Assembly: GCA_039621445.1 (NCBI GenBank) | Contig: CP154954.1 | Location: 41,719,572 to 41,783,571, forward strand | DNA length: 64,000 nucleotides | Direction: 5' to 3' | From: Euglena gracilis | Taxonomy: Eukaryota | Shown: positions 1 through 64,000 of the stretch, in pieces | Layout of the letters: the number at the start of each line of letters is the position of its first letter | Numbering within the stretch: position 1 is the first letter of the stretch | Program-made: the position numbers and the translations under genes | Notes under the pieces: generated by a model | The model's input: only the letters and a program-made list of their open reading frames with translations | The model's database searches: none | Told to the model about the DNA's origin: nothing

Positions 1-1078
1 GCTTGTTCTGGACCTTGGCATCAACTTTGTTTGTTTTTTTTTTACTATTTCCGCAAATTTCCGAAAATTATTCTGCAAAATGTCGCAATTTCGCAACAGT
101 GATTGTTTAAAGTCTCCATCCATATCCTTCCTGATCTGTGTACATTTGCTTAAAAAATTCTGATCAAAAATGCTACATTCCACATCATGGATGCATTTCT
201 CTGATGTAAAGAAGTCAATAAATCCACCATTGGGCACCATTGGGCATTGCATGCATTGTTTGGCACCGGTTGCCTCTTGTTGACTTAACCCCCAATTAGA
301 AGCCCCCCGGATTTCACTCTGCGGAAAACCCGAGTGGGGTGCGCCACGGGTCAGGTTTTTGCCGGCCAAAGGCCAGGCCGGAAAATTTTTTTCCAGCATT
401 TTCGGTCGACGTTGGCTGGGTTTTGGGTGGCTGGGTGGGTGGGTGGTGTTGACCCCCCCCCCGGAGTTGTGGGTGGGTGGTTTTTTTTTTGGTGGTTTTG
501 GTTTTCAAAAAGTGGGTGGGTGGGTTTGGGTCCCATCCAAGGGGGGGTCACCAAGTGTCTCTATGGTCCCAACCACTCCTCCTGACCCTTGGTCTGGACA
601 GAGTCCTTGACATAGCAAAACGTGGTTTGCCCAGTTGTTGTGCCCTTGCCTGGTTTCCATGGGAATGTGCATGGTTGCTGGAACCCAATGTGCATTGCCT
701 TGGCAATGATGCAGGAAGTTCCCATTTGGGTGGTTTGGTTTGATTTGACGAACCAGCAGGTTGCAAGGTTAGGGTCAGTGTTTGCCCCCAATGGGATTGG
801 GGCACTGGCTGGTGTCTTTCAACCCTGCAGCACGGTTGCCTCACACTCCTCCAGGCTTGCGTTGTAGAAAGGAATGGTTGCTGATTCTCTTTTACCCACT
901 GGCAAAAAAATGGGCATTCCATCCTCTGGTAATGAGCAGACATGTTTTTGCCATGGGATGAAGTCTTTTGTAATCCAATGCCACTGCACTTATTTTTCCC
1001 CCTTTTGTGATCCGCAAAAAAAATTATCTGTGACTCGGTAAACGTTTGTCATGTGCTCCGGAGCGGTTTCATTTGCAG

Positions 1079-1337
1079 CCCAGCCCTCAGGAACAATTTG
1101 CTGATTTTGCCCTTTTGAAACAGACTCAAAAATTGCTCAAGAAGGTAAAGAAACTGGGCTCCAATTGTGGATTTCAGTTCTTTTTGGCATTTGCAAATAG
1201 TGTTCAACAACAAGTCTATTCTTTTTTTTTTGCAGCGGTTCACCAAACTTTGTCGGCATCGTTGGCAAATGGAACTCGTGAGGGAACAAGCGGAAGAGGA
1301 ACTCCTGAGGGGGAAACTGCCGCAAATGGTGGAAGGG
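1079..1337 (+). CDS. Two candidate exons of an unidentified gene (1079-1144, 1236-~1337)
   Basis: ttgcag acceptor at 1078. AAG|gtaaag donor at 1145, T11-gcag acceptor at 1235 (91-bp GT-AG intron, phase 0 on both sides). Joined peptide PSPQEQFADFALLKQTQKLLKK/RFTKLCRHRWQMELVREQAEEELLRGKLPQMVE. No family recognised; downstream donor uncertain. Confidence 0.5.
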
Positions 1338-1342
1338 GCAAT

Positions 1343-1446
1343 ACACACACACACACACATACACACATATATGTACATGCATATGGATTGTATGTATGCA
1401 TGTATATGTATGTATGTACACACACATATATATATATTATGTGTGT
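1343..1446. repeat. Compound (CA)n/(TATG)n/(TA)n microsatellite
   Basis: Directly visible. Confidence 0.9.
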
Positions 1447-1455
1447 TTTTGGCAA

Positions 1456-1653
1456 GTGTACCCTTTGATACCCCCTTTGACCTGGAGGGGATTTTTGGGT
1501 TATTGAAAGAACAGGGTTGGGGTCAGCCTTGGGCTCTTAGACCTAATTTATAGATTAGTGTTAGGCCTGCGCATGAGTCTAAACTTAGGCCCAACCCTCA
1601 TCCTATTCCTTCAAAAACCCAAAAATCTGCTCTGGGGGGTACCAAAGGGACCC
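1456..1653. mobile_element. Degenerate fold-back / MITE-like element
   Basis: gtaccctttgatacccc pairs with ggggtaccaaagggac; gatttttgggttattgaa pairs with ttcaaaaacccaaaaatc. Confidence 0.55.
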
Positions 1654-2443
1654 TGGCTTGAGACTGGACAGCTGGGAAAGGTTGGTTGTTCTTCTTCTTA
1701 GGTCTCAAAGTGGGCCTAGCCTCCGAACGGCCCCATCCGTCACTTGCGACGCTATTCCGCCACTATAAGGGTGACAGGGGGTGTCATATGCCTGGCTGGG
1801 CCGGCCAGGGCTTGTCTGCGTGACGTCGCTCCGCACAACAAAACACGGGGAACCGGTGGGTAGTGTCTGGCTCAGACACCGTCCCTCCCTGCCCTACCCC
1901 GGGGCCCATATGTGCAAATGCCAAACCAACCCCGGTGGGAGTCGCTTCCACACCAGCGGAACGCTGTCCTCGCTGCCCCCTGCAGTCCACTCTGTATGAT
2001 ATTCGCTTCTGCTGGGGCATTTGATGACATCAAAGCAGTAGGTGAAAGGCTCGTGCACATAAGGTAATAACAGGCCACCAACCGGCATTTGTCGCTTGAT
2101 CTGCCCACACTTTCACAACCAATGCCCCCATCACATCACATCACCTGTGCTCCAGCTGGACTATATACCTCTCTTCCTGATCTGGTGCTTTCCTGATTCC
2201 TCATTTCATTTGTTGGCTTATTTGTTTAGTTGGCACCCCTCCCCCCCCGGAGGAGGGTTTATTTGTCGAAAATGTCCAAGTGTGTGAGAATCTGGGAATG
2301 AACCTCAAAAATGACTCCCGAAAGCGAGTCCCTGTCTTGAAGGCGGATTGTGGGTGTTCAATTGACTCTTTTGCCCCCAATCTTTTGTGCTAGCATTGGC
2401 CATTGGCCATTTGCTGACACTTTTTTGGGGAGGGTTGGGTCAG

Positions 2444-4302
2444 CCCCGCACCGCTGGGGCGTCGGGGCTCCCTGCCACCGGTGGAGTACGCCGACCTGCC
2501 CATGCTGACGGACCTCGCGCTGGCCGGGGCCACCGCCACCGTGCAGTGCGCAGGGTGGGGCTTCAGGTTTTTTTATTATTGATGGCCGCCCTTGCGGACC
2601 ACCCTTGAGGACCGCCCTCGAAAGCCGGCCAACAGCTGGTGTGGGGCCCGAACGGGGTCGAAAACGAAAAGAAAAAAAAGTGAAAAAAAATTTTCTTTTG
2701 GGTGGGCGATGGCACGAAGATGCGATAAACAAACCCTGTTGTCGACCGGCTTTCGCCGAGAAAAGGTCGAGTTCCCCGCCGCTTTGGAATGTGCTGAAAC
2801 AGGGGTTTCCCTCGCCAAGGATCACCCTGGCCGCACGCCTCCGCCGCCATCTCCGCCACGGCGCCGCTCAGGCACAGCCCTTGGGCTGGGACCGACCCCC
2901 TCCCCCTCCCTCCGCCGACCCGTTGGCTGCGGCTTCAGCGGATCATGCCAGGCCCTCCTGCCCGAGAACACGGCCGTGTCCCTGTCAGCTGCTTCACCAC
3001 CGCTCTTTTTTTCCTGGTGCCGGGTCAGTACTGCCCAGCTCTGGGTGAGGTGTCTTCTAGGCCCCCCCTTCCCGCGATGTGCCGTCAGCCGCGCCGTCCC
3101 CAACCCCCGCCGAGCCCTCTCCGGCCAGCTGCAGCAGTACCTGTCTGCCAGCCCCCCGGACTTGAACTCCAGTCACCCCGCCTCTTTCACCGCCTGCCCG
3201 GACATCTTGGGCGGTAACTGGCAACTCGAGGAGGTGGGGGGGGGGGGGGAGAAAGAGAATAGAAAAAAAGGGGGGCACCTCGAAAAGGCTGGGGGCGGGG
3301 GGGGGGGAGGCGAAAAAGTTGGTTCCGGTCTCCTGGCACCCTGCCGGGTTATTTGGGGTGATTGCAATTCCTCTCTTCCCATTGGGCATCCCACTTCTGG
3401 TATTGTGCGCCGGTCTGCCCACAGGTGTGTAACTTGGACCGCCATGGGTTGGATTTGGGCATTTGGTGCCGTGCCACCCAACCACCCAGCCGACCGGTCA
3501 GGTCGCAGTCCTGGGGGGGAGGGTCAGATTAATACGATGAGGCTATGCTCAAGAATTTTCAAGGGCTAGGGAAATTCTAAGTTGATCGTATAAGCTCCCC
3601 TCCCCCCGGTTTCACTAAGGTGACAAAAATTGCGGTGGGGGTTTTATTGGACAGCGGTCTCCAAAAAAGGCCGCATTCCACTCATGGCTGCGAACAGGGG
3701 TGTTTGTTGGAACAACCAGGGTGTTTGTTGGGCGCGGGGTGTACGCACTCATTCAATTAGAAGTTCCCCACAACCTCACGGAGGAACAGCCTTGCATTGC
3801 ATGCGAAATGACATCTTTTACGTCAGTCCATTCATCCCATGGCCTTCAGAATTCCATCCTGGTCACACTCCAGTCGCTGTCAGTAATGTGCAATCCAAAG
3901 ACGAGGAACGTTGACGACCTTGCACCTTCCCGACCCTGTCTGGTCCAGGGGTCAACCCTTATGAGGTCAAAGTTGGGCAGGATTTTTTGGGCCACAATTT
4001 TCGCCAAAACAGTGTCCCAAAAGCACATGTCGGTCAATTTTGGATTTGGCGGGGGTCAGGCTTGTTCACTTGGCCCTGCAACCTTTCAGGAAAGGGTTTC
4101 CTCCCCACTAAACTGAGGGGGTGAGTCCAGCGAAAGGCGTGGGTGCGGCCAGCTGCTTCGTCGTCTTCATCGGGCAGAACGACATCAGCTACACCGCGGG
4201 GCAGCTGCTCAAGAGCAACTCCGACGCAGCCGTCATCATCGTGAACATCCTCACGGACATCGTGGGGGCGGTGGCCCGGCTGGCGGCGCGGGTGTGTCGC
4301 CG
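2444..4302 (+). pseudogene. GDSL/SGNH hydrolase internal exons, copy 1 (no block I exon upstream)
   Basis: Exon 2444-2554 ...YADLPMLTDLALAGATAT (block II-like); ~3110-3232 ALSGQLQQYLSASP; exon 4131-~4302 CFVVFIGQNDISY...VARLAAR (block III GxND at 4172-4183). GC3-rich codons and AG/GT boundaries. Confidence 0.7.
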
Positions 4303-4330
4303 CCCCAACACGCAAGAGGCCCACCGCGCC

Positions 4331-5425
4331 GTGCGAGATGGGCCGCCACCCAACTTCACTGGTTGCCCATCTCGCACTTAAGCTTTTTTTGGTCGATGTG
4401 CGCATTTTCGCACATCGACCAAATTTTGATTTGGGCGCCGGCATAACAAGGGGCGAGAACGAGAGGGAGCAAGATTGGACAAAATACGGGCGATTTCTCA
4501 TTTTGGGGACCGGCGCGCCGGGGAATTGCATATTTTTTTTGCCGTTTTTTTTTTGAAGTCGGAAATGCGCGTAGACCCCAGGGCCTTTCGCCCCCAAGTG
4601 AAAAAACACCGACGAAAAACCCAAAACCCGGGTACTGCAACCCCCCATTTTGTGCGATGCGGCTCTGCTCGCCGGTTGTTGGTGGCCCTGGCTGGCTCTC
4701 TCTGGGGGTTTTGGCGCACTGTTTTGTTTTTGCAAGCCTCGGTCTTGTGTTCTTGGATGTTTGCCGGAGGGCGGGGAACAAGGATGGGGGGGTTAGGGTG
4801 GGTCTAATCGCGTCACTGGACAGGGACACAGAAAGGAAGGTGTGCCTGGGGAAGGTTGCCTGGGGATTTTGCAGGTGAAGGGAAAGTGGTTTTAAGGGGA
4901 GGGAAGGGTCGCACGTCCTCACCGAACTTACAGTGGGGATATGTCCCGCCAAATTGTGTCGTGATGAAACGGGAGAGGGTATCACACAAATTTCAATGGA
5001 GTGATATATTACAGCCATATTTAGAAAAGGAATAATGTCGATGTGCGCAATTTCGCACATCGACCATTCAATGGTTCCCCTGAAGAACGACCATAAACAC
5101 CACAGAATTCGTTTTGCTGAATGCGGTGCGACAAATACCAATGAGTTTGGGACAGAAGATGGGGTCGCTTTGTGCAAATGCGCACACCGTCAATGTGTGC
5201 GCATTTGCGCAAACCGACCCCATGTGTATTTGTGAAAGGGATGCGAACAAGTATCATGGCACATAAACAGGCCTCGCTGCCTTGAGTCTTTTGACACAAC
5301 AATAGCTGGAAGGGCCTACGACGATTGCTCTGAAAACAGACAGAAATGCAATGAAAAAAACATATGTACCAAGTACCAGGTCGGAATGAAAAAAGTGGTC
5401 GGTTTGCGCAAATGCGCACATGGTC
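4331..5425. repeat. Cluster of palindromes/hairpins, probably subterminal repeats of a non-autonomous DNA element
   Basis: 13-bp arms at 4331-4343/4365-4377; 12-bp arms at 4391-4420; same motif at ~5037-5065; long hairpin at 5161-5221. Confidence 0.7.
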
Positions 5426-5499
5426 GGCGTGACACATTTTCACAAACCGACCACGGGCATAAAGATGGACGTCGTCGGAGTGCAAAATGGTGACACCAC

Positions 5500-6500
5500 G
5501 ATGTGCACACCGACCACGATAGCAAAATTTCGGACAACACATCAAACACGACCCCAGACATCACCAGCAGTGGCTGCTTCGGTGTGCAATTTCAGCTGCC
5601 ACACACCTCCACCACGAGCTTTTTTTCAGGGCCGATTCTTGCCCAGTGACAGGTCCAGGTCCATTTGGAGACTGCAGACCTCTAGTAATGGTCCGCCCGC
5701 TTTTTTGTCACTCTTTAACTCCGCCCCCCGCTGTTCCTCGCCCCCATGGCGTGTGTTTTGCTGCAAATCCGTTCAGGTGATGATTATTTTGTTCCATTTA
5801 CCTATTTGCCCCATTTGAAAGTTTCCTCCAGACCACAACCGTCCCTCTTGTTTCGGGATAAGTGATGCGAATTTCAAGACAAACTTGTTTATAATTTCAG
5901 CTTTTACACCTGGTGATTTGAATATGTTTGTTCCCTCTGAAGCCAACACTCTGTTTGCACAATAGTTTATAACACAGATTTAAAAAAAAATCCCACCCCA
6001 CACCAGTGCAAAAAATTGGTTTTAAAACCTTGCACGTGCAAACCATTTTGCACACTTAGTTGGTAAATAATTTTTCACAAAATCCCATAGTCTCGGACGT
6101 GCGGAAACAATCCCATCAGAACATCCACCCTGATGCAAACCAAAATATCGGGGGTGAAAAAATGTTTTTTGATGATGTCGTTAAACCAAAACACCGACGG
6201 TGCTAAGTGACGTCGTCCTCTTCTCATTCTTTCTGCTGAACGACCAACCTTCCACACGACCCCAACATCACCAGCAGTCCCTCGCGGCGACCACCCTCCC
6301 CACTTTTTTCAGGCCCCGATTATCGTCCCATCAAACAAAGCAGTCACCTCTAAACTCATACCGCCCGCTGGTGGGGGGCAACGTCGTGGCACACGTGTAA
6401 CGGCGCCGCTTGGGCAAGGGGTGGCCCTCGAAAAACCCCCACCACTTGCCCCATGGCTTGTGTTTTGCTGCAAAAGTCACATCAGGTGATGATAGGTGGT
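5500..6500 (+). repeat. Diverged ~0.7-kb tandem duplication (one unit missing in copy 2)
   Basis: acacgacccc..catcaccagcag at ~5546 and ~6255; ccccatggc.tgtgttttgctgcaaa at ~5742 and ~6450; ccgcccgct at 5693 and 6361. Confidence 0.75.
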
Positions 6501-7139
6501 TGCATTTAAGCATCCACAAGGCTGTCATTAACCCCCCTGGTTCATCCCCCACAACCGGGACGGGGGGCGGGCATGCTGCGGGTCGATGGAAACAATAGTA
6601 AATGGGAGCGTCTTAAATGTGGCCACAAAGCTCACTGTTTTGGAGGGAGAGAATATTTAATGTTTACACCTGGTTGAGTTGCGTGAAAGTATTGGGCCTC
6701 GGCACCCTGATGTTGTGTACAAAAACTGGTGTGCTGCATGTTTTCTGAGGGAAAAACGAGGCATCCGTGTGGTAAGAATGGAAAAACAATTCCCGGCCGA
6801 GGCATCAGGAAGATTACACATGCGTAATTTTGCAATTTTGGAAGTCGTTATTTTTGATGAAAAGTGTCCAGCAATCACGGGGGGTTGCGCGCCATCAATT
6901 CCTCCTGCGCAACTTCCAAACTGATGACGTGAAAACGATTGGTTGTGCGGGTTGGAAATAAGACATTGAAACCTGCCTATGGAGCAGACAAACTTTTTCC
7001 TGTCATAGAGCGTGTTCTTTACATTTCGCTTTACCAAAAACCAGATTTCGTCACCACACTTCAAAAGTTTGTCGTCCACAATGGTCGGTATGTGCAAACG
7101 TGCACATCAACTGTTAAGGACGAAGAGCACACCATAATA

Positions 7140-7561
7140 CGGAGGTAAAACAAAGGTAACCCCCCCAAATATAAAGCCCCCCCAGGGGGTTTGGTTTTGC
7201 CGCCTAAATGTAAAGCCCCCCCTGACGTGGAGCCAGACGCTGGTGTCATTCAAGAAAAAGTTTGAATTTTTGGGTGGATACAATATTTTCCTCTCCAGAG
7301 ATGCTGCATTTGGGATAAGAATTGCACATTTCTGCGAAAAATTGGAGGTACACAACGAAAATATGGCATAAAATTGGTATTTGGCCACAATCGAAGGCCG
7401 TTGAAGGTCATAGAGGCCACCCAAAAAAGTTTGATTCCCCCCCAAATATAAAGCCCCCCCAAATATGAAGCCCTCCCTGAGGGTATTGAAATCCTGTCCA
7501 AATGTAAAGCCCCCCCCCCCGGCTTTATATTTGGTGGGGGGTTTATATTTATTAGCCACCG
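7140..7561. mobile_element. MITE with ~40-bp imperfect TIRs, Tc1/mariner/pogo-like
   Basis: Left end TA|cggaggt...cccccaaatataaagcc; right end ggctttatatttggtggggggtttatatttattagccaccg; internal aaatataaagcccccc repeats. Right TA is degenerate. Confidence 0.6.
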
Positions 7562-8429
7562 TTCTTTGTCGCACATTGCAAACAGCACCCCTTCAAAACC
7601 CTTGCCCGAACCTTTTCTTCCAGAGCCAAGAAAAGGCAGGTGTTGTGTTTCATGTGGCAATATAAAAAATGTGGAGGATATTTCACAAATTCCAGCCCCG
7701 GATCCCCCCTCCCCCCCTATCCCCCCCAGAGGGGTCCAGCCAGCAGCTCATTTCCAGCCAGCAGCCTTTTTGCCAGCTGGACCCCCCCCCCCCCGGGGGT
7801 CCTTAAGAAAACCCCTGTGGGGTCACTATTCGGAACGTTGGTCGAAAACCGGGGGGACTTCTATTCGGGGGGTGGGGGGCACTATTCGGGGGGGGGGGGG
7901 CTTCTATTCAGGGGGGTTTATGGCGGGTTGCACTGCAGCCATTCCAAGATCCGCAAGCTGGGGGGGACGCCAGAAGCAACTATTCAACAATCAACAGGAG
8001 CAAAAAAAGAAGGTTAGCTACTAGCGCCAACGGCCGCAAATGCATTCTGCACAAAGCCATTTGCAAACAACCACATGTGCATCTGTTGCACCCTTCGCAA
8101 TGGATGCCAAACCACAACGTTTCCTAAAAAGTTGGAGCAAATCACCACCCATCAAGCAGCTGGGCATGGTGATGGGTTGAAATCATCTGTCTTGTCTGAA
8201 GATTTATCGAATGAGCTGTTTCCACATATTTCTTTCTGCAATTTCTGAGCCCTCCCCCCAATGGTATCTCTCATCTTTTGCCATCGTGTGGGCTGTTCTG
8301 GGCTGTTCTGTGACGTGCTGTGGTGTACGTTATGTGTTATGTGCCCCTCTGCCAGGCTTCTGCTTAAGGGTTTGCGGTGCCCCCTGGTGGGGGGCTCCAC
8401 CCACAAGTCCAAATTTGCCTGCAAAGGGG

Positions 8430-9292
8430 GGCCCCCATACCCCCCCCCATACCCCATACCCCCCCCATACCCCACACCCCCCATACCCCACACCCATACC
8501 CACCCAACCCCCCCCTCCCCCCCCATCCCCCCCCATCCCCCAAAATTTTTTTTTCCCCGGAAGCGTTTTTTTTTGGCCTCCTGGACCCTTTTGTGGTCAA
8601 ATCACGCGACGTATGCAACTGTTCGAGTGCCCGGGGGGGGGGGGGGGGGCTCCCGCCCCCCCCCCCCCCCGGACCCCCCCCGGCAAAAAAAAATAACCTC
8701 ATCCTTGTCTACCGATCTGTTTTTGTGGTCAAATCGCGCTTTGTGGTCAAATCGCGCGATGTATGCAACTGTTCGAGTGCCCGGGGGGGGCTCCCGCCCC
8801 CCCCCGGACCCCCCCCGGCAAAAAAAAATAACCTCATCCTTGTCTACCGATCTGTTTTTGTGGCCAAATCGCGCTTTGTGGTCAAATCGCGCGATGTATG
8901 CAACTGTTCGAGTGCCGGGGGGGGGCTCCCGCCCCCCCGGACCCCCCCCCCGGCAAAAAAAAATAACCTCATCCTTGTCTACCGATCTTTTTTGTGGCCA
9001 AATCGCGCTTTGTGGTCAAATCGCGCGATGTATGCAACTGTTCGAGTGCCCGGGGGGGGCTCCCGCCCCCCCCCCCCCCCGGACCACCCCGGCAAAAAAA
9101 ATAACCTCATCCTAGTCTACCGATCATTTTTTGTGGCCAAATCGCGGTTTGTGGTCAAATCGCGCGACTTGTGCAACTGTTCCAGGGGCCATAAACCTCA
9201 TCATCAACAACCCCTCCAACCCCCTCCCCCATACCCCCCCATACCCCCATACCCCCCCCCATACCCCCCCATACCCCCCCCTACCCCCCATA
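8430..9292 (+). repeat. ~135-150-bp tandem array (~4.3 units, 8590-9185) flanked by (CATACCCCCC)n tracts
   Basis: Unit ttgtggtcaaatcgcgcgatgtatgcaactgttcgagtgccc... at 8591, 8741, 8876, 9010, ~9150; duplicated at ~32760-33613. Confidence 0.95.
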
Positions 9293-9293
9293 C

Positions 9294-12110
9294 CAGGGTG
9301 TGACGTAGAGCTGAGCTCTTTGGGAGACCACCCCGGCGGCCCGGCCGGCGGCCCGGCGGCCCGGCGGCCCGGCCCGGCAGCCCGGCACGGCCGGCGGCCC
9401 GGCGGCCCGGAGGCCCGGCCCGGCCGGCGGCCCGGCGGCCCGGTCCGGCCCAGGAAAAAACGGTCATTTTCGGTTCAAAAACAGGTTTTTCGGGTCTGGG
9501 AGGCCAGGCCTAAAGACATCGTTTTTGGCAAATAAAAAAATAATAAAAAATTTTCGATTTTTTCGACTTTTTTGGCCCAGTTTGATTCAAAGTCAATGGG
9601 TGGGCGGCCCAAAACGGCGCGCTGGCGGGGCGAAAAACGCTCATTTTCGACTCAAAAACAGGTTTTACGGGTCCTGGAGGCCCAAAAACATTGTTCTGGG
9701 CAAAAAAAAATTTCGATTTTTTTCGACTTTTTTGACTTAGTTTTGACCTAAAATCAATGGGTCGGCGGCCCAAAATGGGGCGCTGGCGGGTAAAAAAACG
9801 CTGATTTTTGGCTCGAAAACACTTTTTTCGGGTCCGGGAGGCCAAAAATCATGGTTTTAAGCAAAAAAAAAATTTCAATTTTTTTCGACTTTTTGACCCA
9901 AAAATGGCTAAGTCCACCGGCCAGGGGCGGGCCCCAGCCAGAGGGGGGCAGAGGGGGGGGGGTCCGGGTCGGAAAATTTTTTTTCACTCAAAAACACTTT
10001 TTTTGATGTTCTGAAGTGAAAAAAGGTGTTTTTGAGCGAAAAAAATTTTTCAAAATTTTGGGTAACGACCTGCCACCCGACCTCCACTCGACCAGCCGAC
10101 TTCAGACCACTGCAGGGGCCACCAAAAAACCAAAACCGGCCCAAAGACGCACAACCAGACCCCGGGAACCGCAAAAAAACGGTCAAAACCCCCCCTTAAA
10201 CCTAATGATTGACCCCCTGGTTTGGGTCCCAACTCCCCGTCTAGCCCGAGATACGGCCAATTTACGGTTTCGGGCCCCGAATGGGCCCGAAATGGCCAAA
10301 ACTGGCCAAACTGGCCCAAAACCCCAAAACGGCCGTATCTCGGGCTAGGCGAGGAGTTGGCCCATACCGCGCATACCGATCGATCGGGCGTCCCAAAGTT
10401 GTGGAATGACGTCCTCTTTAATTTTTCTCAACTCCGCAGCGTTTTCGAGATATTTCGAATTTTTCGATTTTTTGACCCCAAAATGACCCTGCAATTTCCC
10501 GGAAAAAAAACGGTAGACAACTTGTTTGCTCGGCCTAAAACTCCAGACTGGCGGGGAGTTGCGGGTAACCCAAGGGCTCTGGAGAAACTAGGGACCCTCT
10601 CCTAACCTATAGGCTATTCACTTTGGGGGCCCGGAAATCCAATCACATCGATAATCCTCGGGTGGCCGGACCTACTCAGGGGGGGGGGGGGGGGGGGGGG
10701 TGGGGGGGGGGGGGGGGGGGGGTTTCGGGGGGGTGGTAAGCTTCGCTCTTACTCTAAAGAGATAAGAGCTCAGCGACCAGGGTGTGACGTAGAGCTGAGC
10801 TCTTTGGGAGACCACCGCAGCCCGGCCCGGCGCCCGGCGCGGCCCGGCCCGGCCGGCGGCCCGGCGGCACGGCGGCCCGGCAGCCCGGCGGCCCGGCCGG
10901 CTGGCGGGTCGAAATACGCTCATTTTCGGCTCAAAAACAGGTTTTACGTGTCCTGGAGGCCAAAAAACATTGTTCTGGGCAAAACAAAATTTTTCGATTT
11001 TTTCGACTTTTTTGGCCCGGTTTTGACCCAAAGTCAATGAGTTGGTGGCCAAAATGGGGCACTGACGGTGGAAAAACGCCCATTTTCGGCTCAAAAACAG
11101 TTTTTCCGGGTCAGGGAGGTCAAAAAACATGATTTTGGGGCAAAAAATTTTTTTCGATTTTTTTCGACTTTTTTGGCCCGGTTTTGACCCAAAGTCAATG
11201 GGTTGGCGGCCCAAAACGAGGCGCTGGCGGGTCGAAAAACGCTCATTTTTGGCTCGAAAACACTTTTTTCGGCTCCGGGAGGTCAAAAAACATGTTTTTG
11301 GGCCAAAAAATTTTTTTTGAATTTTTTCGACTTTTTGACCCATAAATGGCTATCCACCGGCCAGGGGGGGGGGGCAGGCCACAGCCACGGGGGGCATGGG
11401 GGGGGTCCGGGTCGGAAAATTTTTTTCGCTCAAAAACACTTTTTTTGATGTTCTGAAGTGAAAAAAAGTGTCAATTTTCAAATTTTTGGGTCCCAACCAG
11501 CCAACCCGACCCCCCTCGCCCAGCCGCCCTCACAGCGCCTGCAGGGGTCCCCGAATACCCAAAACTGGCCCAAAATCGCGCAACCAGACCCCGGGAACCC
11601 CAAAAAACGGTCAAAACCCCCCCCTAAACCTAATGTTTGACCCCCTGGTTTGGGTTCCAACTCCTCGTCTAGCCCGAGATATGGGCAATTTACGGTTTCT
11701 GGCCCCGAATGGGCCCGAAATGGCCAAAGCTGGCCAAACTGGCCCAAAACCCCAAAACGGCCGTATCTCGGGCTACGCGAAGAGTTGGCCCAAACCGCGC
11801 ATACCGATCGATCGGGCGTCCCAAAGTTGTGGAATGACGTCCTCTTTAATTTTTCTTAACTCAGCAGCGTTTTCGAGATATTTTGAATTTTTCGATTTTT
11901 TGACCCCAAAATGACCCTGCAATTTCCCCGGAAAAAAAACGGTAGACAACTTTTTTGCTCGGGCCATATCTCCGGACTGGTGGGGAGTTGCAGGTAACCC
12001 AAGGGCTCTAGAGATACTAGGGACCCTCTCCTAACCTATAGGCTATTCACTTTGTGGGCCCGGAAATCCAATCACATCGATAATCCTCGGGGGCCATTGC
12101 CTACCCAGGG
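9294..12110 (+). repeat. Two diverged head-to-tail ~1.4-1.5-kb repeat units (9294 and 10778)
   Basis: Both start cagggtgtgacgtagagctgagctctttgggagaccac, contain (GGCCC/GGC)n and ttttcgattttttcgacttttt...caaagtcaatggg subrepeats, and end ...aatcacatcgataatcctcggg...poly-G. Repeated at 33615 and 35105. Confidence 0.9.
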
Positions 12111-12789
12111 GGGGGGGCGGGGGGGGGGCGGGGGGGGCGGGGGGGGGGGGGGGGGGGGGGCGGGGGGGATTTGGATTTGGATTTGTTGTGCCCCGCGTTG
12201 TTGCGCAGTGCCTCCAGCCGTGGGCGTACACAAGCACCACTCTGGAGGGCACCCCCGGAGCCCGGGCATTGCAATTTGATTTGGGAGTTTGGGATTTGGT
12301 TGGGGGTTCGCCTGTGGGGGTGTGTGGGGTTTGGTGTCCAGGGGGCAAATAGAGTGAGGCCGGGATGGTATGATGGGGGGATGAGGGCGTGCAAGCTGGG
12401 GGGCAGAGGCTGGGGGAATGAGTGGGAATGGGGGGCACAAATCGGAATGATGTGATGTTCCCACCGGACCGGGGCCCTCCTCCCGAGGGTCGGTCAGGGT
12501 AGAGGGTGGGGAACGCAGAAATGATGCAGAAAAAAAATAGACCAAGCTGGGTGCACCCTGGTCGCCGTACCCCCGGGGTGATATGGGGTCCACTCCTCTC
12601 CTTCGCCACAGAGAGGCTGTGCTCCGTCACGGAGGGGGGGGGGTTGATCCCCGCTACCTCGAACCTGAGGGGGGGCCGAAAATTCTTCTTTCATGGACGG
12701 GCAAAGGGCCGGAAATCGGCGTTTGATTGCGTTTATCCCAAATTTCGAACAACAGGACCAACACGGGGTGGTTGTGGTAATCTACAATT

Positions 12790-14260
12790 CGGTGGGTGGG
12801 AGGCCATGGGTTGGTTAGGATGTTCCAGAAGTTGGGGGCGGAACACTGGGGTGGGAGGTCAGGCAGTCGGCGTGTAGAACACCCCGGGGAGGGATTGAAA
12901 TTGTATGGAAGTTTGGCGGGTGGAAGTTCAGCGGGTTGGACACCGCCAGGCGGTTGGGGTTATTCCGAGGTTCGGTGGTTACAACACCACAGGGTGGTTG
13001 AGGGAGGCCTGGTAAAGCAGGGGGTTGGATGTCACAGGGTGTTCGAGGTGGTCCGGAAGCTCTGAGGGCACAGGGTGATTAGGGTTATGTGGAAGCTCGG
13101 TAGGTGGGTTTACGCGGGAGTTGGAAGGGTAGCACACCATGGTGGGCCATCAGGCTGAGTAACTGAGAAAGTTGATGGGTCACCCGGAAATTTATGGGGT
13201 AAAGCACCGCATTGATTGTGATGTCCGGAAAGATGGTGGGTAGGATGGGATGGTCCGGCAGCTGATTTTGAACACCACGTGAGGTGGTTGGTGTGCAGTA
13301 CACCATGGTTGTGGGGTTATCCAGGAGTTTGGTAATGGGGTGGGAGAGACACCAGGGGAGAGTTCTGGTTATGCAGAAGTTTATGGTCCATTGAGTTTCC
13401 AGAGGTGAGATGTGTGGAAGGCCACGGGGGGGGGGGGGGGCCCAGGTTTCAGCGGGTCGAACACCATGGGTTGGTCGGGATTATCGGAATTTCGACAGGT
13501 TAGACTCCGCAGGGTGGCTGGGTTTGTACCGAAGTTCGGTGGGTGGTGAAAAACTACAGAGGGGTTGAGGCAAGCCTGAAATGCAGCGGGTTAAATATCA
13601 CGGGGTATTCGGAATGGTCCGGAAGCTCGGTGGGTCAGACACCATCTGGGCAAGGGGGTTATCCGTAGTTCAGAGTTCTGCACCAACGGGCTATCAAGCT
13701 TATTCGGAAATCGGAAAGAACACCGTGGGGGTTGGGTTATCGGAAGGATCGGTTGGTTGTGGTTATCCGGAGCGTTTGGGGGGTCCGGGCAGTCGGCGTG
13801 AAGAACAGGAGGGGGGGGGGGGGTTGGGCTGTTCAGAAGTTCGGCGCGTAGCACGGAAGTTCGGCGGGTTGGATGCACTGGGGTGGTTGGGGGTGAAACG
13901 AAAGTCGGTGAGTAAGACACCATTGGGGGGGGGGGGTCCATAAGTTGGGTGGGTTGAACACCACAGGGTGGTTTTGTGGGTAAAACAACATAGATGGGGT
14001 ATGTGGTGTAGTTCAGATTTGATGGGTCGGAAACCATGGATGAGGGTGTCCAGAGGTTCGTGGGAGAGACACCATGGATTTTTGCATTATAAATATATCA
14101 TGGTGGGCAGGGCGGAATACATTGGGTGCCCGGAAGTTCGAGGTTGAACACTGTGGGGTGGAGGGAATTTCGTGGGTGAGATACACAAGGTGGTTGGGGT
14201 TATCCGGAAGCTCGGTGGGTCAGGTAACGCGGGTTGATTTGGGTAGTCTGCGAGTCCTGA
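12790..14260 (+). repeat. Highly decayed ~45-bp minisatellite
   Basis: Recurrent ggttatccggaagttcggtgggt..acaccac.ggggtggttgg variants; second copy ~37115-38580. Confidence 0.75.
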
Positions 14261-14339
14261 AAAGGGGAAAGAATGGGGTGGTTGTGTTATAAATGGAACA
14301 AGATGGGTGAGGGTTGAAAATTTCGCGAGGCAGCAGAAG

Positions 14340-17300
14340 AAACTATGCATTGGATGGTGCATGCAAAAAAAAAAAATGCTTGCATGCTGATGTCAGGCTG
14401 TGAAAAAAAATCGGCACAAATACAACAAACCACGGAGAGAGCTGTGTCTCACCATGGTCTGGAGGGGGCATGGGGCTGGGGAGGTGAACTGCACATGGTG
14501 GTGCATGTAAGAATGGATGAGAGACTGGTGTCATAAAAAATGGGAAGGCTGGGAATGCAAGAGGCGCTAATGAAAAACTGTTTACTCCTGGGTGCTTATT
14601 TTTCCTTTCCATGATATTTGGGAATGTCAATCTTACTAACTCAAGTGGGTTTCTACCACAATGGGGTTTCATTTAGAAATTGGGGGTTCGCAGTGCAGAC
14701 TATTTGGGCCCCAAAGGTTTTTTAGTGTGTACTGACTTAGATGAGCTGCAAGAGAAATTTGTGGATGATAATAAAGGAAGGGGTTAAAGCGGCGGATGCA
14801 GGTAAATGGTTGCACTTAAGCAGGCTTGAGCCACGTTCAGACAAAGCGGAGGGAAGAAGAGGTTCTCAAATTCTTAAAGGTTAGGGTGTTCCTGGTGTGT
14901 GGGGTGGTTACGGTGGATAGTGGGTGGGGGCAGGGGGGCGGAGGCCGGGGGGGGGGGGGGGGGGGGGGGGGGAGTCGGCGTCCACCATTCTCGGCGGAGA
15001 GCTGGTGGGTAAGCTGGGGGGGGGGGCAGGGGCTGGCAGAAACACAGTGCCAGGCCCATAATGACCGGTCCAGGAGGCAGCAAAAGAAATCATAAAATGG
15101 TTGGTGCACACAAAATGTGTTTGCATGCTGACGTAAGGCAGTGAGATACATCAGCACAAATTCAACAAACCGCGGAGAGAGCTGTGTCTCACCGCGGTCT
15201 GGATGAGGGCGTGCACTGCTGCCACATTTGAATGCATGGGAGAAAGAAATTGGGCCTGGTGTCATGAAAACGGGGAGGGGGCTGGGGCTGGGGGTGCGGG
15301 GAGCACCAATGTGAATTTATTTCTCCCGGGTGTTTCCCAGCCTTTCTTTATGTACTGAAACTTAGAAATGTGATTCTCTCATGTTTTATGTGAATTTCTA
15401 CCACGATGAGCGTTATTTTGGAAATTTGGGGGGTTCACAGCGAATAGTATTAGGGCTGCTCCACGGGTATGTCAGTGTGTACTGACTGAAATGAGCTGCA
15501 AGAGAAATTTGCAGGTGAGAATTAATGGAGGGGTAAAGCGGCGGTTGCAAATAAGTGGTTGCACTTCAGCAGCTTGAACAAAATTTAGACAAAGCGGGGG
15601 GAAGAGGTCCGCAAAATCTTGAAGACTAGGGGGGGGGGGGGGGGGGGTGGGTGTGGTGGGTAGTGGAGGCACAGCTGGGGCAGGGTTCCGGACAGAGGGT
15701 GCCGGCGGGGGGGGGGGGGGGACAGACAGGAGGCTTCAGTGCAACAAAGGGTGGGGAGTCTGCGCCCACCATTCTCGACTGGGTGAGCTGGGGGGGGGGG
15801 GGTGGCGGAGAGGGTTGGCAGAAACACGGCGCCAGGCCCACTAGAGGATAATGACTGGTCCAAGAAGGGGGGGGGTTCAAAAATAGGAGAGGCAAAAAAG
15901 AAACCATCAATTTGCAGGTGAGCTAAAATATGTCTGCATCTGATGTCAGGCAGTGAGATACATCAGCACAAATTCAACAAACCGCGGAGAGAGCTGTGTC
16001 TCACTGCGGTCTGGATGAGGATGGGGCATGCACTGCTGCCACATTTGAATGCATGGGAGAAAGAAATTGGGCCTGGTGTCATGAAAAACGGGGAGGGGGC
16101 TGGGGCTGGGGGTGCGGGGAGCACCAATGTGGATTTATTTCTCCCGGGTGTTTCCCAGCCTTTCTTCGTCCTGAAATTTAGAAATGTGATTCTCTTATGT
16201 TTTATGAAAAATTTCTACCACAATGAGTGTTATTTTGGAAATTTGGGGGGTTCACAGCGAAGAGTATTTGGGCTGCTCCACGGGTATGTCAGTGTGTACT
16301 GACTGAAAAGAGCTGCAAGAGAAATTTGCGGTGAGAGTTAGTGGAGGGGTAAGGCGGCGGTGGAAAATAAATGGTTGCACTTCAGCAGCTTGAACAAAAT
16401 TTAGACAACGCGGAGGGAAGAGGTCCGCAAAATCTTGAAGACTAGGGTGTGGTGGGGGTGGGGTGGGTGGGGTGGGTAGTGGTGGGGTTCGGTTTTCGCG
16501 GTGAATTTCACCGCCGGACGCTATGCGGGTTCCTCAGGGACCGGAGTCCCTGGGAATTGCCCACGCCCGCTCAGGTGGGCGGGCCCTCCGCAGCTCTGCC
16601 GTGTTCCGCCGGCCGGCGCACGCGTGGCTGGAGCCAGACCTGCAAAGATGCCTGCCGCTTTCGAGGATGCTCCTCCTGCTCCCGCAGGGGGGGGGAGGGG
16701 CTGCCGAGTGGGGGTACCTGGGAAGCCATGCAAGGAGGGCAGGCAGACAGGCATGGGGACGGAGTCCCCGTCCTCCGGGGGTGAGGGTGCTGGCGGGCTC
16801 CCCAGGGGGGCCAACGCCAAGGCTGCTGGTGAGCCTCCTGTTGGCGGCTGGTTTCTGAGCCGCTTGGCGGGCGCTGCACCCGTCCGCCGCTGGCTTGGGG
16901 TACCTAGAGTGGCGGGCGGGGGAGCGGGAAGGCGTGCTGGGGGGAGGGCCGAGGCCGAGGCCGAGTCCGCCTGTGGGCGCCCGGCCGCTGGTCCAGTCCT
17001 CCGCCGCTTGGCTAGCGGTGGGCCAGGGGTGGCGGCTGGACCGGGGCAGAGGGAGACGACGAAATGCCTGCGACATTGGGGACAGAGGAAGCCACGGCGG
17101 CGATGCTGCCAGAGCTGGCCGCGGCCAAAGAGAGGAGGAAAGCGTTCCACCTCTCGGTGAATGCCCGTTACCACGGGGCGCGGACCCCCTCCGGCGTTGG
17201 GGCCAGCCGCACCGACCAGCGGCGGGGTCGAGACGGCGGGAGGCCCGGCGCCAGAGGGGACGCCATCTCTTTGGACATCTCTTTGGAGCCACGTTCCTCG

Positions 17301-19870
17301 TCGCCGGCGACAGCGGCCTGCAAGTGCTTGGTGAATCCGGCGATGTTGTCCCGCACAGCCCTGGGGAATGGGCAGGCATGCTCAACTTCCCACAACAGCA
17401 GGAGGGCCATGGCGGACTCCCCCTCTTCGGGAGGGGCTGGCCACAGGAACCGGTGTTCCCGGATCCACCGCCCGAGGCCTGCATTAGCCTCGGCCATCTG
17501 TGTGCGGAGGACAGGGGAGTATGAGGGCCCCTGTGGGGACCGCTGCCAGGTCCCCAAGTCCAGAGAGACCCTGGGGACCCTATTGTATAGGAGCCTGTTG
17601 GACTTGGATACACACAGGAGAGGGGGAGACAGGGCCACCGCAGGGCCAGCCTCGATGAGCTGGCGGAGGGCGCGGCCCAGTGCCACAGTCCGCTGGGTGA
17701 GGCCGGCCCCTGGGGTGGAGGTGAGCGGCTGCCCGGTGGCCCGCTCAAACACGGCCAGCAGGAGGGCAGCTGTGGAGCCGCAGGATGGAGGATCGTTGTC
17801 TCCTGTTGGAGTACGGAGACCAGCTGTTTTCGCAAGCCGGCGGAGCGTTGCGGACCGCACGCCGGCAACGAGGAAGGCGGTGTGGGTGGAGGTGGAGACG
17901 GCAGCGGTGGAGCCTGGCGGCGTTCCACCTCTAGGCGGCGGAGGTCAGCCACCGTGGGTTGGCGTTCCGGTGGCCTTGCCTCCGCTGCCCTGAACGCCAG
18001 GGGGCTGGGGAGGACGAGTCCGGGGAGAGAGTGGAGGGGGGTGGCTCTTGGAGGGTGCCCCGGCGCCGCATCCACTCCGCGAGGCGCTCCGCCAGCAGGC
18101 GGTGCAAGGCCGGGAGGAAGCGCCCAGCGTCCGCTGGTTGCAGCGGGGAGTGCGACAGGCAATCGGAGGGAATCAGGGCGGCCGCCAGCAGAAGGAGGTG
18201 GGAAGTGATCCAGACCTCCGGTGGCGGTGGGATGGAGCAGCGCACTTTGGAGCCCGCCGAGGCCCACAGCTCCAGAAAGGAGGGGATCACGTCGGAGGAG
18301 CCGATGGATGAGCACCCGGAGAGGATATGCTCCTCATCCTCCACCGGAGCGCCACAGCCCAGGCAGGCGGGGGAAGAAGGGCCCATGCCGTGGCGAAACA
18401 GGCAGTCCTGCGGGCCAGGCAGCCCCCTCGGACCCGGGCGACCCATTTGATGGTGGCTGGGGGCACCAGGTGGACGAAACCGTCGACACCGGCAATGGCC
18501 CGGTGGAAACCACCGGTGGATGCTGCCCAATTTATATCAATGGCCACGGGGAAGAGGGGGGATAGTCTGCACTGGCGGGCACCGGTGTGCCACGCCCGCC
18601 GGGAGCGGAGCCACCATGCCGAGGGGAAGGAGGAGGACACCTGCAGGACGACGGAGCCCGACGAGTCGAGGAGCTCCACCGCATCCCCGAACTGGGCTGC
18701 CGGCGGCCCCCAAAACTCGGATGCCTCTCCGCGGGCAGCCTTCTTGGCCCACCCGTCGACAATGTCGTTGCGGGGGGCAGCCACACTGCAGGCCATCCTC
18801 GTCGTGCGCCCGCACCTTCTCCAGGATGGGGGGCAGGTCGCAGTCCCGCGTCGATGCGATGACCTATCGTACCAGGGAGGTCGGATGGGGGGTGGCGGCG
18901 GGGGGGGGGGGTGTCGGCGTCCACCAGTCTCGGCGGAGAGCTGGTGGGTGAGCTAGGGGGGGGGGGGGGGGGGCGCAGGGGCTGGCAGAAACGGTGCCAG
19001 GCCCATTGTGACCGGTCCAAGGTTTAAAGTCCAAGAGGCTGCAAAAGAAATCATGAAATGGTTGGTGCAACACAAAATACATTTGCATGCTGACGTCGGG
19101 TTGTGAGACAAATCAGCACAAATTCAACAAACCATGGAGAGAGCTGTGTCTCACCGCGGTCTGAAGGAGGATGGGGCGTGCACTGTCGCCACATATGATT
19201 GTAAGGGAGAGGGAAATGGGCCTGGTGTCATGAAAGGTGGGAGTTGGCTGGAGGTGAAGGAGGCGCTGATGTAAATTCATGTTTCCGAGGGTGTTCTCTA
19301 GCTTTTCTTCTTTCCCTGCAATTTGGGAGATGCTGTTCTTTATGTTTTATGTGAGTTTATAACACAGTGGGTCTTATTGCGGAAACTTGGGGGTTCGCGG
19401 TGATGAAGAGGATTTGGGCTGCCCCACTGGTGTGTTTTGACTGAAATGAGCTGCAAGGGAAATTTGTGGATGAAATTTATGCGCAGAATTAAAAAGGGTG
19501 TTTAAAGCAGCGTTTGCGTGTAAGTGGTCCTGCATAGAAATGGTTTCATTTCAGCAGCCAGCACCAGATGGATGTAATGCAGGGGGAGTTTCCTGATAGC
19601 TTAAATGGTGGGGCATTTGTGTGCGTGAGTGGGGTGGGTAGTGGGTGGAGGCAGAGTTGGGCAGGATTCCCGGGTGCCGGACAGGGGTTGGCAGGGGGGT
19701 GAGTAGTGGGCACCATGCTTGGCGGGTGGTGGGGGATGGGCTGGGCGGGGCTGGTCGAATGGGGGGGGGGGTGGCAAAATTCCGAGAGGCAACAAATCAA
19801 TTTGCTAGTGCATGCAAACCACGTTTGCATGCTGATGCCAGGCTGCGAGATAAAATCAGCACAAATGCAT
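14340..19870 (+). repeat. ~0.75-0.8-kb diverged tandem array (4-5 units) interrupted by a retrotransposon
   Basis: gcatgctga.gtc.ggc.gtgaga.a.atcagcacaaattcaacaaacc..ggagagagctgtgtctcac at ~14382, 15123, 15936, 19085, 19827; second copy ~38665-44205. Confidence 0.9.
16490..18870 (-). mobile_element. 5'-truncated, frameshifted non-LTR retrotransposon (RNase H end, CCHC knuckle, long C-terminal extension)
   Basis: ILEKVRAH...NDIVDGWAKKAA (RNase H C-terminal motif, ~18730-18830); CLGCGAPVEDEEHILSGC (~18312-18365); GC-rich block splitting one array unit; no RT seen. Confidence 0.8.
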
Positions 19871-21030
19871 GATTCGGGGCTGGAGCAAGCAAAGGCCAGG
19901 TACCGGGTTGGAGCTGGCCTTTGAATGCAGGGGCAACGGCGGGCAGCCAGGTGGCTACCGTGTGAGTGTGGGTGCTGTCCGGTGGGGACGGGGGGGTGCG
20001 CCCAATGTGCTGTCGTGCCGTGTCTGGGGGTTTAGGGTGGGGGGGGGGGCGTGTGCGAGGAGCTCCGGGGGGGGGGGGGGGAAAATGGGCCGCCGCGAGC
20101 GTTGGCGACCGGACCCGATCTCCTTGGTCCGTGGCCCGTTCATAGGCTGGGGTTGGGGCCGGGCCAGGACAGTAGAGCGAACGCCGGCGCTGATGCCCGG
20201 CACGAGGCCCAAGCACCCACACAGAGGGGGGGGGGGGGGGTGGCGGGGGGGGGTTCCGCATGCTGTGAGGGGCCCGTCTCTGGATTTTTGCAGCAAGTGC
20301 GCGGGGGGTATCGTGTGGGTTCGGGGCTGGGGTGATGCTGATCTGAGTAGGGGGGGAGTTAATGGGCACAAGGACTGAGCGGTGCCAGACCGTGGAAAGT
20401 CAGGAGGGGGGGAGCCTGGCGCAGGGGTGGGGGATTTGTCCCAGAGGGCTGGTGTCGCCCCGGTCAACCCAGTTGGTGGTACTGTATGATGATGCCAGGG
20501 GTGGGGCCCGGCACTCTCAGAGGAGGACTGGCGGGTGGCTATCAAAGAAAGGAATAAATATGCTAGATTTGTATTTTTAAAAAAAAACAGAGGGGCGTGA
20601 GGTTGGGGTGGGGGTGTGACTGCCACTGTGCGCTCGCTGGGGGGGGGGCGTTGTGTGCCTCCGAGGGGTTCTTCATGTAAGCACTAACCTCAGGTAGGGG
20701 TGAATGCGGGTAGGGGGTGTCTGGGTCATTCGGGGCTAGAGCAAGCAAAGGCCAGGTACCGGGTTGGGGCTGGCCTTTGAATGCAGGGGCAACGGCGGGC
20801 AGCCAGGTGGCTATTGTGTGAGCGTGGGTGCTGTCCGGTGGGGGACGGGGGGGGGTGCGCACAATGTGCTGTCGTGCCGTGTCTGGGGGGTGAGGGGGGG
20901 GGGGGCGTGTGCGAGGCGCTCCGGGGAGGGGGGGGACGAAAATGGGGTGCCGCGAGCGTCGTCGGCCGGGCCGGAGCTCATTTACCTGGTATGTGGCTGG
21001 GTGGTCCGGACCCCCCGCGGGCCAGGAGCG
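19871..21030 (+). repeat. ~0.25-0.3-kb direct repeat pair (19871 and 20728)
   Basis: attcggggct.gagcaagcaaaggccaggtaccgggttgg...tgtgctgtcgtgccgtgtctggggg present twice. Confidence 0.85.
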
Positions 21031-21877
21031 GGGGGGGGGGGGGGGGGGGGGGGGGAGTCGGCGATGCCGGTGCCTGCTTGGGTCATCACAGACAGAGAGG
21101 AGGATGGCGGTGGCGGCGGAAAAAAGCGTCCCCGGGTGGGTGCCGAGGGTTTTGGCTGTGTGGCGGGTGGTGGAAGGGCCGGACGTGGGGGGAGTGCCGG
21201 TCGCGAACATCGTACGATGATCCCGCCGAGCGTGAAGGGCAGGGAACAGGGCCAGGGCGACGAGGAGGGGGTCGTCTGCGGCGGTGAACTTCGTACGAGG
21301 ATCCCGCCGAGCGCGAGGAGCAGGGAACAGGGTCAGGGCGACGAGGGAGGGGGTCGTCTGCGGCGGTGAACTTCGTACGATGTGCACGCCATGTTGAACG
21401 GCAGGGTTGATGATGAGGGCGATGGGCGAGGTGTCCTGGGGCAGAGGCGAAGTACTTCGTATGATGACCTCGCTGCGGGGAACAACAGGGAGGGACAGGA
21501 TGGCGACGAACAACAGGCTGAGTCGTCGGTGAACTTCGTACGATGACGTTGGGAGGCAGGGGATGGGGGCGACGGTGGCCCGGGGCGGGAGGTGGATGAG
21601 GGCGTGGCTGGGGGGGGCAGAGGCCGGGATGGAATGATGGGGGGATGAGGGCGTGCCCGCTGGGGGGCAGAGGCTGTGATGGGGGGTGGGGGCGTGGGCG
21701 CTGGGGGTTAAGTCGGAAGGGACCCCGGGGTACCACCAGTTCACCATACCTAGGTGTGTCGTCGAGTCCTGGGACCTATTCCATCATTTGTCCTCCTATC
21801 CTAATATAATACACTTTTGTTGTTTTCGGAGCCTGACAACGCACACAGAAAAGGTTCTTCAAAAAGCAAAAAAATTC

Positions 21878-21878
21878 G

Positions 21879-21909
<31 letters not shown>

Positions 21910-22020
21910 CATTGTTGTTCATGTATGTACTTATGTAAGTGATGTATGTATGTATGTATGTATGTATGTATGTATGTATGTATGTATGTATGTATGTATG
22001 TATGTATGTATGTATGTATG

Positions 22021-22052
<32 letters not shown>

Positions 22053-22200
22053 TGTGTGTATGTATGTATGTATGTATGTATGTATGTATGTATGTATGTA
22101 TGTATGTATGTATGTATGTATGTATGTATGTATGTGAGTGTATGTATGTGTGTATGTACGCATGTGCATATGTATATATGTATGTGTGTGTGTGTGTGCG
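21878..22200. repeat. (GTT)n, (TATG)n and (TG)n microsatellites
   Basis: Directly visible; (TATG)n ~21943-22134. Confidence 0.98.
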
Positions 22201-22746
22201 TGTTCTTAACAATTTATGTGATTCTTTTTTGGTGGATTGCGTTAATTTGAGTTTCATTTTATTGCTGGACAGGATTTTTTGACAGAAAATATGCAGTTAA
22301 GCAAAACACAACAAAATTGATTTTTGGTTCTGATACCACCTGAGGTTTTTCCTATCAATGATTTCTATGCAGAGATGAGCCCATGTTTGGCGGTCAATTC
22401 AAAGCCCCTTAGGCCGTTTAAAAAATTGGGGGGTTTAGTTGTCCTTTTTTGCAGCTAAATTTGTTGCTTCCCTGCTCAAATTCGACATTTTTAAAGCTTC
22501 TTGGAAGCACATCTGAGGTTCCATTTCGGGTGCGAGAGTTTGCAGCCAAAAGTGCCATTTTGTGCACTTTTTGGGCAAAAAATTCTCAAAAATGAAAAAA
22601 AAAGCAAAAAGCGCCGGAAGGAAAATTTTGACCTTTTTGGGTGGGGTCCATCCCCCTCCCCCCTGGGTTGGTCCGGACCCCCCACCGGTTTGGGGAGGGA
22701 CACCCTCCTTATATCGAACCCTGCCCAATCAAATGTGCAAATAAAG

Positions 22747-23905
22747 CCCTGGCACTAAAACCAACCCGAGCGATGCTGTTTGGATCGGCATGGCCCAATC
22801 CATATGGTGACACGGTGACAGGCGTGGCCGACCTGGGGGATGTGCTGAAGGAAGGCCAGGGTTGACTGACCTAACCGCTTTGTCCTGCAGACCCCCTTTC
22901 TTTTCACCTGTTTTGATGACGATAAACTTGACAGGCAAAAAATTCTAAATAAACACAATTATTTGTTCTTCCTGAATTGTTCGCCATTCTGTTTTGGCCG
23001 GTTGGGATTTGCGTTGGTATTTGTGATGAAATCTGTGTTGTGATTTGTGTTGGGATTTGTGTTGAAATTTGTGTTGGGATCTGCGTTGGCGTTTATGTTG
23101 AAATTTGCGTTTTTTTGGGATCTTGTTGGGATCCGAAGGGTTACCCCCATTTAATACCTTTTCCCAGCTGGTTGGCTGGACCCCCCTGGGGGTTAACTCA
23201 TGGTGGGGGGTTAAGAATTTCCCTGTATGGCATTCCCAGGGTCCTTTTTCACACCAGGCTTATAATCGTTGCAAACAGCTGCCCACCGCACCTTTCTTGC
23301 GCACACTTCGCATTCTCCGTCAGCCATGAAGGCGGTTCCCTGAGGACGCTGCATGTGTACTCCCTGCAGGATCCGGTATCTCCCAGCCCCGCCCTGTTGG
23401 ATGCGCGAAGGTTTGGCGGTGTGGTGAGGACAACATGCCATTGTGGCAGCAGTGGCACCCACAGTGCTAATGCGACCGCGACCGCATGCTGGGAGAGTGA
23501 GGCATCGTGCATCGTTTTCTGGGCGTTCGTCACAGACGTGGTTTTTTGCGCCTCCGGGCGGTAAATGCTGCTTTTTTTTGCACGGCGGCCGCGGCGGAAA
23601 AGGGGTCACCGCGTCCGCGCCCATTTTGCTGCTTTTTTTGTATTCCTGACGAGGGGGAAAAGGGGTCTCCGTGTCCGCGGTCCTTCACAACAATCAGGTG
23701 AAGGCTTTGCAGGCCACCCCCCCCCCCACCTGTCGTGGGCTCTTTCTCTGCAACGTACCTGCAGGTCAACCCGGGGGCGATGGCCCAGCGGGTGGCGGAC
23801 TGCTACGGGCCAGCAGCAGAGCGGTGGGTGCACGACGCCCCCGCCCACATCGTGCCCCAGACGCCCGCCGACCTCCAGCGCTACATCCAATTCCTGGGCC
23901 TGTGA
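22747..23905 (+). CDS. 3' exons of an FSH1/OVCA2-like alpha/beta serine hydrolase, copy 1
   Basis: ~22747-22860 RAMLFGSAWPNP; 23324-23375 SLRTLHVYSLQDP; GT-AG intron 23376-23764 in phase 0; 23765-23905 VNPGAMAQRVADCYGPAAERWVHDAPAHIVPQTPADLQRYIQFLGL*. LHVxxxxD and HxVP match the FSH1 Asp and His motifs. No GxSxG exon found. Confidence 0.7.
23000..23130 (+). repeat. Degenerate 12-bp intronic tandem repeat (GATTTGTGTTGG-like)
   Basis: About 10 imperfect units visible. Confidence 0.8.
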
Positions 23906-24109
23906 CGCCCGCCGCGACGTGCTCAACCTCTCAATTGTGCTCTCAACTGCATTGAGTGCAGGTGCACAAACGTCCATTTTTCTGGTGTACATTACGCCTA
24001 TTTGCCCCCTCGCACAGCACTTTTCTTCTTCTTTCCACACTCTTTTTCTGCTGTCTGTTTGCTTTTATAATTTCCTGGAATTTTTTTCAGTCCTCACCTG
24101 GATGTGGAA

Positions 24110-24386
24110 CAGGGTTTTTTTTTTTTTAGTTTTGGACCCTCTCCCCTGGGGAGGGGGGTAGGGTGGGTGGGTCCCTTGGACCCCTCCCCCCCGGGGGGGT
24201 TGGGGCTGGTGGGTATATCTTTTTTGGCGCCGAAAATTTTGAAAACGGTGCTATTTTTAGCATTTTCGAGCAAAAGTGGGTGGTCCCCCAGGATCCCCCC
24301 CCCTGGGGGGCCCCACCTCTGGGGGTGGGTGGGTGGGTGCCGGCCCCCCTTCCCTCCTCCCCCCCCGGTCTAAAAAAAAAACCCTG
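24110..24386. mobile_element. hAT-type MITE (277 bp) with perfect 8-bp TSD
   Basis: TIRs cagggT(n)ag / ctA(n)ccctg; atgtggaa at 24102-24109 and 24387-24394. Confidence 0.9.
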
Positions 24387-24591
24387 ATGTGGAAGCCCTG
24401 AGTAGGCTTCTGCTTAAGAAATATTGGTGCCTCCAGGGGGAACTGCAGCTGGCCCAAAGTCAGGGATCTGTTAGGCGCTGGGGAGAAGTTCTTGACCCCC
24501 AACCCAAAATGCCCTAAATGCCCATTTTTGGCTTTTTGGGGGGGGAGCAACCAACAAAAATCTTTAAACGTTTCAGCCCCCCCCCCCAACG

Positions 24592-24943
24592 CAAGGTATT
24601 AAAAAAAAAGTGGGTATTGACTAGTTTTTGGCTCCAAACCCCCCCACCCAGTGGGCGGTCGGCCAGGATTGGCTGAAAGTGACCACCTGGCACCAAAAGG
24701 CCAATTTTGGGGGGATTTTCCACCAAAATTCTTTGATTTTTGGCCATTTTTGTCCGACTGGCCAAAGTGACCAACCCCTCCCCCCCCCCCCCGGGGGAAG
24801 TGGGTGACTGGTTTTCGAAAAGTGACTGACAGGTTTTTGAAAGTGGAAAGTAACCCCCCAGGGGAGGTTGGTAAGCAGTGGTATGGTTCGGAGGTGAGGA
24901 GTGGAGGTCTCTCCCTTCTCCTCCCCGTTCACTCAATACCCTG
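24592..24943. mobile_element. Older CAGGG-type MITE
   Basis: caaggtattaa / tcaataccctg imperfect TIRs; flanks ccccaacg / ccgccaag only partly match. Confidence 0.45.
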
Positions 24944-26607
24944 CCGCCAAGAGGGAGTTTCTAGCTGGTGGACTGCCTTCAGCTCAGTCCAGTGGACCCC
25001 AGGGGCCTTGGGCAAAGGCCTGGCCCTGAGTAAACCCTTTAGAAGGAGCCGAGACAAGGATTTCAAGTAAGTTTGAAGGAAGACATCAGCAAGCGTGCAT
25101 GCACATGGAGCTGCACACATCACCACCAATGGCGAAAGAGGGTTTCACAAAAGAAAGTGCACGGAACCGTCCCAACAATAAAACAGCAGAACCATTTTGA
25201 GTTCAGGAATTTGTGAAAATGAATCATGAAGACCCGATCTCACAACTGAAAGAGAGAATCTTGCGAAGCAAGGCTTTGGTGCATTGGTGCGAGAGTATAT
25301 CTGAAGGCAGGGCTGACCCCCCTGGGGCTCCCTGCCTGTCAGGCATAACTGTTTTTGAAGGCGAAAAATTTCAAAAATTTAGGTTTTAAGGGTTTTTTTC
25401 GGGCATGGTTGGTTTGCTAAGTTGCCTGCTTGTATTAATGTAAGGGTGCCAAAGCAAAACGACAAATATCAATAAATGCTTTTGTTTTCTCCTCTTTGAG
25501 CTAGAATTGCACAAACAGGTCACCAATTTTGACCAAACCGGGGGGAGGGTGCTTCAGACACCAAATAGGCCCAAATTAAAGCCAAAATGGGGTTTGCAAC
25601 CCAGCTTAAACCCCCAAGACCACTCCCCATGCTAACTCAACTCCTACAACCAACCCAAATCCCAACAGCAATCGTGGGAAGGGTTCAGGCTGCTGGGACT
25701 CCTATGGGTATGACTGGGGGGGGGCACAGGCACTAATGTGAAGCTGTCATTGTTAGGTAATTATTCACATTTCTTCTCATTTTCTTTTCATTTTATTTCA
25801 AATGACATTGTACCTACATGTATTGTATTGTATGCATCTTGAGAATTTTTATGAAGTAATAAGGTGTCTATTTTCCAAGGGCAGTCAAAGAGCTGGTTCT
25901 TTTTTGCTCGATATTCGAAAAATTTTCCGGGGCGTATTTTTTGCGGATTTTTCAGGGTTTTTTTCAGGTTTTCAAGGCGCCTTGAAAAAATAATGCCTGC
26001 TGCCTGTTGGGAGCAAATTCTGGATGACCCCCAACTCGGAGGGGCACAACCTTCGGCTCAGTGCGGCCCCATTGGGAAGGAGGGGGCTCTTCCCCGCGGT
26101 GTTCCCCCCAGGGCCCCCCATGGGCCGCTGCGGCGTCGCAGCGCTCCTGGCGGCCCTCCTTTCGGTGCTCTTCTGCCCCGGGGCCTCGGGGGCAGCCGTC
26201 TGTTTCAGGAAGGCACGCCCCCCCAAGGCTTGACTTGGGTGGCATGAGAAGGGAGGGGGACAGGCAGGGTTGATCCCCCTTTCAAGGAGGGCCAGCTTTT
26301 CGGGCTTTGGAGGTTATTGTGGTGCAGTGTACCCCTGGCTCCCTGCACCCACCAACGGTTAGATTGCCAAACTAAATTTTGCTTTCCGTTTTTACCGCCC
26401 GTAGATCGCGTTGGTATGGGTGGTGCACACAGACACGCTTTTCCCCGCCACAGTTATCGGCCCGATCAGTTTCCTGGATTTAACTAAAGAAGCAGCCCCC
26501 TTTTCAGTCCCTTTGATATCGGTGTCATTTTTCACCCCGGTTTTCATATTGTTTTTCCACTCTGTGGTGGCGCAGGGTGCTTGAGAAGGTCCATTCTCAT
26601 GGGAAAT

Positions 26608-26673
26608 ATGGTGTGTGGCTCTGGCCAGCCATGACCAACCATGGTGTGTGGCTCTGGCCAGCCATGACCAACC
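26608..26673 (+). repeat. Perfect 33-bp tandem duplication
   Basis: atggtgtgtggctctggccagccatgaccaacc x2. Confidence 0.95.
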
Positions 26674-26727
26674 CCGAAACCATCCCCGAAGGCAGGCACC
26701 CCGTAATGCGAGGGTGACACTCCCCAG

Positions 26728-29272
26728 CTGGGAAACAGAAGCCTGCTCGGGGGTGGGCGACGACTGCCTGGCGACCCGGCGGGTGGTGGTGTTCGGGGAC
26801 TCGCTGAGCAGTATCGACGGGGCGGGTGTATTCGGTGGCCCGGAAGAGCAATGGCAAGTTGTGGGCCAGGGAGACCCGGGGGTGGGTGGAGGGCGTCCTT
26901 GTGGGTCTGCCAGCGGCCTGGGGACATGAATGTGTGCACGTTTCTGCTCTTCCGCAACGTATGTTCCCAAAGGTTTGGATGGTGGTAATGTCGTGCTCAC
27001 ACCGTAAGAGCCAGGGCTGCCTGGTTGCCGGAGTTTTTTCTACGAATGACCACAACACGCTGAAGACATCTGACTAAAAGTGGAAAATCTGATATTCCGC
27101 ATCATTTTCTTTTCCCCCCTCGGAATAGCACTGGAAAGTTTGGTTCCTATGCCCCAAGCCTGAGAAGATTTTTCTGGCAACCTCTGCCAATGGTGGTCTG
27201 TTGACTCCAGCTGGTTTACATTTTCCCGGGTGTGTCGTCCAAACTTCCTTTTTGAGAAAGAACAATGATCGGTCAAAAAAAAGAAAAAGAGGCATTCCCT
27301 CCAACCTTGACCCTTGTTTGTTTGTGGTAATTTTAAAGAGCAAACAAATAAAATCAATGAAATCAATAAAATAAAATAAATAAAACACGCTTGAGTTCTG
27401 CATCCAGCTCAGGGGTGTGAGACACTTTTTTGGGGAGGGTTGGGTCAGCCCCGCACCGCTGGGGCGTCGGGGCTCCCTGCCACCGGTGGAGTACGCCGAC
27501 CTGCCCATGCTGACGGACCTCGCCCTGGCCGGGGCCACCGCCACCGTGCAGTGCGCAGGGTGGGTCTTCAGGTTTTTATTATTATTGATGGCCGCCCTTG
27601 CGGACCACCCTTGAGGACCGCCCTCGAAAGCCGGCCAACAGCTGGTGTGGGGCCCGAACGGGGTCGAAAACGAAAAGAAAAAGTGAAAAAAAATTTTCTT
27701 TTGGATGGGCGATGGCACGAAGATGCGATAAACCAACCCTGTTGTCGACCTGCTTTCGCCGAGGAAAGGTCGATTTCCCCGCCGCTTTGGAATGTGCTGA
27801 AACAGGGGTTTCCCTCGCCAAGGATCACCCTGGCCGCACGCCTCCGCCGCCATCTCCGCCACGCCACGGCGCCGCTCAGGCACAGCCCTTGGGCTGGGAC
27901 CGACCCCCTCCCCCTCCCTCCGCCGACCCGTTGGCTGCGGCTTCAGCGGATCATGCCAGGCCCTCCTGCCCGAGAACACGGCCGTGTCCCTGTCAGCTGC
28001 TTCACCACCGCTCTTTTTTTCCTGGTGCCGGGTCAGTACTGCCCAGCTCTGGGTGAGGTGTCTGCTGGGCCCCCCCCTCCACCGCGATGTGCCGTCAGCC
28101 GCGCCGTCCCCAACCCCCGCCGAGCCCTCTCCGGCCAGCATGCAGCAGTACCTGTCTGCCAGCCCCCCCGGACTTGAACTCCAGTCACCCCGCCTCTTTC
28201 ACCGCCTGCCCCGGGACAGCTGGGGCTGTAACCTGGCACCTCGAGGCGGGGGGGGGGGGGGGGGGGAGGCGAAAAAAAGTTGGTTCCGGTCTCCTGGCAC
28301 CCTGCGGGTTATTTGGGGTGATTGCAATTCCTCTCTTCCCATTGGGCATCCCACTTCTGGTATTGTGCGCCGGTCTGCCCACAGGTGTGTAACTTGGACC
28401 GCCATGGGTTGGATTTGGGCATTTGGTGCCGTGCCACCCAACCACCCAGCGACCGGTCAGGTCGCAGTCCTGGGGGGAGGGTCAGATTTCAAGTTAATAC
28501 GATGAGGCTATGCTCAAGAATTTTCAAGGGCTTAGGGAAAATTCTAAAGTTGATCGTATAAGCTCCCCTCCCCCCGGTTTCACTAAGGTGACAAAAATTG
28601 CGGTGGGGTTTTATTGGACAGCGGTCTCCAAAAAAGGCCGCATTCCACTCATGGCTGCGAACAGGGGTGTTTGTTGGAACAACCAGGGTGTTTGTTGGGC
28701 GCGGGGTGTACGCACTCATTCAATTAGAAGTTCCCCACAACCTCACGGAGGAACAGCCTTGCATTGCATGCGAAATGACATCTTTTACGTCAGTCCATTC
28801 ATCCCATGGCCTTCAGAATTCCATCCTGGTCACACTCCAGTCGCTGTCAGTAATGTGCAATCCAAAGACGAGGAACGTTGACGACCTTGCACCTTCCCGA
28901 CCCTGTCTGGTCCAGGGGTCAACCCTTATGAGGTCAAAGTTGGGCAGGATTTTTTGGGCCACAATTTTCGCCAAAACAGTGTCCCAAAAGCACATGTCGG
29001 TCAATTTTGGATTTGGCGGGGGTCAGGCTTGTTCACTTGGCCCTGCAACCTTTCAGGAAAGGGTTTCCTCCCCACTAAACTGAGGGGGTGAGTCCAGCGA
29101 AAGGCGTGGGTGCGGCCAGCTGCTTCGTCGTCTTCATCGGGCAGAACGACATCAGCTACACCGCGGGGCAGCTGCTCAAGAGCAACTCCGACGCAGCCGT
29201 CATCATCGTGAACATCCTCACGGACATCGTGGGGGCGGTGGCCCGGCTGGCGGCGCGGGGGTGTGCGCCGCC
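26728..29272 (+). CDS. GDSL/SGNH hydrolase 5' half (blocks I-III), frameshifted as assembled
   Basis: Spacer exon RVVVFGDSLS (GDSL at 26795-26806), then after a 1-nt shift TGRVYSVARKSNGKLWA (RxSNGxxW motif). Exon 27449-27559 DLALAGATAT. Exon 29098-~29272 FVVFIGQNDI. Block V DxxH not found. Confidence 0.8.
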
Positions 29273-31431
29273 CCAACACGCAAAAGGCCCACCGCGCCGT
29301 GCGAGATGGGCCGCCACCCAACTTCACTGGTTGCCCATCTCGCACTTAAGCTTTTTTTGGTCGATGTGCGCATTTTCGCACATCGACCAAATTTTGATTT
29401 GGGCGCCGGCATAACAAGGGGCGAGAACGAGAGGGAGCAAGATTGGACAAAATACGGGCGATTTCTCATTTTTGGGCACCGGCTCTCCGGGGAATTGCAT
29501 ATTTTTTTGCCGTTTTTTTTTTTTGAAGTCGGAATTGCGCGAAGACCCCCGGACCTATCCCCCCAAAGTGAAGAAACACCGACGAAAACACCAAAACCCC
29601 GGTACTGCAACCCCCCATTTTGTGCGATGCGGCTCTGCTCGCCGGTTGTTGGTGGCCCTGGCTGGCTCTCTCTGGGGGTTTTGGCGCACTGTTTTGTTTT
29701 TGCAAGCCTCGGTCTTGTGTTCTTGGATGTTTGCCGGAGGGCGGGGAACAAGGATGGGGGGGGTTAGGGTGGGTCTAATCGCGTCACTGGACAGGGACAC
29801 AGAAAGGAAGGTGTGCCTGGGGAAGGTTGCCTGGGGATTTTGCAGGTGAAGGGAAAGTGGTTTTAAGGGGAGGGAAGGGTCGCACGTCCTCACCGAACTT
29901 ACAGTGGGGATATGTCCCGCCAAATTGTGTCGTGATGAAACGGGAGAGGGTATCACACAAATTTCAATGGAGTGATATATTACAGCCATATTTAGAAAAG
30001 GAATAATGTCGATGTGCGCAATTTCGCACATCGACCATTCAATGGTTCCCCTGAAGAACGACCATAAACACCACAGAATTCGTTTTGCTGAATGCGGTGC
30101 GACAAATACCAATGAGTTTGGGACAGAAGATGGGGTCGCTTTGTGCAAATGCGCACACCGTCAATGTGTGCGCATTTGCGCAAACCGACCCCATGTGTAT
30201 TTGTGAAAGGGATGCGAACAAGTATCATGGCACATAAACAGGCCTCGCTGCCTTGAGTCTTTTGACACAACAATAGCTGGAAGGGCCTACGACGATTGCT
30301 CTGAAAACAGACAGAAATGCAATGAAAAAAACATATGTACCAAGTACCAGGTCGGAATGAAAAAAGTGGTCGGTTTGCGCAAATGCGCACATGGTCGGCG
30401 TGACACATTTTCACAAACCGACCACGGGCATAAAGATGGACGTCGTCGGAGTGCAAAATGGTGACACCACGATGTGCACACCGACCACGATAGCAAAATT
30501 TCGGACAACACATCAAACACGACCCCAGACATCACCAGCAGTGGCTGCTTCGGTGTGCAATTTCAGCTGCCACACACCTCCACCACGAGCTTTTTTCAGG
30601 GCCGATTCTTGCCCAGTGACAGGTCCAGGTCCATTTGGAGACTGCAGACCTCTAGTAGATGGTCCGCCGCTGGCACGTCGTGGCACACGTGTAACGGCGC
30701 CGCTTGGGCAAGGGGTGGCCCTCGAAAACCCCCACCACTTGCCCCATGGCTTGTGTTTTGCTGCAAAAGTCACATCAGGTGATGATAGGTGGTTGCATTT
30801 AAGCATCCACAAGGCTGTCATTAACCCCCCTGGTTCATCCCCCACAACCGGGACGGGGGGCGGGCATGCTGCGGGTCGATGGAAACAATAGTAAATGGGA
30901 GCGTCTTAAATGTGGCCACAAAGCTCACTGTTTTGGAGGGAGAGAATATTTAATGTTTACACCTGGTTGAGTTGCGTGAAAGTATTGGGCCTCGGCACCC
31001 TGATGTTGTGTACAAAAACTGGTGTGCTGCATGTTTTCTGAGGGAAAAACGAGGCATCCGTGTGGTAAGAATGGAAAAACAATTCCCGGCCGAGGCATCA
31101 GGAAGATTACACATGCGTAATTTTGCAATTTTGGAAGTCGTTATTTTTGATGAAAGTGTCCAGCAATCACGGGGGGTTGCGCGCCATCAATTCCTCCTGC
31201 GCAACTTCCAAACTGATGACGTGAAAACGATTGGTTGTGCGGGTTGGAAATAAGACATTGAAACCTGCCTATGGAGCAGACAAACTTTTTCCTGTCATAG
31301 AGCGTGTTCTTTACATTTCGCTTTACCAAAAACCAGATTTCGTCACCACACTTCAAAAGTTTGTCGTCCACAATGGTCGGTATGTGCAAACGTGCACATC
31401 AACTGTTAAGGACGAAGAGCACACCATAATA

Positions 31432-31854
31432 CGGAGGTAAAACAAAGGTAACCCCCCCAAATATAAAGCCCCCCCAGGGGGTTTGGTTTTGCCGCCTAAA
31501 TGTAAAGCCCCCCCTGACGTGGAGCCAGACGCTGGTGTCATTCAAGAAAAAGTTTGAATTTTTGTGTGGATACAATATTTTCCTCTCCAGAGATGCTGCA
31601 TTTGGGATAAGAATTGCACATTTCTGCGAAAAATTGGAGGTACACAACGAAAATATGGCATAAAATTGGTATTTGGCCACAATCGAAGGCCGTTGAAGGT
31701 CATAGAGGCCACCCAAAAAGTTTGATACCCCCCCCAATAAAAACCCCCCCCAAATATGAAGCCCCCCCTGGGACTATTGAAATCCTGTCCAAATGTAAAC
31801 CCCCCCCCCCCCCGGCTTTATATTTGGTGGGGGGTTTATATTTATTAGCCACCG
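31432..31854. mobile_element. Duplicate of the 7140-7561 MITE
   Basis: Same TIRs and internal repeats. Confidence 0.6.
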
Positions 31855-34800
31855 TTCTTTGTCGCACATTGCAAACAGCACCCCTTCAAAACCCTTGCCC
31901 GAACCTTTTCTTCCAGAGCCAAGAAAAGGCAGGTGTTGTGTTTCATGTGGCAATATAAAAAATGTGGAGGATATTTCACAAATTCCAGCCCCGGATCCCC
32001 CCTCCCCCCCTATCCCCCCCAGAGGGGTCCAGCCAGCAGCTCATTTCCAGCCAGCAGCCTTTTTGCCAGCTGGACCCCCCCCCGGGGGTCCTTAAGAAAA
32101 CCCCTGTGGGGTCACTATTCGGAACGTTGGTGGAAAACCGGGTGAGCTTCTATTCGCGGGGGGTGGGGCACTATTCGGGGGGGGGGGGCTTCTATTCAGG
32201 GGGGTTTATGGCGGGTTGCACTGCAGCCATTCCAAGATCCGCAAGCTGGGGGGGACGCCAGAAGCAACTATTCAACAATCAACAGGAGCAAAAAAAGAAG
32301 GTTAGCTACTAGCGCCAACGGCCGCAAATGCATTCTGCACAAAGCCATTTGCAAACAACCACATGTGCATCTGTTGCACCCTTCGCAATGGATGCCAAAC
32401 CACAACGTTTCCTAAAAAGTTGGAGCAAATCACCACCCATCAAGCAGCTGGGCATGGTGATGGGTTGAAATCATCTGTCTTGTCTGAAGATTTATCGAAT
32501 GAGCTGTTTCCACATATTTCTTTCTGCAATTTCTGAGCCCTCCCCCCAATGGTATCTCTCATCTTTTGCCATCGTGTGGGCTGTTCTGGGCTGTTCTGTG
32601 ACGTGCTGTGGTGTACGTTATGTGTTATGTGCCCCTCTGCCAGGCTTCTGCTTAAGGGTTTGCGGTGCCCCCTGGTGGGGGGCTCGACCCACAAGTCCAA
32701 ATTTGGCTGGTGGAAATCCCAGTGGATCCCGAGTCATGGCACAAAGTGGGGCCCCTCCATACCCCCCCCCATACCCCATACCCCCCCCCCCCATACCCCC
32801 CCATACCCCCACACCCCATACCCCCCCATACCCCCCATACCCCCCCCCCCATACCCCCCCATACCCCAAAATTTTTTTTTTTTTTTGCCGAAGCGTTTTT
32901 TTTTTGGGCTCCTGCACCCTTTTGTGGTCAAATCACGCGACGTATGCAACTGTTCGAGTGCCCGGGGGGGGGGGGCTCCCGCCCCCCCCCCCGACCCCCC
33001 CCGGCAAAAAAAAATAACCTCATCCTTGTCTACCGATCTGTTTTTGTGGTCAAATCGCGCTTTGTGGTCAAATCGCGCGATGTATGCAACTGTTCGAGTG
33101 CCCGGGGGGGGCTCCCGCCCCCCCCCCGGACCCCCCCCCGGCAAAAAAAAATAACCTCATCCTTGTCTACCTATCTGTTTTTGTGGCCAAATCGCGCTTT
33201 GTGGTCAAATCGCGCGATGTATGCAACTGTTCGAGTGCCGGGGGGGGGGGTCCCGCCCCCCCGGACCCCCCCCCCCGGCAAAAAAAAATAACCTCATCCT
33301 TGTCTACCGATCTTTTTTTGTGGCCAAATCGCGCTTTGTGTTCATATCTAGCGATGTATGCAACTGTTCGTGTGCCCGGGGGGAGCTGCCCCTCCCCCCC
33401 CCAGACCACCCCGGCAAAAAAATAAAACCTCATCCTAGTCTACCGATCGTGTTTTGTGGCCAAATCGAGGTTTGTGGTCAAATCGCGCGACTTGTGCAAC
33501 TGTTACAGGGGCCATAAACCTCATCAACAACCCCTCCAACCCCTTCCCCCATACCCCCCCATACCCCCATACCCCCCCCATACCCCCCCATACCCCCCCC
33601 ATACCCCCCCATACCAGGGTGTGACGTAGAGCTGAGCTCTTTGGGAGACCACCCCGGCGGCCCGGCCGGCGGCCCGGCGGCCCGGCGGCCCGGCCCGGCA
33701 GCCCGGCACGGCCGGCGGCCCGGCGGCCCGGAGGCCCGGCCCGGCCGGCGGCCCGGCTGCCCGGTCCGGCCCAGGAAAAAACGGTCATTTTCGGTTCAAA
33801 AACAGGTTTTTCGGTGCTGGGAGGCCAGGCCTAAAGACATCGTTTTTGGCAAATAAAAATAATAAAAATTTTCGATTTTTTCGACTTTTTTGGCCCAGTT
33901 TGATTCAAAGTCAATGGGTGGGCGGCCCAAAACGGCGCGCTGGCGGGTCGAAAAACGCTCATTTTCGGCTCAAAAACAGGTTTTACGGGTCCTGGAGGCC
34001 CAAAAACATTGTTCTGGGCCAAAAAAAAATTTCGATTTTTTCGACTTTTTTGACCCAGTTTTGACCTAAAGTCAATGGGTTGGCGGCCCAAAACGGGGCG
34101 CTGGCGGGTGGAAAAACGCTCATTTTTGGCTCGAAAACACTTTTTTCGGGTCCGGGAGGTCAAAAATCATGGTTTTAAGCAAAAAAAAAAATTTCAATTT
34201 TTTTCGACTTTTTGACCCAAAAATGGCTAAGTCCACCGGCCAGGGGCGGGCCCCAGCCAGAGGGGGGCAGAGGGGGGGGGGGTCCGGGTCGGAAAATTTT
34301 TTTTCACTCAAAAACACTTTTTTTGATGTTCTGAAGTGAAAAAAGGTGTTTTTGAGCGAAAAAAAATTTTTCAAAATTTTGGGTCCCGACCTGCCACCCG
34401 ACCCCCCCTCGCCCAGCCGCCTTCGGACCCCTGCAGGGGCCCCCAAACATCCAAAACTGGCCCAAAGTCGCGCAGCCAGACCCCGGGAACCCCAAAAAAC
34501 GGTCAAAACCCCCCCTTAAACCTAATGATTGACCCCCTGGTTTGGGTCCCAACTCCCCGTCTAGCCCGAGATACGGCCAATTTACGGTTTCGGGCCCCGA
34601 ATGGGCCCGAAATGGCCAAAACTGGCCAAACTGGCCCAAAACCCCAAAACGGCCGTATCTCGGGCTAGGCGAGGAGTTGGCCCATACCGCGCATACCGAT
34701 CGATCGGGCGTCCCAAAGTTGTGGAATGACGTCCTCTTTAATTTTTCTCAACTCCGCAGCGTTTTCGAGATATTTCGAATTTTTCGATTTTTTGACCCCA

Positions 34801-37800
34801 AAATGACCCTGCAATTTCCCGGAAAAAAAACGGTAGACAACTTTTTTGCTCGGCCTAAATCTCCAGACTGGCGGGGAGTTGCGGGTAACCCAAGGGCTCT
34901 GGAGAAACTAGGGACCCTCTCCTAACCTATAGGCTATTCACTTTGGGGGCCCGGAAATCCAATCACATCGATAATCCTCGGGTGGCCGGACCTACTCAGG
35001 GGGGGGGGGGGGCGGGGGGCGGGGGGGCGGGGGGGGTCAGGGGGGGGGGTTTCGGGGGGGTGGTAAGCTTCGCTCTTACTCTAAAGAGATAAGAGCTCAG
35101 CGACCAGGGTGTGACGTAGAGCTGAGCTCTTTGGGAGACCACCGCAGCCCGGCCCGGCGCCCGGCGCGGCCCGGCCCGGCCGGCGGCCCGGCGGCACGGC
35201 GGCCCGGCAGCCCGGCGGCCCGGCCGGCTGGCGGGTCGAAATACGCTCATTTTCGGCTCAAAAACAGGTTTTACGTGTCCTGGAGGCCAAAAAACATTGT
35301 TCTGGGCAAAACAAAATTTTTCGATTTTTTCGACTTTTTTGGCCCGGTTTTGACCCAAAGTCAATGAGTTGGTGGCCAAAATGGGGCACTGACGGTGGAA
35401 AAACGCCCATTTTCGGCTCAAAAACAGTTTTTCCGGGTCAGGGAGGTCAAAAAACATGATTTTGGGGCAAAAAATTTTTTTCGATTTTTTTCGACTTTTT
35501 TGGCCCGGTTTTGACCCAAAGTCAATGGGTTGGCGGCCCAAAACGAGGCGCTGGCGGGTCGAAAAACGCTCATTTTTGGCTCGAAAACACTTTTTTCGGC
35601 TCCGGGAGGTCAAACACATGTTTTTGGGCCAAAAAATTTTTTTTGAATTTTTTCGACTTTTTGACCCATAAATGGCTATCCACCGGCCAGGGGGGGGGGC
35701 AGGCCACAGCCACGGGGGGCATGGGGGGGGGTCCGGGTCGGAAAATTTTTTTCGCTCAAAAACACTTTTTTTGATGTTCTGAAGTGAAAAAAAGTGTCAA
35801 TTTTCAAATTTTTGGGTCCCAACCAGCCAACCCGACCCCCCTCGCCCAGCCGCCCTCACAGCGCCTGCAGGGGTCCCCGAATACCCAAAACTGGCCCAAA
35901 ATCGCGCAACCAGACCCCGGGAACCCCAAAAAACGGTCAAACCCCCCCCCCCTAAACCTAATGTTTGACCCCCTGGTTTGGGTTCCAACTCCTCGTCTAG
36001 CCCGAGATATGGGCAATTTACGGTTTCTGGCCCCGAATGGGCCCGAAATGGCCAAAGCTGGCCAAACTGGCCCAAAACCCCAAAACGGCCGTATCTCGGG
36101 CTACGCGAAGAGTTGGCCCAAACCGCGCATACCGATCGATCGGGCGTCCCAAAGTTGTGGAATGACGTCCTCTTTAATTTTTCTTAACTCAGCAGCGTTT
36201 TCGAGATATTTTGAATTTTTCGATTTTTTGACCCCAAAATGACCCTGCAATTTCCACGGAAAAAAAAACGGTAGACAACTTTTTTGCTCGGGCCATATCT
36301 CCGGACTGGTGGGGAGTTGCAGGTAACCCAAGGGCTCTAGAGATACTAGGGACCCTCTCCTAACCTATAGGCTATTCACTTTGTGGGCCCGGAAATCCAA
36401 TCACATCGATAATCCACGGGGGCCATTGCCTACCCAGGGGGGGGGGCGGGGGGGCGGCCGGGGGGGCGCGGGGGGGGGGGGGGGGGCGGGGGGGATTTGG
36501 ATTTGGATTTGTTGTGCCCCGCGTTGTTGCGCAGTGCCTCCAGCCGTGGGCGTACACAAGCACCACTCTGGAGGGCACCCCCGGAGCCCGGGCATTGCAA
36601 TTTGATTTGGGAGTTTGGGATTTGGTTGGGGGTTCGCCTGTGGGGGTGTGTGGGGTTTGGTGTCCAGGGGGCAAATAGAGTGAGGCCGGGATGGTATGAT
36701 GGGGGGATGAGGGCGTGCAAGCTGGGGGGCAGAGGCTGGGGGAATGAGTGGGAATGGGGGGCACAAATCGGAATGATGTGATGTTCCCACCGGACCGGGG
36801 CCCTCCTCCCGAGGGTCGGTCAGGGTAGAGGGTGGGGAACGCAGAAAAAAAAAAAAAAAAAAATAGACCAAGCTGGGTGCACCCTGGTCGCCGTACCCCC
36901 GGGGTGATATGGGGTCCACTCCTCTCCTTCGCCACAGAGAGGCTGTGCTCCGTCACGGAGGGGGGGGGGTTGATCCCCGCTACCTCGAACCTGAGGGGGG
37001 GCCGAAAATTCTTCTTTCATGGACGGGCAAAGGGCCGGAAATCGGCGTTTGATTGCGTTTATCCCAAATTTCGAACAACAGGACCAACACGGGGTGGTTG
37101 TGGTAATCTACAATTCGGTGGGTGGGAGGCCATGGGTTGGTTAGGATGTTCCAGAAGTTGGGGGCGGAACACTGGGGTGGGAGGTCAGGCAGTCGGCGTG
37201 TAGAACACCCCGGGGAGGGATTGAAATTGTATGGAAGTTTGGCGGGTGGAAGTTCAGCGGGTTGGACACCGCCAGGCGGTTGGGGTTATTCCGAGGTTCG
37301 GTGGTTACAACACCACGGGTGGTTGAGGGAGGCCTGGTAAAGCAGGGGGTTGGATGTCACAGGGTGTTCGAGGTGGTCCGGAAGCTCTGAGGGCACAGGG
37401 TGATTAGGGTTATGTGGAAGCTCGGTAGGTGGGTTTACGCGGGAGTTGGAAGGGTAGCACACCATGGTGGGCCATCAGGCTGAGTAACTGAGAAAGTTGA
37501 TGGGTCACCCGGAAATTTATGGGGTAAAGCACCGCATTGATTATGTCCGGAAAGATGGTGGGTAGGATGGGATGGTCCGGCAGCTGATTTTGAACACCAC
37601 GTGAGGTGGTTGGTGTGCAGTACACCATGGTTGTGGGGTTATCCAGGAGTTTGGTAATGGGGTGGGAGAGACACCAGGGGAGAGTTCTGGTTATGCAGAA
37701 GTTTATGGTCCATTGAGTTTCCAGAGGTGAGATGTGTGGAAGGCCACGGGGGGGGGGGGGCCCAGGTTTCAGCGGGTCGAACACCATGGGTTGGTCGGGA

Positions 37801-40800
37801 TTATCGGAATTTCGACAGGTTAGACTCCGCAGGGTGGCTGGGTTTGTACCGAAGTTCGGTGGGTGGTGAAAAACTACAGAGGGGTTGAGGCAAGCCTGAA
37901 ATGCAGCGGGTTAAATATCACGGGGTATTCGGAATGGTCCGGAAGCTCGGTGGGTCAGACACCATCTGGGCAAGGGGGTTATCCGTAGTTCAGAGTTCTG
38001 CACCAACGGGCTATCAAGCTTATTCGGAAATCGGAAAGAACACCGTGGGGGTTGGGTTATCGGAAGGATCGGTTGGTTGTGGTTATCCGGAGCGTTTGGG
38101 GGGTCCGGGCAGTCGGCGTGAAGAACAGTACGGGGGGGGGGGGGTTGGGCTGTTCAGAAGTTCGGCGCGTAGCACGGAAGTTCGGCGGGTTGGATGCACT
38201 GGGGTGGTTGGGGGTGAAACGAAAGTCGGTGAGTAAGACACCATTGGGGGGGGGGGGGTCCATAAGTTGGGTGGGTTGAACACCACAGGGTGGTTTTGTG
38301 GGTAAAACAACATAGATGGGGTATGTGGTGTAGTTCAGATTTGATGGGTCGGAAACCATGGATGAGGGTGTCCAGAGGTTCGTGGGAGAGACACCATGGA
38401 TTTTTGCATTATAAATATATCATGGTGGGCAGGGCGGAATACATTGGGTGCCCGGAAGTTCGAGGTTGAACACTGTGGGGTGGAGGGAATTTCGTGGGTG
38501 AGATACACAAGGTGGTTGGGGTTATCCGGAAGCTCGGTGGGTCAGGTAACGCGGGTTGATTTGGGTAGTCTGCGAGTCCTGAAAAGGGGAAAGAATGGGG
38601 TGGTTGTGTTATAAATGGAACAAGATGGGTGAGGGTTGAAAATTTCGCGAGGCAGCAGAAGAAACTATGCATTGGATGGTGCATGCAAAAAAAAAATGCT
38701 TGCATGCTGATGTCAGGCTGTGAAAAAAAATCGGCACAAATACAACAAACCACGGAGAGAGCTGTGTCTCACCATGGTCTGGAGGGGGCATGGGGCTGGG
38801 GAGGTGAACTGCACATGGTGGTGCATGTAAGAATGGATGAGAGACTGGTGTCATAAAAAATGGGAAGGCTGGGAATGCAAGAGGCGCTAATGAAAAACTG
38901 TTTTCTCCTGGGTGCTCCTTTTTCCTTTCCATGATATTTGGGAATGTCAATCTTACTAACTCAAGTGGGTTTCTACCACAATGGGGTTTCATTTAGAAAT
39001 TGGGGGTTCGCAGTGCAGACTATTTGGGCCCCAAAGGTTTTTTAGTGTGTACTGACTTAGATGAGCTGCAAGAGAAATTTGTGGATGATAATAAAGGAAG
39101 GGGTTAAAGCGGCGGATGCAGGTAAATGGTTGCACTTAAGCAGGCTTGAGCCACGTTCAGACAAAGCGGAGGGAAGAAGAGGTTCTCAAATTCTTAAAGG
39201 TTAGGGTGTTCCTGGTGTGTGGGGTGGTTACGGTGGATAGTGGGTGGAGGCAGAGTCGGGGCAGGGTTCCCGGGTGGAGGCCGGATGGGGGGTGGCGGCG
39301 GGGGGGGGGGGGGAGTCGGCGTCCACCATTCTCGGCGGAGAGCTGGTGGGTAAGCTGGGGGGGGGGCAGGGGCTGGCAGAAACACAGTGCCAGGCCCATA
39401 ATGACCGGTCCAGGAGGCAGCAAAAGAAATCATAAAATGGTTGGTGCACACAAAATGTGTTTGCATGCTGACGTAAGGCAGTGAGATACATCAGCACAAA
39501 TTCAACAAACCGCGGAGAGAGCTGTGTCTCACCGCGGTCTGGATGAGGGCGTGCACTGCTGCCACATTTGAATGCATGGGAGAAAGAAATTGGGCCTGGT
39601 GTCAGAAAAAGGGGGGGGGGGCCGGGGGTTGGGGGTGCGGGGAGCACCAATGTGAATTTATTTCTCCCGGGTGTTTCCCAGCCTTTCTTTATGTACTGAA
39701 ACTTAGAAATGTGATTCTCTCATGTTTTATGTGAATTTCTACCACGATGAGCGTTATTTTGGAAATTTGGGGGGTTCACAGCGAATAGTATTAGGGCTGC
39801 TCCACGGGTATGTCAGTGTGTACTGACTGAAATGAGCTGCAAGAGAAATTTGCAGGTGAGAATTAATGGAGGGGTAAAGCGGCGGTTGCAAATAAGTGGT
39901 TGCACTTCAGCAGCTTGAACAAAATTTAGACAAAGCGGGGGGAAGAGGTCCGCAAAATTTTGAAGACTGGGAGGTGGGGGGGGGTGGGTTGGTTTTGGGG
40001 GTTAGTGGAGGCACAGCTGGGGCAGGGTTCCGGACAGAGGGTGCCGGCGGGGGGAGGGGGGGGACAGACAGGAGGCTTCAGTGCAACAAAGGGTGGGGAG
40101 TCTGCGCCCACCATTCTCGACTGGGTGAGCTGGGGGGGGGGGGTGGCGGAGAGGGTTGGCAGAAACACGGCGCCAGGCCCACTAGAGGATAATGACTGGT
40201 CCAAGAAGGGGGGGGGTTCAAAAATAGGAGAGGCAAAAAAGAAACCATCAATTTGCAGGTGAGCTAAAATATGTCTGCATCTGATGTCAGGCAGTGAGAT
40301 ACATCAGCACAAATTCAACAAACCGCGGAGAGAGCTGTGTCTCACTGCGGTCTGGATGAGGATGGGGCATGCACTGCTGCCACATTTGAATGCATGGGAG
40401 AAAGAAATTGGGCCTGGTGTCATGAAAAACGGGGAGGGGGCTGGGGCTGGGGGTGCGGGGAGCACCAATGTGGATTTATTTCTCCCGGGTGTTTCCCAGC
40501 CTTTCTTCGTCCTGAAATTTAGAAATGTGATTCTCTTATGTTTTATGAAAAATTTCTACCACAATGAGTGTTATTTTGGAAATTTGGGGGGTTCACAGCG
40601 AAGAGTATTTGGGCTGCTCCACGGGTATGTCAGTGTGTACTGACTGAAAAGAGCTGCAAGAGAAATTTGCGGTTGAGAGTTAATGGAGGGGTAAAGCGGC
40701 GGTTGCAAATAAATGGTTGCACTTCAGCAGCTTGAACAAAATTTAGACAACGCGGAGGGAAGAGGTCCGCAAAATCTTGAAGACTAGGGTGTGGTGGGGG

Positions 40801-40831
40801 TGGGGTGGGTGGGGTGGGTAGTGGTGGGGTT

Positions 40832-43211
40832 CGGTTTTCGCGGTGAATTTCACCGCCGGACGCTATGCGGGTTCCTCAGGGACCGGAGTCCCTGGGAATT
40901 GCCCACGCCCGCTCAGGTGGGCGGGCCCTCCGCAGCTCTGCCGTGTTCCGCCGGCCGGCGCACGCGTGGCTGGAGCCAGACCTGCAAAGATGCCTGCCGC
41001 TTTCGAGGATGCTCCTCCTGCTCCCGCAGGGGGGGGAGGGGCTGCCGAGTGGGGGTACCTGGGAAGCCATGCAAGGAGGGCAGGCAGACAGGCATGGGGA
41101 CGGAGTCCCCGTCCTCCGGGGGTGAGGGTGCTGGCGGGCTCCCCAGGGGGGCCAACGCCAAGGCTGCTGGTGAGCCTCCTGTTGGCGGCTGGTTTCTGAG
41201 CCGCTTGGCGGGCGCTGCACCCGTCCGCCGCTGGCTTGGGGTACCTAGAGTGGCGGGCGGGGGAGCGGGAAGGCGTGCTGGGGGGAGGGCCGAGGCCGAG
41301 GCCGAGTCCGCCTGTGGGCGCCCGGCCGCTGGTCCAGTCCTCCGCCGCTTGGCTAGCGGTGGGCCAGGGGTGGCGGCTGGACCGGGGCAGAGGGAGACGA
41401 CGAAATGCCTGCGACATTGGGGACAGAGGAAGCCACGGCGGCGATGCTGCCAGAGCTGGCCGCGGCCAAAGAGAGGAGGAAAGCGTTCCACCTCTCGGTG
41501 AATGCCCGTTACCACGGGGCGCGGACCCCCTCCGGCGTTGGGGCCAGCCGCACCGACCAGCGGCGGGGTCGAGACGGCGGGAGGCCCGGCGCCAGAGGGG
41601 ACGCCATCTCTTTGGACATCTCTTTGGAGCCACGTTCCTCGTCGCCGGCGACAGCGGCCTGCAAGTGCTTGGTGAATCCGGCGATGTTGTCCCGCACAGC
41701 CCTGGGGAATGGGCAGGCATGCTCAACTTCCCACAACAGCAGGAGGGCCATGGCGGACTCCCCCTCTTCGGGAGGGGCTGGCCACAGGAACCGGTGTTCC
41801 CGGATCCACCGCCCGAGGCCTGCATTAGCCTCGGCCATCTGTGTGCGGAGGACAGGGGAGTATGAGGGCCCCTGTGGGGACCGCTGCCAGGTCCCCAAGT
41901 CCAGAGAGACCCTGGGGACCCTATTGTATAGGAGCCTGTTGGACTTGGATACACACAGGAGAGGGGGAGACAGGGCCACCGCAGGGCCAGCCTCGATGAG
42001 CTGGCGGAGGGCGCGGCCCAGTGCCACAGTCCGCTGGGTGAGGCCGGCCCCTGGGGTGGAGGTGAGCGGCTGCCCGGTGGCCCGCTCAAACACGGCCAGC
42101 AGGAGGGCAGCTGTGGAGCCGCAGGATGGAGGATCGTTGTCTCCTGTTGGAGTACGGAGACCAGCTGTTTCTCGCAAGCCGGCGGAGCGTTGCGGACCGC
42201 ACGCCGGCAACGAGGAAGGCGGTGTGGGTGGAGGTGGAGACGGCAGCGGTGGAGCCTGGCGGCGTTCCACCTCTAGGCGGCGGAGGTCAGCCACCGTGGG
42301 TTGGCGTTCCGGTGGCCTTGCCTCCGCTGCCCTGAACGCCAGGGGGCGGGGGAGGACGAGTCCGGGGAGAGAGTGGAGGGGGGTGGCTCTTGGAGGGTGC
42401 CCCGGCGCCGCATCCACTCCGCGAGGCGCTCCGCCAGCAGGCGGTGCAAGGCCGGGAGGAAGCGCCCAGCGTCCGCTGGTTGCAGCGGGGAGTGCGACAG
42501 GCAATCGGAGGGAATCAGGGCGGCCGCCAGCAGAAGGAGGTGGGAAGTGATCCAGACCTCCGGTGGCGGTGGGATGGAGCAGCGCACCTTGGAGCCCGCC
42601 GAGGCCCACAGCTCCAGAAAGGAGGGGATCACGTCGGAGGAGCCGATGGATGAGCACCCGGAGAGGATATGCTCCTCATCCTCCACCGGAGCGCCACAGC
42701 CCAGGCAGGCGGGGGAAGAAGGGCCCATGCCGTGGCGAAACAGGCGGTCCTGCGGGCCAGGCAGCCCCCTCGGACCCGGGCGACCCATTTGATGGTGGCT
42801 GGGGGCACCAGGTGGGCGAAACCGTCGACACCGGCAATGGCCCGGTGGAAACACCGGTCGATGCTGCCCAATTTATATCAATGGCCACGGGGAAGAGGGG
42901 GGATAGTCTGCACTGGCGGGCACCGGTGTGCCACGCCCGCCGGGAGCGGAGCCACCATGCCGAGGGGAAGGAGGAGGACACCTGCAGGACGACGGAGCCC
43001 GACGAGTCGAGGAGCTCCACCGCATCCCCGAACTGGGCTGCCGGCGGCCCCCAAAACTCGGATGCCTCTCCGCGGGCAGCCTTCTTGGCCCACCCGTCGA
43101 CAATGTCGTTGCGGGGGGCAGCCACACTGCAGGCCATCCTCGTCGTGCGCCCGCACCTTCTCCAGGATGGGGGGCAGGTAGCAGTCCCGCGTCGATGCGA
43201 TGACCTATCGT
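40832..43211 (-). mobile_element. Duplicate of the truncated non-LTR retrotransposon
   Basis: Same RNase H-end and CLGCG...EEHILSGC motifs (ORFs 42676-43137, 42273-42854). Confidence 0.8.
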
Positions 43212-46193
43212 ACCAGGGAGGTCGGATGGGGGGTGGCGGCGGGGGGGGGGGGGGTCGGCGTCCACCAGTCTCGGCGGAGAGCTGGTGGGTGAGCTAGGGG
43301 GGGGGGGGGGGCAGGGGGTGGCAGAAAAACGGTGCCAGGCCCATTGTGACCGGTCCAAGGTTTAAAGTCCAAGAGGCTGCAAAAGAAATCATGAAATGGT
43401 TGGTGCAACACAAAATACATTTGCATGCTGACGTCGGGTTGTGAGACAAATCAGCACAAATTCAACAAACCATGGAGAGAGCTGTGTCTCACCGCGGTCT
43501 GAAGGAGGATGGGGCGTGCACTGTCGCCACATATGATTGTAAGGGAGAGGGAAATGGGCCTGGTGTCATGAAAGGTGGGAGTTGGCTGGAGGTGAAGGAG
43601 GCGCTGATGTAAATTCATGTTTCCGAGGGTGTTCTCTAGCTTTTCTTCTTTCCCTGCAATTTGGGAGATGCTGTTCTTTATGTTTTATGTGAGTTTATAA
43701 CACAGTGGGTCTTATTGCGGAAACTTGGGGGTTCGCGGTGAAGAGGATTTGGGCTGCCCCACTGGTGTGTTTTGACTGAAATGAGCTGCAAGGGAAATTT
43801 GTGGATGAAATTTATGCGCAGAATTAAAAAGGGTGTTTAAAGCAGCGTTTGCGTGTAAGTGGTCCTGCATAGAAATGGTTTCATTTCAGCAGCCAGCACC
43901 AGATGGATGTAATGCAGGGGGAGTTTCCTGATAGCTTAAATGGTGGGGCATTTGTGCGTGAGTGGGGTGGGTAGTGGGTGGAGGCAGAGTTGGGCAGGAT
44001 TCCCGGGTGCCGGACAGGGGTTGGCAGGGGGGTGAGTAGTGGGCACCATGCTTGGCGGGTGGTGGGGGATGGGCTGGGCGGGGCTGGTCGAATGGGGGGG
44101 GGGGTGGCAAAATTCCGAGAGGCAACAAATCAATTTGCTAGTGCATGCAAACCACGTTTGCATGCTGATGCCAGGCTGCGAGATAAAATCAGCACAAATG
44201 CATGATTCGGGGCTGGAGCAAGCAAAGGCCAGGTACCGGGTTGGAGCTGGCCTTTGAATGCAGGGGCAACGGCGGGCAGCCAGGTGGCTACCGTGTGAGT
44301 GTGGGTGCTGTCCGGTGGGGACGGGGGGGTGCGCCCAATGTGCTGTCGTGCCGTGTCTGGGGGTTTAGGGTGGGGGGGGCGTGTGCGAGGAGCTCCGGGG
44401 GGGGGGAGGAAAATGGGCCGCCGCGAGCGTTGGCGACCGGACCCGATCTCCTTGGTCCGTGGCCCGTTCATAGGCTGGGGTTGGGGCCGGGCCAGGACAG
44501 TAGAGCGAACGCCGGCGCTGATGCCCGGCACGAGCCAAGCACCCACACACAGGGTGGGGGGGTGTCTGTCGGGGGGGGGGTTCCGCATGCTGTGAGGGGC
44601 CCGTCTCTGGATTTTTGCAGCAAGTGCGCGGGGGGTATCGTGTGGGTTCGGGGCTGGGGTGATGCTGATCTGAGTAGGGGGGGAGTTAATGGGCACAAGG
44701 TCTGAGCGGTGCCAGACCGTGGAAAGTCAGGAGGGGGGGGGCCTGGCGCGGGGGTGGGGGATTTGTCCCAGAGGGCTGGTGTCGCCCCGGTCAACCCAGT
44801 TGGTGGTACTGCATGATGATGCCAGGGGTGGCCCGGCACTCTCAGAGGAGGACTGGCGGGTGGCTATCAAAGAAAGGAATAAATATGCTAAATTTTTATT
44901 TTAAAAAAAAACAGAGGAGCCTGAGGTTGGGGTGGGGGTGACTGCCACTGTGCACTCGCTGGGGGGGGGGGCGTTGTGTGCCTCCGAGGGGTTCTTCATG
45001 TAAGCACTAACCTCAGGTAGGGGTGAATGCGGGTAGGGGGTGTCTGGGTCATTCGGGGCTAGAGCAAGCAAAGGCCAGGTACCGGGTTGGGGCTGGCCTT
45101 TGAATGCAGGGGCAACGGCGGGCAGCCAGGGGGCGATTGGGGGAGCGTGGGTGCTGTCCGGTGGGGGACGGGGGGGGTGCGCACAATGTGCTGTCGTGCC
45201 GTGTCTGGGGGTTTAGGGTGGGGGGGGGGGCGTGTGCGAGGAGCTCCGGGGAGGGGGGGAGGAAAATGGGCCGCCGCGAGCTTCGGCGGCCGGGCCCGAG
45301 CTCATTTCTCTGGTAGGTGGTGGGGTGGTCCGGACCCCCCGCGGGCCAGGAGCGGGGGGGGGGGGGGGGTCGGCGATGCCGGTGCCTGCTTGGGTCATCA
45401 CAGACAGAGAGGAGGATGGCGGTGGCGGCGGAAAAAAGCGTCCCCGGGTGGGTGCCGAGGGTTTTGGCTGTGTGGCGGGTGGTGGAAGGGCCGGACGTGG
45501 GGGGAGTGCCGGTCGCGAACATCGTACGATGATCCCGCCGAGCGTGAAGGGCAGGGAACAGGGCCAGGGCGACGAGGAGGGGGTCGTCTGCGGCGGTGAA
45601 CTTCGTACGAGGATCCCGCCGAGCGCGAGGAGCAGGGAACAGGGTCAGGGCGACGAGGGAGGGGGTCGTCTGCGGCGGTGAACTTCGTACGATGTGCACG
45701 CCATGTTGAACGGCAGGGTTGATGATGAGGGCGATGGGCGAGGTGTCCTGGGGCAGAGGCGAAGTACTTCGTATGATGACCTCGCTGCGGGGAACAACAG
45801 GGAGGGACAGGATGGCGACGAACAACAGGCTGAGTCGTCGGTGAACTTCGTACGATGACGTTGGGAGGCAGGGGATGGGGGCGACGGTGGCCCGGGGCGG
45901 GAGGTGGATGAGGGCGTGCCCGCTGGGGGGGCAGAGGCCGGGATGGAATGATGGGGGGATGAGGGCGTGCCCGCTGGGGGGCAGAGGCTGTGATGGGGGA
46001 TGAGGGCGTGCCCGCTGGGGGTTAAGTCGGAAGGGACCCCGGGGGTACCACCAGTTCACCATACCTAGGTGTGTCGTCGAGTCCTGGGACCTATTCCATC
46101 ATTTGTCCTCCTATCCTAATATAATACACTTTTGTTGTTTTCGGAGCCTGACAACGCACACAGAAAAGGTTATTCAAAAAGCAAAAAAAATTC

Positions 46194-46520
46194 GTTGTTG
46201 TTGTTGTTGTTGTTGTTGTTGTCATTGTTGTTCATGTATGTACTTATGTAAGTGATGTATGTATGTATGTATGTATGTATGTATGTATGTATGTATGTAT
46301 GTATGTATGTATGTATGTATGTATGTATGTATGTATGTATGTATGTATGTATGTATGTATGTATGTATGTATGTGTGTATGTATGTATGTATGTATGTAT
46401 GTATGTATGTATGTATGTATGTATGTATGTATGTATGTATGTATGTATGTATGTGAGTGTATGTATGTGTGTATGTACGCATGTGCATATGTATATATGT
46501 ATGTGTGTGTGTGTGTGCGT
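46194..46520. repeat. (GTT)n/(TATG)n/(TG)n microsatellites, copy 2
   Basis: Directly visible. Confidence 0.98.
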
Positions 46521-47065
46521 GTTCTTAACAATTTATGTGATTCTTTTTTGGTGGATTGCGTTAATTTGAGTTTCATTTTATTGCTGGACAGGATTTTTTG
46601 ACAGAAAATATGCAGTTAAGCAAAACACAACAAAATTGATTTTTGGTTCTGATACCACCTGAGGTTTTTCCTATCAATGATTTCTATGCAGAGATGAGCC
46701 CATGTTTGGCGGTCAATTCAAAGCCCCTTAGGCCGTTTAAAAAATTGGGGGGTTTAGTTGTCCTTTTTTGCAGCTAAATTTGTTGCTTCCCTGCTCAAAT
46801 TCGACATTTTTAAAGCTTCTTGGAAGCACATCTGAGGTTCCATTTCGGGTGCGAGAGTTTGCAGCCAAAAGTGCCATTTTGTGCACTTTTTGGGCAAAAA
46901 ATTCTCAAAAATGAAAAAAAAAGCAAAAAGCGCCGGAAGGAAAATTTTGACCTTTTTGGGTGGGGTCCATCCCCCTCCCCCCTGGGTTGGTCCGGACCCC
47001 CCACCGGTTTGGGGAGGGACACCCTCCTTATATCGAACCCTGCCCAATCAAATGTGCAAATAAAG

Positions 47066-48225
47066 CCCTGGCACTAAAACCAACCCGAGCGATGCTGTTT
47101 GGATCGGCATGGCCCAATCCATATGGTGACACGGTGACAGGCGTGGCCGACCTGGGGGATGTGCTGAAGGAAGGCCAGGGTTGACTGACCTAACCGCTTT
47201 GTCCTGCAGACCCCCTTTCTTTTCACCTGTTTTGATGACGATAAACTTGACAGGCAAAAAATTCTAAATAAACACAATTATTTGTTCTTCCTGAATTGTT
47301 CGCCATTCTGTTTTGGCCGGTTGGGATTTGCGTTGGTATTTGTGATGAAATCTGTGTTGTGATTTGTGTTGGGATTTGTGTTGAAATTTGTGTTGGGATC
47401 TGCGTTGGCGTTTATGTTGAAATTTGCGTTTTTTTGGGATCTTGTTGGGATCCGAAGGGTTACCCCCATTTAATACCTTTTCCCAGCTGGTTGGCTGGAC
47501 CCCCCTGGGGGTTAACTCATGGTGGGGGGTTAAGAATTTCCCTGTATGGCATTCCCAGGGTCCTTTTTCACACCAGGCTTATAATCGTTGCAAACAGCTG
47601 CCCACCGCACCTTTCTTGCGCACACTTCGCATTCTCCGTCAGCCATGAAGGCGGTTCCCTGAGGACGCTGCATGTGTACTCCCTGCAGGATCCGGTATCT
47701 CCCAGCCCCGCCCTGTTGGATGCGCGAAGGTTTGGCGGTGTGGTGAGGACAACATGCCATTGTGGCAGCAGTGGCACCCACAGTGCTAATGCGACCCGCG
47801 ACCGCATGCTGGGAGAGTGAGGCATCGTGCATCGTTTTCTGGGCGTTCGTCACAGACGTGGTTTTTTTGCGCCTCCGGGCGGTAAATGCTGCTTTTTTTT
47901 GCACGGCGGCCGCGGCGGAAAAGGGGTCACCGCGTCCGCGCCCATTTTGCTGCTTTTTCGCATGCCTGACGGGGCGGAAAAGGGGTCTCCGTGTCCGCGG
48001 TCCTTCACAACAATCAGGTGAAGGCTTTGCAGGCCACCCCCCCCCCCACCTGTCGTGGGCTCTTTCTCTGCAACGTACCTGCAGGTCAACCCGGGGGCGA
48101 TGGCCCAGCGGGTGGCGGACTGCTACGGGCCAGCAGCAGAGCGGTGGGTGCACGACGCCCCCGCCCACATCGTGCCCCAGACGCCCGCCGACCTCCAGCG
48201 CTACATCCAATTCCTGGGCCTGTGA
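47066..48225 (+). CDS. 3' exons of FSH1-like serine hydrolase, copy 2
   Basis: Exons ~47066-47179, 47643-47694 and 48085-48225, matching copy 1. Confidence 0.7.
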
Positions 48226-48429
48226 CGCCCGCCGCGACGTGCTCAACCTCTCAATTGTGCTCTCAACTGCATTGAGTGCAGGTGCACAAACGTCCATTTT
48301 TCTGGTGTACATTACGCCTATTTGCCCCCTCGCACAGCACTTTTCTTCTTCTTTCCACACTCTTTTTCTGCTGTCTGTTTGCTTTTATAATTTCCTGGAA
48401 TTTTTTTCAGTCCTCACCTGGATGTGGAA

Positions 48430-48707
48430 CAGGGTTTTTTTTTTTTTTAGTCTTGGACCTTCTCCCCTTGGGAGGGGTGGAGGGGGGGTGGGTCCCTTGG
48501 ACCCCTTCGCCCCGGGGGGGGGTGGGGTGGTGGGTATATCTTTTTTGGCGCCGAAAATTTTGAAAACGGTGCTATTTTTAGCATTTTCGAGCAAAAGTGG
48601 GTGGTCCCCCAGGATCCCCCCCCCTGGGGGGCCCCACCTCTGGGGGTGGGTGGGTGGGTGCCGACCCCCCTTCCCTCCTCCCCCCCCGGTCTAAAAAAAA
48701 AACCCTG
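48430..48707. mobile_element. hAT-type MITE with 8-bp TSD, copy 2
   Basis: atgtggaa at 48422-48429 and 48708-48715; CAGGG/CCCTG ends. Confidence 0.9.
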
Positions 48708-50757
48708 ATGTGGAAGCCCTGAGTAGGCTTCTGCTTAAGAAATATTGGTGCCTCCAGGGGGAACTGCAGCTGGCCCAAAGTCAGGGATCTGTTAGGCGCT
48801 GGGGAGAAGTTCTTGACCCCCAACCCAAAATGCCCTAAATGCCCATTTTTGGCTTTTTGGGGGGGGAGCAACCAACAAAAATCTTTAAACGTTTCAGCCC
48901 CCCCCCCCAACGCAAGGTATTAAAAAAAAAGTGGGTATTGACTAGTTTTTGGCTCCAAACCCCCCCACCCAGTGGGCGGTCGGCCAGGATTGGCTGAAAG
49001 TGACCACCTGGCACCAAAAGGCCAATTTTGGGGGGATTTTCCACCAAAATTCTTTGATTTTTGGCCATTTTTGTCCGACTGGCCAAAGTGACCAACCCCT
49101 CCCCCCCCCCCCCCCGGGGGGAAGTGGGTGACTGGTTTTCGAAAAGTGACTGACAGGTTTTTGAAAGTGGAAAGTAACCCCCCAGGGGAGGTTGGTAAGC
49201 AGTGGTATGGTTCCGACCTGGGGGGGGGGAGACCCTCCCTCCTCCTCCCCGTTCACTCAATACCCTGCCGCCAAGAGGGAGTTTCTAGCTGGTGGACTGC
49301 CTTCAGCTCAGTCCAGTGGACCCCAGGGGCCTTGGGCAAAGGCCTGGCCCTGAGTAAACCCTTTAGAAGGAGCCGAGACAAGGATTTCAAGTAAGTTTGA
49401 AGGAAGACATCAGCAAGCGTGCATGCACATGGAGCTGCACACATCACCACCAATGGCGAAAGAGGGTTTCACAAAAGAAAGTGCACGGAACCGTCCCAAC
49501 AATAAAACAGCAGAACCATTTTGAGTTCAGGAATTTGTGAAAATGAATCATGAAGACCCGATCTCACAACTGAAAGAGAGAATCTTGCGAAGCAAGGCTT
49601 TGGTGCATTGGTGCGAGAGTATATCTGAAGGCAGGGCTGACCCCCCTGGGGCTCCCTGCCTGTCAGGCATAACTGTTTTTGAAGGCGAAAAATTTCAAAA
49701 ATTTAGGTTTTTAAGGGTTTTTTCGGGCATGGTTGGTTTGCTAAGTTGCCTGCTTGTATTAATGTAAGGGTGCCAAAGCAAAACGACAAATATCAATAAA
49801 TGCTTTTGTTTTCTCCTCTTTGAGCTAGAATTGCACAAACAGGTCACCAATTTTGACCAAACCGGGGGGAGGGTGCTTCAGACACCAAATAGGCCCAAAT
49901 TAAAGCCAAAATGGGGTTTGCAACCCAGCTTAAACCCCCAAGACCACTCCCCATGCTAACTCAACTCCTACAACCAACCCAAATCCCAACAGCAATCGTG
50001 GGAAGGGTTCAGGCTGCTGGGACTCCTATGGGTATGACTGGGGGGGGGCACAGGCACTAATGTGAAGCTGTCATTGTTAGGTAATTATTCACATTTCTTC
50101 TCATTTTCTTTTCATTTTATTTCAAATGACATTGTACCTACATGTATTGTATTGTATGCATCTTGAGAATTTTTATGAAGTAATAAGGTGTCTATTTTCC
50201 AAGGGCAGTCAAAGAGCTGGTTCTTTTTTGCTCGATATTCGAAAAATTTTCCGGGGCGTATTTTTTGCGGATTTTTCAGGGTTTTTTTCAGGTTTTCAAG
50301 GCGCCTTGAAAAAATAATGCCTGCTGCCTGTTGGGAGCAAATTCTGGATGACCCCCAACTCGGAGGGGCACAACCTTCGGCTCAGTGCGGCCCCATTGGG
50401 AAGGAGGGGGCTCTTCCCCGCGGTGTTCCCCCCAGGGCCCCCCATGGGCCGCTGCGGCGTCGCAGCGCTCCTGGCGGCCCTCCTTTCGGTGCTCTTCTGC
50501 CCCGGGGCCTCGGGGGCAGCCGTCTGTTTCAGGAAGGCACGCCCCCCCAAGGCTTGACTTGGGTGGCATGAGAAGGGAGGGGGACAGGCAGGGTTGATCC
50601 CCCTTTCAAGGAGGGCCAGCTTTTCGGGCTTTGGAGGTTATTGTGGTGCAGTGTACCCCTGGCTCCCTGCACCCACCAACGGTTAGATTGCCAAACTAAA
50701 TTTTGCTTTCCGTTTTTACCGCCCGTAGATCGCGTTGGTATGGGTGGTGCACACAGA

Positions 50758-50851
50758 TTGGACAAAAGTTCGAGGAGAGGAAAAAGGAGAGTTCAAAAAA
50801 AAGATCCTACGCAAAAGCTGAGTTCCAAGAAGAAGGACAAAAAGCTTTACA
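50758..50851 (+). repeat. 5' LTR remnant (last ~95 bp only)
   Basis: Aligns to 58661-58750, both ending ccaagaagaaggacaaaaagctttaca. Confidence 0.9.
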
Positions 50852-50853
50852 AT

Positions 50854-50864
50854 TGGTAGCAGAG
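50854..50864 (+). promoter_or_regulatory. Primer binding site, initiator tRNA-Met type
   Basis: tggtagcagag 2 nt after the LTR-terminal CA; complementary to the ...CUCUGCUACCA 3' end of eukaryotic tRNAiMet. Confidence 0.85.
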
Positions 50865-51161
50865 AGGTATCATCTACCTCGACTTGCTGTCCTATCCTAC
50901 CCGTGGTCGCCGTCGTCGGAAGTCGTCGGAGAAGCGACACCGCCGAGAGCAACAAGAGGAGAAGAGAGCCTCCGAGGAGCCGCTCTGACCTTCCCTCTGA
51001 CCGCCTGACTGGACCCTGCCTGACCCACTCCTTTGTGGTCGGCCCCCAGTCAAAGCTTTTTACTAAGGCCAGCCGGACAAAGCCCACCCCCGGGGAGAGA
51101 CAAAGAAAGAGAACCCTCTCAAGTGTGAAAAGCCATAGCGTGAGCCTGTGAGCCCACCGCC

Positions 51162-52265
51162 ATGACTGAGTCACCACCGCCTGAACAAGAGCCTGAGCAT
51201 CAGTCCACTCTACAGGACATCGAGGAGAAGCTGAAGGACCTCGAGCTCAGAGTCTTCGGCCACGAGTCCAAGGACTCGTCAACCCCTCTCGTTTCCCCGT
51301 TCACACCCCACTCTTTTTGGGAGAAGAGGATTGAGAAGTTCAAGGGTAGCTTGGAGTTGAAAGAAAGTTCTGTGACAGCCAAACTCCCTCCTATCCCGTT
51401 GCCTTCGTTTGATGGTTCGGACCTTGAAGCCTTTTTGAAAGAGTTTGAACGTTGGTTGCGTCTTTCCGGTGTGAAAAGTGCCCCAGAAGCTTTCCAGTTG
51501 GATTGGCTCATCCAATGTGTTGTTCCCAAGTACAGAAAGGTTGTTGAAAAGGTTGTTGAGGATCAGCCCCAGCTTGACAAAGTGCTTTTGGCATTGTCCC
51601 AACTGTTTCCGAAGCTCGAGAACGACCTTACGCTTCGGGAATCCCTTGACCATCTCCAGTCCCTTTCAGCCACCCCAGACCCAGCCACAGTGAAAAGGTT
51701 GTTGGTTGAGTTTGAGGAGGTGACAGCCAGAATGTCAAAGGGAGCTTTGGGAGACCAGGAAAAGTACCTATACCTCTCCAAGAAAATTCACCCCAAGATG
51801 TTTTCTGAGTTGAGACAAGACAGGTACTACAAAAGGAGGACAGAAACTTATGAGGACTTGAAAGTTTGCTTGCTGGAAAAGGCCCAAGAAGATTGGTTGG
51901 AACGTCATCTTCAAAAGAAAATTTCGCTGCATACTCTCCAGGAAACACCCCAGCCACAAAAATCCCAAGGAGACTTGCCCATGGTTGATTCCCAGGTTTC
52001 TTCATCTTCCAAGCCTTCAGGGTTTTCCCAGGTGCAAGGCAAAGGAAAAGGCAAAGGAGTTTACCCCAAAGGCAAAGGAAGTGGTCCTGCCAAAGGCAAG
52101 GGCAAAGGCAAGGGTTTTTCCCATGTGCAAGGTGTGCAAAGTCAGCCCAACCAACGTGGACCCCCTCAGTTGTCTGTTTCTCTTTGGTGCAAGTTTTGTG
52201 GAAAGAAAGGTCATTATGAGGACAAATGTTGGAAAAAAAACAAGGAGGAAAGAAAAGCCAAATAA
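51162..52265 (+). CDS. gag: Gag with CCHC zinc knuckle
   Basis: 367-aa ORF; LPSFDG..LEAFL.EFE capsid-like start; CKFCGKKGHYEDKC; (GK)n tract. Confidence 0.92.
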   Translation: MTESPPPEQEPEHQSTLQDIEEKLKDLELRVFGHESKDSSTPLVSPFTPHSFWEKRIEKFKGSLELKESSVTAKLPPIPLPSFDGSDLEAFLKEFERWLRLSGVKSAPEAFQLDWLIQCVVPKYRKVVEKVVEDQPQLDKVLLALSQLFPKLENDLTLRESLDHLQSLSATPDPATVKRLLVEFEEVTARMSKGALGDQEKYLYLSKKIHPKMFSELRQDRYYKRRTETYEDLKVCLLEKAQEDWLERHLQKKISLHTLQETPQPQKSQGDLPMVDSQVSSSSKPSGFSQVQGKGKGKGVYPKGKGSGPAKGKGKGKGFSHVQGVQSQPNQRGPPQLSVSLWCKFCGKKGHYEDKCWKKNKEERKAK

Positions 52266-52352
52266 AAGGAGAAAAGTTCACCCCCATCCTCACAAACCCC
52301 CACACAACAACCCGATTCAGCCAAAAAGAGGAAAATTGACACACTCCACATC

Positions 52353-52720
52353 TTGAAAGGTACATCCCTCATCACCAATGTGACCATCAATGGGACATCC
52401 CTCAAGGCCATCATCGACAGTGGTGCAACAACAAGTGCCATTGCCCGGAAATGTGTTCCACCAGGTGCAATCATCAGATCGATGGTTGTCCCCATCCAAG
52501 TTGGAAATGGTGATGTGATTTTTTCGGATGGGATAGCCGAGCTCACTCTCCAATTTGGGGAGAGCATTTTGAAGCAAGAGGCGTTGGTCATCCAAACAAA
52601 TGCCTTTGAAGCCGTTTTAGGCATGGATGTTTTGACCAATGAAAAAGTGGGTGGTCTTTTGACACAACCCCCCCCTTGCAAGTTGCTCGTGGAAGGAAAA
52701 AAGTATCCTTTGATGGAAAA
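52353..52720 (+). CDS. pol: Retroviral-type aspartic protease
   Basis: LKAIIDSGATTSAI and AVLGMDVL; same frame as gag, beyond the TAA at 52263. Confidence 0.93.
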
Positions 52721-52759
52721 TGATGGTTCAAGGATTCATCGGATTTACCGACACTTCAA

Positions 52760-53250
52760 AAGGGAAAGTTACACACTTGTCCCCAATGTCAAAAAGGAAG
52801 TTCTTTCTCGTTTGGAAATGAACGATTTTGACATCGAGGTGGACCTATTCTCAAACCACAGGAATTTCCAAGAGGCTCGGTATTGTACGGGGCGAACAAC
52901 TCAGTTATCTACGATTGGAGTCGGATTGGAGAAAAGGAAAGTTCCATTTTGTGGGCGAATCCTCCTTTCTCGGTCCTCGACCGAGTTTTGACCAAGGTGG
53001 CCATGGAACCTCTCCGGATGGTTTTAGTTTGCCCGGATTGGGGAGATTTTTATTGGATACAAATTTTGGAAAAGCTTTCCATTGCTCAAGTTCAAGTCCC
53101 CAATGGCATGGAAACGTACCGTTCCGATTTTCAAGAAAAAGCATTGCCAGCCCCACAATGGAATACAATTGTTTCAGTTTTGGATTCCAAGTCGAAAAGC
53201 ATCCCGATTTCGGAGTTGGACCCCAAGATCGTGAAATGGATTTTGAGAAA
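52760..53250 (+). CDS. Dam-like DNA N6-adenine methyltransferase domain (1-nt frameshift at ~52890)
   Basis: EVDLFSNHRN...YCT / NSVIYDW...ILWANPPFSVLDRVLTKV...MVLVCPDWG..YW; NPPF at 52958-52969. Confidence 0.85.
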
Positions 53251-53504
53251 TGTCGGAAATGGGATTTGGAGCATTTGGTGAATGAACTCAAAAAGTACCC
53301 CAAAGTGAGTGTTGAGGGCATGGAAAGGGAGATTCAAGTGGATGTTGATGAAATCCCATTGTCTCCCCCCGTTTCACCCATCTCATCCTTGCCCCATGAC
53401 TCTCTTTTTCAGATGGAGAAAATACAAGTGTCATCGAAGTGGGTGCGGAATTATCAATCGAAGTGGATTTGAGCTTCACCGAGTAGGACCACAAGCCAGC
53501 AACA

Positions 53505-56500
53505 ATGGTGTCAAATATTGAAGAATTGGAGTTCAATGGAGCCGATGGTATGGAAGTCCGAGGTACCCCCTCTTCCCCCTTCACCGTTTCGGATGGAGAA
53601 TTGTCCAAGGTGTGTGAAAAGCTTTTGCAACAAATTCCCGTCCCACAAAAAGATGGTTTGTTTGACAAGGAAACCGAGAATTTGCATGGTGATTTGCAAG
53701 GTGATCTTGCCCGTTTTGAAAAGGAACCCCAATTGAAAGTGCTCCTTGAAAAGTACATGGAAATTTTTGGTCTTCTCCCAAGTACCGGCATGGGTTGTCA
53801 ACTCGTCCAATGTGATTTGAAACTCAAGGATGAGTTCAAGGGGAGGGTGATCCGTGGCAAATGTTGGCCAATGAGCGAAAAGGATTCCATGGAAATTCAC
53901 AAACAAGTGAATGAATTGGTGGAAAGTGGGTTGGTGGAGAGCTACCCCAAAGGAAAGACCCCAACCCATTGTTCTCCAACATTTTTGGTGGAAAAGAAGG
54001 AAAGCCAATCGAAAAGGATGGTGGGCCAATACAAAAAGGTCAAGGACCATGTGAAAAGTCGTTCGGCATTTTTACCAAACATGGAACAAATGGTCGAAAA
54101 TTTAGCCCAATGTCGATAGAAATCAAAACTCGACCTAAGAAGTGGGTTTTGGCAAGTTGGTTTGAGTGAAAGGGCAAAAAAACTCACCGCATTTGTCACC
54201 CCGAATGGTCAAGTGTGGCAATGGAATTGCATGCCATTTAGAATTCAAGCCGCACCCACAATTTTTCAAGAACTCATGGAAAGGGTGATTTCGGAAATGA
54301 AGGAAAATCCAAAGGTTGCAAATTTGTTGGAACCGAAAAATGGCCAAAGGAAATGTTTTGTGGGAGCATTTTTCGATGATGTCGGGGTGGGAGCATCGAC
54401 CATCCCCGAACATTTGTTTTTGTTGGAGGAACTTTTCAAAGTGGTGAAAAAGAACAAGCTCCGAATAAAGTTGACCAAGTGTGACTTTTTGAAAGAAAGC
54501 ATTGAGTACCTTGGTTTTTCGGTTCAATGGGCATCATGGAGGCCAAGTGAGAAAAATATTCAAGCTTTGGTGGATTTCAAAGTGAAACGTTTGAAAGATC
54601 TCCGTGCTTTTTTGGGAGCTTGCAACTTTTTTCGTCGCCATGTGAAAGCATTCACATTTTCAAGTGCGGACTTGACCGATCTTCTCAAGAAAAATGCAAG
54701 ATTTGTTTTGACCCAAAAAGAAGAAAAGCTCATCCAGGACATCAAGCAAAAACTTTTGGATGCGGTGCCCCTTGGGGTACCACGGTCGTGTGGAGAAATG
54801 GTTGTCATTACTGATGCCTCCGACCGGGGGGGAGGTGGAACGATTTTTCAATGGCAATCGTTGGACCCCTCTCAAGTCCCTCAAGGATTCACAACCCAAG
54901 GTATGTCCAAGGAAGGTGTGCTCATTCACAATTACCCAAATGAATTTCGGTTGGTACCCATCGGGCATTGGAATTGGAAATGGTGCCCCACAAGATCCCG
55001 GTATTCCACCTTTGAACAAGAACTTTTGGCCGGTGTGCTAATGTTTTCAACGCAAAGTCGAATTTTGCAAGGTTTGCCGGTTGTTTGGTTTTGTGATCAT
55101 GAGGCCCTCAAGAATTTCCTGGACAAAGAACCCCCCGTGAATCAAAGATTGAGACGTTGGTTTTGTTTTTTGGGTCAATTCATGATCAAGATTGTGCATA
55201 CACCCGGAATGAAAAATGAGTGGTGTGATTGGTTGTCAAGGAGTCATTTTGACCAAAAGTTCAATGTTGAATTCGAAAATTTGGCAAAAGTTACATTCGA
55301 AAAGATGGACTCCCAATTGGATCTTTCTTTGCAAGTTTTGTCGTTTGAGATGAAAGATTTCAATTTTCCATTGGATTACCCATCGAGTGATTTTGCCGAG
55401 ATTTGGGAAAAATTGGAACCATGGAAAGCTCAAGTCATCGATGATTGTTTGTGGTTCAAGGCCAAAGACAAACTTTTTTGTGAGCGAAAATTGGCCATCC
55501 CCAAGGAAAGTCTTCCCCAAGCGTCATCGTGGCTTCATCGAGCTCATGGTCATCCCGGTCCCGAGCGGACGCTTTGGTCATTTCTCCAAAATTTCCATTC
55601 ATCCCTCTCAAGAAAGGATTTGTTCGGTTTGTTTCGGAATGTTTTGGGTTCGTGTGAAACATGTGTCATGTCAAAGCCAAGTTCACAATCCGATCGTGGA
55701 CTTTTGGGTTGTTTGCCAATTCCTCCCCTTTGCAACGACATCATTTTTCTCGATTTTGTCGCCCTTGATGAATTCAATTCTTTTGATTACGCTTTGGGCA
55801 TTGTGGATGGTTTGAGTCGGTTTTGTTTGTACCTCCCATGCCACAAAGAAGTGACGGGTGAAAAAGTCTTGAAGATGATTTTGAAAGAATGGGTGGAAAA
55901 ATTTGGTCGCCCCAACGAAGTTTTGAGTGATAATGACATTCGCTTCAAGTCAAGTTCCGGTTTTTACCAAGAGGCCATGAAATCACTCGGAATCAAGGTT
56001 TCGTTCTCTCTTCCGAGGCATCCTTCATCAAATGGTTTGATGGAAAGAGAAACTCGTTCGTTTGTGCAAACATTGAGATGTCTTGTGCACGAAACGGGTA
56101 CAAAAGATTGGCCAAAGTTGCTTCCGTACGTCAATTTTCTGATGAACAGCCAGATTTCAAGTTCGACGGGAATGTCTCCATCGGAACTTTTCCTCGGTCG
56201 ATCTCCATGGAAATTCGAAAGTGTTGGAGAACCGTGTGAAAGCCCATCTGTCGAAAATTGGATTTTGGAACAGATTTTGATTCAAGAAAAGGCAAGTTTG
56301 AGGCTGAAACATCTCAGAAGTTTGGCGATGGAGCGGAAAAACAAGGTTCGAAAACCTGCCGTTTATGAAATTGGTCAATTTGTCCTCGTCCACAAGTCTC
56401 GATGGCCCCAGAGAAAAGTCGAAAAGATCGCCAGTCCATGGTTTGGACCCTACAAAGTTGTTCAAGTGCACTACAACTCTTTGCAAATTTTGGCATCTCC

Positions 56501-56560
56501 ATCATTGGGAGGTTTGGTGAAAGGTTTCGTTCTCCCAAGTGAAACACTGGAGTTCTGTCC
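53505..56560 (+). pseudogene. pol: Pol: RT - RNase H - integrase (in-frame TAG at 54117-54119)
   Basis: SPTFLVEKK, SKLDLRSGFWQ, TAFVTP, MPF, AFFDDV, KC.F....EYLG; ITDAS, EQELLA, CDH, N...DWLSR; H..HGHPG...CETC, LDFV, SDND, SNGLMER; WFGPYKV. Confidence 0.96.
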
Positions 56561-57579
56561 ATGACCCACACAATGACACTTCGTTTTTGTCAGAGGAGTG
56601 TGAGGAATTTGATGGTGCACAAACCCCTGCTTCATTCACAGGTCACACACACGACCGAGGAACAGGCGGCGAACAGCGAGGCGCAAGCGACGCACACAGA
56701 GGCGCACGCGACGAACGCACGACAAAACCAGAACACGACAGAACAAGGCCAGAACAGGAAACGCGAGGCGAAAGGCCCAGAACAGCCGAACGAGCACGCG
56801 ACGCACGGCCGAGCGCACGCGACGAACCCCCAGAAAGACCAGAAGGACCCAACCCCCAGAAAGACCAGTTTTCTTCTAATTTTCCCTCTCAGATGGTTAC
56901 CAGAAGTAAGGCCCGAGGGCCAGAATCAAGTTTCAATTCAAAGAATTCAAATTTTGGAGTTGGTCGACCCAGAGGTGAATCGAAGAGAATTTGGCAGAAA
57001 AAGTCGGAGTTTGAGAAGGACAACCTGGAGGAGAGTGGTCCAGATGGACCTTTGCAGCAGGCTGCTGCAGAAGCTGCTGATCACCTTGAAGTTGATGTTC
57101 AAAATGTTGATGATCTTGCTGTTCAACTTCCACAAGATGAACTTCAACATGATGGTGTTCTGGGGCCTGTGGCCCCAACACTGCAGCCCAGTGCTGCAGA
57201 TTCTGTGCCTGTTTTCCTAGTTTCACAGTCAGAACCAGAAAAAGTCAGCAGTTTTGCTTCAGAATGTGTTTCAGATTTGCCCAAAACAGCCAGACAGTTT
57301 TCAGAAATGGAGGCTGCAAAAATGGGTTTTTACAATGTTGAAGCCATTTTGGATCACAAGTTCAGAAATGGTTGGAGGTTTCTGACAAAGTGGGAGAATT
57401 ACCCAGTGCATTCATCAACATGGGGACCAGTCAGAAGTTTCATTTTGCCAGGTGGAAGAATGAACTCAGTTTTTCAGAATTACATTCATGACAGTGGTTT
57501 GCAAGAGGTTTTGAAGAAAGTGCAGAAGAATGTGAATACCCAACCCAGTCCAGTTTTCACAGTCAAACTGTTTCCATGA
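56539..57579 (+). CDS. Integrase C-terminal linker and chromodomain (~57328-57490)
   Basis: FYNVEAILDHKFRNGWRFLTKWENYPVHSSTWGP; joins IN if one G at ~56523 is removed (LVKVSFSQVKHW). Confidence 0.88.
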   Translation: MKHWSSVHDPHNDTSFLSEECEEFDGAQTPASFTGHTHDRGTGGEQRGASDAHRGARDERTTKPEHDRTRPEQETRGERPRTAERARDARPSARDEPPERPEGPNPQKDQFSSNFPSQMVTRSKARGPESSFNSKNSNFGVGRPRGESKRIWQKKSEFEKDNLEESGPDGPLQQAAAEAADHLEVDVQNVDDLAVQLPQDELQHDGVLGPVAPTLQPSAADSVPVFLVSQSEPEKVSSFASECVSDLPKTARQFSEMEAAKMGFYNVEAILDHKFRNGWRFLTKWENYPVHSSTWGPVRSFILPGGRMNSVFQNYIHDSGLQEVLKKVQKNVNTQPSPVFTVKLFP

Positions 57580-58319
57580 AATTTGGTGCCTTGGGCATCA
57601 GAAACTGACCCCAGCATGCACAACCAGCCAAGAAAGCAGAATAACCCCTCTCTTTTCTAAGTGCCAGCCCAGCTGCTGAGGAGTAGGATGTCTGGGTGCA
57701 GAAGCCACAGGGCCAGAAGGCACTTAGGTCTTGCACCTAAGAGTGGAATCAGCCTGAATTCGAATGCCATTTTGGCCAGGCCATGATTCTACCATCAGGT
57801 TCGCCAGCACCAGACCACAAACCACAACAAGTCATCTGATCATCTTCATCATCATGTTCTTCTTCATCATGATCATTTTTCAGAAGCTGTTGTTGTTCAC
57901 CATTTTGATGAAGATAGAGCTGTCGTTCTTCATTTTGATGTTCGCTGACTTTGGTGTTCTTTGTCTTGATGTTCACTGTTGGACATGTTGTTCACGGTTC
58001 CGTCTGGAATTTCAGAATGATGTTTGATTATGGCTTTTCCCAGTTTTTGTGTGAGAGAGAAAGGCCAGAGAGAGAGCAAACGGGAAAGAGAAAGAAAACC
58101 CCCCCACAGCCACAAACGACACAAGCTGGCTGGTGTAAAAAGTTTTTGATTTCTCTTCCACTGCCCCCTGACCAAAAAAAAAACAACAAAAAAGTGAACA
58201 ATTGATGCCGCTTTTACGGCCCACGTTCACGAGTCCAAAAAAAAAAAAGACCCTCGCCTGAGAATTCAGTCAAGTCTTTTGAGCCCGCTTTTTGTGTGCT
58301 TGGTGGGCTTTGCTTCACC

Positions 58320-58330
58320 AAGGGGGGGGA
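58320..58330 (+). promoter_or_regulatory. Polypurine tract
   Basis: aagggggggga just before the 3' LTR TG. Confidence 0.75.
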
Positions 58331-58331
58331 T

Positions 58332-58750
58332 TGAAAAGGTGGCTTTGGCTACCTTCCCCCCCCCCTGACCTCCCTGGGCAGTGGATGAAAGAGACCCCCT
58401 TTGCTCATAAAAGAAAGGTGCAAGAACCTGACTTCACAATTGGCCCATGTGTCCTTCATGGGGGGGGGGCTTCCACAAAGGAGTCTTCCCCAACGCCCCT
58501 CCCAAACCGCCCAACCACATTCTCTACTGATTCTTACTGTGACGTTCCTGACTTTTTGGTGTACATATGTCTCACCTTTCTGCACAGGCTGGCCTTGGTG
58601 CTTTGTTAAACAATGTGTTTTATGCTTGTGGATTGGAAGTAAAAGTGCCACGAAGGAGGATTTGGAAAAAGGTCGAGAGAGAGGAGAGTTCAAAAAAAAA
58701 GAAGGATTCTACGCAAGCTTAGTCCAAGAAGAAGGACAAAAAGCTTTACA
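58332..58750 (+). repeat. 3' LTR (419 bp)
   Basis: TGAAAAG...CTTTACA imperfect terminal IR, preceded by the PPT; 3' end matches the 5' remnant. Confidence 0.85.
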
Positions 58751-60045
58751 CAAACCCGGCTGGGCGACGCCTTTGAACCAGTTCGGAAATGGATCGGGAG
58801 CGATGCGTTGTGCCCCGAGGACACTTCCCACCATGACCAAGCTTGGTGGAGTGAACAGCTACGGCTGGCCGCACGCCCGGCATTTCTGTCCGCTCTCAAT
58901 GATCGGGACCGGATTCGCTTTGAGCATCAACATAATTCTATCTGCTCGAGCTGGATCGGGGCCCGCCCATCCAAGGCGGCCGGGTTTGCCGTTGACGGAG
59001 CGTCTTTCCGCCTCATGCTAAAATGGCACCTAGGGTTGCCCATCATCCCCCTCAGTCTTGCCGGTTCCCCCTGCCCCCTCGGCTGCGGACAGGTCGTTGA
59101 CCCTTTTGGTTACCACGCCATGTGCTGCCACAAGAACAAATTGTGGGAACGTCACCATCGGGTACAGCACTTCCTGGGGACCCAGGTGCAGGCACGAGGT
59201 ATCCCGCATGCTCTGGAGATCTCGGTGGCCGCTGACCAGAAACGGGATGCGGACATCTTCCTTCCCCACTGGTCCGGCGATGCGTCCTGGGCCATTGATG
59301 TCGGCATCAACCACCCCTCCCCGCCCAGTGCCAGTTGGAGCCTCCCCGCCTGGTGGGAATTACTCCGCAGCAGAGCCCTTAAGAAAACCGCCAAATACGG
59401 AGGCCGCTGCCAAACCCGAGGTGCGCGGTTCTCCCCCATGATCCTCAGCGTATGGGGTTCCTTTGGGGGAGATGGCCAACGCGTATGGGAGGAACTACGG
59501 CAACGTCTTGGCGCCACTGCCTCCGGTGGCGCCCGGAATGTCTTCCTGGCTGAGCTACAACAGGGTCGGTCCTTGGCCCTGTTCTCTGGGGTGGCCACCC
59601 AACTTGGGGCCCTCCTCATAACCAAGGAACTGGGTCACACCGTTGCTGCCTTCTGAGCACGGCACCCTCCGCTCCCGGGTTTCCATACGCCCTGGCTCCT
59701 CACGCTCCGTCCAATGATAATGGACATGGCTTCGGCCGGGCATTGAGCTTGCCACCCCGTTCCCCACTACACTGCCCCTCTCGCCGCACATCCTTCCCTC
59801 CACCCCCTCCCCTCCCTCCCTCCCCACGCAGGGGACTGGCTACCTACACAGCGCCGTTCACTTGTCACCTAACCCCTACAACCTCTGCTTCTACCGCCGC
59901 CATTCCCTTCTGTCTTCATGTGCGCACCCTGACTTTCCATGGGGCTTCCCCATCTGTTCACTAGCCTTCCCCCCTGAACACCTCAAATCCAGTAGGCTGC
60001 GCCACTGGTCGGTGGATTTGGTTCGCCCCACCACCGCAGTAAAAA
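58751..60045 (+). mobile_element. 3' part of a CRE-clade (REL endonuclease) non-LTR retrotransposon; ORF ends at 59656
   Basis: Frame open from 58751; CPLGC...DPFGYHAMCC...RHH, RDADI...AIDV, KKTAKY, FSPMILSVWG. 3' end approximate. Confidence 0.85.
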
Positions 60046-60424
60046 GATTCAATTCATTCGGGGGGTTATTTGTTTTCAATTCAAGGTGTTCACAGAACTC
60101 ACGGTGGGTAGCACTGCTTCACCCAAACCGTGCCCCGGGCCCAGGGAAACGTCTCTTTTGGCCCTCGCCACAAGAGGAACCCCCTTGTGACTCCCTGTGC
60201 CGCCACAGGTCGCGGGTAGCTTATAATGTGGGTGTAATGTACAAAAGATTGATGAGATATACTTGGTCAGGGTGCGGAGGTCAGTGGTTAGCGGAAGATG
60301 AGCAAAGGTCACCTTGTTATTTGTCTGTCTTATAAGTGATAAAAGCGAAAACGGTGGTGGGGCGAGCCGAGTCCACCGACCAGTGGCACAGCCTACTGGA
60401 TTTGAGTGTTCAGGGGGAGGGCTA
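59962..60424. repeat. ~75-bp inverted repeat pair (59962-60036 / 60352-60424)
   Basis: tagccttccccctgaacacctcaaatccagtaggctgcgccactggtcggtgga...ccccaccaccg is the near-exact reverse complement of 60352-60424. Confidence 0.9.
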
Positions 60425-60615
60425 TATACAGAAGCGGAAGCAGCGGCCAGTCTGAGGTACAGGTGAGGGCGTGTAAAGTCGAGCAGTCTTGGTAGCAGGG
60501 AAGACGGAGGGGCGAGGGGAAACTTGGCGGATGTTGTGTGAGGAGCGTTGGGGGGTGAGGGGCGGGGGGCGTGGTGGCTGGTGTGTGTGTGTTTGTGTTT
60601 TGTGTGTGCTTGTGG

Positions 60616-63310
60616 TTTTTTTTTTGGAGGGATGGGATGGGAGAGTGGTTGGTCAAATTGCTCACTCCGTTTCATATGGGCTATGGGTGGTGGGATCCAC
60701 CGCTCCAGATGGCTCCGCCACTGTTCCTCAAGCCAGCTGGCGGGCCACTTCTCTTGCCAATGTGAGACACAGGTTGTTGATGGTTGGGTATTGTTGTTTA
60801 CTTTTTGACGAGTTGTGGATGGTTTTAGGACAATTGTTTGTTCTGGGTCTAGGGATCGTAGTGGTCTTCTTTACAGACAATACGGCTGGTGTATGGTGTT
60901 GGTAACTTCTGGATCTGTGTCGTTGCCTGCATACCGTCCCCAGATTACTTGTCGCGCGATCTCTCGCGCAACAGTTATTGATAGAAGTTGCCATGTGTTG
61001 GCTTCAGTTTTGCGTTTTGACCATGCATCTTGTTGACCGAGGAGAAGTTTCATCAGTGTTGACATTAAGGTTAGCGCTTCTTGGCCTAGGCCGCCATAGC
61101 AGTCAACAACAAATGGAATGCAGGTCCATCCCATCCTCCTACAGGTGGCGTCATATTTTGAATGTTTTTCCTTCTCTTGGCGTTCATACCATTCGGTTAG
61201 TTCAGCTGTGTCACGCAACGGTCTGTACGGTGCTGCTGTGTGTCTCATTGTGATATCCACTGCTCCAGGACCATTGGCGTCAAGTCTGCTGATGAGGACA
61301 TCGCCCGGGCGTGTTCTCTCTGGACCTCCTTGTTCTTTTTTTGCTGTAAACCCTGCATCATGTGCCAGTTGGAACACAAAGTCCTGGATTGCACCATGTC
61401 GCCGCGTGATGCCATTTGAGCTGCATCATACAAGGTGATTACCCAGGTTGTCCATTGGCTTGGTGCAGCGTGGGCACGTTGATCCCGTTGGTGGACAAAC
61501 TGGTGCTCCCAGTGACCACTTTAGAAATCCTTTGAATTCGGCAGAAGCGACCAATGTTTTCAGTCCACAGGATGGTGTGACAGAAGCCCAGGCCATTGTG
61601 TGGGGCCGCTGTTGGCTTGCGAACCGGACGGCGTCTTGACCGTGAAGGTTGGAGGATAATACCTTTTACCGTTGTTTCGCAAAGCACTCACCCCACCACT
61701 TCTTTTGAATGTGAGGGCTTTGGGCTCCGTTCAGGAGTGATACATCCGCGGCCCATGTTTGCGTTGGGGGAGTTCCTTCGGGGATGGAGTTGGCAGAGGA
61801 CAGGCACTCCGCAGTGTCTTTCGGTACTCCTCGGTCTGCCAGGCCAAAGGTGCGTCTGCCATTGCTGACAAACGTCACAATGCCGGATATACGTGCCGGG
61901 AGACGTTCCAGCGATGGGTCCCGAATTCCGAGTCCGCCATGACGCACGGGCAGGGTGGCCTGAGCCCATTGGTTGTCATCGATTGGGGATCCAACAATGT
62001 TGCTCATTGTGTTCCTGATTTCTTTGGTCAACAGTGCACATGCGTCATTTGCCTGCCCCAGTTCTGTTGCACGCATGAGGTCATTAACTTTGCATGCATC
62101 TAGGCATGATCGTAAGAGGCAGAACTGAATATGGGCTTGCGGCAGGTTCAAAAGGGCCCGGCAAGCTTTCTGCACACCTGTTGCACGTTCAGCCCACACT
62201 TCCCCCGCAAAGCCACCGCTTTGTGGATGGCAAACCGAGATTCCCAGGGCCCGTATACCAGAATCGGGGGAGTAGTTCACGATTGGGACTGCACGAAGTG
62301 GGCTGTTTGGCGGCATTTCAGCACGATTGGCTTCTGTTGCTGCAGGGCCCCACATGCGGCATTTTTTTGTGTTGAGGTGTATGCCTAGTAGCGTCCCCTG
62401 TCGTTGAATTTCTGTAATTGCTGCATGTAATTGTGGGAGGGTTCCCAGGATGTGTCCATCATCCAAATACCACAATTGCAGTGGCACCACGTCTTGCAAG
62501 GACTCAACGAGAGATTGCAACGCCAAGGCGAATCCGGCTGGGCCACAAGGGTCACCTTGTTGTACGCCAGAGGCACTGCGAAGGTGTGATGACCCACAAA
62601 AGAGCGGGCTGTGTTCGGCGTAGCAGCTCTCGAACCAAACGTACGCCTCCGGGCAGCGTTTAGCCACTTCAGCAAGGACTGTCTTTCTTTTTACGCAATT
62701 AAAAGCATTGCTGAAATCTACCTGTAACAAAGCCCAGGTGCTGTCCTGTTGCATGCGCAGGTGATTTACTTCTTGCTGAAGTCCCATAGCAATGAGTTCA
62801 CATGCCCCCTGGACCCCTACACCGCACTGTAGTGGCTGCAGTTCTTTAAGGCGGTCCCTGATTTTGGGGTGCCTCATCAAATATTTGCCCACCAATCGGC
62901 GCAGGCATTCCCCAGCCGCAATTGGTCGCGTGCCATCCTTCTTTGGGTCATGAATGGGGTTGGTATTGCCAAGCTCATCAAGGTTTTCGCTTGGATTGCA
63001 GGGTTTTCGAAGAGGAGTCAAACGGGCACCAGCGAAAATCCATGCCGCAGAGTTGTGGATTCCGTTTGTCAAACATGTTCGGACGAATTGGTCCAAAATT
63101 GTGAGGAGTTGTTCTGATTGTGTCCCCAGGGGATCAGAGAGCATGTCTTTAAGATGATCTGGCCGAAGTCCGGACGGTCCTGGTGAGGACTCCTTCGGGA
63201 AAGACATGACTGCTTTCAGTATTTCAATTAGGCGCTCCCTGGTTGCATCTTCACTCAGGTCGAATTCGAGGCGAGGGAAGTACGGAGGCAGATTTTGCCT
63301 TCCAGGTTGT
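60616..63310 (-). mobile_element. 5'-truncated CRE-clade non-LTR retrotransposon (RT + CCHC + REL), two premature stops
   Basis: SSPGPSG, RPIAAGE..RRL, LQCGVG, VDFSNAFN, GVQQGDP, WYLDDG, GGLG. Frame continues through TAA 61666-61668 and TGA 61426-61428 to CPRC..MDNLGNH...RRH, RPGDV...AVDI, KEKHSKY; stop at 60871; A10 tail at 60616-60625. Confidence 0.93.
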
Positions 63311-64000
63311 CTGTCTTGTTATTTGTCTGGGTCGCGCAGATTAACCAAGATCAAGGTGTGAGGCTATTCTTATTTTTTTAAGTTTTCTTATTTTTTTGCG
63401 GAATTATTTTTTTTGCATCTGCGTCGTCAGTGGAACCTTTTTGGCCCATGTTTTTTTCTTCGAGAAGTTGTGGAAACATTCATGGAAGACAATTGTCTGT
63501 TGACACCCCATTTGGGGGGGGTGGCGTTCAATGTGCGTTGTCCTCCATTGGGGATGGGCCAAAATTTGGCCACTTTTTCAAAAAAAAATATGAAAAGAGT
63601 CACTTTTTTTTGGCAGTTTTTTTGGGTCGGGATGGAGATTTTTAAAGTTTTTTTTAAGTTGGAAAAATCAGCACAATTGTTTTTGGGCCATTTTGGGCGT
63701 CAAAGAATTTTTGTGACCCCCTGGGAGCCATGGCACGTGCAGTGCATGGGGGGGGGGGGTGGCAAATGGGGTCAAACGGCGCGCCTGGTCCCCACAGTTT
63801 GGGTCAGCCATGTTGATCCAAAATTATTGGCGCAAAGTTTCAGAATTTTTTGAGTAATGTGAAAACCCCAGCCCCCCCCCCCCCAGGGGATGGGGTTCAG
63901 GGGGTGCTGACTCAAAACGTGTCGGAAATTTCCAGTTCCAGTCGGTTTCACCTGACTCAACCTGACCCAAAAACCTTCAAATATTTTTTGGCCAAGAACC

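Follow-up and report, generated by a model that had tools for sequence, protein, structure and literature searches.

A decayed Ty3/gypsy chromovirus of Euglena gracilis with a Dam-type methyltransferase module between protease and reverse transcriptase

Does a Ty3/gypsy retrotransposon carry an adenine methyltransferase within its polyprotein, upstream of the reverse transcriptase, and what might such an enzyme modify? The question is raised by a locus in a window of 64,000 nucleotides from Euglena gracilis (contig CP154954.1; "the window" is the whole stretch of DNA analysed). An initial annotation, made from the letters alone, had read a D-L-F-S...N-P-P-F...C-P-D-W series of motifs there between a DSG protease (PR) and a reverse transcriptase (RT), and translation of 52266-53300 bears this out: the quoted residues are present between the two domains. 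The element that contains them spans window positions 50758-58750 on the + strand and is very probably a decayed Ty3/gypsy chromovirus and one of the 'DAM-LTR' elements (Fernandez-Moreno et al., bioRxiv 10.64898/2026.05.21.726589, 22 May 2026), with a module of about 180 residues, of the PF05869 type found in DIRS elements, inserted between PR and RT (Table 1).

Pfam matches and tblastn with an intact polyprotein, P0003, agree on the order of the polyprotein: gag, PR with its DSG active site, methyltransferase (MT), RT, RNase H (RH), DDE integrase (INT) and chromodomain. The pol series PR-RT-RNase H-DDE integrase runs along 52377-56024 by Pfam and is collinear with P0003, as is gag, which aligns with residues 20-577 of that protein at 62% identity (tblastn). 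The protease match covers residues 38-124 of the ORF 52266-52991 and reads IIDSGATTSAI; downstream of it Pfam finds RVT_1 (1.3e-21), RT_RNaseH (1.2e-11), rve (1.3e-8) and Integrase_H2C2 (2.6e-3). Phage_integrase, the tyrosine recombinase family, has no Pfam match in any polyprotein scanned. The Pfam order of PR, RT, RNase H, integrase and chromodomain identifies the element as a Ty3/gypsy chromovirus in which some 180 additional residues separate PR from RT. As in DAM-LTRs, a Dam-type domain lies in the ORF of the RT, together with a DDE integrase and with no tyrosine recombinase. The extra residues are read in two frames: frame 0 (ORF 52266-52991) gives HFKRESYTLVPNVKKEVLSRLEMNDFDIEVDLFSNHRNFQEARYCTG, and frame 2 (ORF 52832-53281) gives ANNSVIYDWSRIGEKESSILWANPPFSVLDRVLTKVAMEPLRMVLVCPDWGDFYW, continuing to LDPKIVKW. 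The PBS-like 11-mer, which we take to match the 3' end of initiator tRNA-Met, is found in identical form in an intact relative, L001, at positions 7379-7389, 1 nt past the end of its LTR. The end of the 5' LTR resembles the LTR end of L001. With the 5' LTR truncated, the start of the 3' LTR can be placed only as somewhere after 57580, and no target-site duplication is legible.

Table 1. Features of the retrotransposon, in window positions.
Feature	Position	Strand	Details
5' LTR remnant	50758..50851	+	last 94 nt, ends TTTACA; 82% identical to 58662-58750
PBS-like 11-mer	50854..50864	+	starts 2 nt past LTR end
gag	51162..52376	+	ORF 51144-52265 plus continuation; CCHC zinc knuckle near end
aspartic protease, DSG active site	52377..52637	+	PF13975 2.7e-10, RVP 1.7e-4
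MT N-terminal part, frame 0	52752..52889	+	ESYTL ... VDLFSNHRN ... YCT; motif-I-like D-L-F-(A/S)
first frameshift, frame 0 to frame 2	52890..52892	+	inside G run 52889-52892
MT core, frame 2	52892..53246	+	LWANPPFS (catalytic motif IV), LTK, VLVCPDW, beta-strands to LDPKIVKW
second frameshift (frame 2 to frame 1, A run), then last two MT helices WDLEHLVNELKKYPK	53247..53303	+	
MT-RT spacer, poorly conserved	53304..53640	+	third frameshift ~53418-53422 (A run); in-frame stop 53484-53486
RT, RNase H, integrase (zinc domain and DDE core)	53641..56522	+	in-frame stop 54117-54119
integrase C-terminal tail after fourth frameshift	56521..57579	+	HSP 56521-57546; pol stop 57577-57579
chromodomain	57331..57429	+	PF00385 Chromo 6.3e-6, 26.4 bits against a cut-off of 25.1
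3' LTR end	58662..58750	+	ends TTTACA; LTR start somewhere after 57580

The window copy is a dead relic. Its coding region is interrupted by four frameshifts, near 52890, 53247, 53418-53422 and 56521, the first three of them in homopolymer runs, and by in-frame stops at 53484-53486 and 54117-54119; intact P0003 recovers it by tblastn as five collinear pieces in alternating frames. The module had initially been described as split only by a missing G. A frame change at the G run 52889-52892 is indeed found, and the P0003 HSPs 51198-52889 and 52892-53314 break there, but the word "only" does not hold for a copy with four frameshifts and two stops, the second frameshift, near 53247, severing the final two helices from the rest of the MT.

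Contigs from four public runs (X1, X2, X8 and X16) were aligned to 52266-54200, and other copies of the element differ from the window at both of these places. At 52887 one extra letter is carried, in summed depth, by 279 of 279 in X2, 6736 of 16269 in X1 and 214 of 491 in X8, a share of 100% in X2 and of ~41-44% in X1 and X8. At 53246 one extra letter is carried by 38029 of 51484 in X1, 370 of 370 in X2, 651 of 1353 in X8 and 11.3 of 11.3 in X16, or 48-100% of summed depth across the four runs. Since other copies have the extra letter at both breaks flanking the MT core, these two lesions are not family-wide.

The truncation point of the 5' LTR is the exact end of a 24-kb segmental duplication (2416-26433 versus 27421-50757, ~98% identity). 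Among the eight ORFs flanking the element Pfam gives one RVT_1 match and nothing else, and searches with Rfam and ARAGORN returned 0 hits and 0 tRNAs, respectively. For the neighbouring non-LTR RT, Streptophyta is the commonest label in the ESM Atlas, where the taxa are thin and inconsistent, with 1-14 members each. The coding region of the element shows extreme avoidance of TpA (observed/expected 0.16-0.21).

The same domain order is present in copies that have kept their reading frame. A 129-aa MT piece of the window matches the protein P0001 with E 7.6e-44 in a search of 5.8 billion proteins, far beyond what chance would give. When P0001 served as query for a region search, five polyproteins were found in all: P0003 (2076 aa), P0004 (2039 aa) and P0006 (2286 aa) are unbroken from gag to chromodomain; P0001 itself (1774 aa) is unbroken, with both ends cut by its contig; and P0005 (1322 aa) loses its frame after RNase H. 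A scan of JGI metagenome contigs yielded 31 pattern matches, of which 1 locus was confirmed: the contig L001, 7792 nt long, whose ends overlap by 70 nt and which holds a single open frame of 1988 aa (176-6142) in which the domain order is identical. The four unbroken full polyproteins, 1988-2286 aa in length, all come from public metagenome assemblies. The initial reading of the locus as a DDE-integrase gypsy element with a Dam-type MT between PR and RT is thus upheld both by Pfam and by collinear intact relatives.

Shorter sequences extend the family considerably. Matches at E<=0.01 were obtained for 29 of 204 candidate shorter proteins, many of which have their start in PR and continue into the MT. 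An MT-only profile of 9 sequences (A2), searched against 1.84 billion cluster representatives, matches 1654 of them at E<=1e-3, 366 at E<=1e-10 and 88 at E<=1e-30, and among the matches listed, 6 of the 10 longest scanned have the protease immediately upstream of Dam. In the X1 run alone, 1531 contigs align to a stretch of 1935 bases. A leaf-litter RNA library, X16 (share 0.15), contributes 24 contigs that cover 21 of 30 bins and are in-frame over 52909-53387, possibly by carry-over of DNA. Judged from these sequences, the PR-MT-RT order is a true, conserved element design, and the MT family appears abundant in environmental data.

For the MT domain, the commonest ESM Atlas labels are Preaxostyla, Mollusca and Nematoda, again among thin and inconsistent taxa of 1-14 members each. 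One distant relative, P0137, also has a weak, sub-threshold match to a C5-DNMT. P0034 (207 aa, on an 856-kb contig) was considered as a prokaryotic Dam, and so as a bacterial link, and was dropped; it is more likely another eukaryotic copy, because its hhalign match (98% probability) covers the retroelement-specific context ESYTL...LFA...NPPFS.

The module has also been kept much as its neighbours have. Mean pairwise identity among the four full-length polyproteins is 0.54 for MT, as against 0.59 for PR, 0.60 for RT, 0.59 for RH, 0.55 for INT and 0.48 for gag. In the same comparison identity drops to 0.28-0.30 in the tail of INT and in the spacer between MT and RT (0.28 for this spacer), and the PR-MT linker stands at 0.53. 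Amino acid identity between the window and L001 is 0.55-0.57 in MT, 0.54 in PR and 0.57-0.58 over RT-INT, with dN at 0.39-0.47, MT being like RT. Against P0003 the MT core is 56% identical, below the 77% of the RT-to-integrase part (tblastn). Variable places favour third codon positions, which hold 24 of the 39 distinct places listed (p 3e-4; 40 of 122 rows, with one place given twice) and, inside MT, 13 of the 19 sites listed as variable (binomial p 0.002). By these comparisons the conservation of the MT domain roughly equals that of PR, RT and INT. The initial annotation had suggested looking in other copies for intact PR-MT-RT frames with dN/dS below 1: intact frames exist, and their MT identity is near that of PR, RT and INT, but the ratio itself is not computable against L001 and we quote none, because dS is saturated (NG86 undefined or 3.35).

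What family the module belongs to is a question for the intact relatives, because the window's own broken MT piece matches no Pfam family at E<=1. PF05869 (Dam), the profile used to detect the MT of DIRS elements (PMC3783388), matches 63 of 101 family members at E<=1e-3, a number that rises to 89 when the limit is relaxed to E<=1, so that the Pfam Dam match foreseen initially is obtained for the relatives and fails for the window piece. Against a gathering cut-off of 28.1 bits, P0001 scores 29.9, P0002 28.3, P0079 29.9 and P0010 26.4; most relatives score below the cut-off, and the match is limited to about positions 18-83 of a 169-position profile. A second profile, PF12237 (PCIF1_WW), also matches 4 of the 101 members, with a best E of 5.7e-6. 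Searches of the PDB by phmmer and by profile gave chance-level rows only (E 0.93 and 1.4), PCIF1 chains in the PDB gave no profile-level match at E<=10, and no WW domain was found. Two Phytophthora/Pythium papers that name PF05869 were set aside, since the profile figures in them simply as one of those used for searching.

Within the 101-sequence alignment, catalytic motifs are kept over large distances. Among 99 representatives less than 50% identical to one another, the N-P-P-F loop retains N in 97, the first P in 98, the second P in 94 and F in 88. The D-L-F-A stretch retains D in 82, L in 76, F in 90 and A in 81 of 94 (A or S in 89); one lysine is kept in 99 of 99, and the P and W of the P-x-W that follows beta-5 are kept in 100 and 93 of 101, respectively. 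All of these motif residues are present in the window copy, where S replaces A, as it does in 8 of 94 members, and where the catalytic loop reads WANPPFS and fits (D/N)-P-P-(Y/F/W). The glycine-rich SAM loop is absent, the motif-I-like stretch being D-L-F-A-N-H.

An AlphaFold2 model of P0010, built on the 101-sequence alignment, has a pLDDT of 92.8 and a pTM of 0.87 and forms a compact and complete Rossmann-type methyltransferase core, in which the N-P-P-F loop comes after the strand at residues 66-69. Foldseek places human PCIF1/CAPAM first (6irw_B, E 8.4e-6, TM 0.47), followed by KsgA and Dim1, with E. coli Dam at rank 39. VIA-align, run over 48,161 chains, likewise places a PCIF1 first, that of zebrafish (6irx_A, Z 9.2, rmsd 3.3 over 132 residues), with KsgA at Z 8.2, T4 Dam at 7.3, EcoDam at 7.0, DpnM at 6.4 and M.TaqI at 6.1; the rRNA adenine methylases KsgA, Dim1 and Erm range over Z 7.2-8.2. 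The top structural matches are all adenine-N6 methyltransferases, at middling scores (best Z 9.2, TM ~0.47). On the evidence of this model the MT domain is predicted to have a class-I adenine-N6 amino-methyltransferase fold with an intact N-P-P-F loop, in keeping with the amino-methyltransferase signature that had been read from the letters, and the model's structural scores, as we read them, do not tell DNA enzymes from RNA enzymes. By sequence the module looks like Dam and by structure like PCIF1, which makes the substrate, whether DNA, RNA or a hybrid of the two, a real and testable question.

We propose that in active copies the MT module would be made within Gag-Pol and packaged together with RT, and that the packaged module would methylate adenines on nascent cDNA or on the RNA:DNA hybrid. 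New insertions would thus arrive already bearing 6mA, and in hosts with AMT1-type maintenance this 6mA would be kept as transcription-permissive chromatin. To this combination of packaging, methylation of cDNA or hybrid and AMT1-kept 6mA we give the largest single share of the odds, somewhat short of an even chance. This is the model of self-marking and permissive chromatin put forward by Fernandez-Moreno et al., and the initial annotation had likewise suggested that the element could mark its own cDNA or insertion sites with 6mA. In the preprint, DAM-LTR copies carry more 6mA than other LTRs do in three species and are more highly expressed in two of those three, and eukaryotic DAMs expressed in dam-deficient E. 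coli gave no rise in 6mA. For the DIRS1 elements, Iyer et al. (PMC4738411) concluded that the MT domains descend from PCIF1 and have lost catalysis.

The module could instead be a PCIF1/CAPAM-type enzyme that methylates adenines in RNA, or act solely on the RNA of an RNA:DNA hybrid, so as to mark the element's own transcript, for example with cap-adjacent or internal m6A affecting transcript stability, translation or packaging. PCIF1 does come first in both Foldseek and VIA-align, the rRNA enzymes KsgA, Dim1 and Erm come next and the T4 and E. coli Dam enzymes after them, and the PCIF1_WW profile finds its 4 members of the family. The catalytic motif of PCIF1 is likewise N-P-P-F. Moreover, the grouping of DIRS1 MT with PCIF1 by Iyer et al. 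and the negative E. coli DNA assay of related domains reported by Fernandez-Moreno et al. count in its favour. However, the Dam profile beats the PCIF1 profile by 89 members to 4, the Z values of RNA and DNA enzymes lie just 1-2 units apart, a near tie by VIA-align, and the top rank of PCIF1 may reflect the want of a closer PF05869 structure in the bank. The helical and WW domains of PCIF1 are absent from the module, and the elevated 6mA of DAM-LTRs over other LTRs in three species, as given in the preprint, also tells against it. We regard an RNA enzyme as unlikely.

A further reading would make this metagenome-rich family another, independent capture of a DIRS-type MT, set between PR and RT, by a chromovirus of a terrestrial eukaryote outside the taxa of the preprint, the enzyme acting in PCIF1-like fashion on element RNA or an RNA:DNA intermediate and not as a Dam on double-stranded DNA. 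Such action would account for the failure of the E. coli assay to show activity as well as for the ranking of PCIF1 first, and the avoidance of TpA might belong with it; we hold this reading, taken as a whole, to be distinctly doubtful.

It is quite improbable, in our estimate, that the module is catalytically inert and owes its retention to some structural part in the polyprotein or particle, or to nucleic acid binding there. Iyer et al. judged every DIRS1 MT copy inactive, the heterologous E. coli assay of the preprint was negative, the glycine-rich SAM loop is missing and the PF05869 match covers part of the Dam profile, all of which would suit a domain that has lost its activity. Yet N-P-P-F is retained in 88-98 of 99 representatives less than 50% identical to one another, and D, F and A of D-L-F-A in 81-90 of 94, retention that is hard to explain without catalysis; moreover, the model is that of a complete and compact Rossmann-type methyltransferase core. 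Whatever odds remain beyond the DNA-marking, RNA-enzyme and inert readings go to something outside this list. Finally, we give almost no credence to the domain order being an accident of this locus, through nested or chimeric insertion or misassembly: the copy is heavily damaged, adjoins the edge of the 24-kb duplication and has three of its four frameshifts in homopolymer runs, where they could be sequencing errors, but five independent assemblies have the identical order in an unbroken frame, conservation extends to the PR-MT linker (0.53) and contig variants are many in the public runs, with 1531 in X1 alone.

The initial annotation had not recognised the architecture as a standard one, and its structural inference is correct and was reached independently. 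It is no longer novel, because DAM-LTR retrotransposons, including ones that bear a chromodomain, are described by Fernandez-Moreno et al., who report 10,030 eukaryotic DAM proteins and five DAM-LTR lineages, with chromodomain-bearing LTR elements making up 30.9% of DAM-TEs. By the preprint's own statement, no earlier description existed of DAM in LTR elements outside DIRS, and no other papers on DAM domains in such elements were found in the literature searched. The window element and the DAM-LTRs of the preprint share a Ty3/gypsy-type organisation with RT, DDE integrase and chromodomain, and a Dam-type domain with an Asn-Pro-Pro-aromatic pocket; the P0010 model fits in outline the DAM fold given there, a small beta-sheet flanked by helices. 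By features, the nearest are the chromodomain-bearing lineages of the preprint, 'Chlorophyta DAM-chromovirus-like' and part of the Euglena group. The Chloro-Ochrophyta lineage, the sole one whose DAM position is stated in the text of the preprint, has DAM between integrase and RT, whereas the order here is PR-DAM-RT. The relatives found here also lie outside the preprint's survey, their sources being metagenome assemblies and a single RNA library from leaf litter.

DIRS1-type elements resemble the window element in having an MT that is detected by PF05869 (PMC3783388). They possess a tyrosine recombinase and inverted or split repeats, place the MT after RNase H and lack a protease and a DDE integrase; the window element, by contrast, has PR, rve and a chromodomain, keeps the remnant of a direct LTR together with a PBS-like motif, and places the MT before RT. 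Phage and bacterial Dam enzymes (PF05869) share with the module the motif-I-like and N-P-P-aromatic region, at about profile positions 18-83, and differ in that the module's match to the profile is partial, with scores around or below the gathering cut-off. The partial match agrees with the eukaryotic DAMs without CD-1 and TR-1 described in the preprint. PCIF1/CAPAM is the best structural match by both aligners and has the weak PF12237 match in 4 of 101 members; the module differs from it in being without the WW and helical domains, and the lead of PCIF1 over KsgA and Dam amounts to 1-2 Z units.

The DNMT-carrying retrotransposons of de Mendoza et al. 2018 (PMC5890265) offer a last parallel, as polyproteins that have captured a DNA-modifying enzyme, although the enzymes described there are C5-cytosine methyltransferases and the module here is of the adenine type. 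Retroelements with nucleic-acid-modifying enzymes of their own show how mobile DNA manipulates the epigenetic marks of its host. To these the present locus adds an independently found and well-conserved PR-DAM-RT chromovirus family, with a complete and intact reference copy in L001 and a high-confidence model of its methyltransferase domain.

Avoidance of TpA is extreme in the coding part of this Ty3/gypsy element family, both in the frameshifted, dead copy of the window (observed/expected 0.16, window 51144-57579) and in the single ORF of its intact relative L001, a metagenome contig (0.21, positions 176-6142), compared with 0.55 for host DNA flanking the element and 0.41 for the RT ORF of the neighbouring non-LTR retroelement. 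In L001 the shortage is present in every codon phase, and across codon boundaries 7 TpA are observed where 80.6 are expected. ApT is also reduced in the coding part of the family, at 0.74-0.78 of expectation versus 0.96 in the host.

Compared with other copies in public sequencing runs (window 52266-54200), the window copy shows a skewed pattern of substitutions: it carries A or T opposite G or C elsewhere more frequently than the reverse. Against the contigs of one such run, X1, we counted 15 A>G and 17 T>C differences (window copy to other copies), versus 8 G>A and 10 C>T. CpG observed/expected is 0.62 in the window copy versus 0.89 in the intact L001 ORF. Skew and low CpG are both consistent with C-to-T decay at CpG in a dead copy that may be cytosine-methylated.

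The second copy of a ~24 kb tandem segmental duplication (~98% identity between copies) directly adjoins the truncated gypsy 5' LTR, with the junction at 50757/50758. Each unit of the duplication contains internal repeats as well as stretches of 10 kb in which GC skew is strongly positive (0.2-0.4). Downstream, the 550-aa RT ORF of a second retroelement matches RVT_1 (Pfam, 3.6e-13), and the cysteine/histidine-plus-acidic pattern of its 184-aa ORF is similar to the C-terminal part of the ORF next to the gypsy 3' LTR. By general resemblance, this retroelement may be of the restriction-like-endonuclease non-LTR type; a Pfam scan of the flanking ORFs returned no match backing that type.

Features flanking the gypsy element (window coordinates)
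Feature	Position	Strand	Content
Duplication, first unit	2416-26433		
Duplication, second unit	27421-50757		
8-nt tandem repeat array, first unit	~21880-22200		
8-nt tandem repeat array, second unit	~46190-46520		
ORF starting immediately after gypsy 3' LTR	58643-59656	+	
Second retroelement, without LTR-type domains	60871-63318	-	RT ORF, then 184-aa ORF

A distant match of the MT-only profile, the 959-aa protein P0137, has its MT domain at residues 123-267. Residues 666-734 of this protein also match the C5-cytosine methyltransferase profile PF00145, but weakly, the 19.8 bits falling short of the cut-off (22). Judged from these matches, P0137 is possibly a DAM-plus-DNMT element resembling the 'EpiLTRs' of a preprint on DAM-LTR retrotransposons (bioRxiv 10.64898/2026.05.21.726589).

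What the first reader, a model, noticed from the sequence alone, without database searches (positions are those of the whole stretch)
54181..57760. Sharp k-mer switch: pol core nearly free of CAG/CTG, chromodomain tail CpG-free and CAG/CTG-rich
Seen (hand counts): 54181-56100 (1920 bp) has about 3 CAG/CTG, against roughly 50 expected from base composition, while CpG is common; Gln is CAA and Leu is TTG/CTT/CTC. In 57007-57760 I find no CpG and about 60 CAG/CTG. The second half of gag is also CpG-poor and CWG-rich. Inference, two options: (a) methylation-deamination in different contexts (CWG in pol gives synonymous CAA/TTG; CpG loss in the tail creates CWG); (b) selection against the CAG...CTG pair that defines euglenid non-conventional introns, keeping pol unspliced.
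Basis: partly seen in the sequence, partly recalled or inferred. Interest (0 to 1): 0.75.

Follow-up and report, generated by a model that had tools for sequence, protein, structure and literature searches.

The report
Retrotransposon with motif-purged sequence compartments
A very abundant retrotransposon has almost no CAG/CTG in its enzyme-coding core and no CpG in its tail, and the evidence suggests selection on the motifs rather than methylation damage keeps it that way.

Summary
In 54181-56100 there are 3 CAG/CTG against 50 expected. In 57007-57760 there are 0 CpG against 39 expected, and 60 CAG/CTG.

The CAG/CTG-free zone is wider than reported, about 52476-56138 (protease to integrase).

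The element is a degraded copy of a Ty3/gypsy chromovirus with a Dam-like adenine-methyltransferase domain. This matches the "DAM-LTR" type described for Euglena in a 2026 preprint. Its family is highly repeated in the source organism.

At codon junctions of the form NCN|G the sequence must carry either CWG or CpG. The core chooses CpG 27:1 and the tail chooses CWG 25:0. Cytosine deamination cannot remove NCW|G synonymously. This copy's private mutations recreate TA, CWG and CpG at neutral rates, and a 24-kb duplication shows no CpG or CWG hypermutability.

Motif-level selection in the replicating lineage fits better. The agent is unresolved. Option (b), avoidance of the euglenid CAG...CTG nonconventional-intron code, is the leading candidate but is unproven, and several results count against it. 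Recombination between unrelated elements is not supported.

The parts
50758..50851 (+). Remnant of the 5' LTR. Only its last 70-95 bp remain, ending ...GCTTTACA. It is cut off where the 24-kb duplication ends.
   Evidence: 50785-50851 matches 58682-58750 at 86%; contigs of other copies continue upstream with sequence like 58628-58657.
50854..50867 (+). Primer-binding-site-like sequence starting with TGG, two bases after the LTR end.
   Evidence: Read directly from the sequence. Its likeness to the 3' end of initiator tRNA-Met is recalled and was not tested.
51162..52265 (+). gag ORF of 367 aa, with a zinc-knuckle-like CX2CX4HX4C near its end.
   Evidence: translation; 59% identity to P0106 residues 30-586, an alignment that runs on into protease.
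51637..52313 (+). CpG-poor compartment in the second half of gag (4 CpG in 677 bp).
   Evidence: positions. CpG 3 against 9.4 (own-usage permutation) and 20.3 (uniform).
52353..52889 (+). Aspartic protease.
   Evidence: PF13975, E 2e-10.
52812..53263 (+). Dam-like adenine-methyltransferase-like domain with an LWANPPFS motif. Broken here by frameshifts near 52889-52895 and near 53245.
   Evidence: tblastn to P0106 residues 561-712, 56-66% identity. PF05869 in relatives. No Pfam hit on the window's own broken ORF.
52476..56138 (+). CAG/CTG-free compartment, from protease to the integrase core. It holds 9 CWG in 3663 bp, and 2 of these (52904, 54735) are private to this copy. CTG is absent from 52175.
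53433..56522 (+). Reverse transcriptase, RNase H and integrase. There is an in-frame stop near 53484 and a frameshift near 56522.
   Evidence: Pfam hits: RVT_1, RT_RNaseH, rve, Integrase_H2C2; 69% identity to P0106.
56539..57005 (+). Low-complexity Arg/Glu/Asp-rich linker. Both CpG (34) and CAG (20) are abundant, and it contains short tandem repeats.
57006..57760 (+). CpG-free compartment: the chromodomain-coding end of pol plus the start of the 3' untranslated part. CpG stays sparse to about 58080.
57331..57429 (+). Chromodomain. The ORF stops at 57577-57579.
   Evidence: PF00385, E 6e-6, 26.5 bits against a cutoff of 25.1; 49-59% identity to the tails of P0005 and P0004.
58054..58100 (+). 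Purine-rich stretch, a candidate polypurine tract. The start of the 3' LTR was not fixed.
   Evidence: Read from the sequence. Inference only.
58682..58750 (+). End of the 3' LTR (...GCTTTACA).

Best explanation
Shown: the region is one decayed copy of a very high-copy Ty3/gypsy chromovirus that carries a Dam-like domain. Its family sequence is divided into compartments:
- TA is avoided throughout.
- CAG/CTG are avoided from protease to the integrase core.
- CpG is avoided in the second half of gag and in the chromodomain tail plus the following untranslated stretch.

Wherever a Ser/Pro/Thr/Ala codon NCN precedes a G-starting codon, the sequence must contain either CWG or CpG. Avoiding one therefore forces the other. 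This makes two avoidance regimes look like a sharp k-mer switch.

Inferred: the avoidance is kept up by selection on the motifs in the replicating lineage. It is not produced by methylation-driven deamination in resident copies.

Inferred, and much less certain: in the core, the selected-against feature is the CAG...CTG signal of the euglenid nonconventional splicing system. That system could cut pieces out of a roughly 6-kb intron-free ORF. TA avoidance appears to be a general property of ORFs in this genome. The reason for the CpG-free tail is open.
For: Family-level property:
- 7037 Logan contigs of run X1 lie on the element. Core and tail are covered alike, and contigs bridge core, linker and tail.

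Motif level, not codon level:
- CWG and TA fall far below synonymous permutations.
- Junction choice NCW|G to NCS|G is 1:27 in 53505-56099 and 25:0 in the tail, Fisher P 3e-14.
- No C precedes AG or TG codons in the core (0 of 26 and 0 of 36).

Selection rather than mutation:
- Deamination of NCW|G is always non-synonymous (this follows from the genetic code).
- TAG and CTA are not raised.
- At 28 sites where at least 90% of family depth differs from this copy, the copy has gained 5 TA, 2 core CWG and 5 CpG. Unbiased mutation would give 5.1, 2.5 and 3.8 per 30 changes.
- C-to-T differences in the 24-kb duplication: CG 8 of 2260, CWG 2 of 1576, other C 33 of 7484.

Recurrence in relatives:
- L005 (47% aa identity) is also CWG-avoiding: CAG 4 against 29.5, CTG 6 against 27.2, junctions 5:24.
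- L006 is CpG-avoiding: CpG 11 against 52, junctions 14:1.
- L004 shows neither.

Splicing premise:
- Single-base changes in CAG or CTG abolish nonconventional splicing, and 50-nt synthetic introns are spliced (PMC12501133, sections 7 and 10).
- Chromodomain-bearing DAM-LTRs are reported in Euglena gracilis (bioRxiv 10.64898/2026.05.21.726589, section 4).
Against: Against the splicing agent:
- The host was not identified. No genome is held and the window has no RNA genes.
- CGG and CCG, which also work in the published code (PMC12501133 section 11), are at expected levels in the core.
- gag, linker and tail of the same RNA are rich in CAG/CTG.
- Among the remaining code-compatible motif pairs, the share with helices of 8 bp or more equals the permutation value (0.0092 against 0.0103 +/- 0.0015).
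- The best CAG...CTG helix across the core (52859/57382, 13 bp) is at chance level.
- A second RT ORF at 61666-63318 (-) is not depleted (72 against 55).
- Relatives L001-L003 have normal CWG in RT-IN.
- TA avoidance and the CpG-free tail are not explained by splicing.

Against selection in general:
- The polarity of the 28 private sites is assumed, with the family majority taken as ancestral.
- Only the 40 best-supported of 919 differences were shown to me.
- The 131 substitutions in the duplication are transversion-rich (46 transitions, 85 transversions) and may include assembly errors.
Confidence: 0.35

Rival explanations
1. Escape from a CWG-directed DNA-level silencing or mutagenic system. 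The system could be non-CG cytosine methylation by a DNMT4-like or TE-encoded methyltransferase, or a RIP-like process. Lineages whose essential pol core lacks the target motif stay active. The CpG-free tail would be the same kind of escape from the default CpG methylation.
For: - CAG and CTG are one double-stranded site and both are missing.
- The avoidance looks like selection.
- E. gracilis is reported to have DNMT1, 2, 4 and 5 (PMC7463849, passage).
- Some Euglena DAM-LTRs carry a DNMT4-related domain, and CpG methylation is the default state there (bioRxiv 10.64898/2026.05.21.726589, section 4).
- CpG loss in the core follows flanking context. RCGY is 9 against 43 and YCGR is 66 against 43, and the host background shows the same trend.
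Against: - No CWG methylation is reported in the passages I read. 'CHG' and 'CWG' occur 0 times in the preprint's main text.
- CWG shows no hypermutability in the duplication (2 of 1576).
- In 52175-53497 CTG is absent but 10 CAG remain, which is odd for a strand-symmetric site.
- The other RT ORF is not depleted.
- The 5' UTR and the first half of gag keep both motifs.
Confidence: 0.15
2. A mosaic made by recombination or template switching between related sub-lineages that evolved under different regimes, possibly in different hosts. A CWG-avoiding lineage (like L005) would have given the core. A CpG-avoiding lineage (like L006) would have given gag-C and the tail.
For: - The compartment borders are sharp, at 56139 and at 57005/57006.
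- Both regimes exist separately in relatives for the same gene region.
- Between 52500 and 54150 the element is about as similar to P0092 as to P0106, while elsewhere P0106 is 15-20 points closer.
- The preprint notes ongoing domain exchange among Euglena retroelements (section 4).
Against: - Similarity to P0106 and P0092 does not change across the 56139 border.
- L005 is not closer to the window core than L001 is (47% against 57%).
- The tail architecture is shared with relatives, so it is not a foreign capture.
- At least three regimes would need three sources.
- This explanation moves the question of what made each regime without answering it.
Confidence: 0.15
3. Methylated cytosines deaminate in different contexts in different parts of the element. 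CWG in pol decays to CAA/TTG, and CpG in the tail decays to CA/TG and so creates CWG.
For: - CAA and TTG are the most enriched trinucleotides in the core (133 against 55 and 138 against 70).
- The tail has a CA and TG excess (1.86 and 1.45).
- CCG-to-CTG and CGG-to-CAG changes would make CWG from CpG, and at NCS|G junctions these changes are synonymous.
Against: - TAG and CTA, the other half of the CWG deamination products, are depleted.
- NCW|G junctions cannot be removed synonymously by deamination, yet they are gone.
- Private mutations and the duplication show no CpG or CWG hypermutability.
- The tail has lost even YCGR CpGs, which the host background largely keeps.
Confidence: 0.1
4. The motif partition is tied to the element's own Dam-like methyltransferase. 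Under this reading the enzyme's target includes the adenine of CAG. Sites would be concentrated in the gag and tail regions and kept out of the core, so that 6mA is written only near the ends.
For: - Strong CWG avoidance was seen only in members of this Dam-carrying clade (window, L005, partly L001) and not in the other RT ORF.
- The CWG-rich compartments are also the CpG-free ones.
- The preprint links 6mA to unmethylated CpG regions (section 4).
Against: - The specificity of these domains is unknown.
- Heterologous expression gave no 6mA, and host 6mA sits at ApT (preprint section 4).
- L001-L003 carry the domain but show little depletion in RT-IN.
Confidence: 0.05

Closest known systems
DAM-LTR retrotransposons, the chromodomain-bearing Euglena and chlorophyte lineages (bioRxiv 10.64898/2026.05.21.726589)
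   Same: Ty3/gypsy order of domains, a C-terminal chromodomain, a Dam-like domain with the Asn-Pro-Pro motif inside pol, and very high copy number.
   Different: The preprint sections I read say nothing about k-mer compartments. 'codon', 'CHG' and 'CWG' each occur 0 times in its main text. The Dam match is below Pfam's cutoff in the closest relatives.
CpG suppression in methylated transposons and in retroviruses
   Same: A dinucleotide is purged from a retroelement while the protein is kept, and the tail shows a CA/TG excess.
   Different: Here the purge is confined to sharply bounded compartments. The main compartment loses a trinucleotide pair (CAG/CTG) instead. No sign of current hypermutability was found.
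Euglenid nonconventional intron code, 5'-N3CDG...CH'GN5-6|R (PMC12501133)
   Same: The avoided trinucleotides are exactly the core of that code.
   Different: The code also accepts CGG/CCG, which are not avoided here. It needs flanking helices, whose frequency here is at chance. No spliced form of the element was seen among the joints shown (67 joints were not shown).
Repeat-induced point mutation and target-motif-poor survivors in fungi (recalled, not read here)
   Same: The idea that a repeat family persists because it lacks the motif that a genome defence acts on.
   Different: RIP raises TpA. Here TA is strongly depleted, and copies are 95-99% alike with no hypermutation.

Membership tests
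Ty3/gypsy chromovirus (Metaviridae) | pol order protease, RT, RNase H, integrase | tested here: met
   Pfam hits in that order along 52353-56564. One search shows collinear alignment to the 2069-aa polyprotein P0106.
Ty3/gypsy chromovirus (Metaviridae) | Chromodomain at the C-terminus of integrase | tested here: met
   PF00385, 26.5 bits against a cutoff of 25.1, at 57331-57429. It is conserved in P0004 and P0005.
Ty3/gypsy chromovirus (Metaviridae) | Two LTRs, a primer-binding site and a target-site duplication | tested here: inconclusive
   Only the last ~70 bp of the 5' LTR are present. There is a TGG-starting PBS-like sequence. The LTR start was not fixed, and the target duplication cannot be checked because the 5' LTR is truncated.
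DAM-LTR | Dam (PF05869) domain with the Asn-Pro-Pro catalytic motif inside the retrotransposon ORF | tested here: inconclusive
   The window's own broken ORFs give no Pfam hit. tblastn aligns 52812-53263 to the Dam region of P0106, with LWANPPFS conserved. Of 9 relatives scanned, PF05869 passes its cutoff in 2 (P0084 40.9 bits, P0070 32.6), scores 19.6-27.6 bits in 6, and is absent in 1 (P0100, which starts after that region).
Resident of a euglenid genome | Host identity | not testable with these tools
   No genome is held. Organism names are coded. The window has no tRNA or Rfam RNA. Close relatives occur only in unnamed metagenome records.
Sequence shaped by 5mC deamination at CWG | Rise of both product classes (TAG/CTA and CAA/TTG), and survival of sites whose loss would be non-synonymous | tested here: not met
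   TAG 7 against 70 and CTA 5 against 55. NCW|G 1 against NCS|G 27.
Sequence shaped by 5mC deamination at CpG (tail) | CA/TG excess and raised C-to-T rate at CpG | tested here: inconclusive
   CA 1.86 and TG 1.45 in the tail. No CpG hypermutability in the duplication (0.35% against 0.44%) or in the private changes (5 CpG gained, 1 lost).
Avoidance of the nonconventional splicing code | Depletion of all functional motif classes and of helices next to remaining motif pairs | tested here: not met
   CAG/CTG are depleted, but CCG is 21 against 16.9 and CGG is 22 against 21.0. The share of helices of 8 bp or more is 0.0092 against 0.0103 +/- 0.0015. This lowers the claim that the whole code is avoided. 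It does not exclude that the strongest motif is.

The most novel reading that the evidence does not exclude
A noncanonical splicing system imposes motif-level selection on a mobile element. To keep a roughly 6-kb intron-free ORF intact in a euglenid nucleus, where CAG...CTG hairpins are excised as introns, this hyper-abundant DAM-chromovirus has purged CAG and CTG from its enzymatic core. At NCN|G junctions it accepts CpG instead. This would be the first case of a transposon recoding itself against a host's nonconventional intron code. It predicts that CWG density falls with exon length across euglenid genomes.
Probability: 0.3. Interest if true: 0.8.

Novelty: new variant of a known kind. Interest (0 to 1): 0.62.

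Why it matters
Dinucleotide suppression in retroelements is usually read as methylation damage or as evasion of one host sensor. Here one element has three sharply bounded regimes: TA avoided everywhere, CAG/CTG avoided in pol, and CpG avoided in gag-C and the tail. A forced trade-off at NCN|G junctions gives a clean read-out of which regime rules where.

If the agent for the core is the euglenid nonconventional splicing code, this links a recently decoded splicing system to transposon evolution. It also gives a simple genome-wide prediction, that long exons should be poor in CWG. If the agent is epigenetic, it points to a non-CG pathway that has not been described in these organisms.

Either way, the junction test can be reused on other coding sequence to separate selection from deamination.

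Tried and rejected
- **Own genome:** not held.
- **Earlier findings:** nothing on record.
- **Viral contig scan for relatives:** none found.
- **Rfam and tRNA scans of the window:** nothing that could name the host.
- **Cluster look-up of relatives:** no organism names.
- **A nonconventional intron spanning pol.** The best CAG...CTG helix (52859/57382, 13 bp with 3 G-U, in-frame junction) is what about 4300 pairs give by chance: about 0.24 expected at 13 bp or more, 1 seen. No such joint appeared among those shown.
- **Inverted repeats between gag-C and the tail:** none of note.
- **A central polypurine tract at the 56139 border,** which could give a deamination gradient: no such tract in the sequence, and the compartments are box-shaped rather than graded.
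- **An antisense ORF 51628-52365 under the CpG-poor part of gag.** It has no Pfam hit and only weak likeness to the L001 counterpart. TA depletion makes long ORFs in all frames.
- **A-to-I editing.** Rejected because AAG is enriched (128 against 70). That the enzymes are animal-specific is recalled.
- **GC-biased conversion.** Rejected because third positions are T-rich (197 of 646).
- **Avoidance of GATC or other palindromes.** GATC is 11 against 14, so it is not avoided.
- **Strand asymmetry (CTG lower than CAG).** It is seen in most segments of most relatives, so it is probably a general TTG preference. I did not use it as evidence.
- **Coverage differences between parts.** Not used as evidence.
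- **Failed scripts:** searches failed (two code errors and one time-out) and were rerun.

Full report
**What is there.** The finding lies inside a single LTR retrotransposon spanning about 50758-58750 on the + strand.

- Pfam finds an aspartic protease, RT, RNase H, integrase and a C-terminal chromodomain in Ty3/gypsy order.
- The element ends in ...GCTTTACA at 50851 and at 58750. A TGG-starting primer-binding-like site follows the left end.
- Only the last ~70-95 bp of the 5' LTR survive. The break coincides with the end of a 24.3-kb tandem duplication at ~98% identity, 2416-26433 = 27421-50757.
- The copy is dead. It has frameshifts near 52889-52895, near 53245 and near 56522, and an in-frame stop near 53484.
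- Intact relatives are single ORFs of 1974-2069 aa.
- Between protease and RT the family carries a Dam-like domain with an LWANPPFS motif. Of 9 relatives scanned, PF05869 passes its cutoff in 2 and scores 19.6-27.6 bits in 6 others.
- This is the architecture of the "DAM-LTR" chromodomain elements described for Euglena gracilis and green algae in bioRxiv 10.64898/2026.05.21.726589 (section 4 read).
- The host of the window could not be named.
- The family is very abundant in the coded organism A. 7037 contigs of run X1 lie on the element at 80% likeness or more, 2353 of them at 99% or more. Contigs bridge core, linker and tail.

**The observation.** A sliding profile and position lists show four compartments:
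- CpG-poor gag-C, 51637-52313.
- A CAG/CTG-free core, 52476-56138. CTG is already gone from 52175, and CAG from 53498.
- A linker, 56139-57005, where both motifs are plentiful.
- A CpG-free stretch, 57006-57760, sparse to about 58080. It crosses the stop codon at 57577.

TA is depleted everywhere in the element, at observed/expected 0.1-0.25 against about 0.47 for the window.

With the protein held fixed, the depletions persist. After that control gag-C is CpG-poor but not CWG-rich.

**Why it looks like a switch.** When a codon NCN (Ser TCN, Pro, Thr, Ala) is followed by a codon starting with G, the junction reads C-N-G. It must be either CWG or CpG.

| Segment | CWG junctions | CpG junctions |
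|---|---|---|
| 53505-56099 | 1 | 27 |
| tail | 25 | 0 |
| gag-N | 10 | 2 |
| gag-C | 6 | 0 |
| linker | 11 | 1 |

In 53505-56099 the commonest third base of NCN codons elsewhere is A, yet the junctions still choose CpG. Fisher's test gives P = 3e-14 for core against tail. CWG richness in the tail and retained CCG/CGG in the core are therefore partly forced by-products of the opposite avoidance.

**Mutation or selection.** Several results argue against deamination as the cause in the core.
1. Deaminating either cytosine of an NCW|G junction changes an amino acid, so mutation pressure under purifying selection should leave those sites in place. They are gone.
2. Deamination of CWG should yield TAG/CTA as often as CAA/TTG. 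TAG and CTA are at 0.1 of expectation. In the core, no codon ending in C or T (bar one) precedes an AG codon.
3. At 28 sites at least 90% of family depth differs from this copy. Taking the family majority as ancestral, the dead copy has gained 5 TA, 2 CWG inside the core (52904, 54735) and 5 CpG. It has lost 0 TA, 4 CWG outside the core and 1 CpG. Equal-rate mutation predicts 5.1 TA, 2.5 CWG and 3.8 CpG gained, and 0.75, 1.8 and 1.7 lost, per 30 changes. So mutation in this genome does not itself disfavour these motifs.
4. The 24-kb duplication carries 131 substitutions with clean flanks. C-to-T differences affect 0.35% of CpG cytosines, 0.13% of CWG cytosines and 0.44% of other cytosines.

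Caveats apply. Polarity is assumed. Only 40 of 919 differences were shown to me. The duplication's differences are transversion-rich (46 transitions, 85 transversions) and may include assembly errors.

I conclude, as an inference, that the avoidance is maintained by selection in the replicating lineage.

**Relatives.** Six metagenome contigs encode relatives at 41-57% identity.
- L005 (2.5 kb, RT-IN) is as CWG-poor as the window core: 12 CWG in 2539 bp, CAG 4 against 29.5, CTG 6 against 27.2, junctions 5:24.
- L006 (1.1 kb, RNase H-IN) is CpG-poor and CWG-normal: CpG 11 against 52, junctions 14:1.
- L001 is partly CWG-depleted only around protease-Dam-mid: CAG 0.61, CTG 0.30.
- L002 and L003 show little depletion, and L004 shows none.
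- TA is avoided in all but L004 and, less strongly, L002.
- The tails of L001-L003 are not CpG-free.

So both regimes recur in the clade, in different places. L005 is no closer to the window than L001 is.

**Recombination.** The chromodomain tail is homologous to those of P0004 (59%) and P0005 (49%), so it is not a capture from an unrelated element. A sliding comparison with P0106 and P0092 shows no change of relative similarity across the 56139 border. There is only a hint of a different history between 52500 and 54150. Recombination among related sub-lineages remains possible, but it would not explain what made each regime.

**What is selected against.**
- Nonconventional introns make up 71.8% of E. 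agilis introns.
- They need CAG and CTG, and single changes in either abolish splicing.
- They also need short flanking helices.
- 50-nt synthetic versions can be spliced (PMC12501133, abstract and sections 5, 7, 10, 11; PMC11282704, passages).

A roughly 6-kb intron-free ORF offers thousands of CAG x CTG pairs, so purging them is a reasonable adaptation.

The results against this are set out under the best explanation, and they are substantial:
- CGG/CCG also function in the code and are not avoided.
- gag, linker and tail of the same RNA keep many CAG/CTG.
- The count of code-compatible pairs is lowered (5451 against 7268 +/- 543), but the share with extended helices is not.
- No convincing intron spans pol.
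- The other RT ORF in the window is not depleted.
- L001-L003 are not depleted in RT-IN.
- Neither TA avoidance nor the CpG-free tail is explained.

T|A junction avoidance is shared by every long ORF I examined in the window, so it looks like a property of the genome rather than of this element. That is an inference.

Rival agents could not be tested here. They are a CWG-directed methylation or mutagenic defence, a link to the element's own Dam-like enzyme, and inheritance from other hosts.

**Literature.** My searches found no report of CAG/CTG-free compartments in transposons or of k-mer effects of the nonconventional splicing code.

**Verdict.**
- Option (a) is not supported for the core and is unproven for the tail.
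- Option (b) is the leading mechanism, but I give it only about 0.3.
- The element type is already described. The compartmented motif avoidance and the junction trade-off are, as far as I could find, new.

Noticed in passing
window 2416-26433 and 27421-50757: A 24.3-kb tandem segmental duplication at about 98% identity. Its second copy ends exactly where the truncated 5' LTR begins. The copies differ by 131 clean substitutions (46 transitions, 85 transversions), and the rest of the ~2% divergence is presumably indels (not counted), so part of it may be assembly error.
   Followed up: partly
window 52812-53263: A Dam-like adenine-methyltransferase-like domain (LWANPPFS) lies between protease and RT, broken by two frameshifts in this copy. 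It places the element among the DAM-LTRs of a 2026 preprint.
   Followed up: partly
window 61666-63318 (-): A second reverse-transcriptase ORF of 550 aa (RVT_1, E 4e-13) from a different element. It avoids TA at codon junctions but does not avoid CAG/CTG.
   Followed up: partly
window 52476-56138 and 1-50700: CpG loss depends on flanking bases. RCGY is strongly depleted (9 against 43 in the core; 446 against 950 in the background). YCGR is kept (66 against 43; 837 against 950). I recall that some de novo DNA methyltransferases prefer RCGY. This was not checked.
   Followed up: no
window 50985-51020, 58161-58170, 58365-58372, 58428-58433, 58548-58553: A repeated CCTGAC-like motif occurs in the 5' untranslated region and again in the 3' LTR region. 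It may be a regulatory site.
   Followed up: no
window 51027-51047 / 58464-58484, 51062-51074 / 58587-58599, 51121-51137 / 58029-58045: Three stretches of the 5' untranslated region are complementary to the 3' LTR region (13-21 nt, 86-92%).
   Followed up: no
window 21846-22265 and 46161-46584: An AT-rich tandem-repeat block (GC about 0.33, TA at or above expectation) is present in both copies of the duplication.
   Followed up: no
window 9292-12168 and 33613-36494: Tandem 1.4-kb repeats at about 85% identity, with lowered CAG/CTG (0.36-0.9) and raised CCG/CGG (1.4-1.7).
   Followed up: no
whole window: Strand asymmetry over 64 kb (G 30.1%, C 23.9%). Genome-wide TA is at 0.47 of expectation and CAA/TTG are 1.35-1.63-fold enriched.
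   Followed up: no
window 57356-57466 and 57410-57858: Family variants lacking 109 and 447 bases of the chromodomain region appear in contigs of two runs each (X1 with X15, and X1 with X3). Their ends do not fit the nonconventional intron code.
   Followed up: partly
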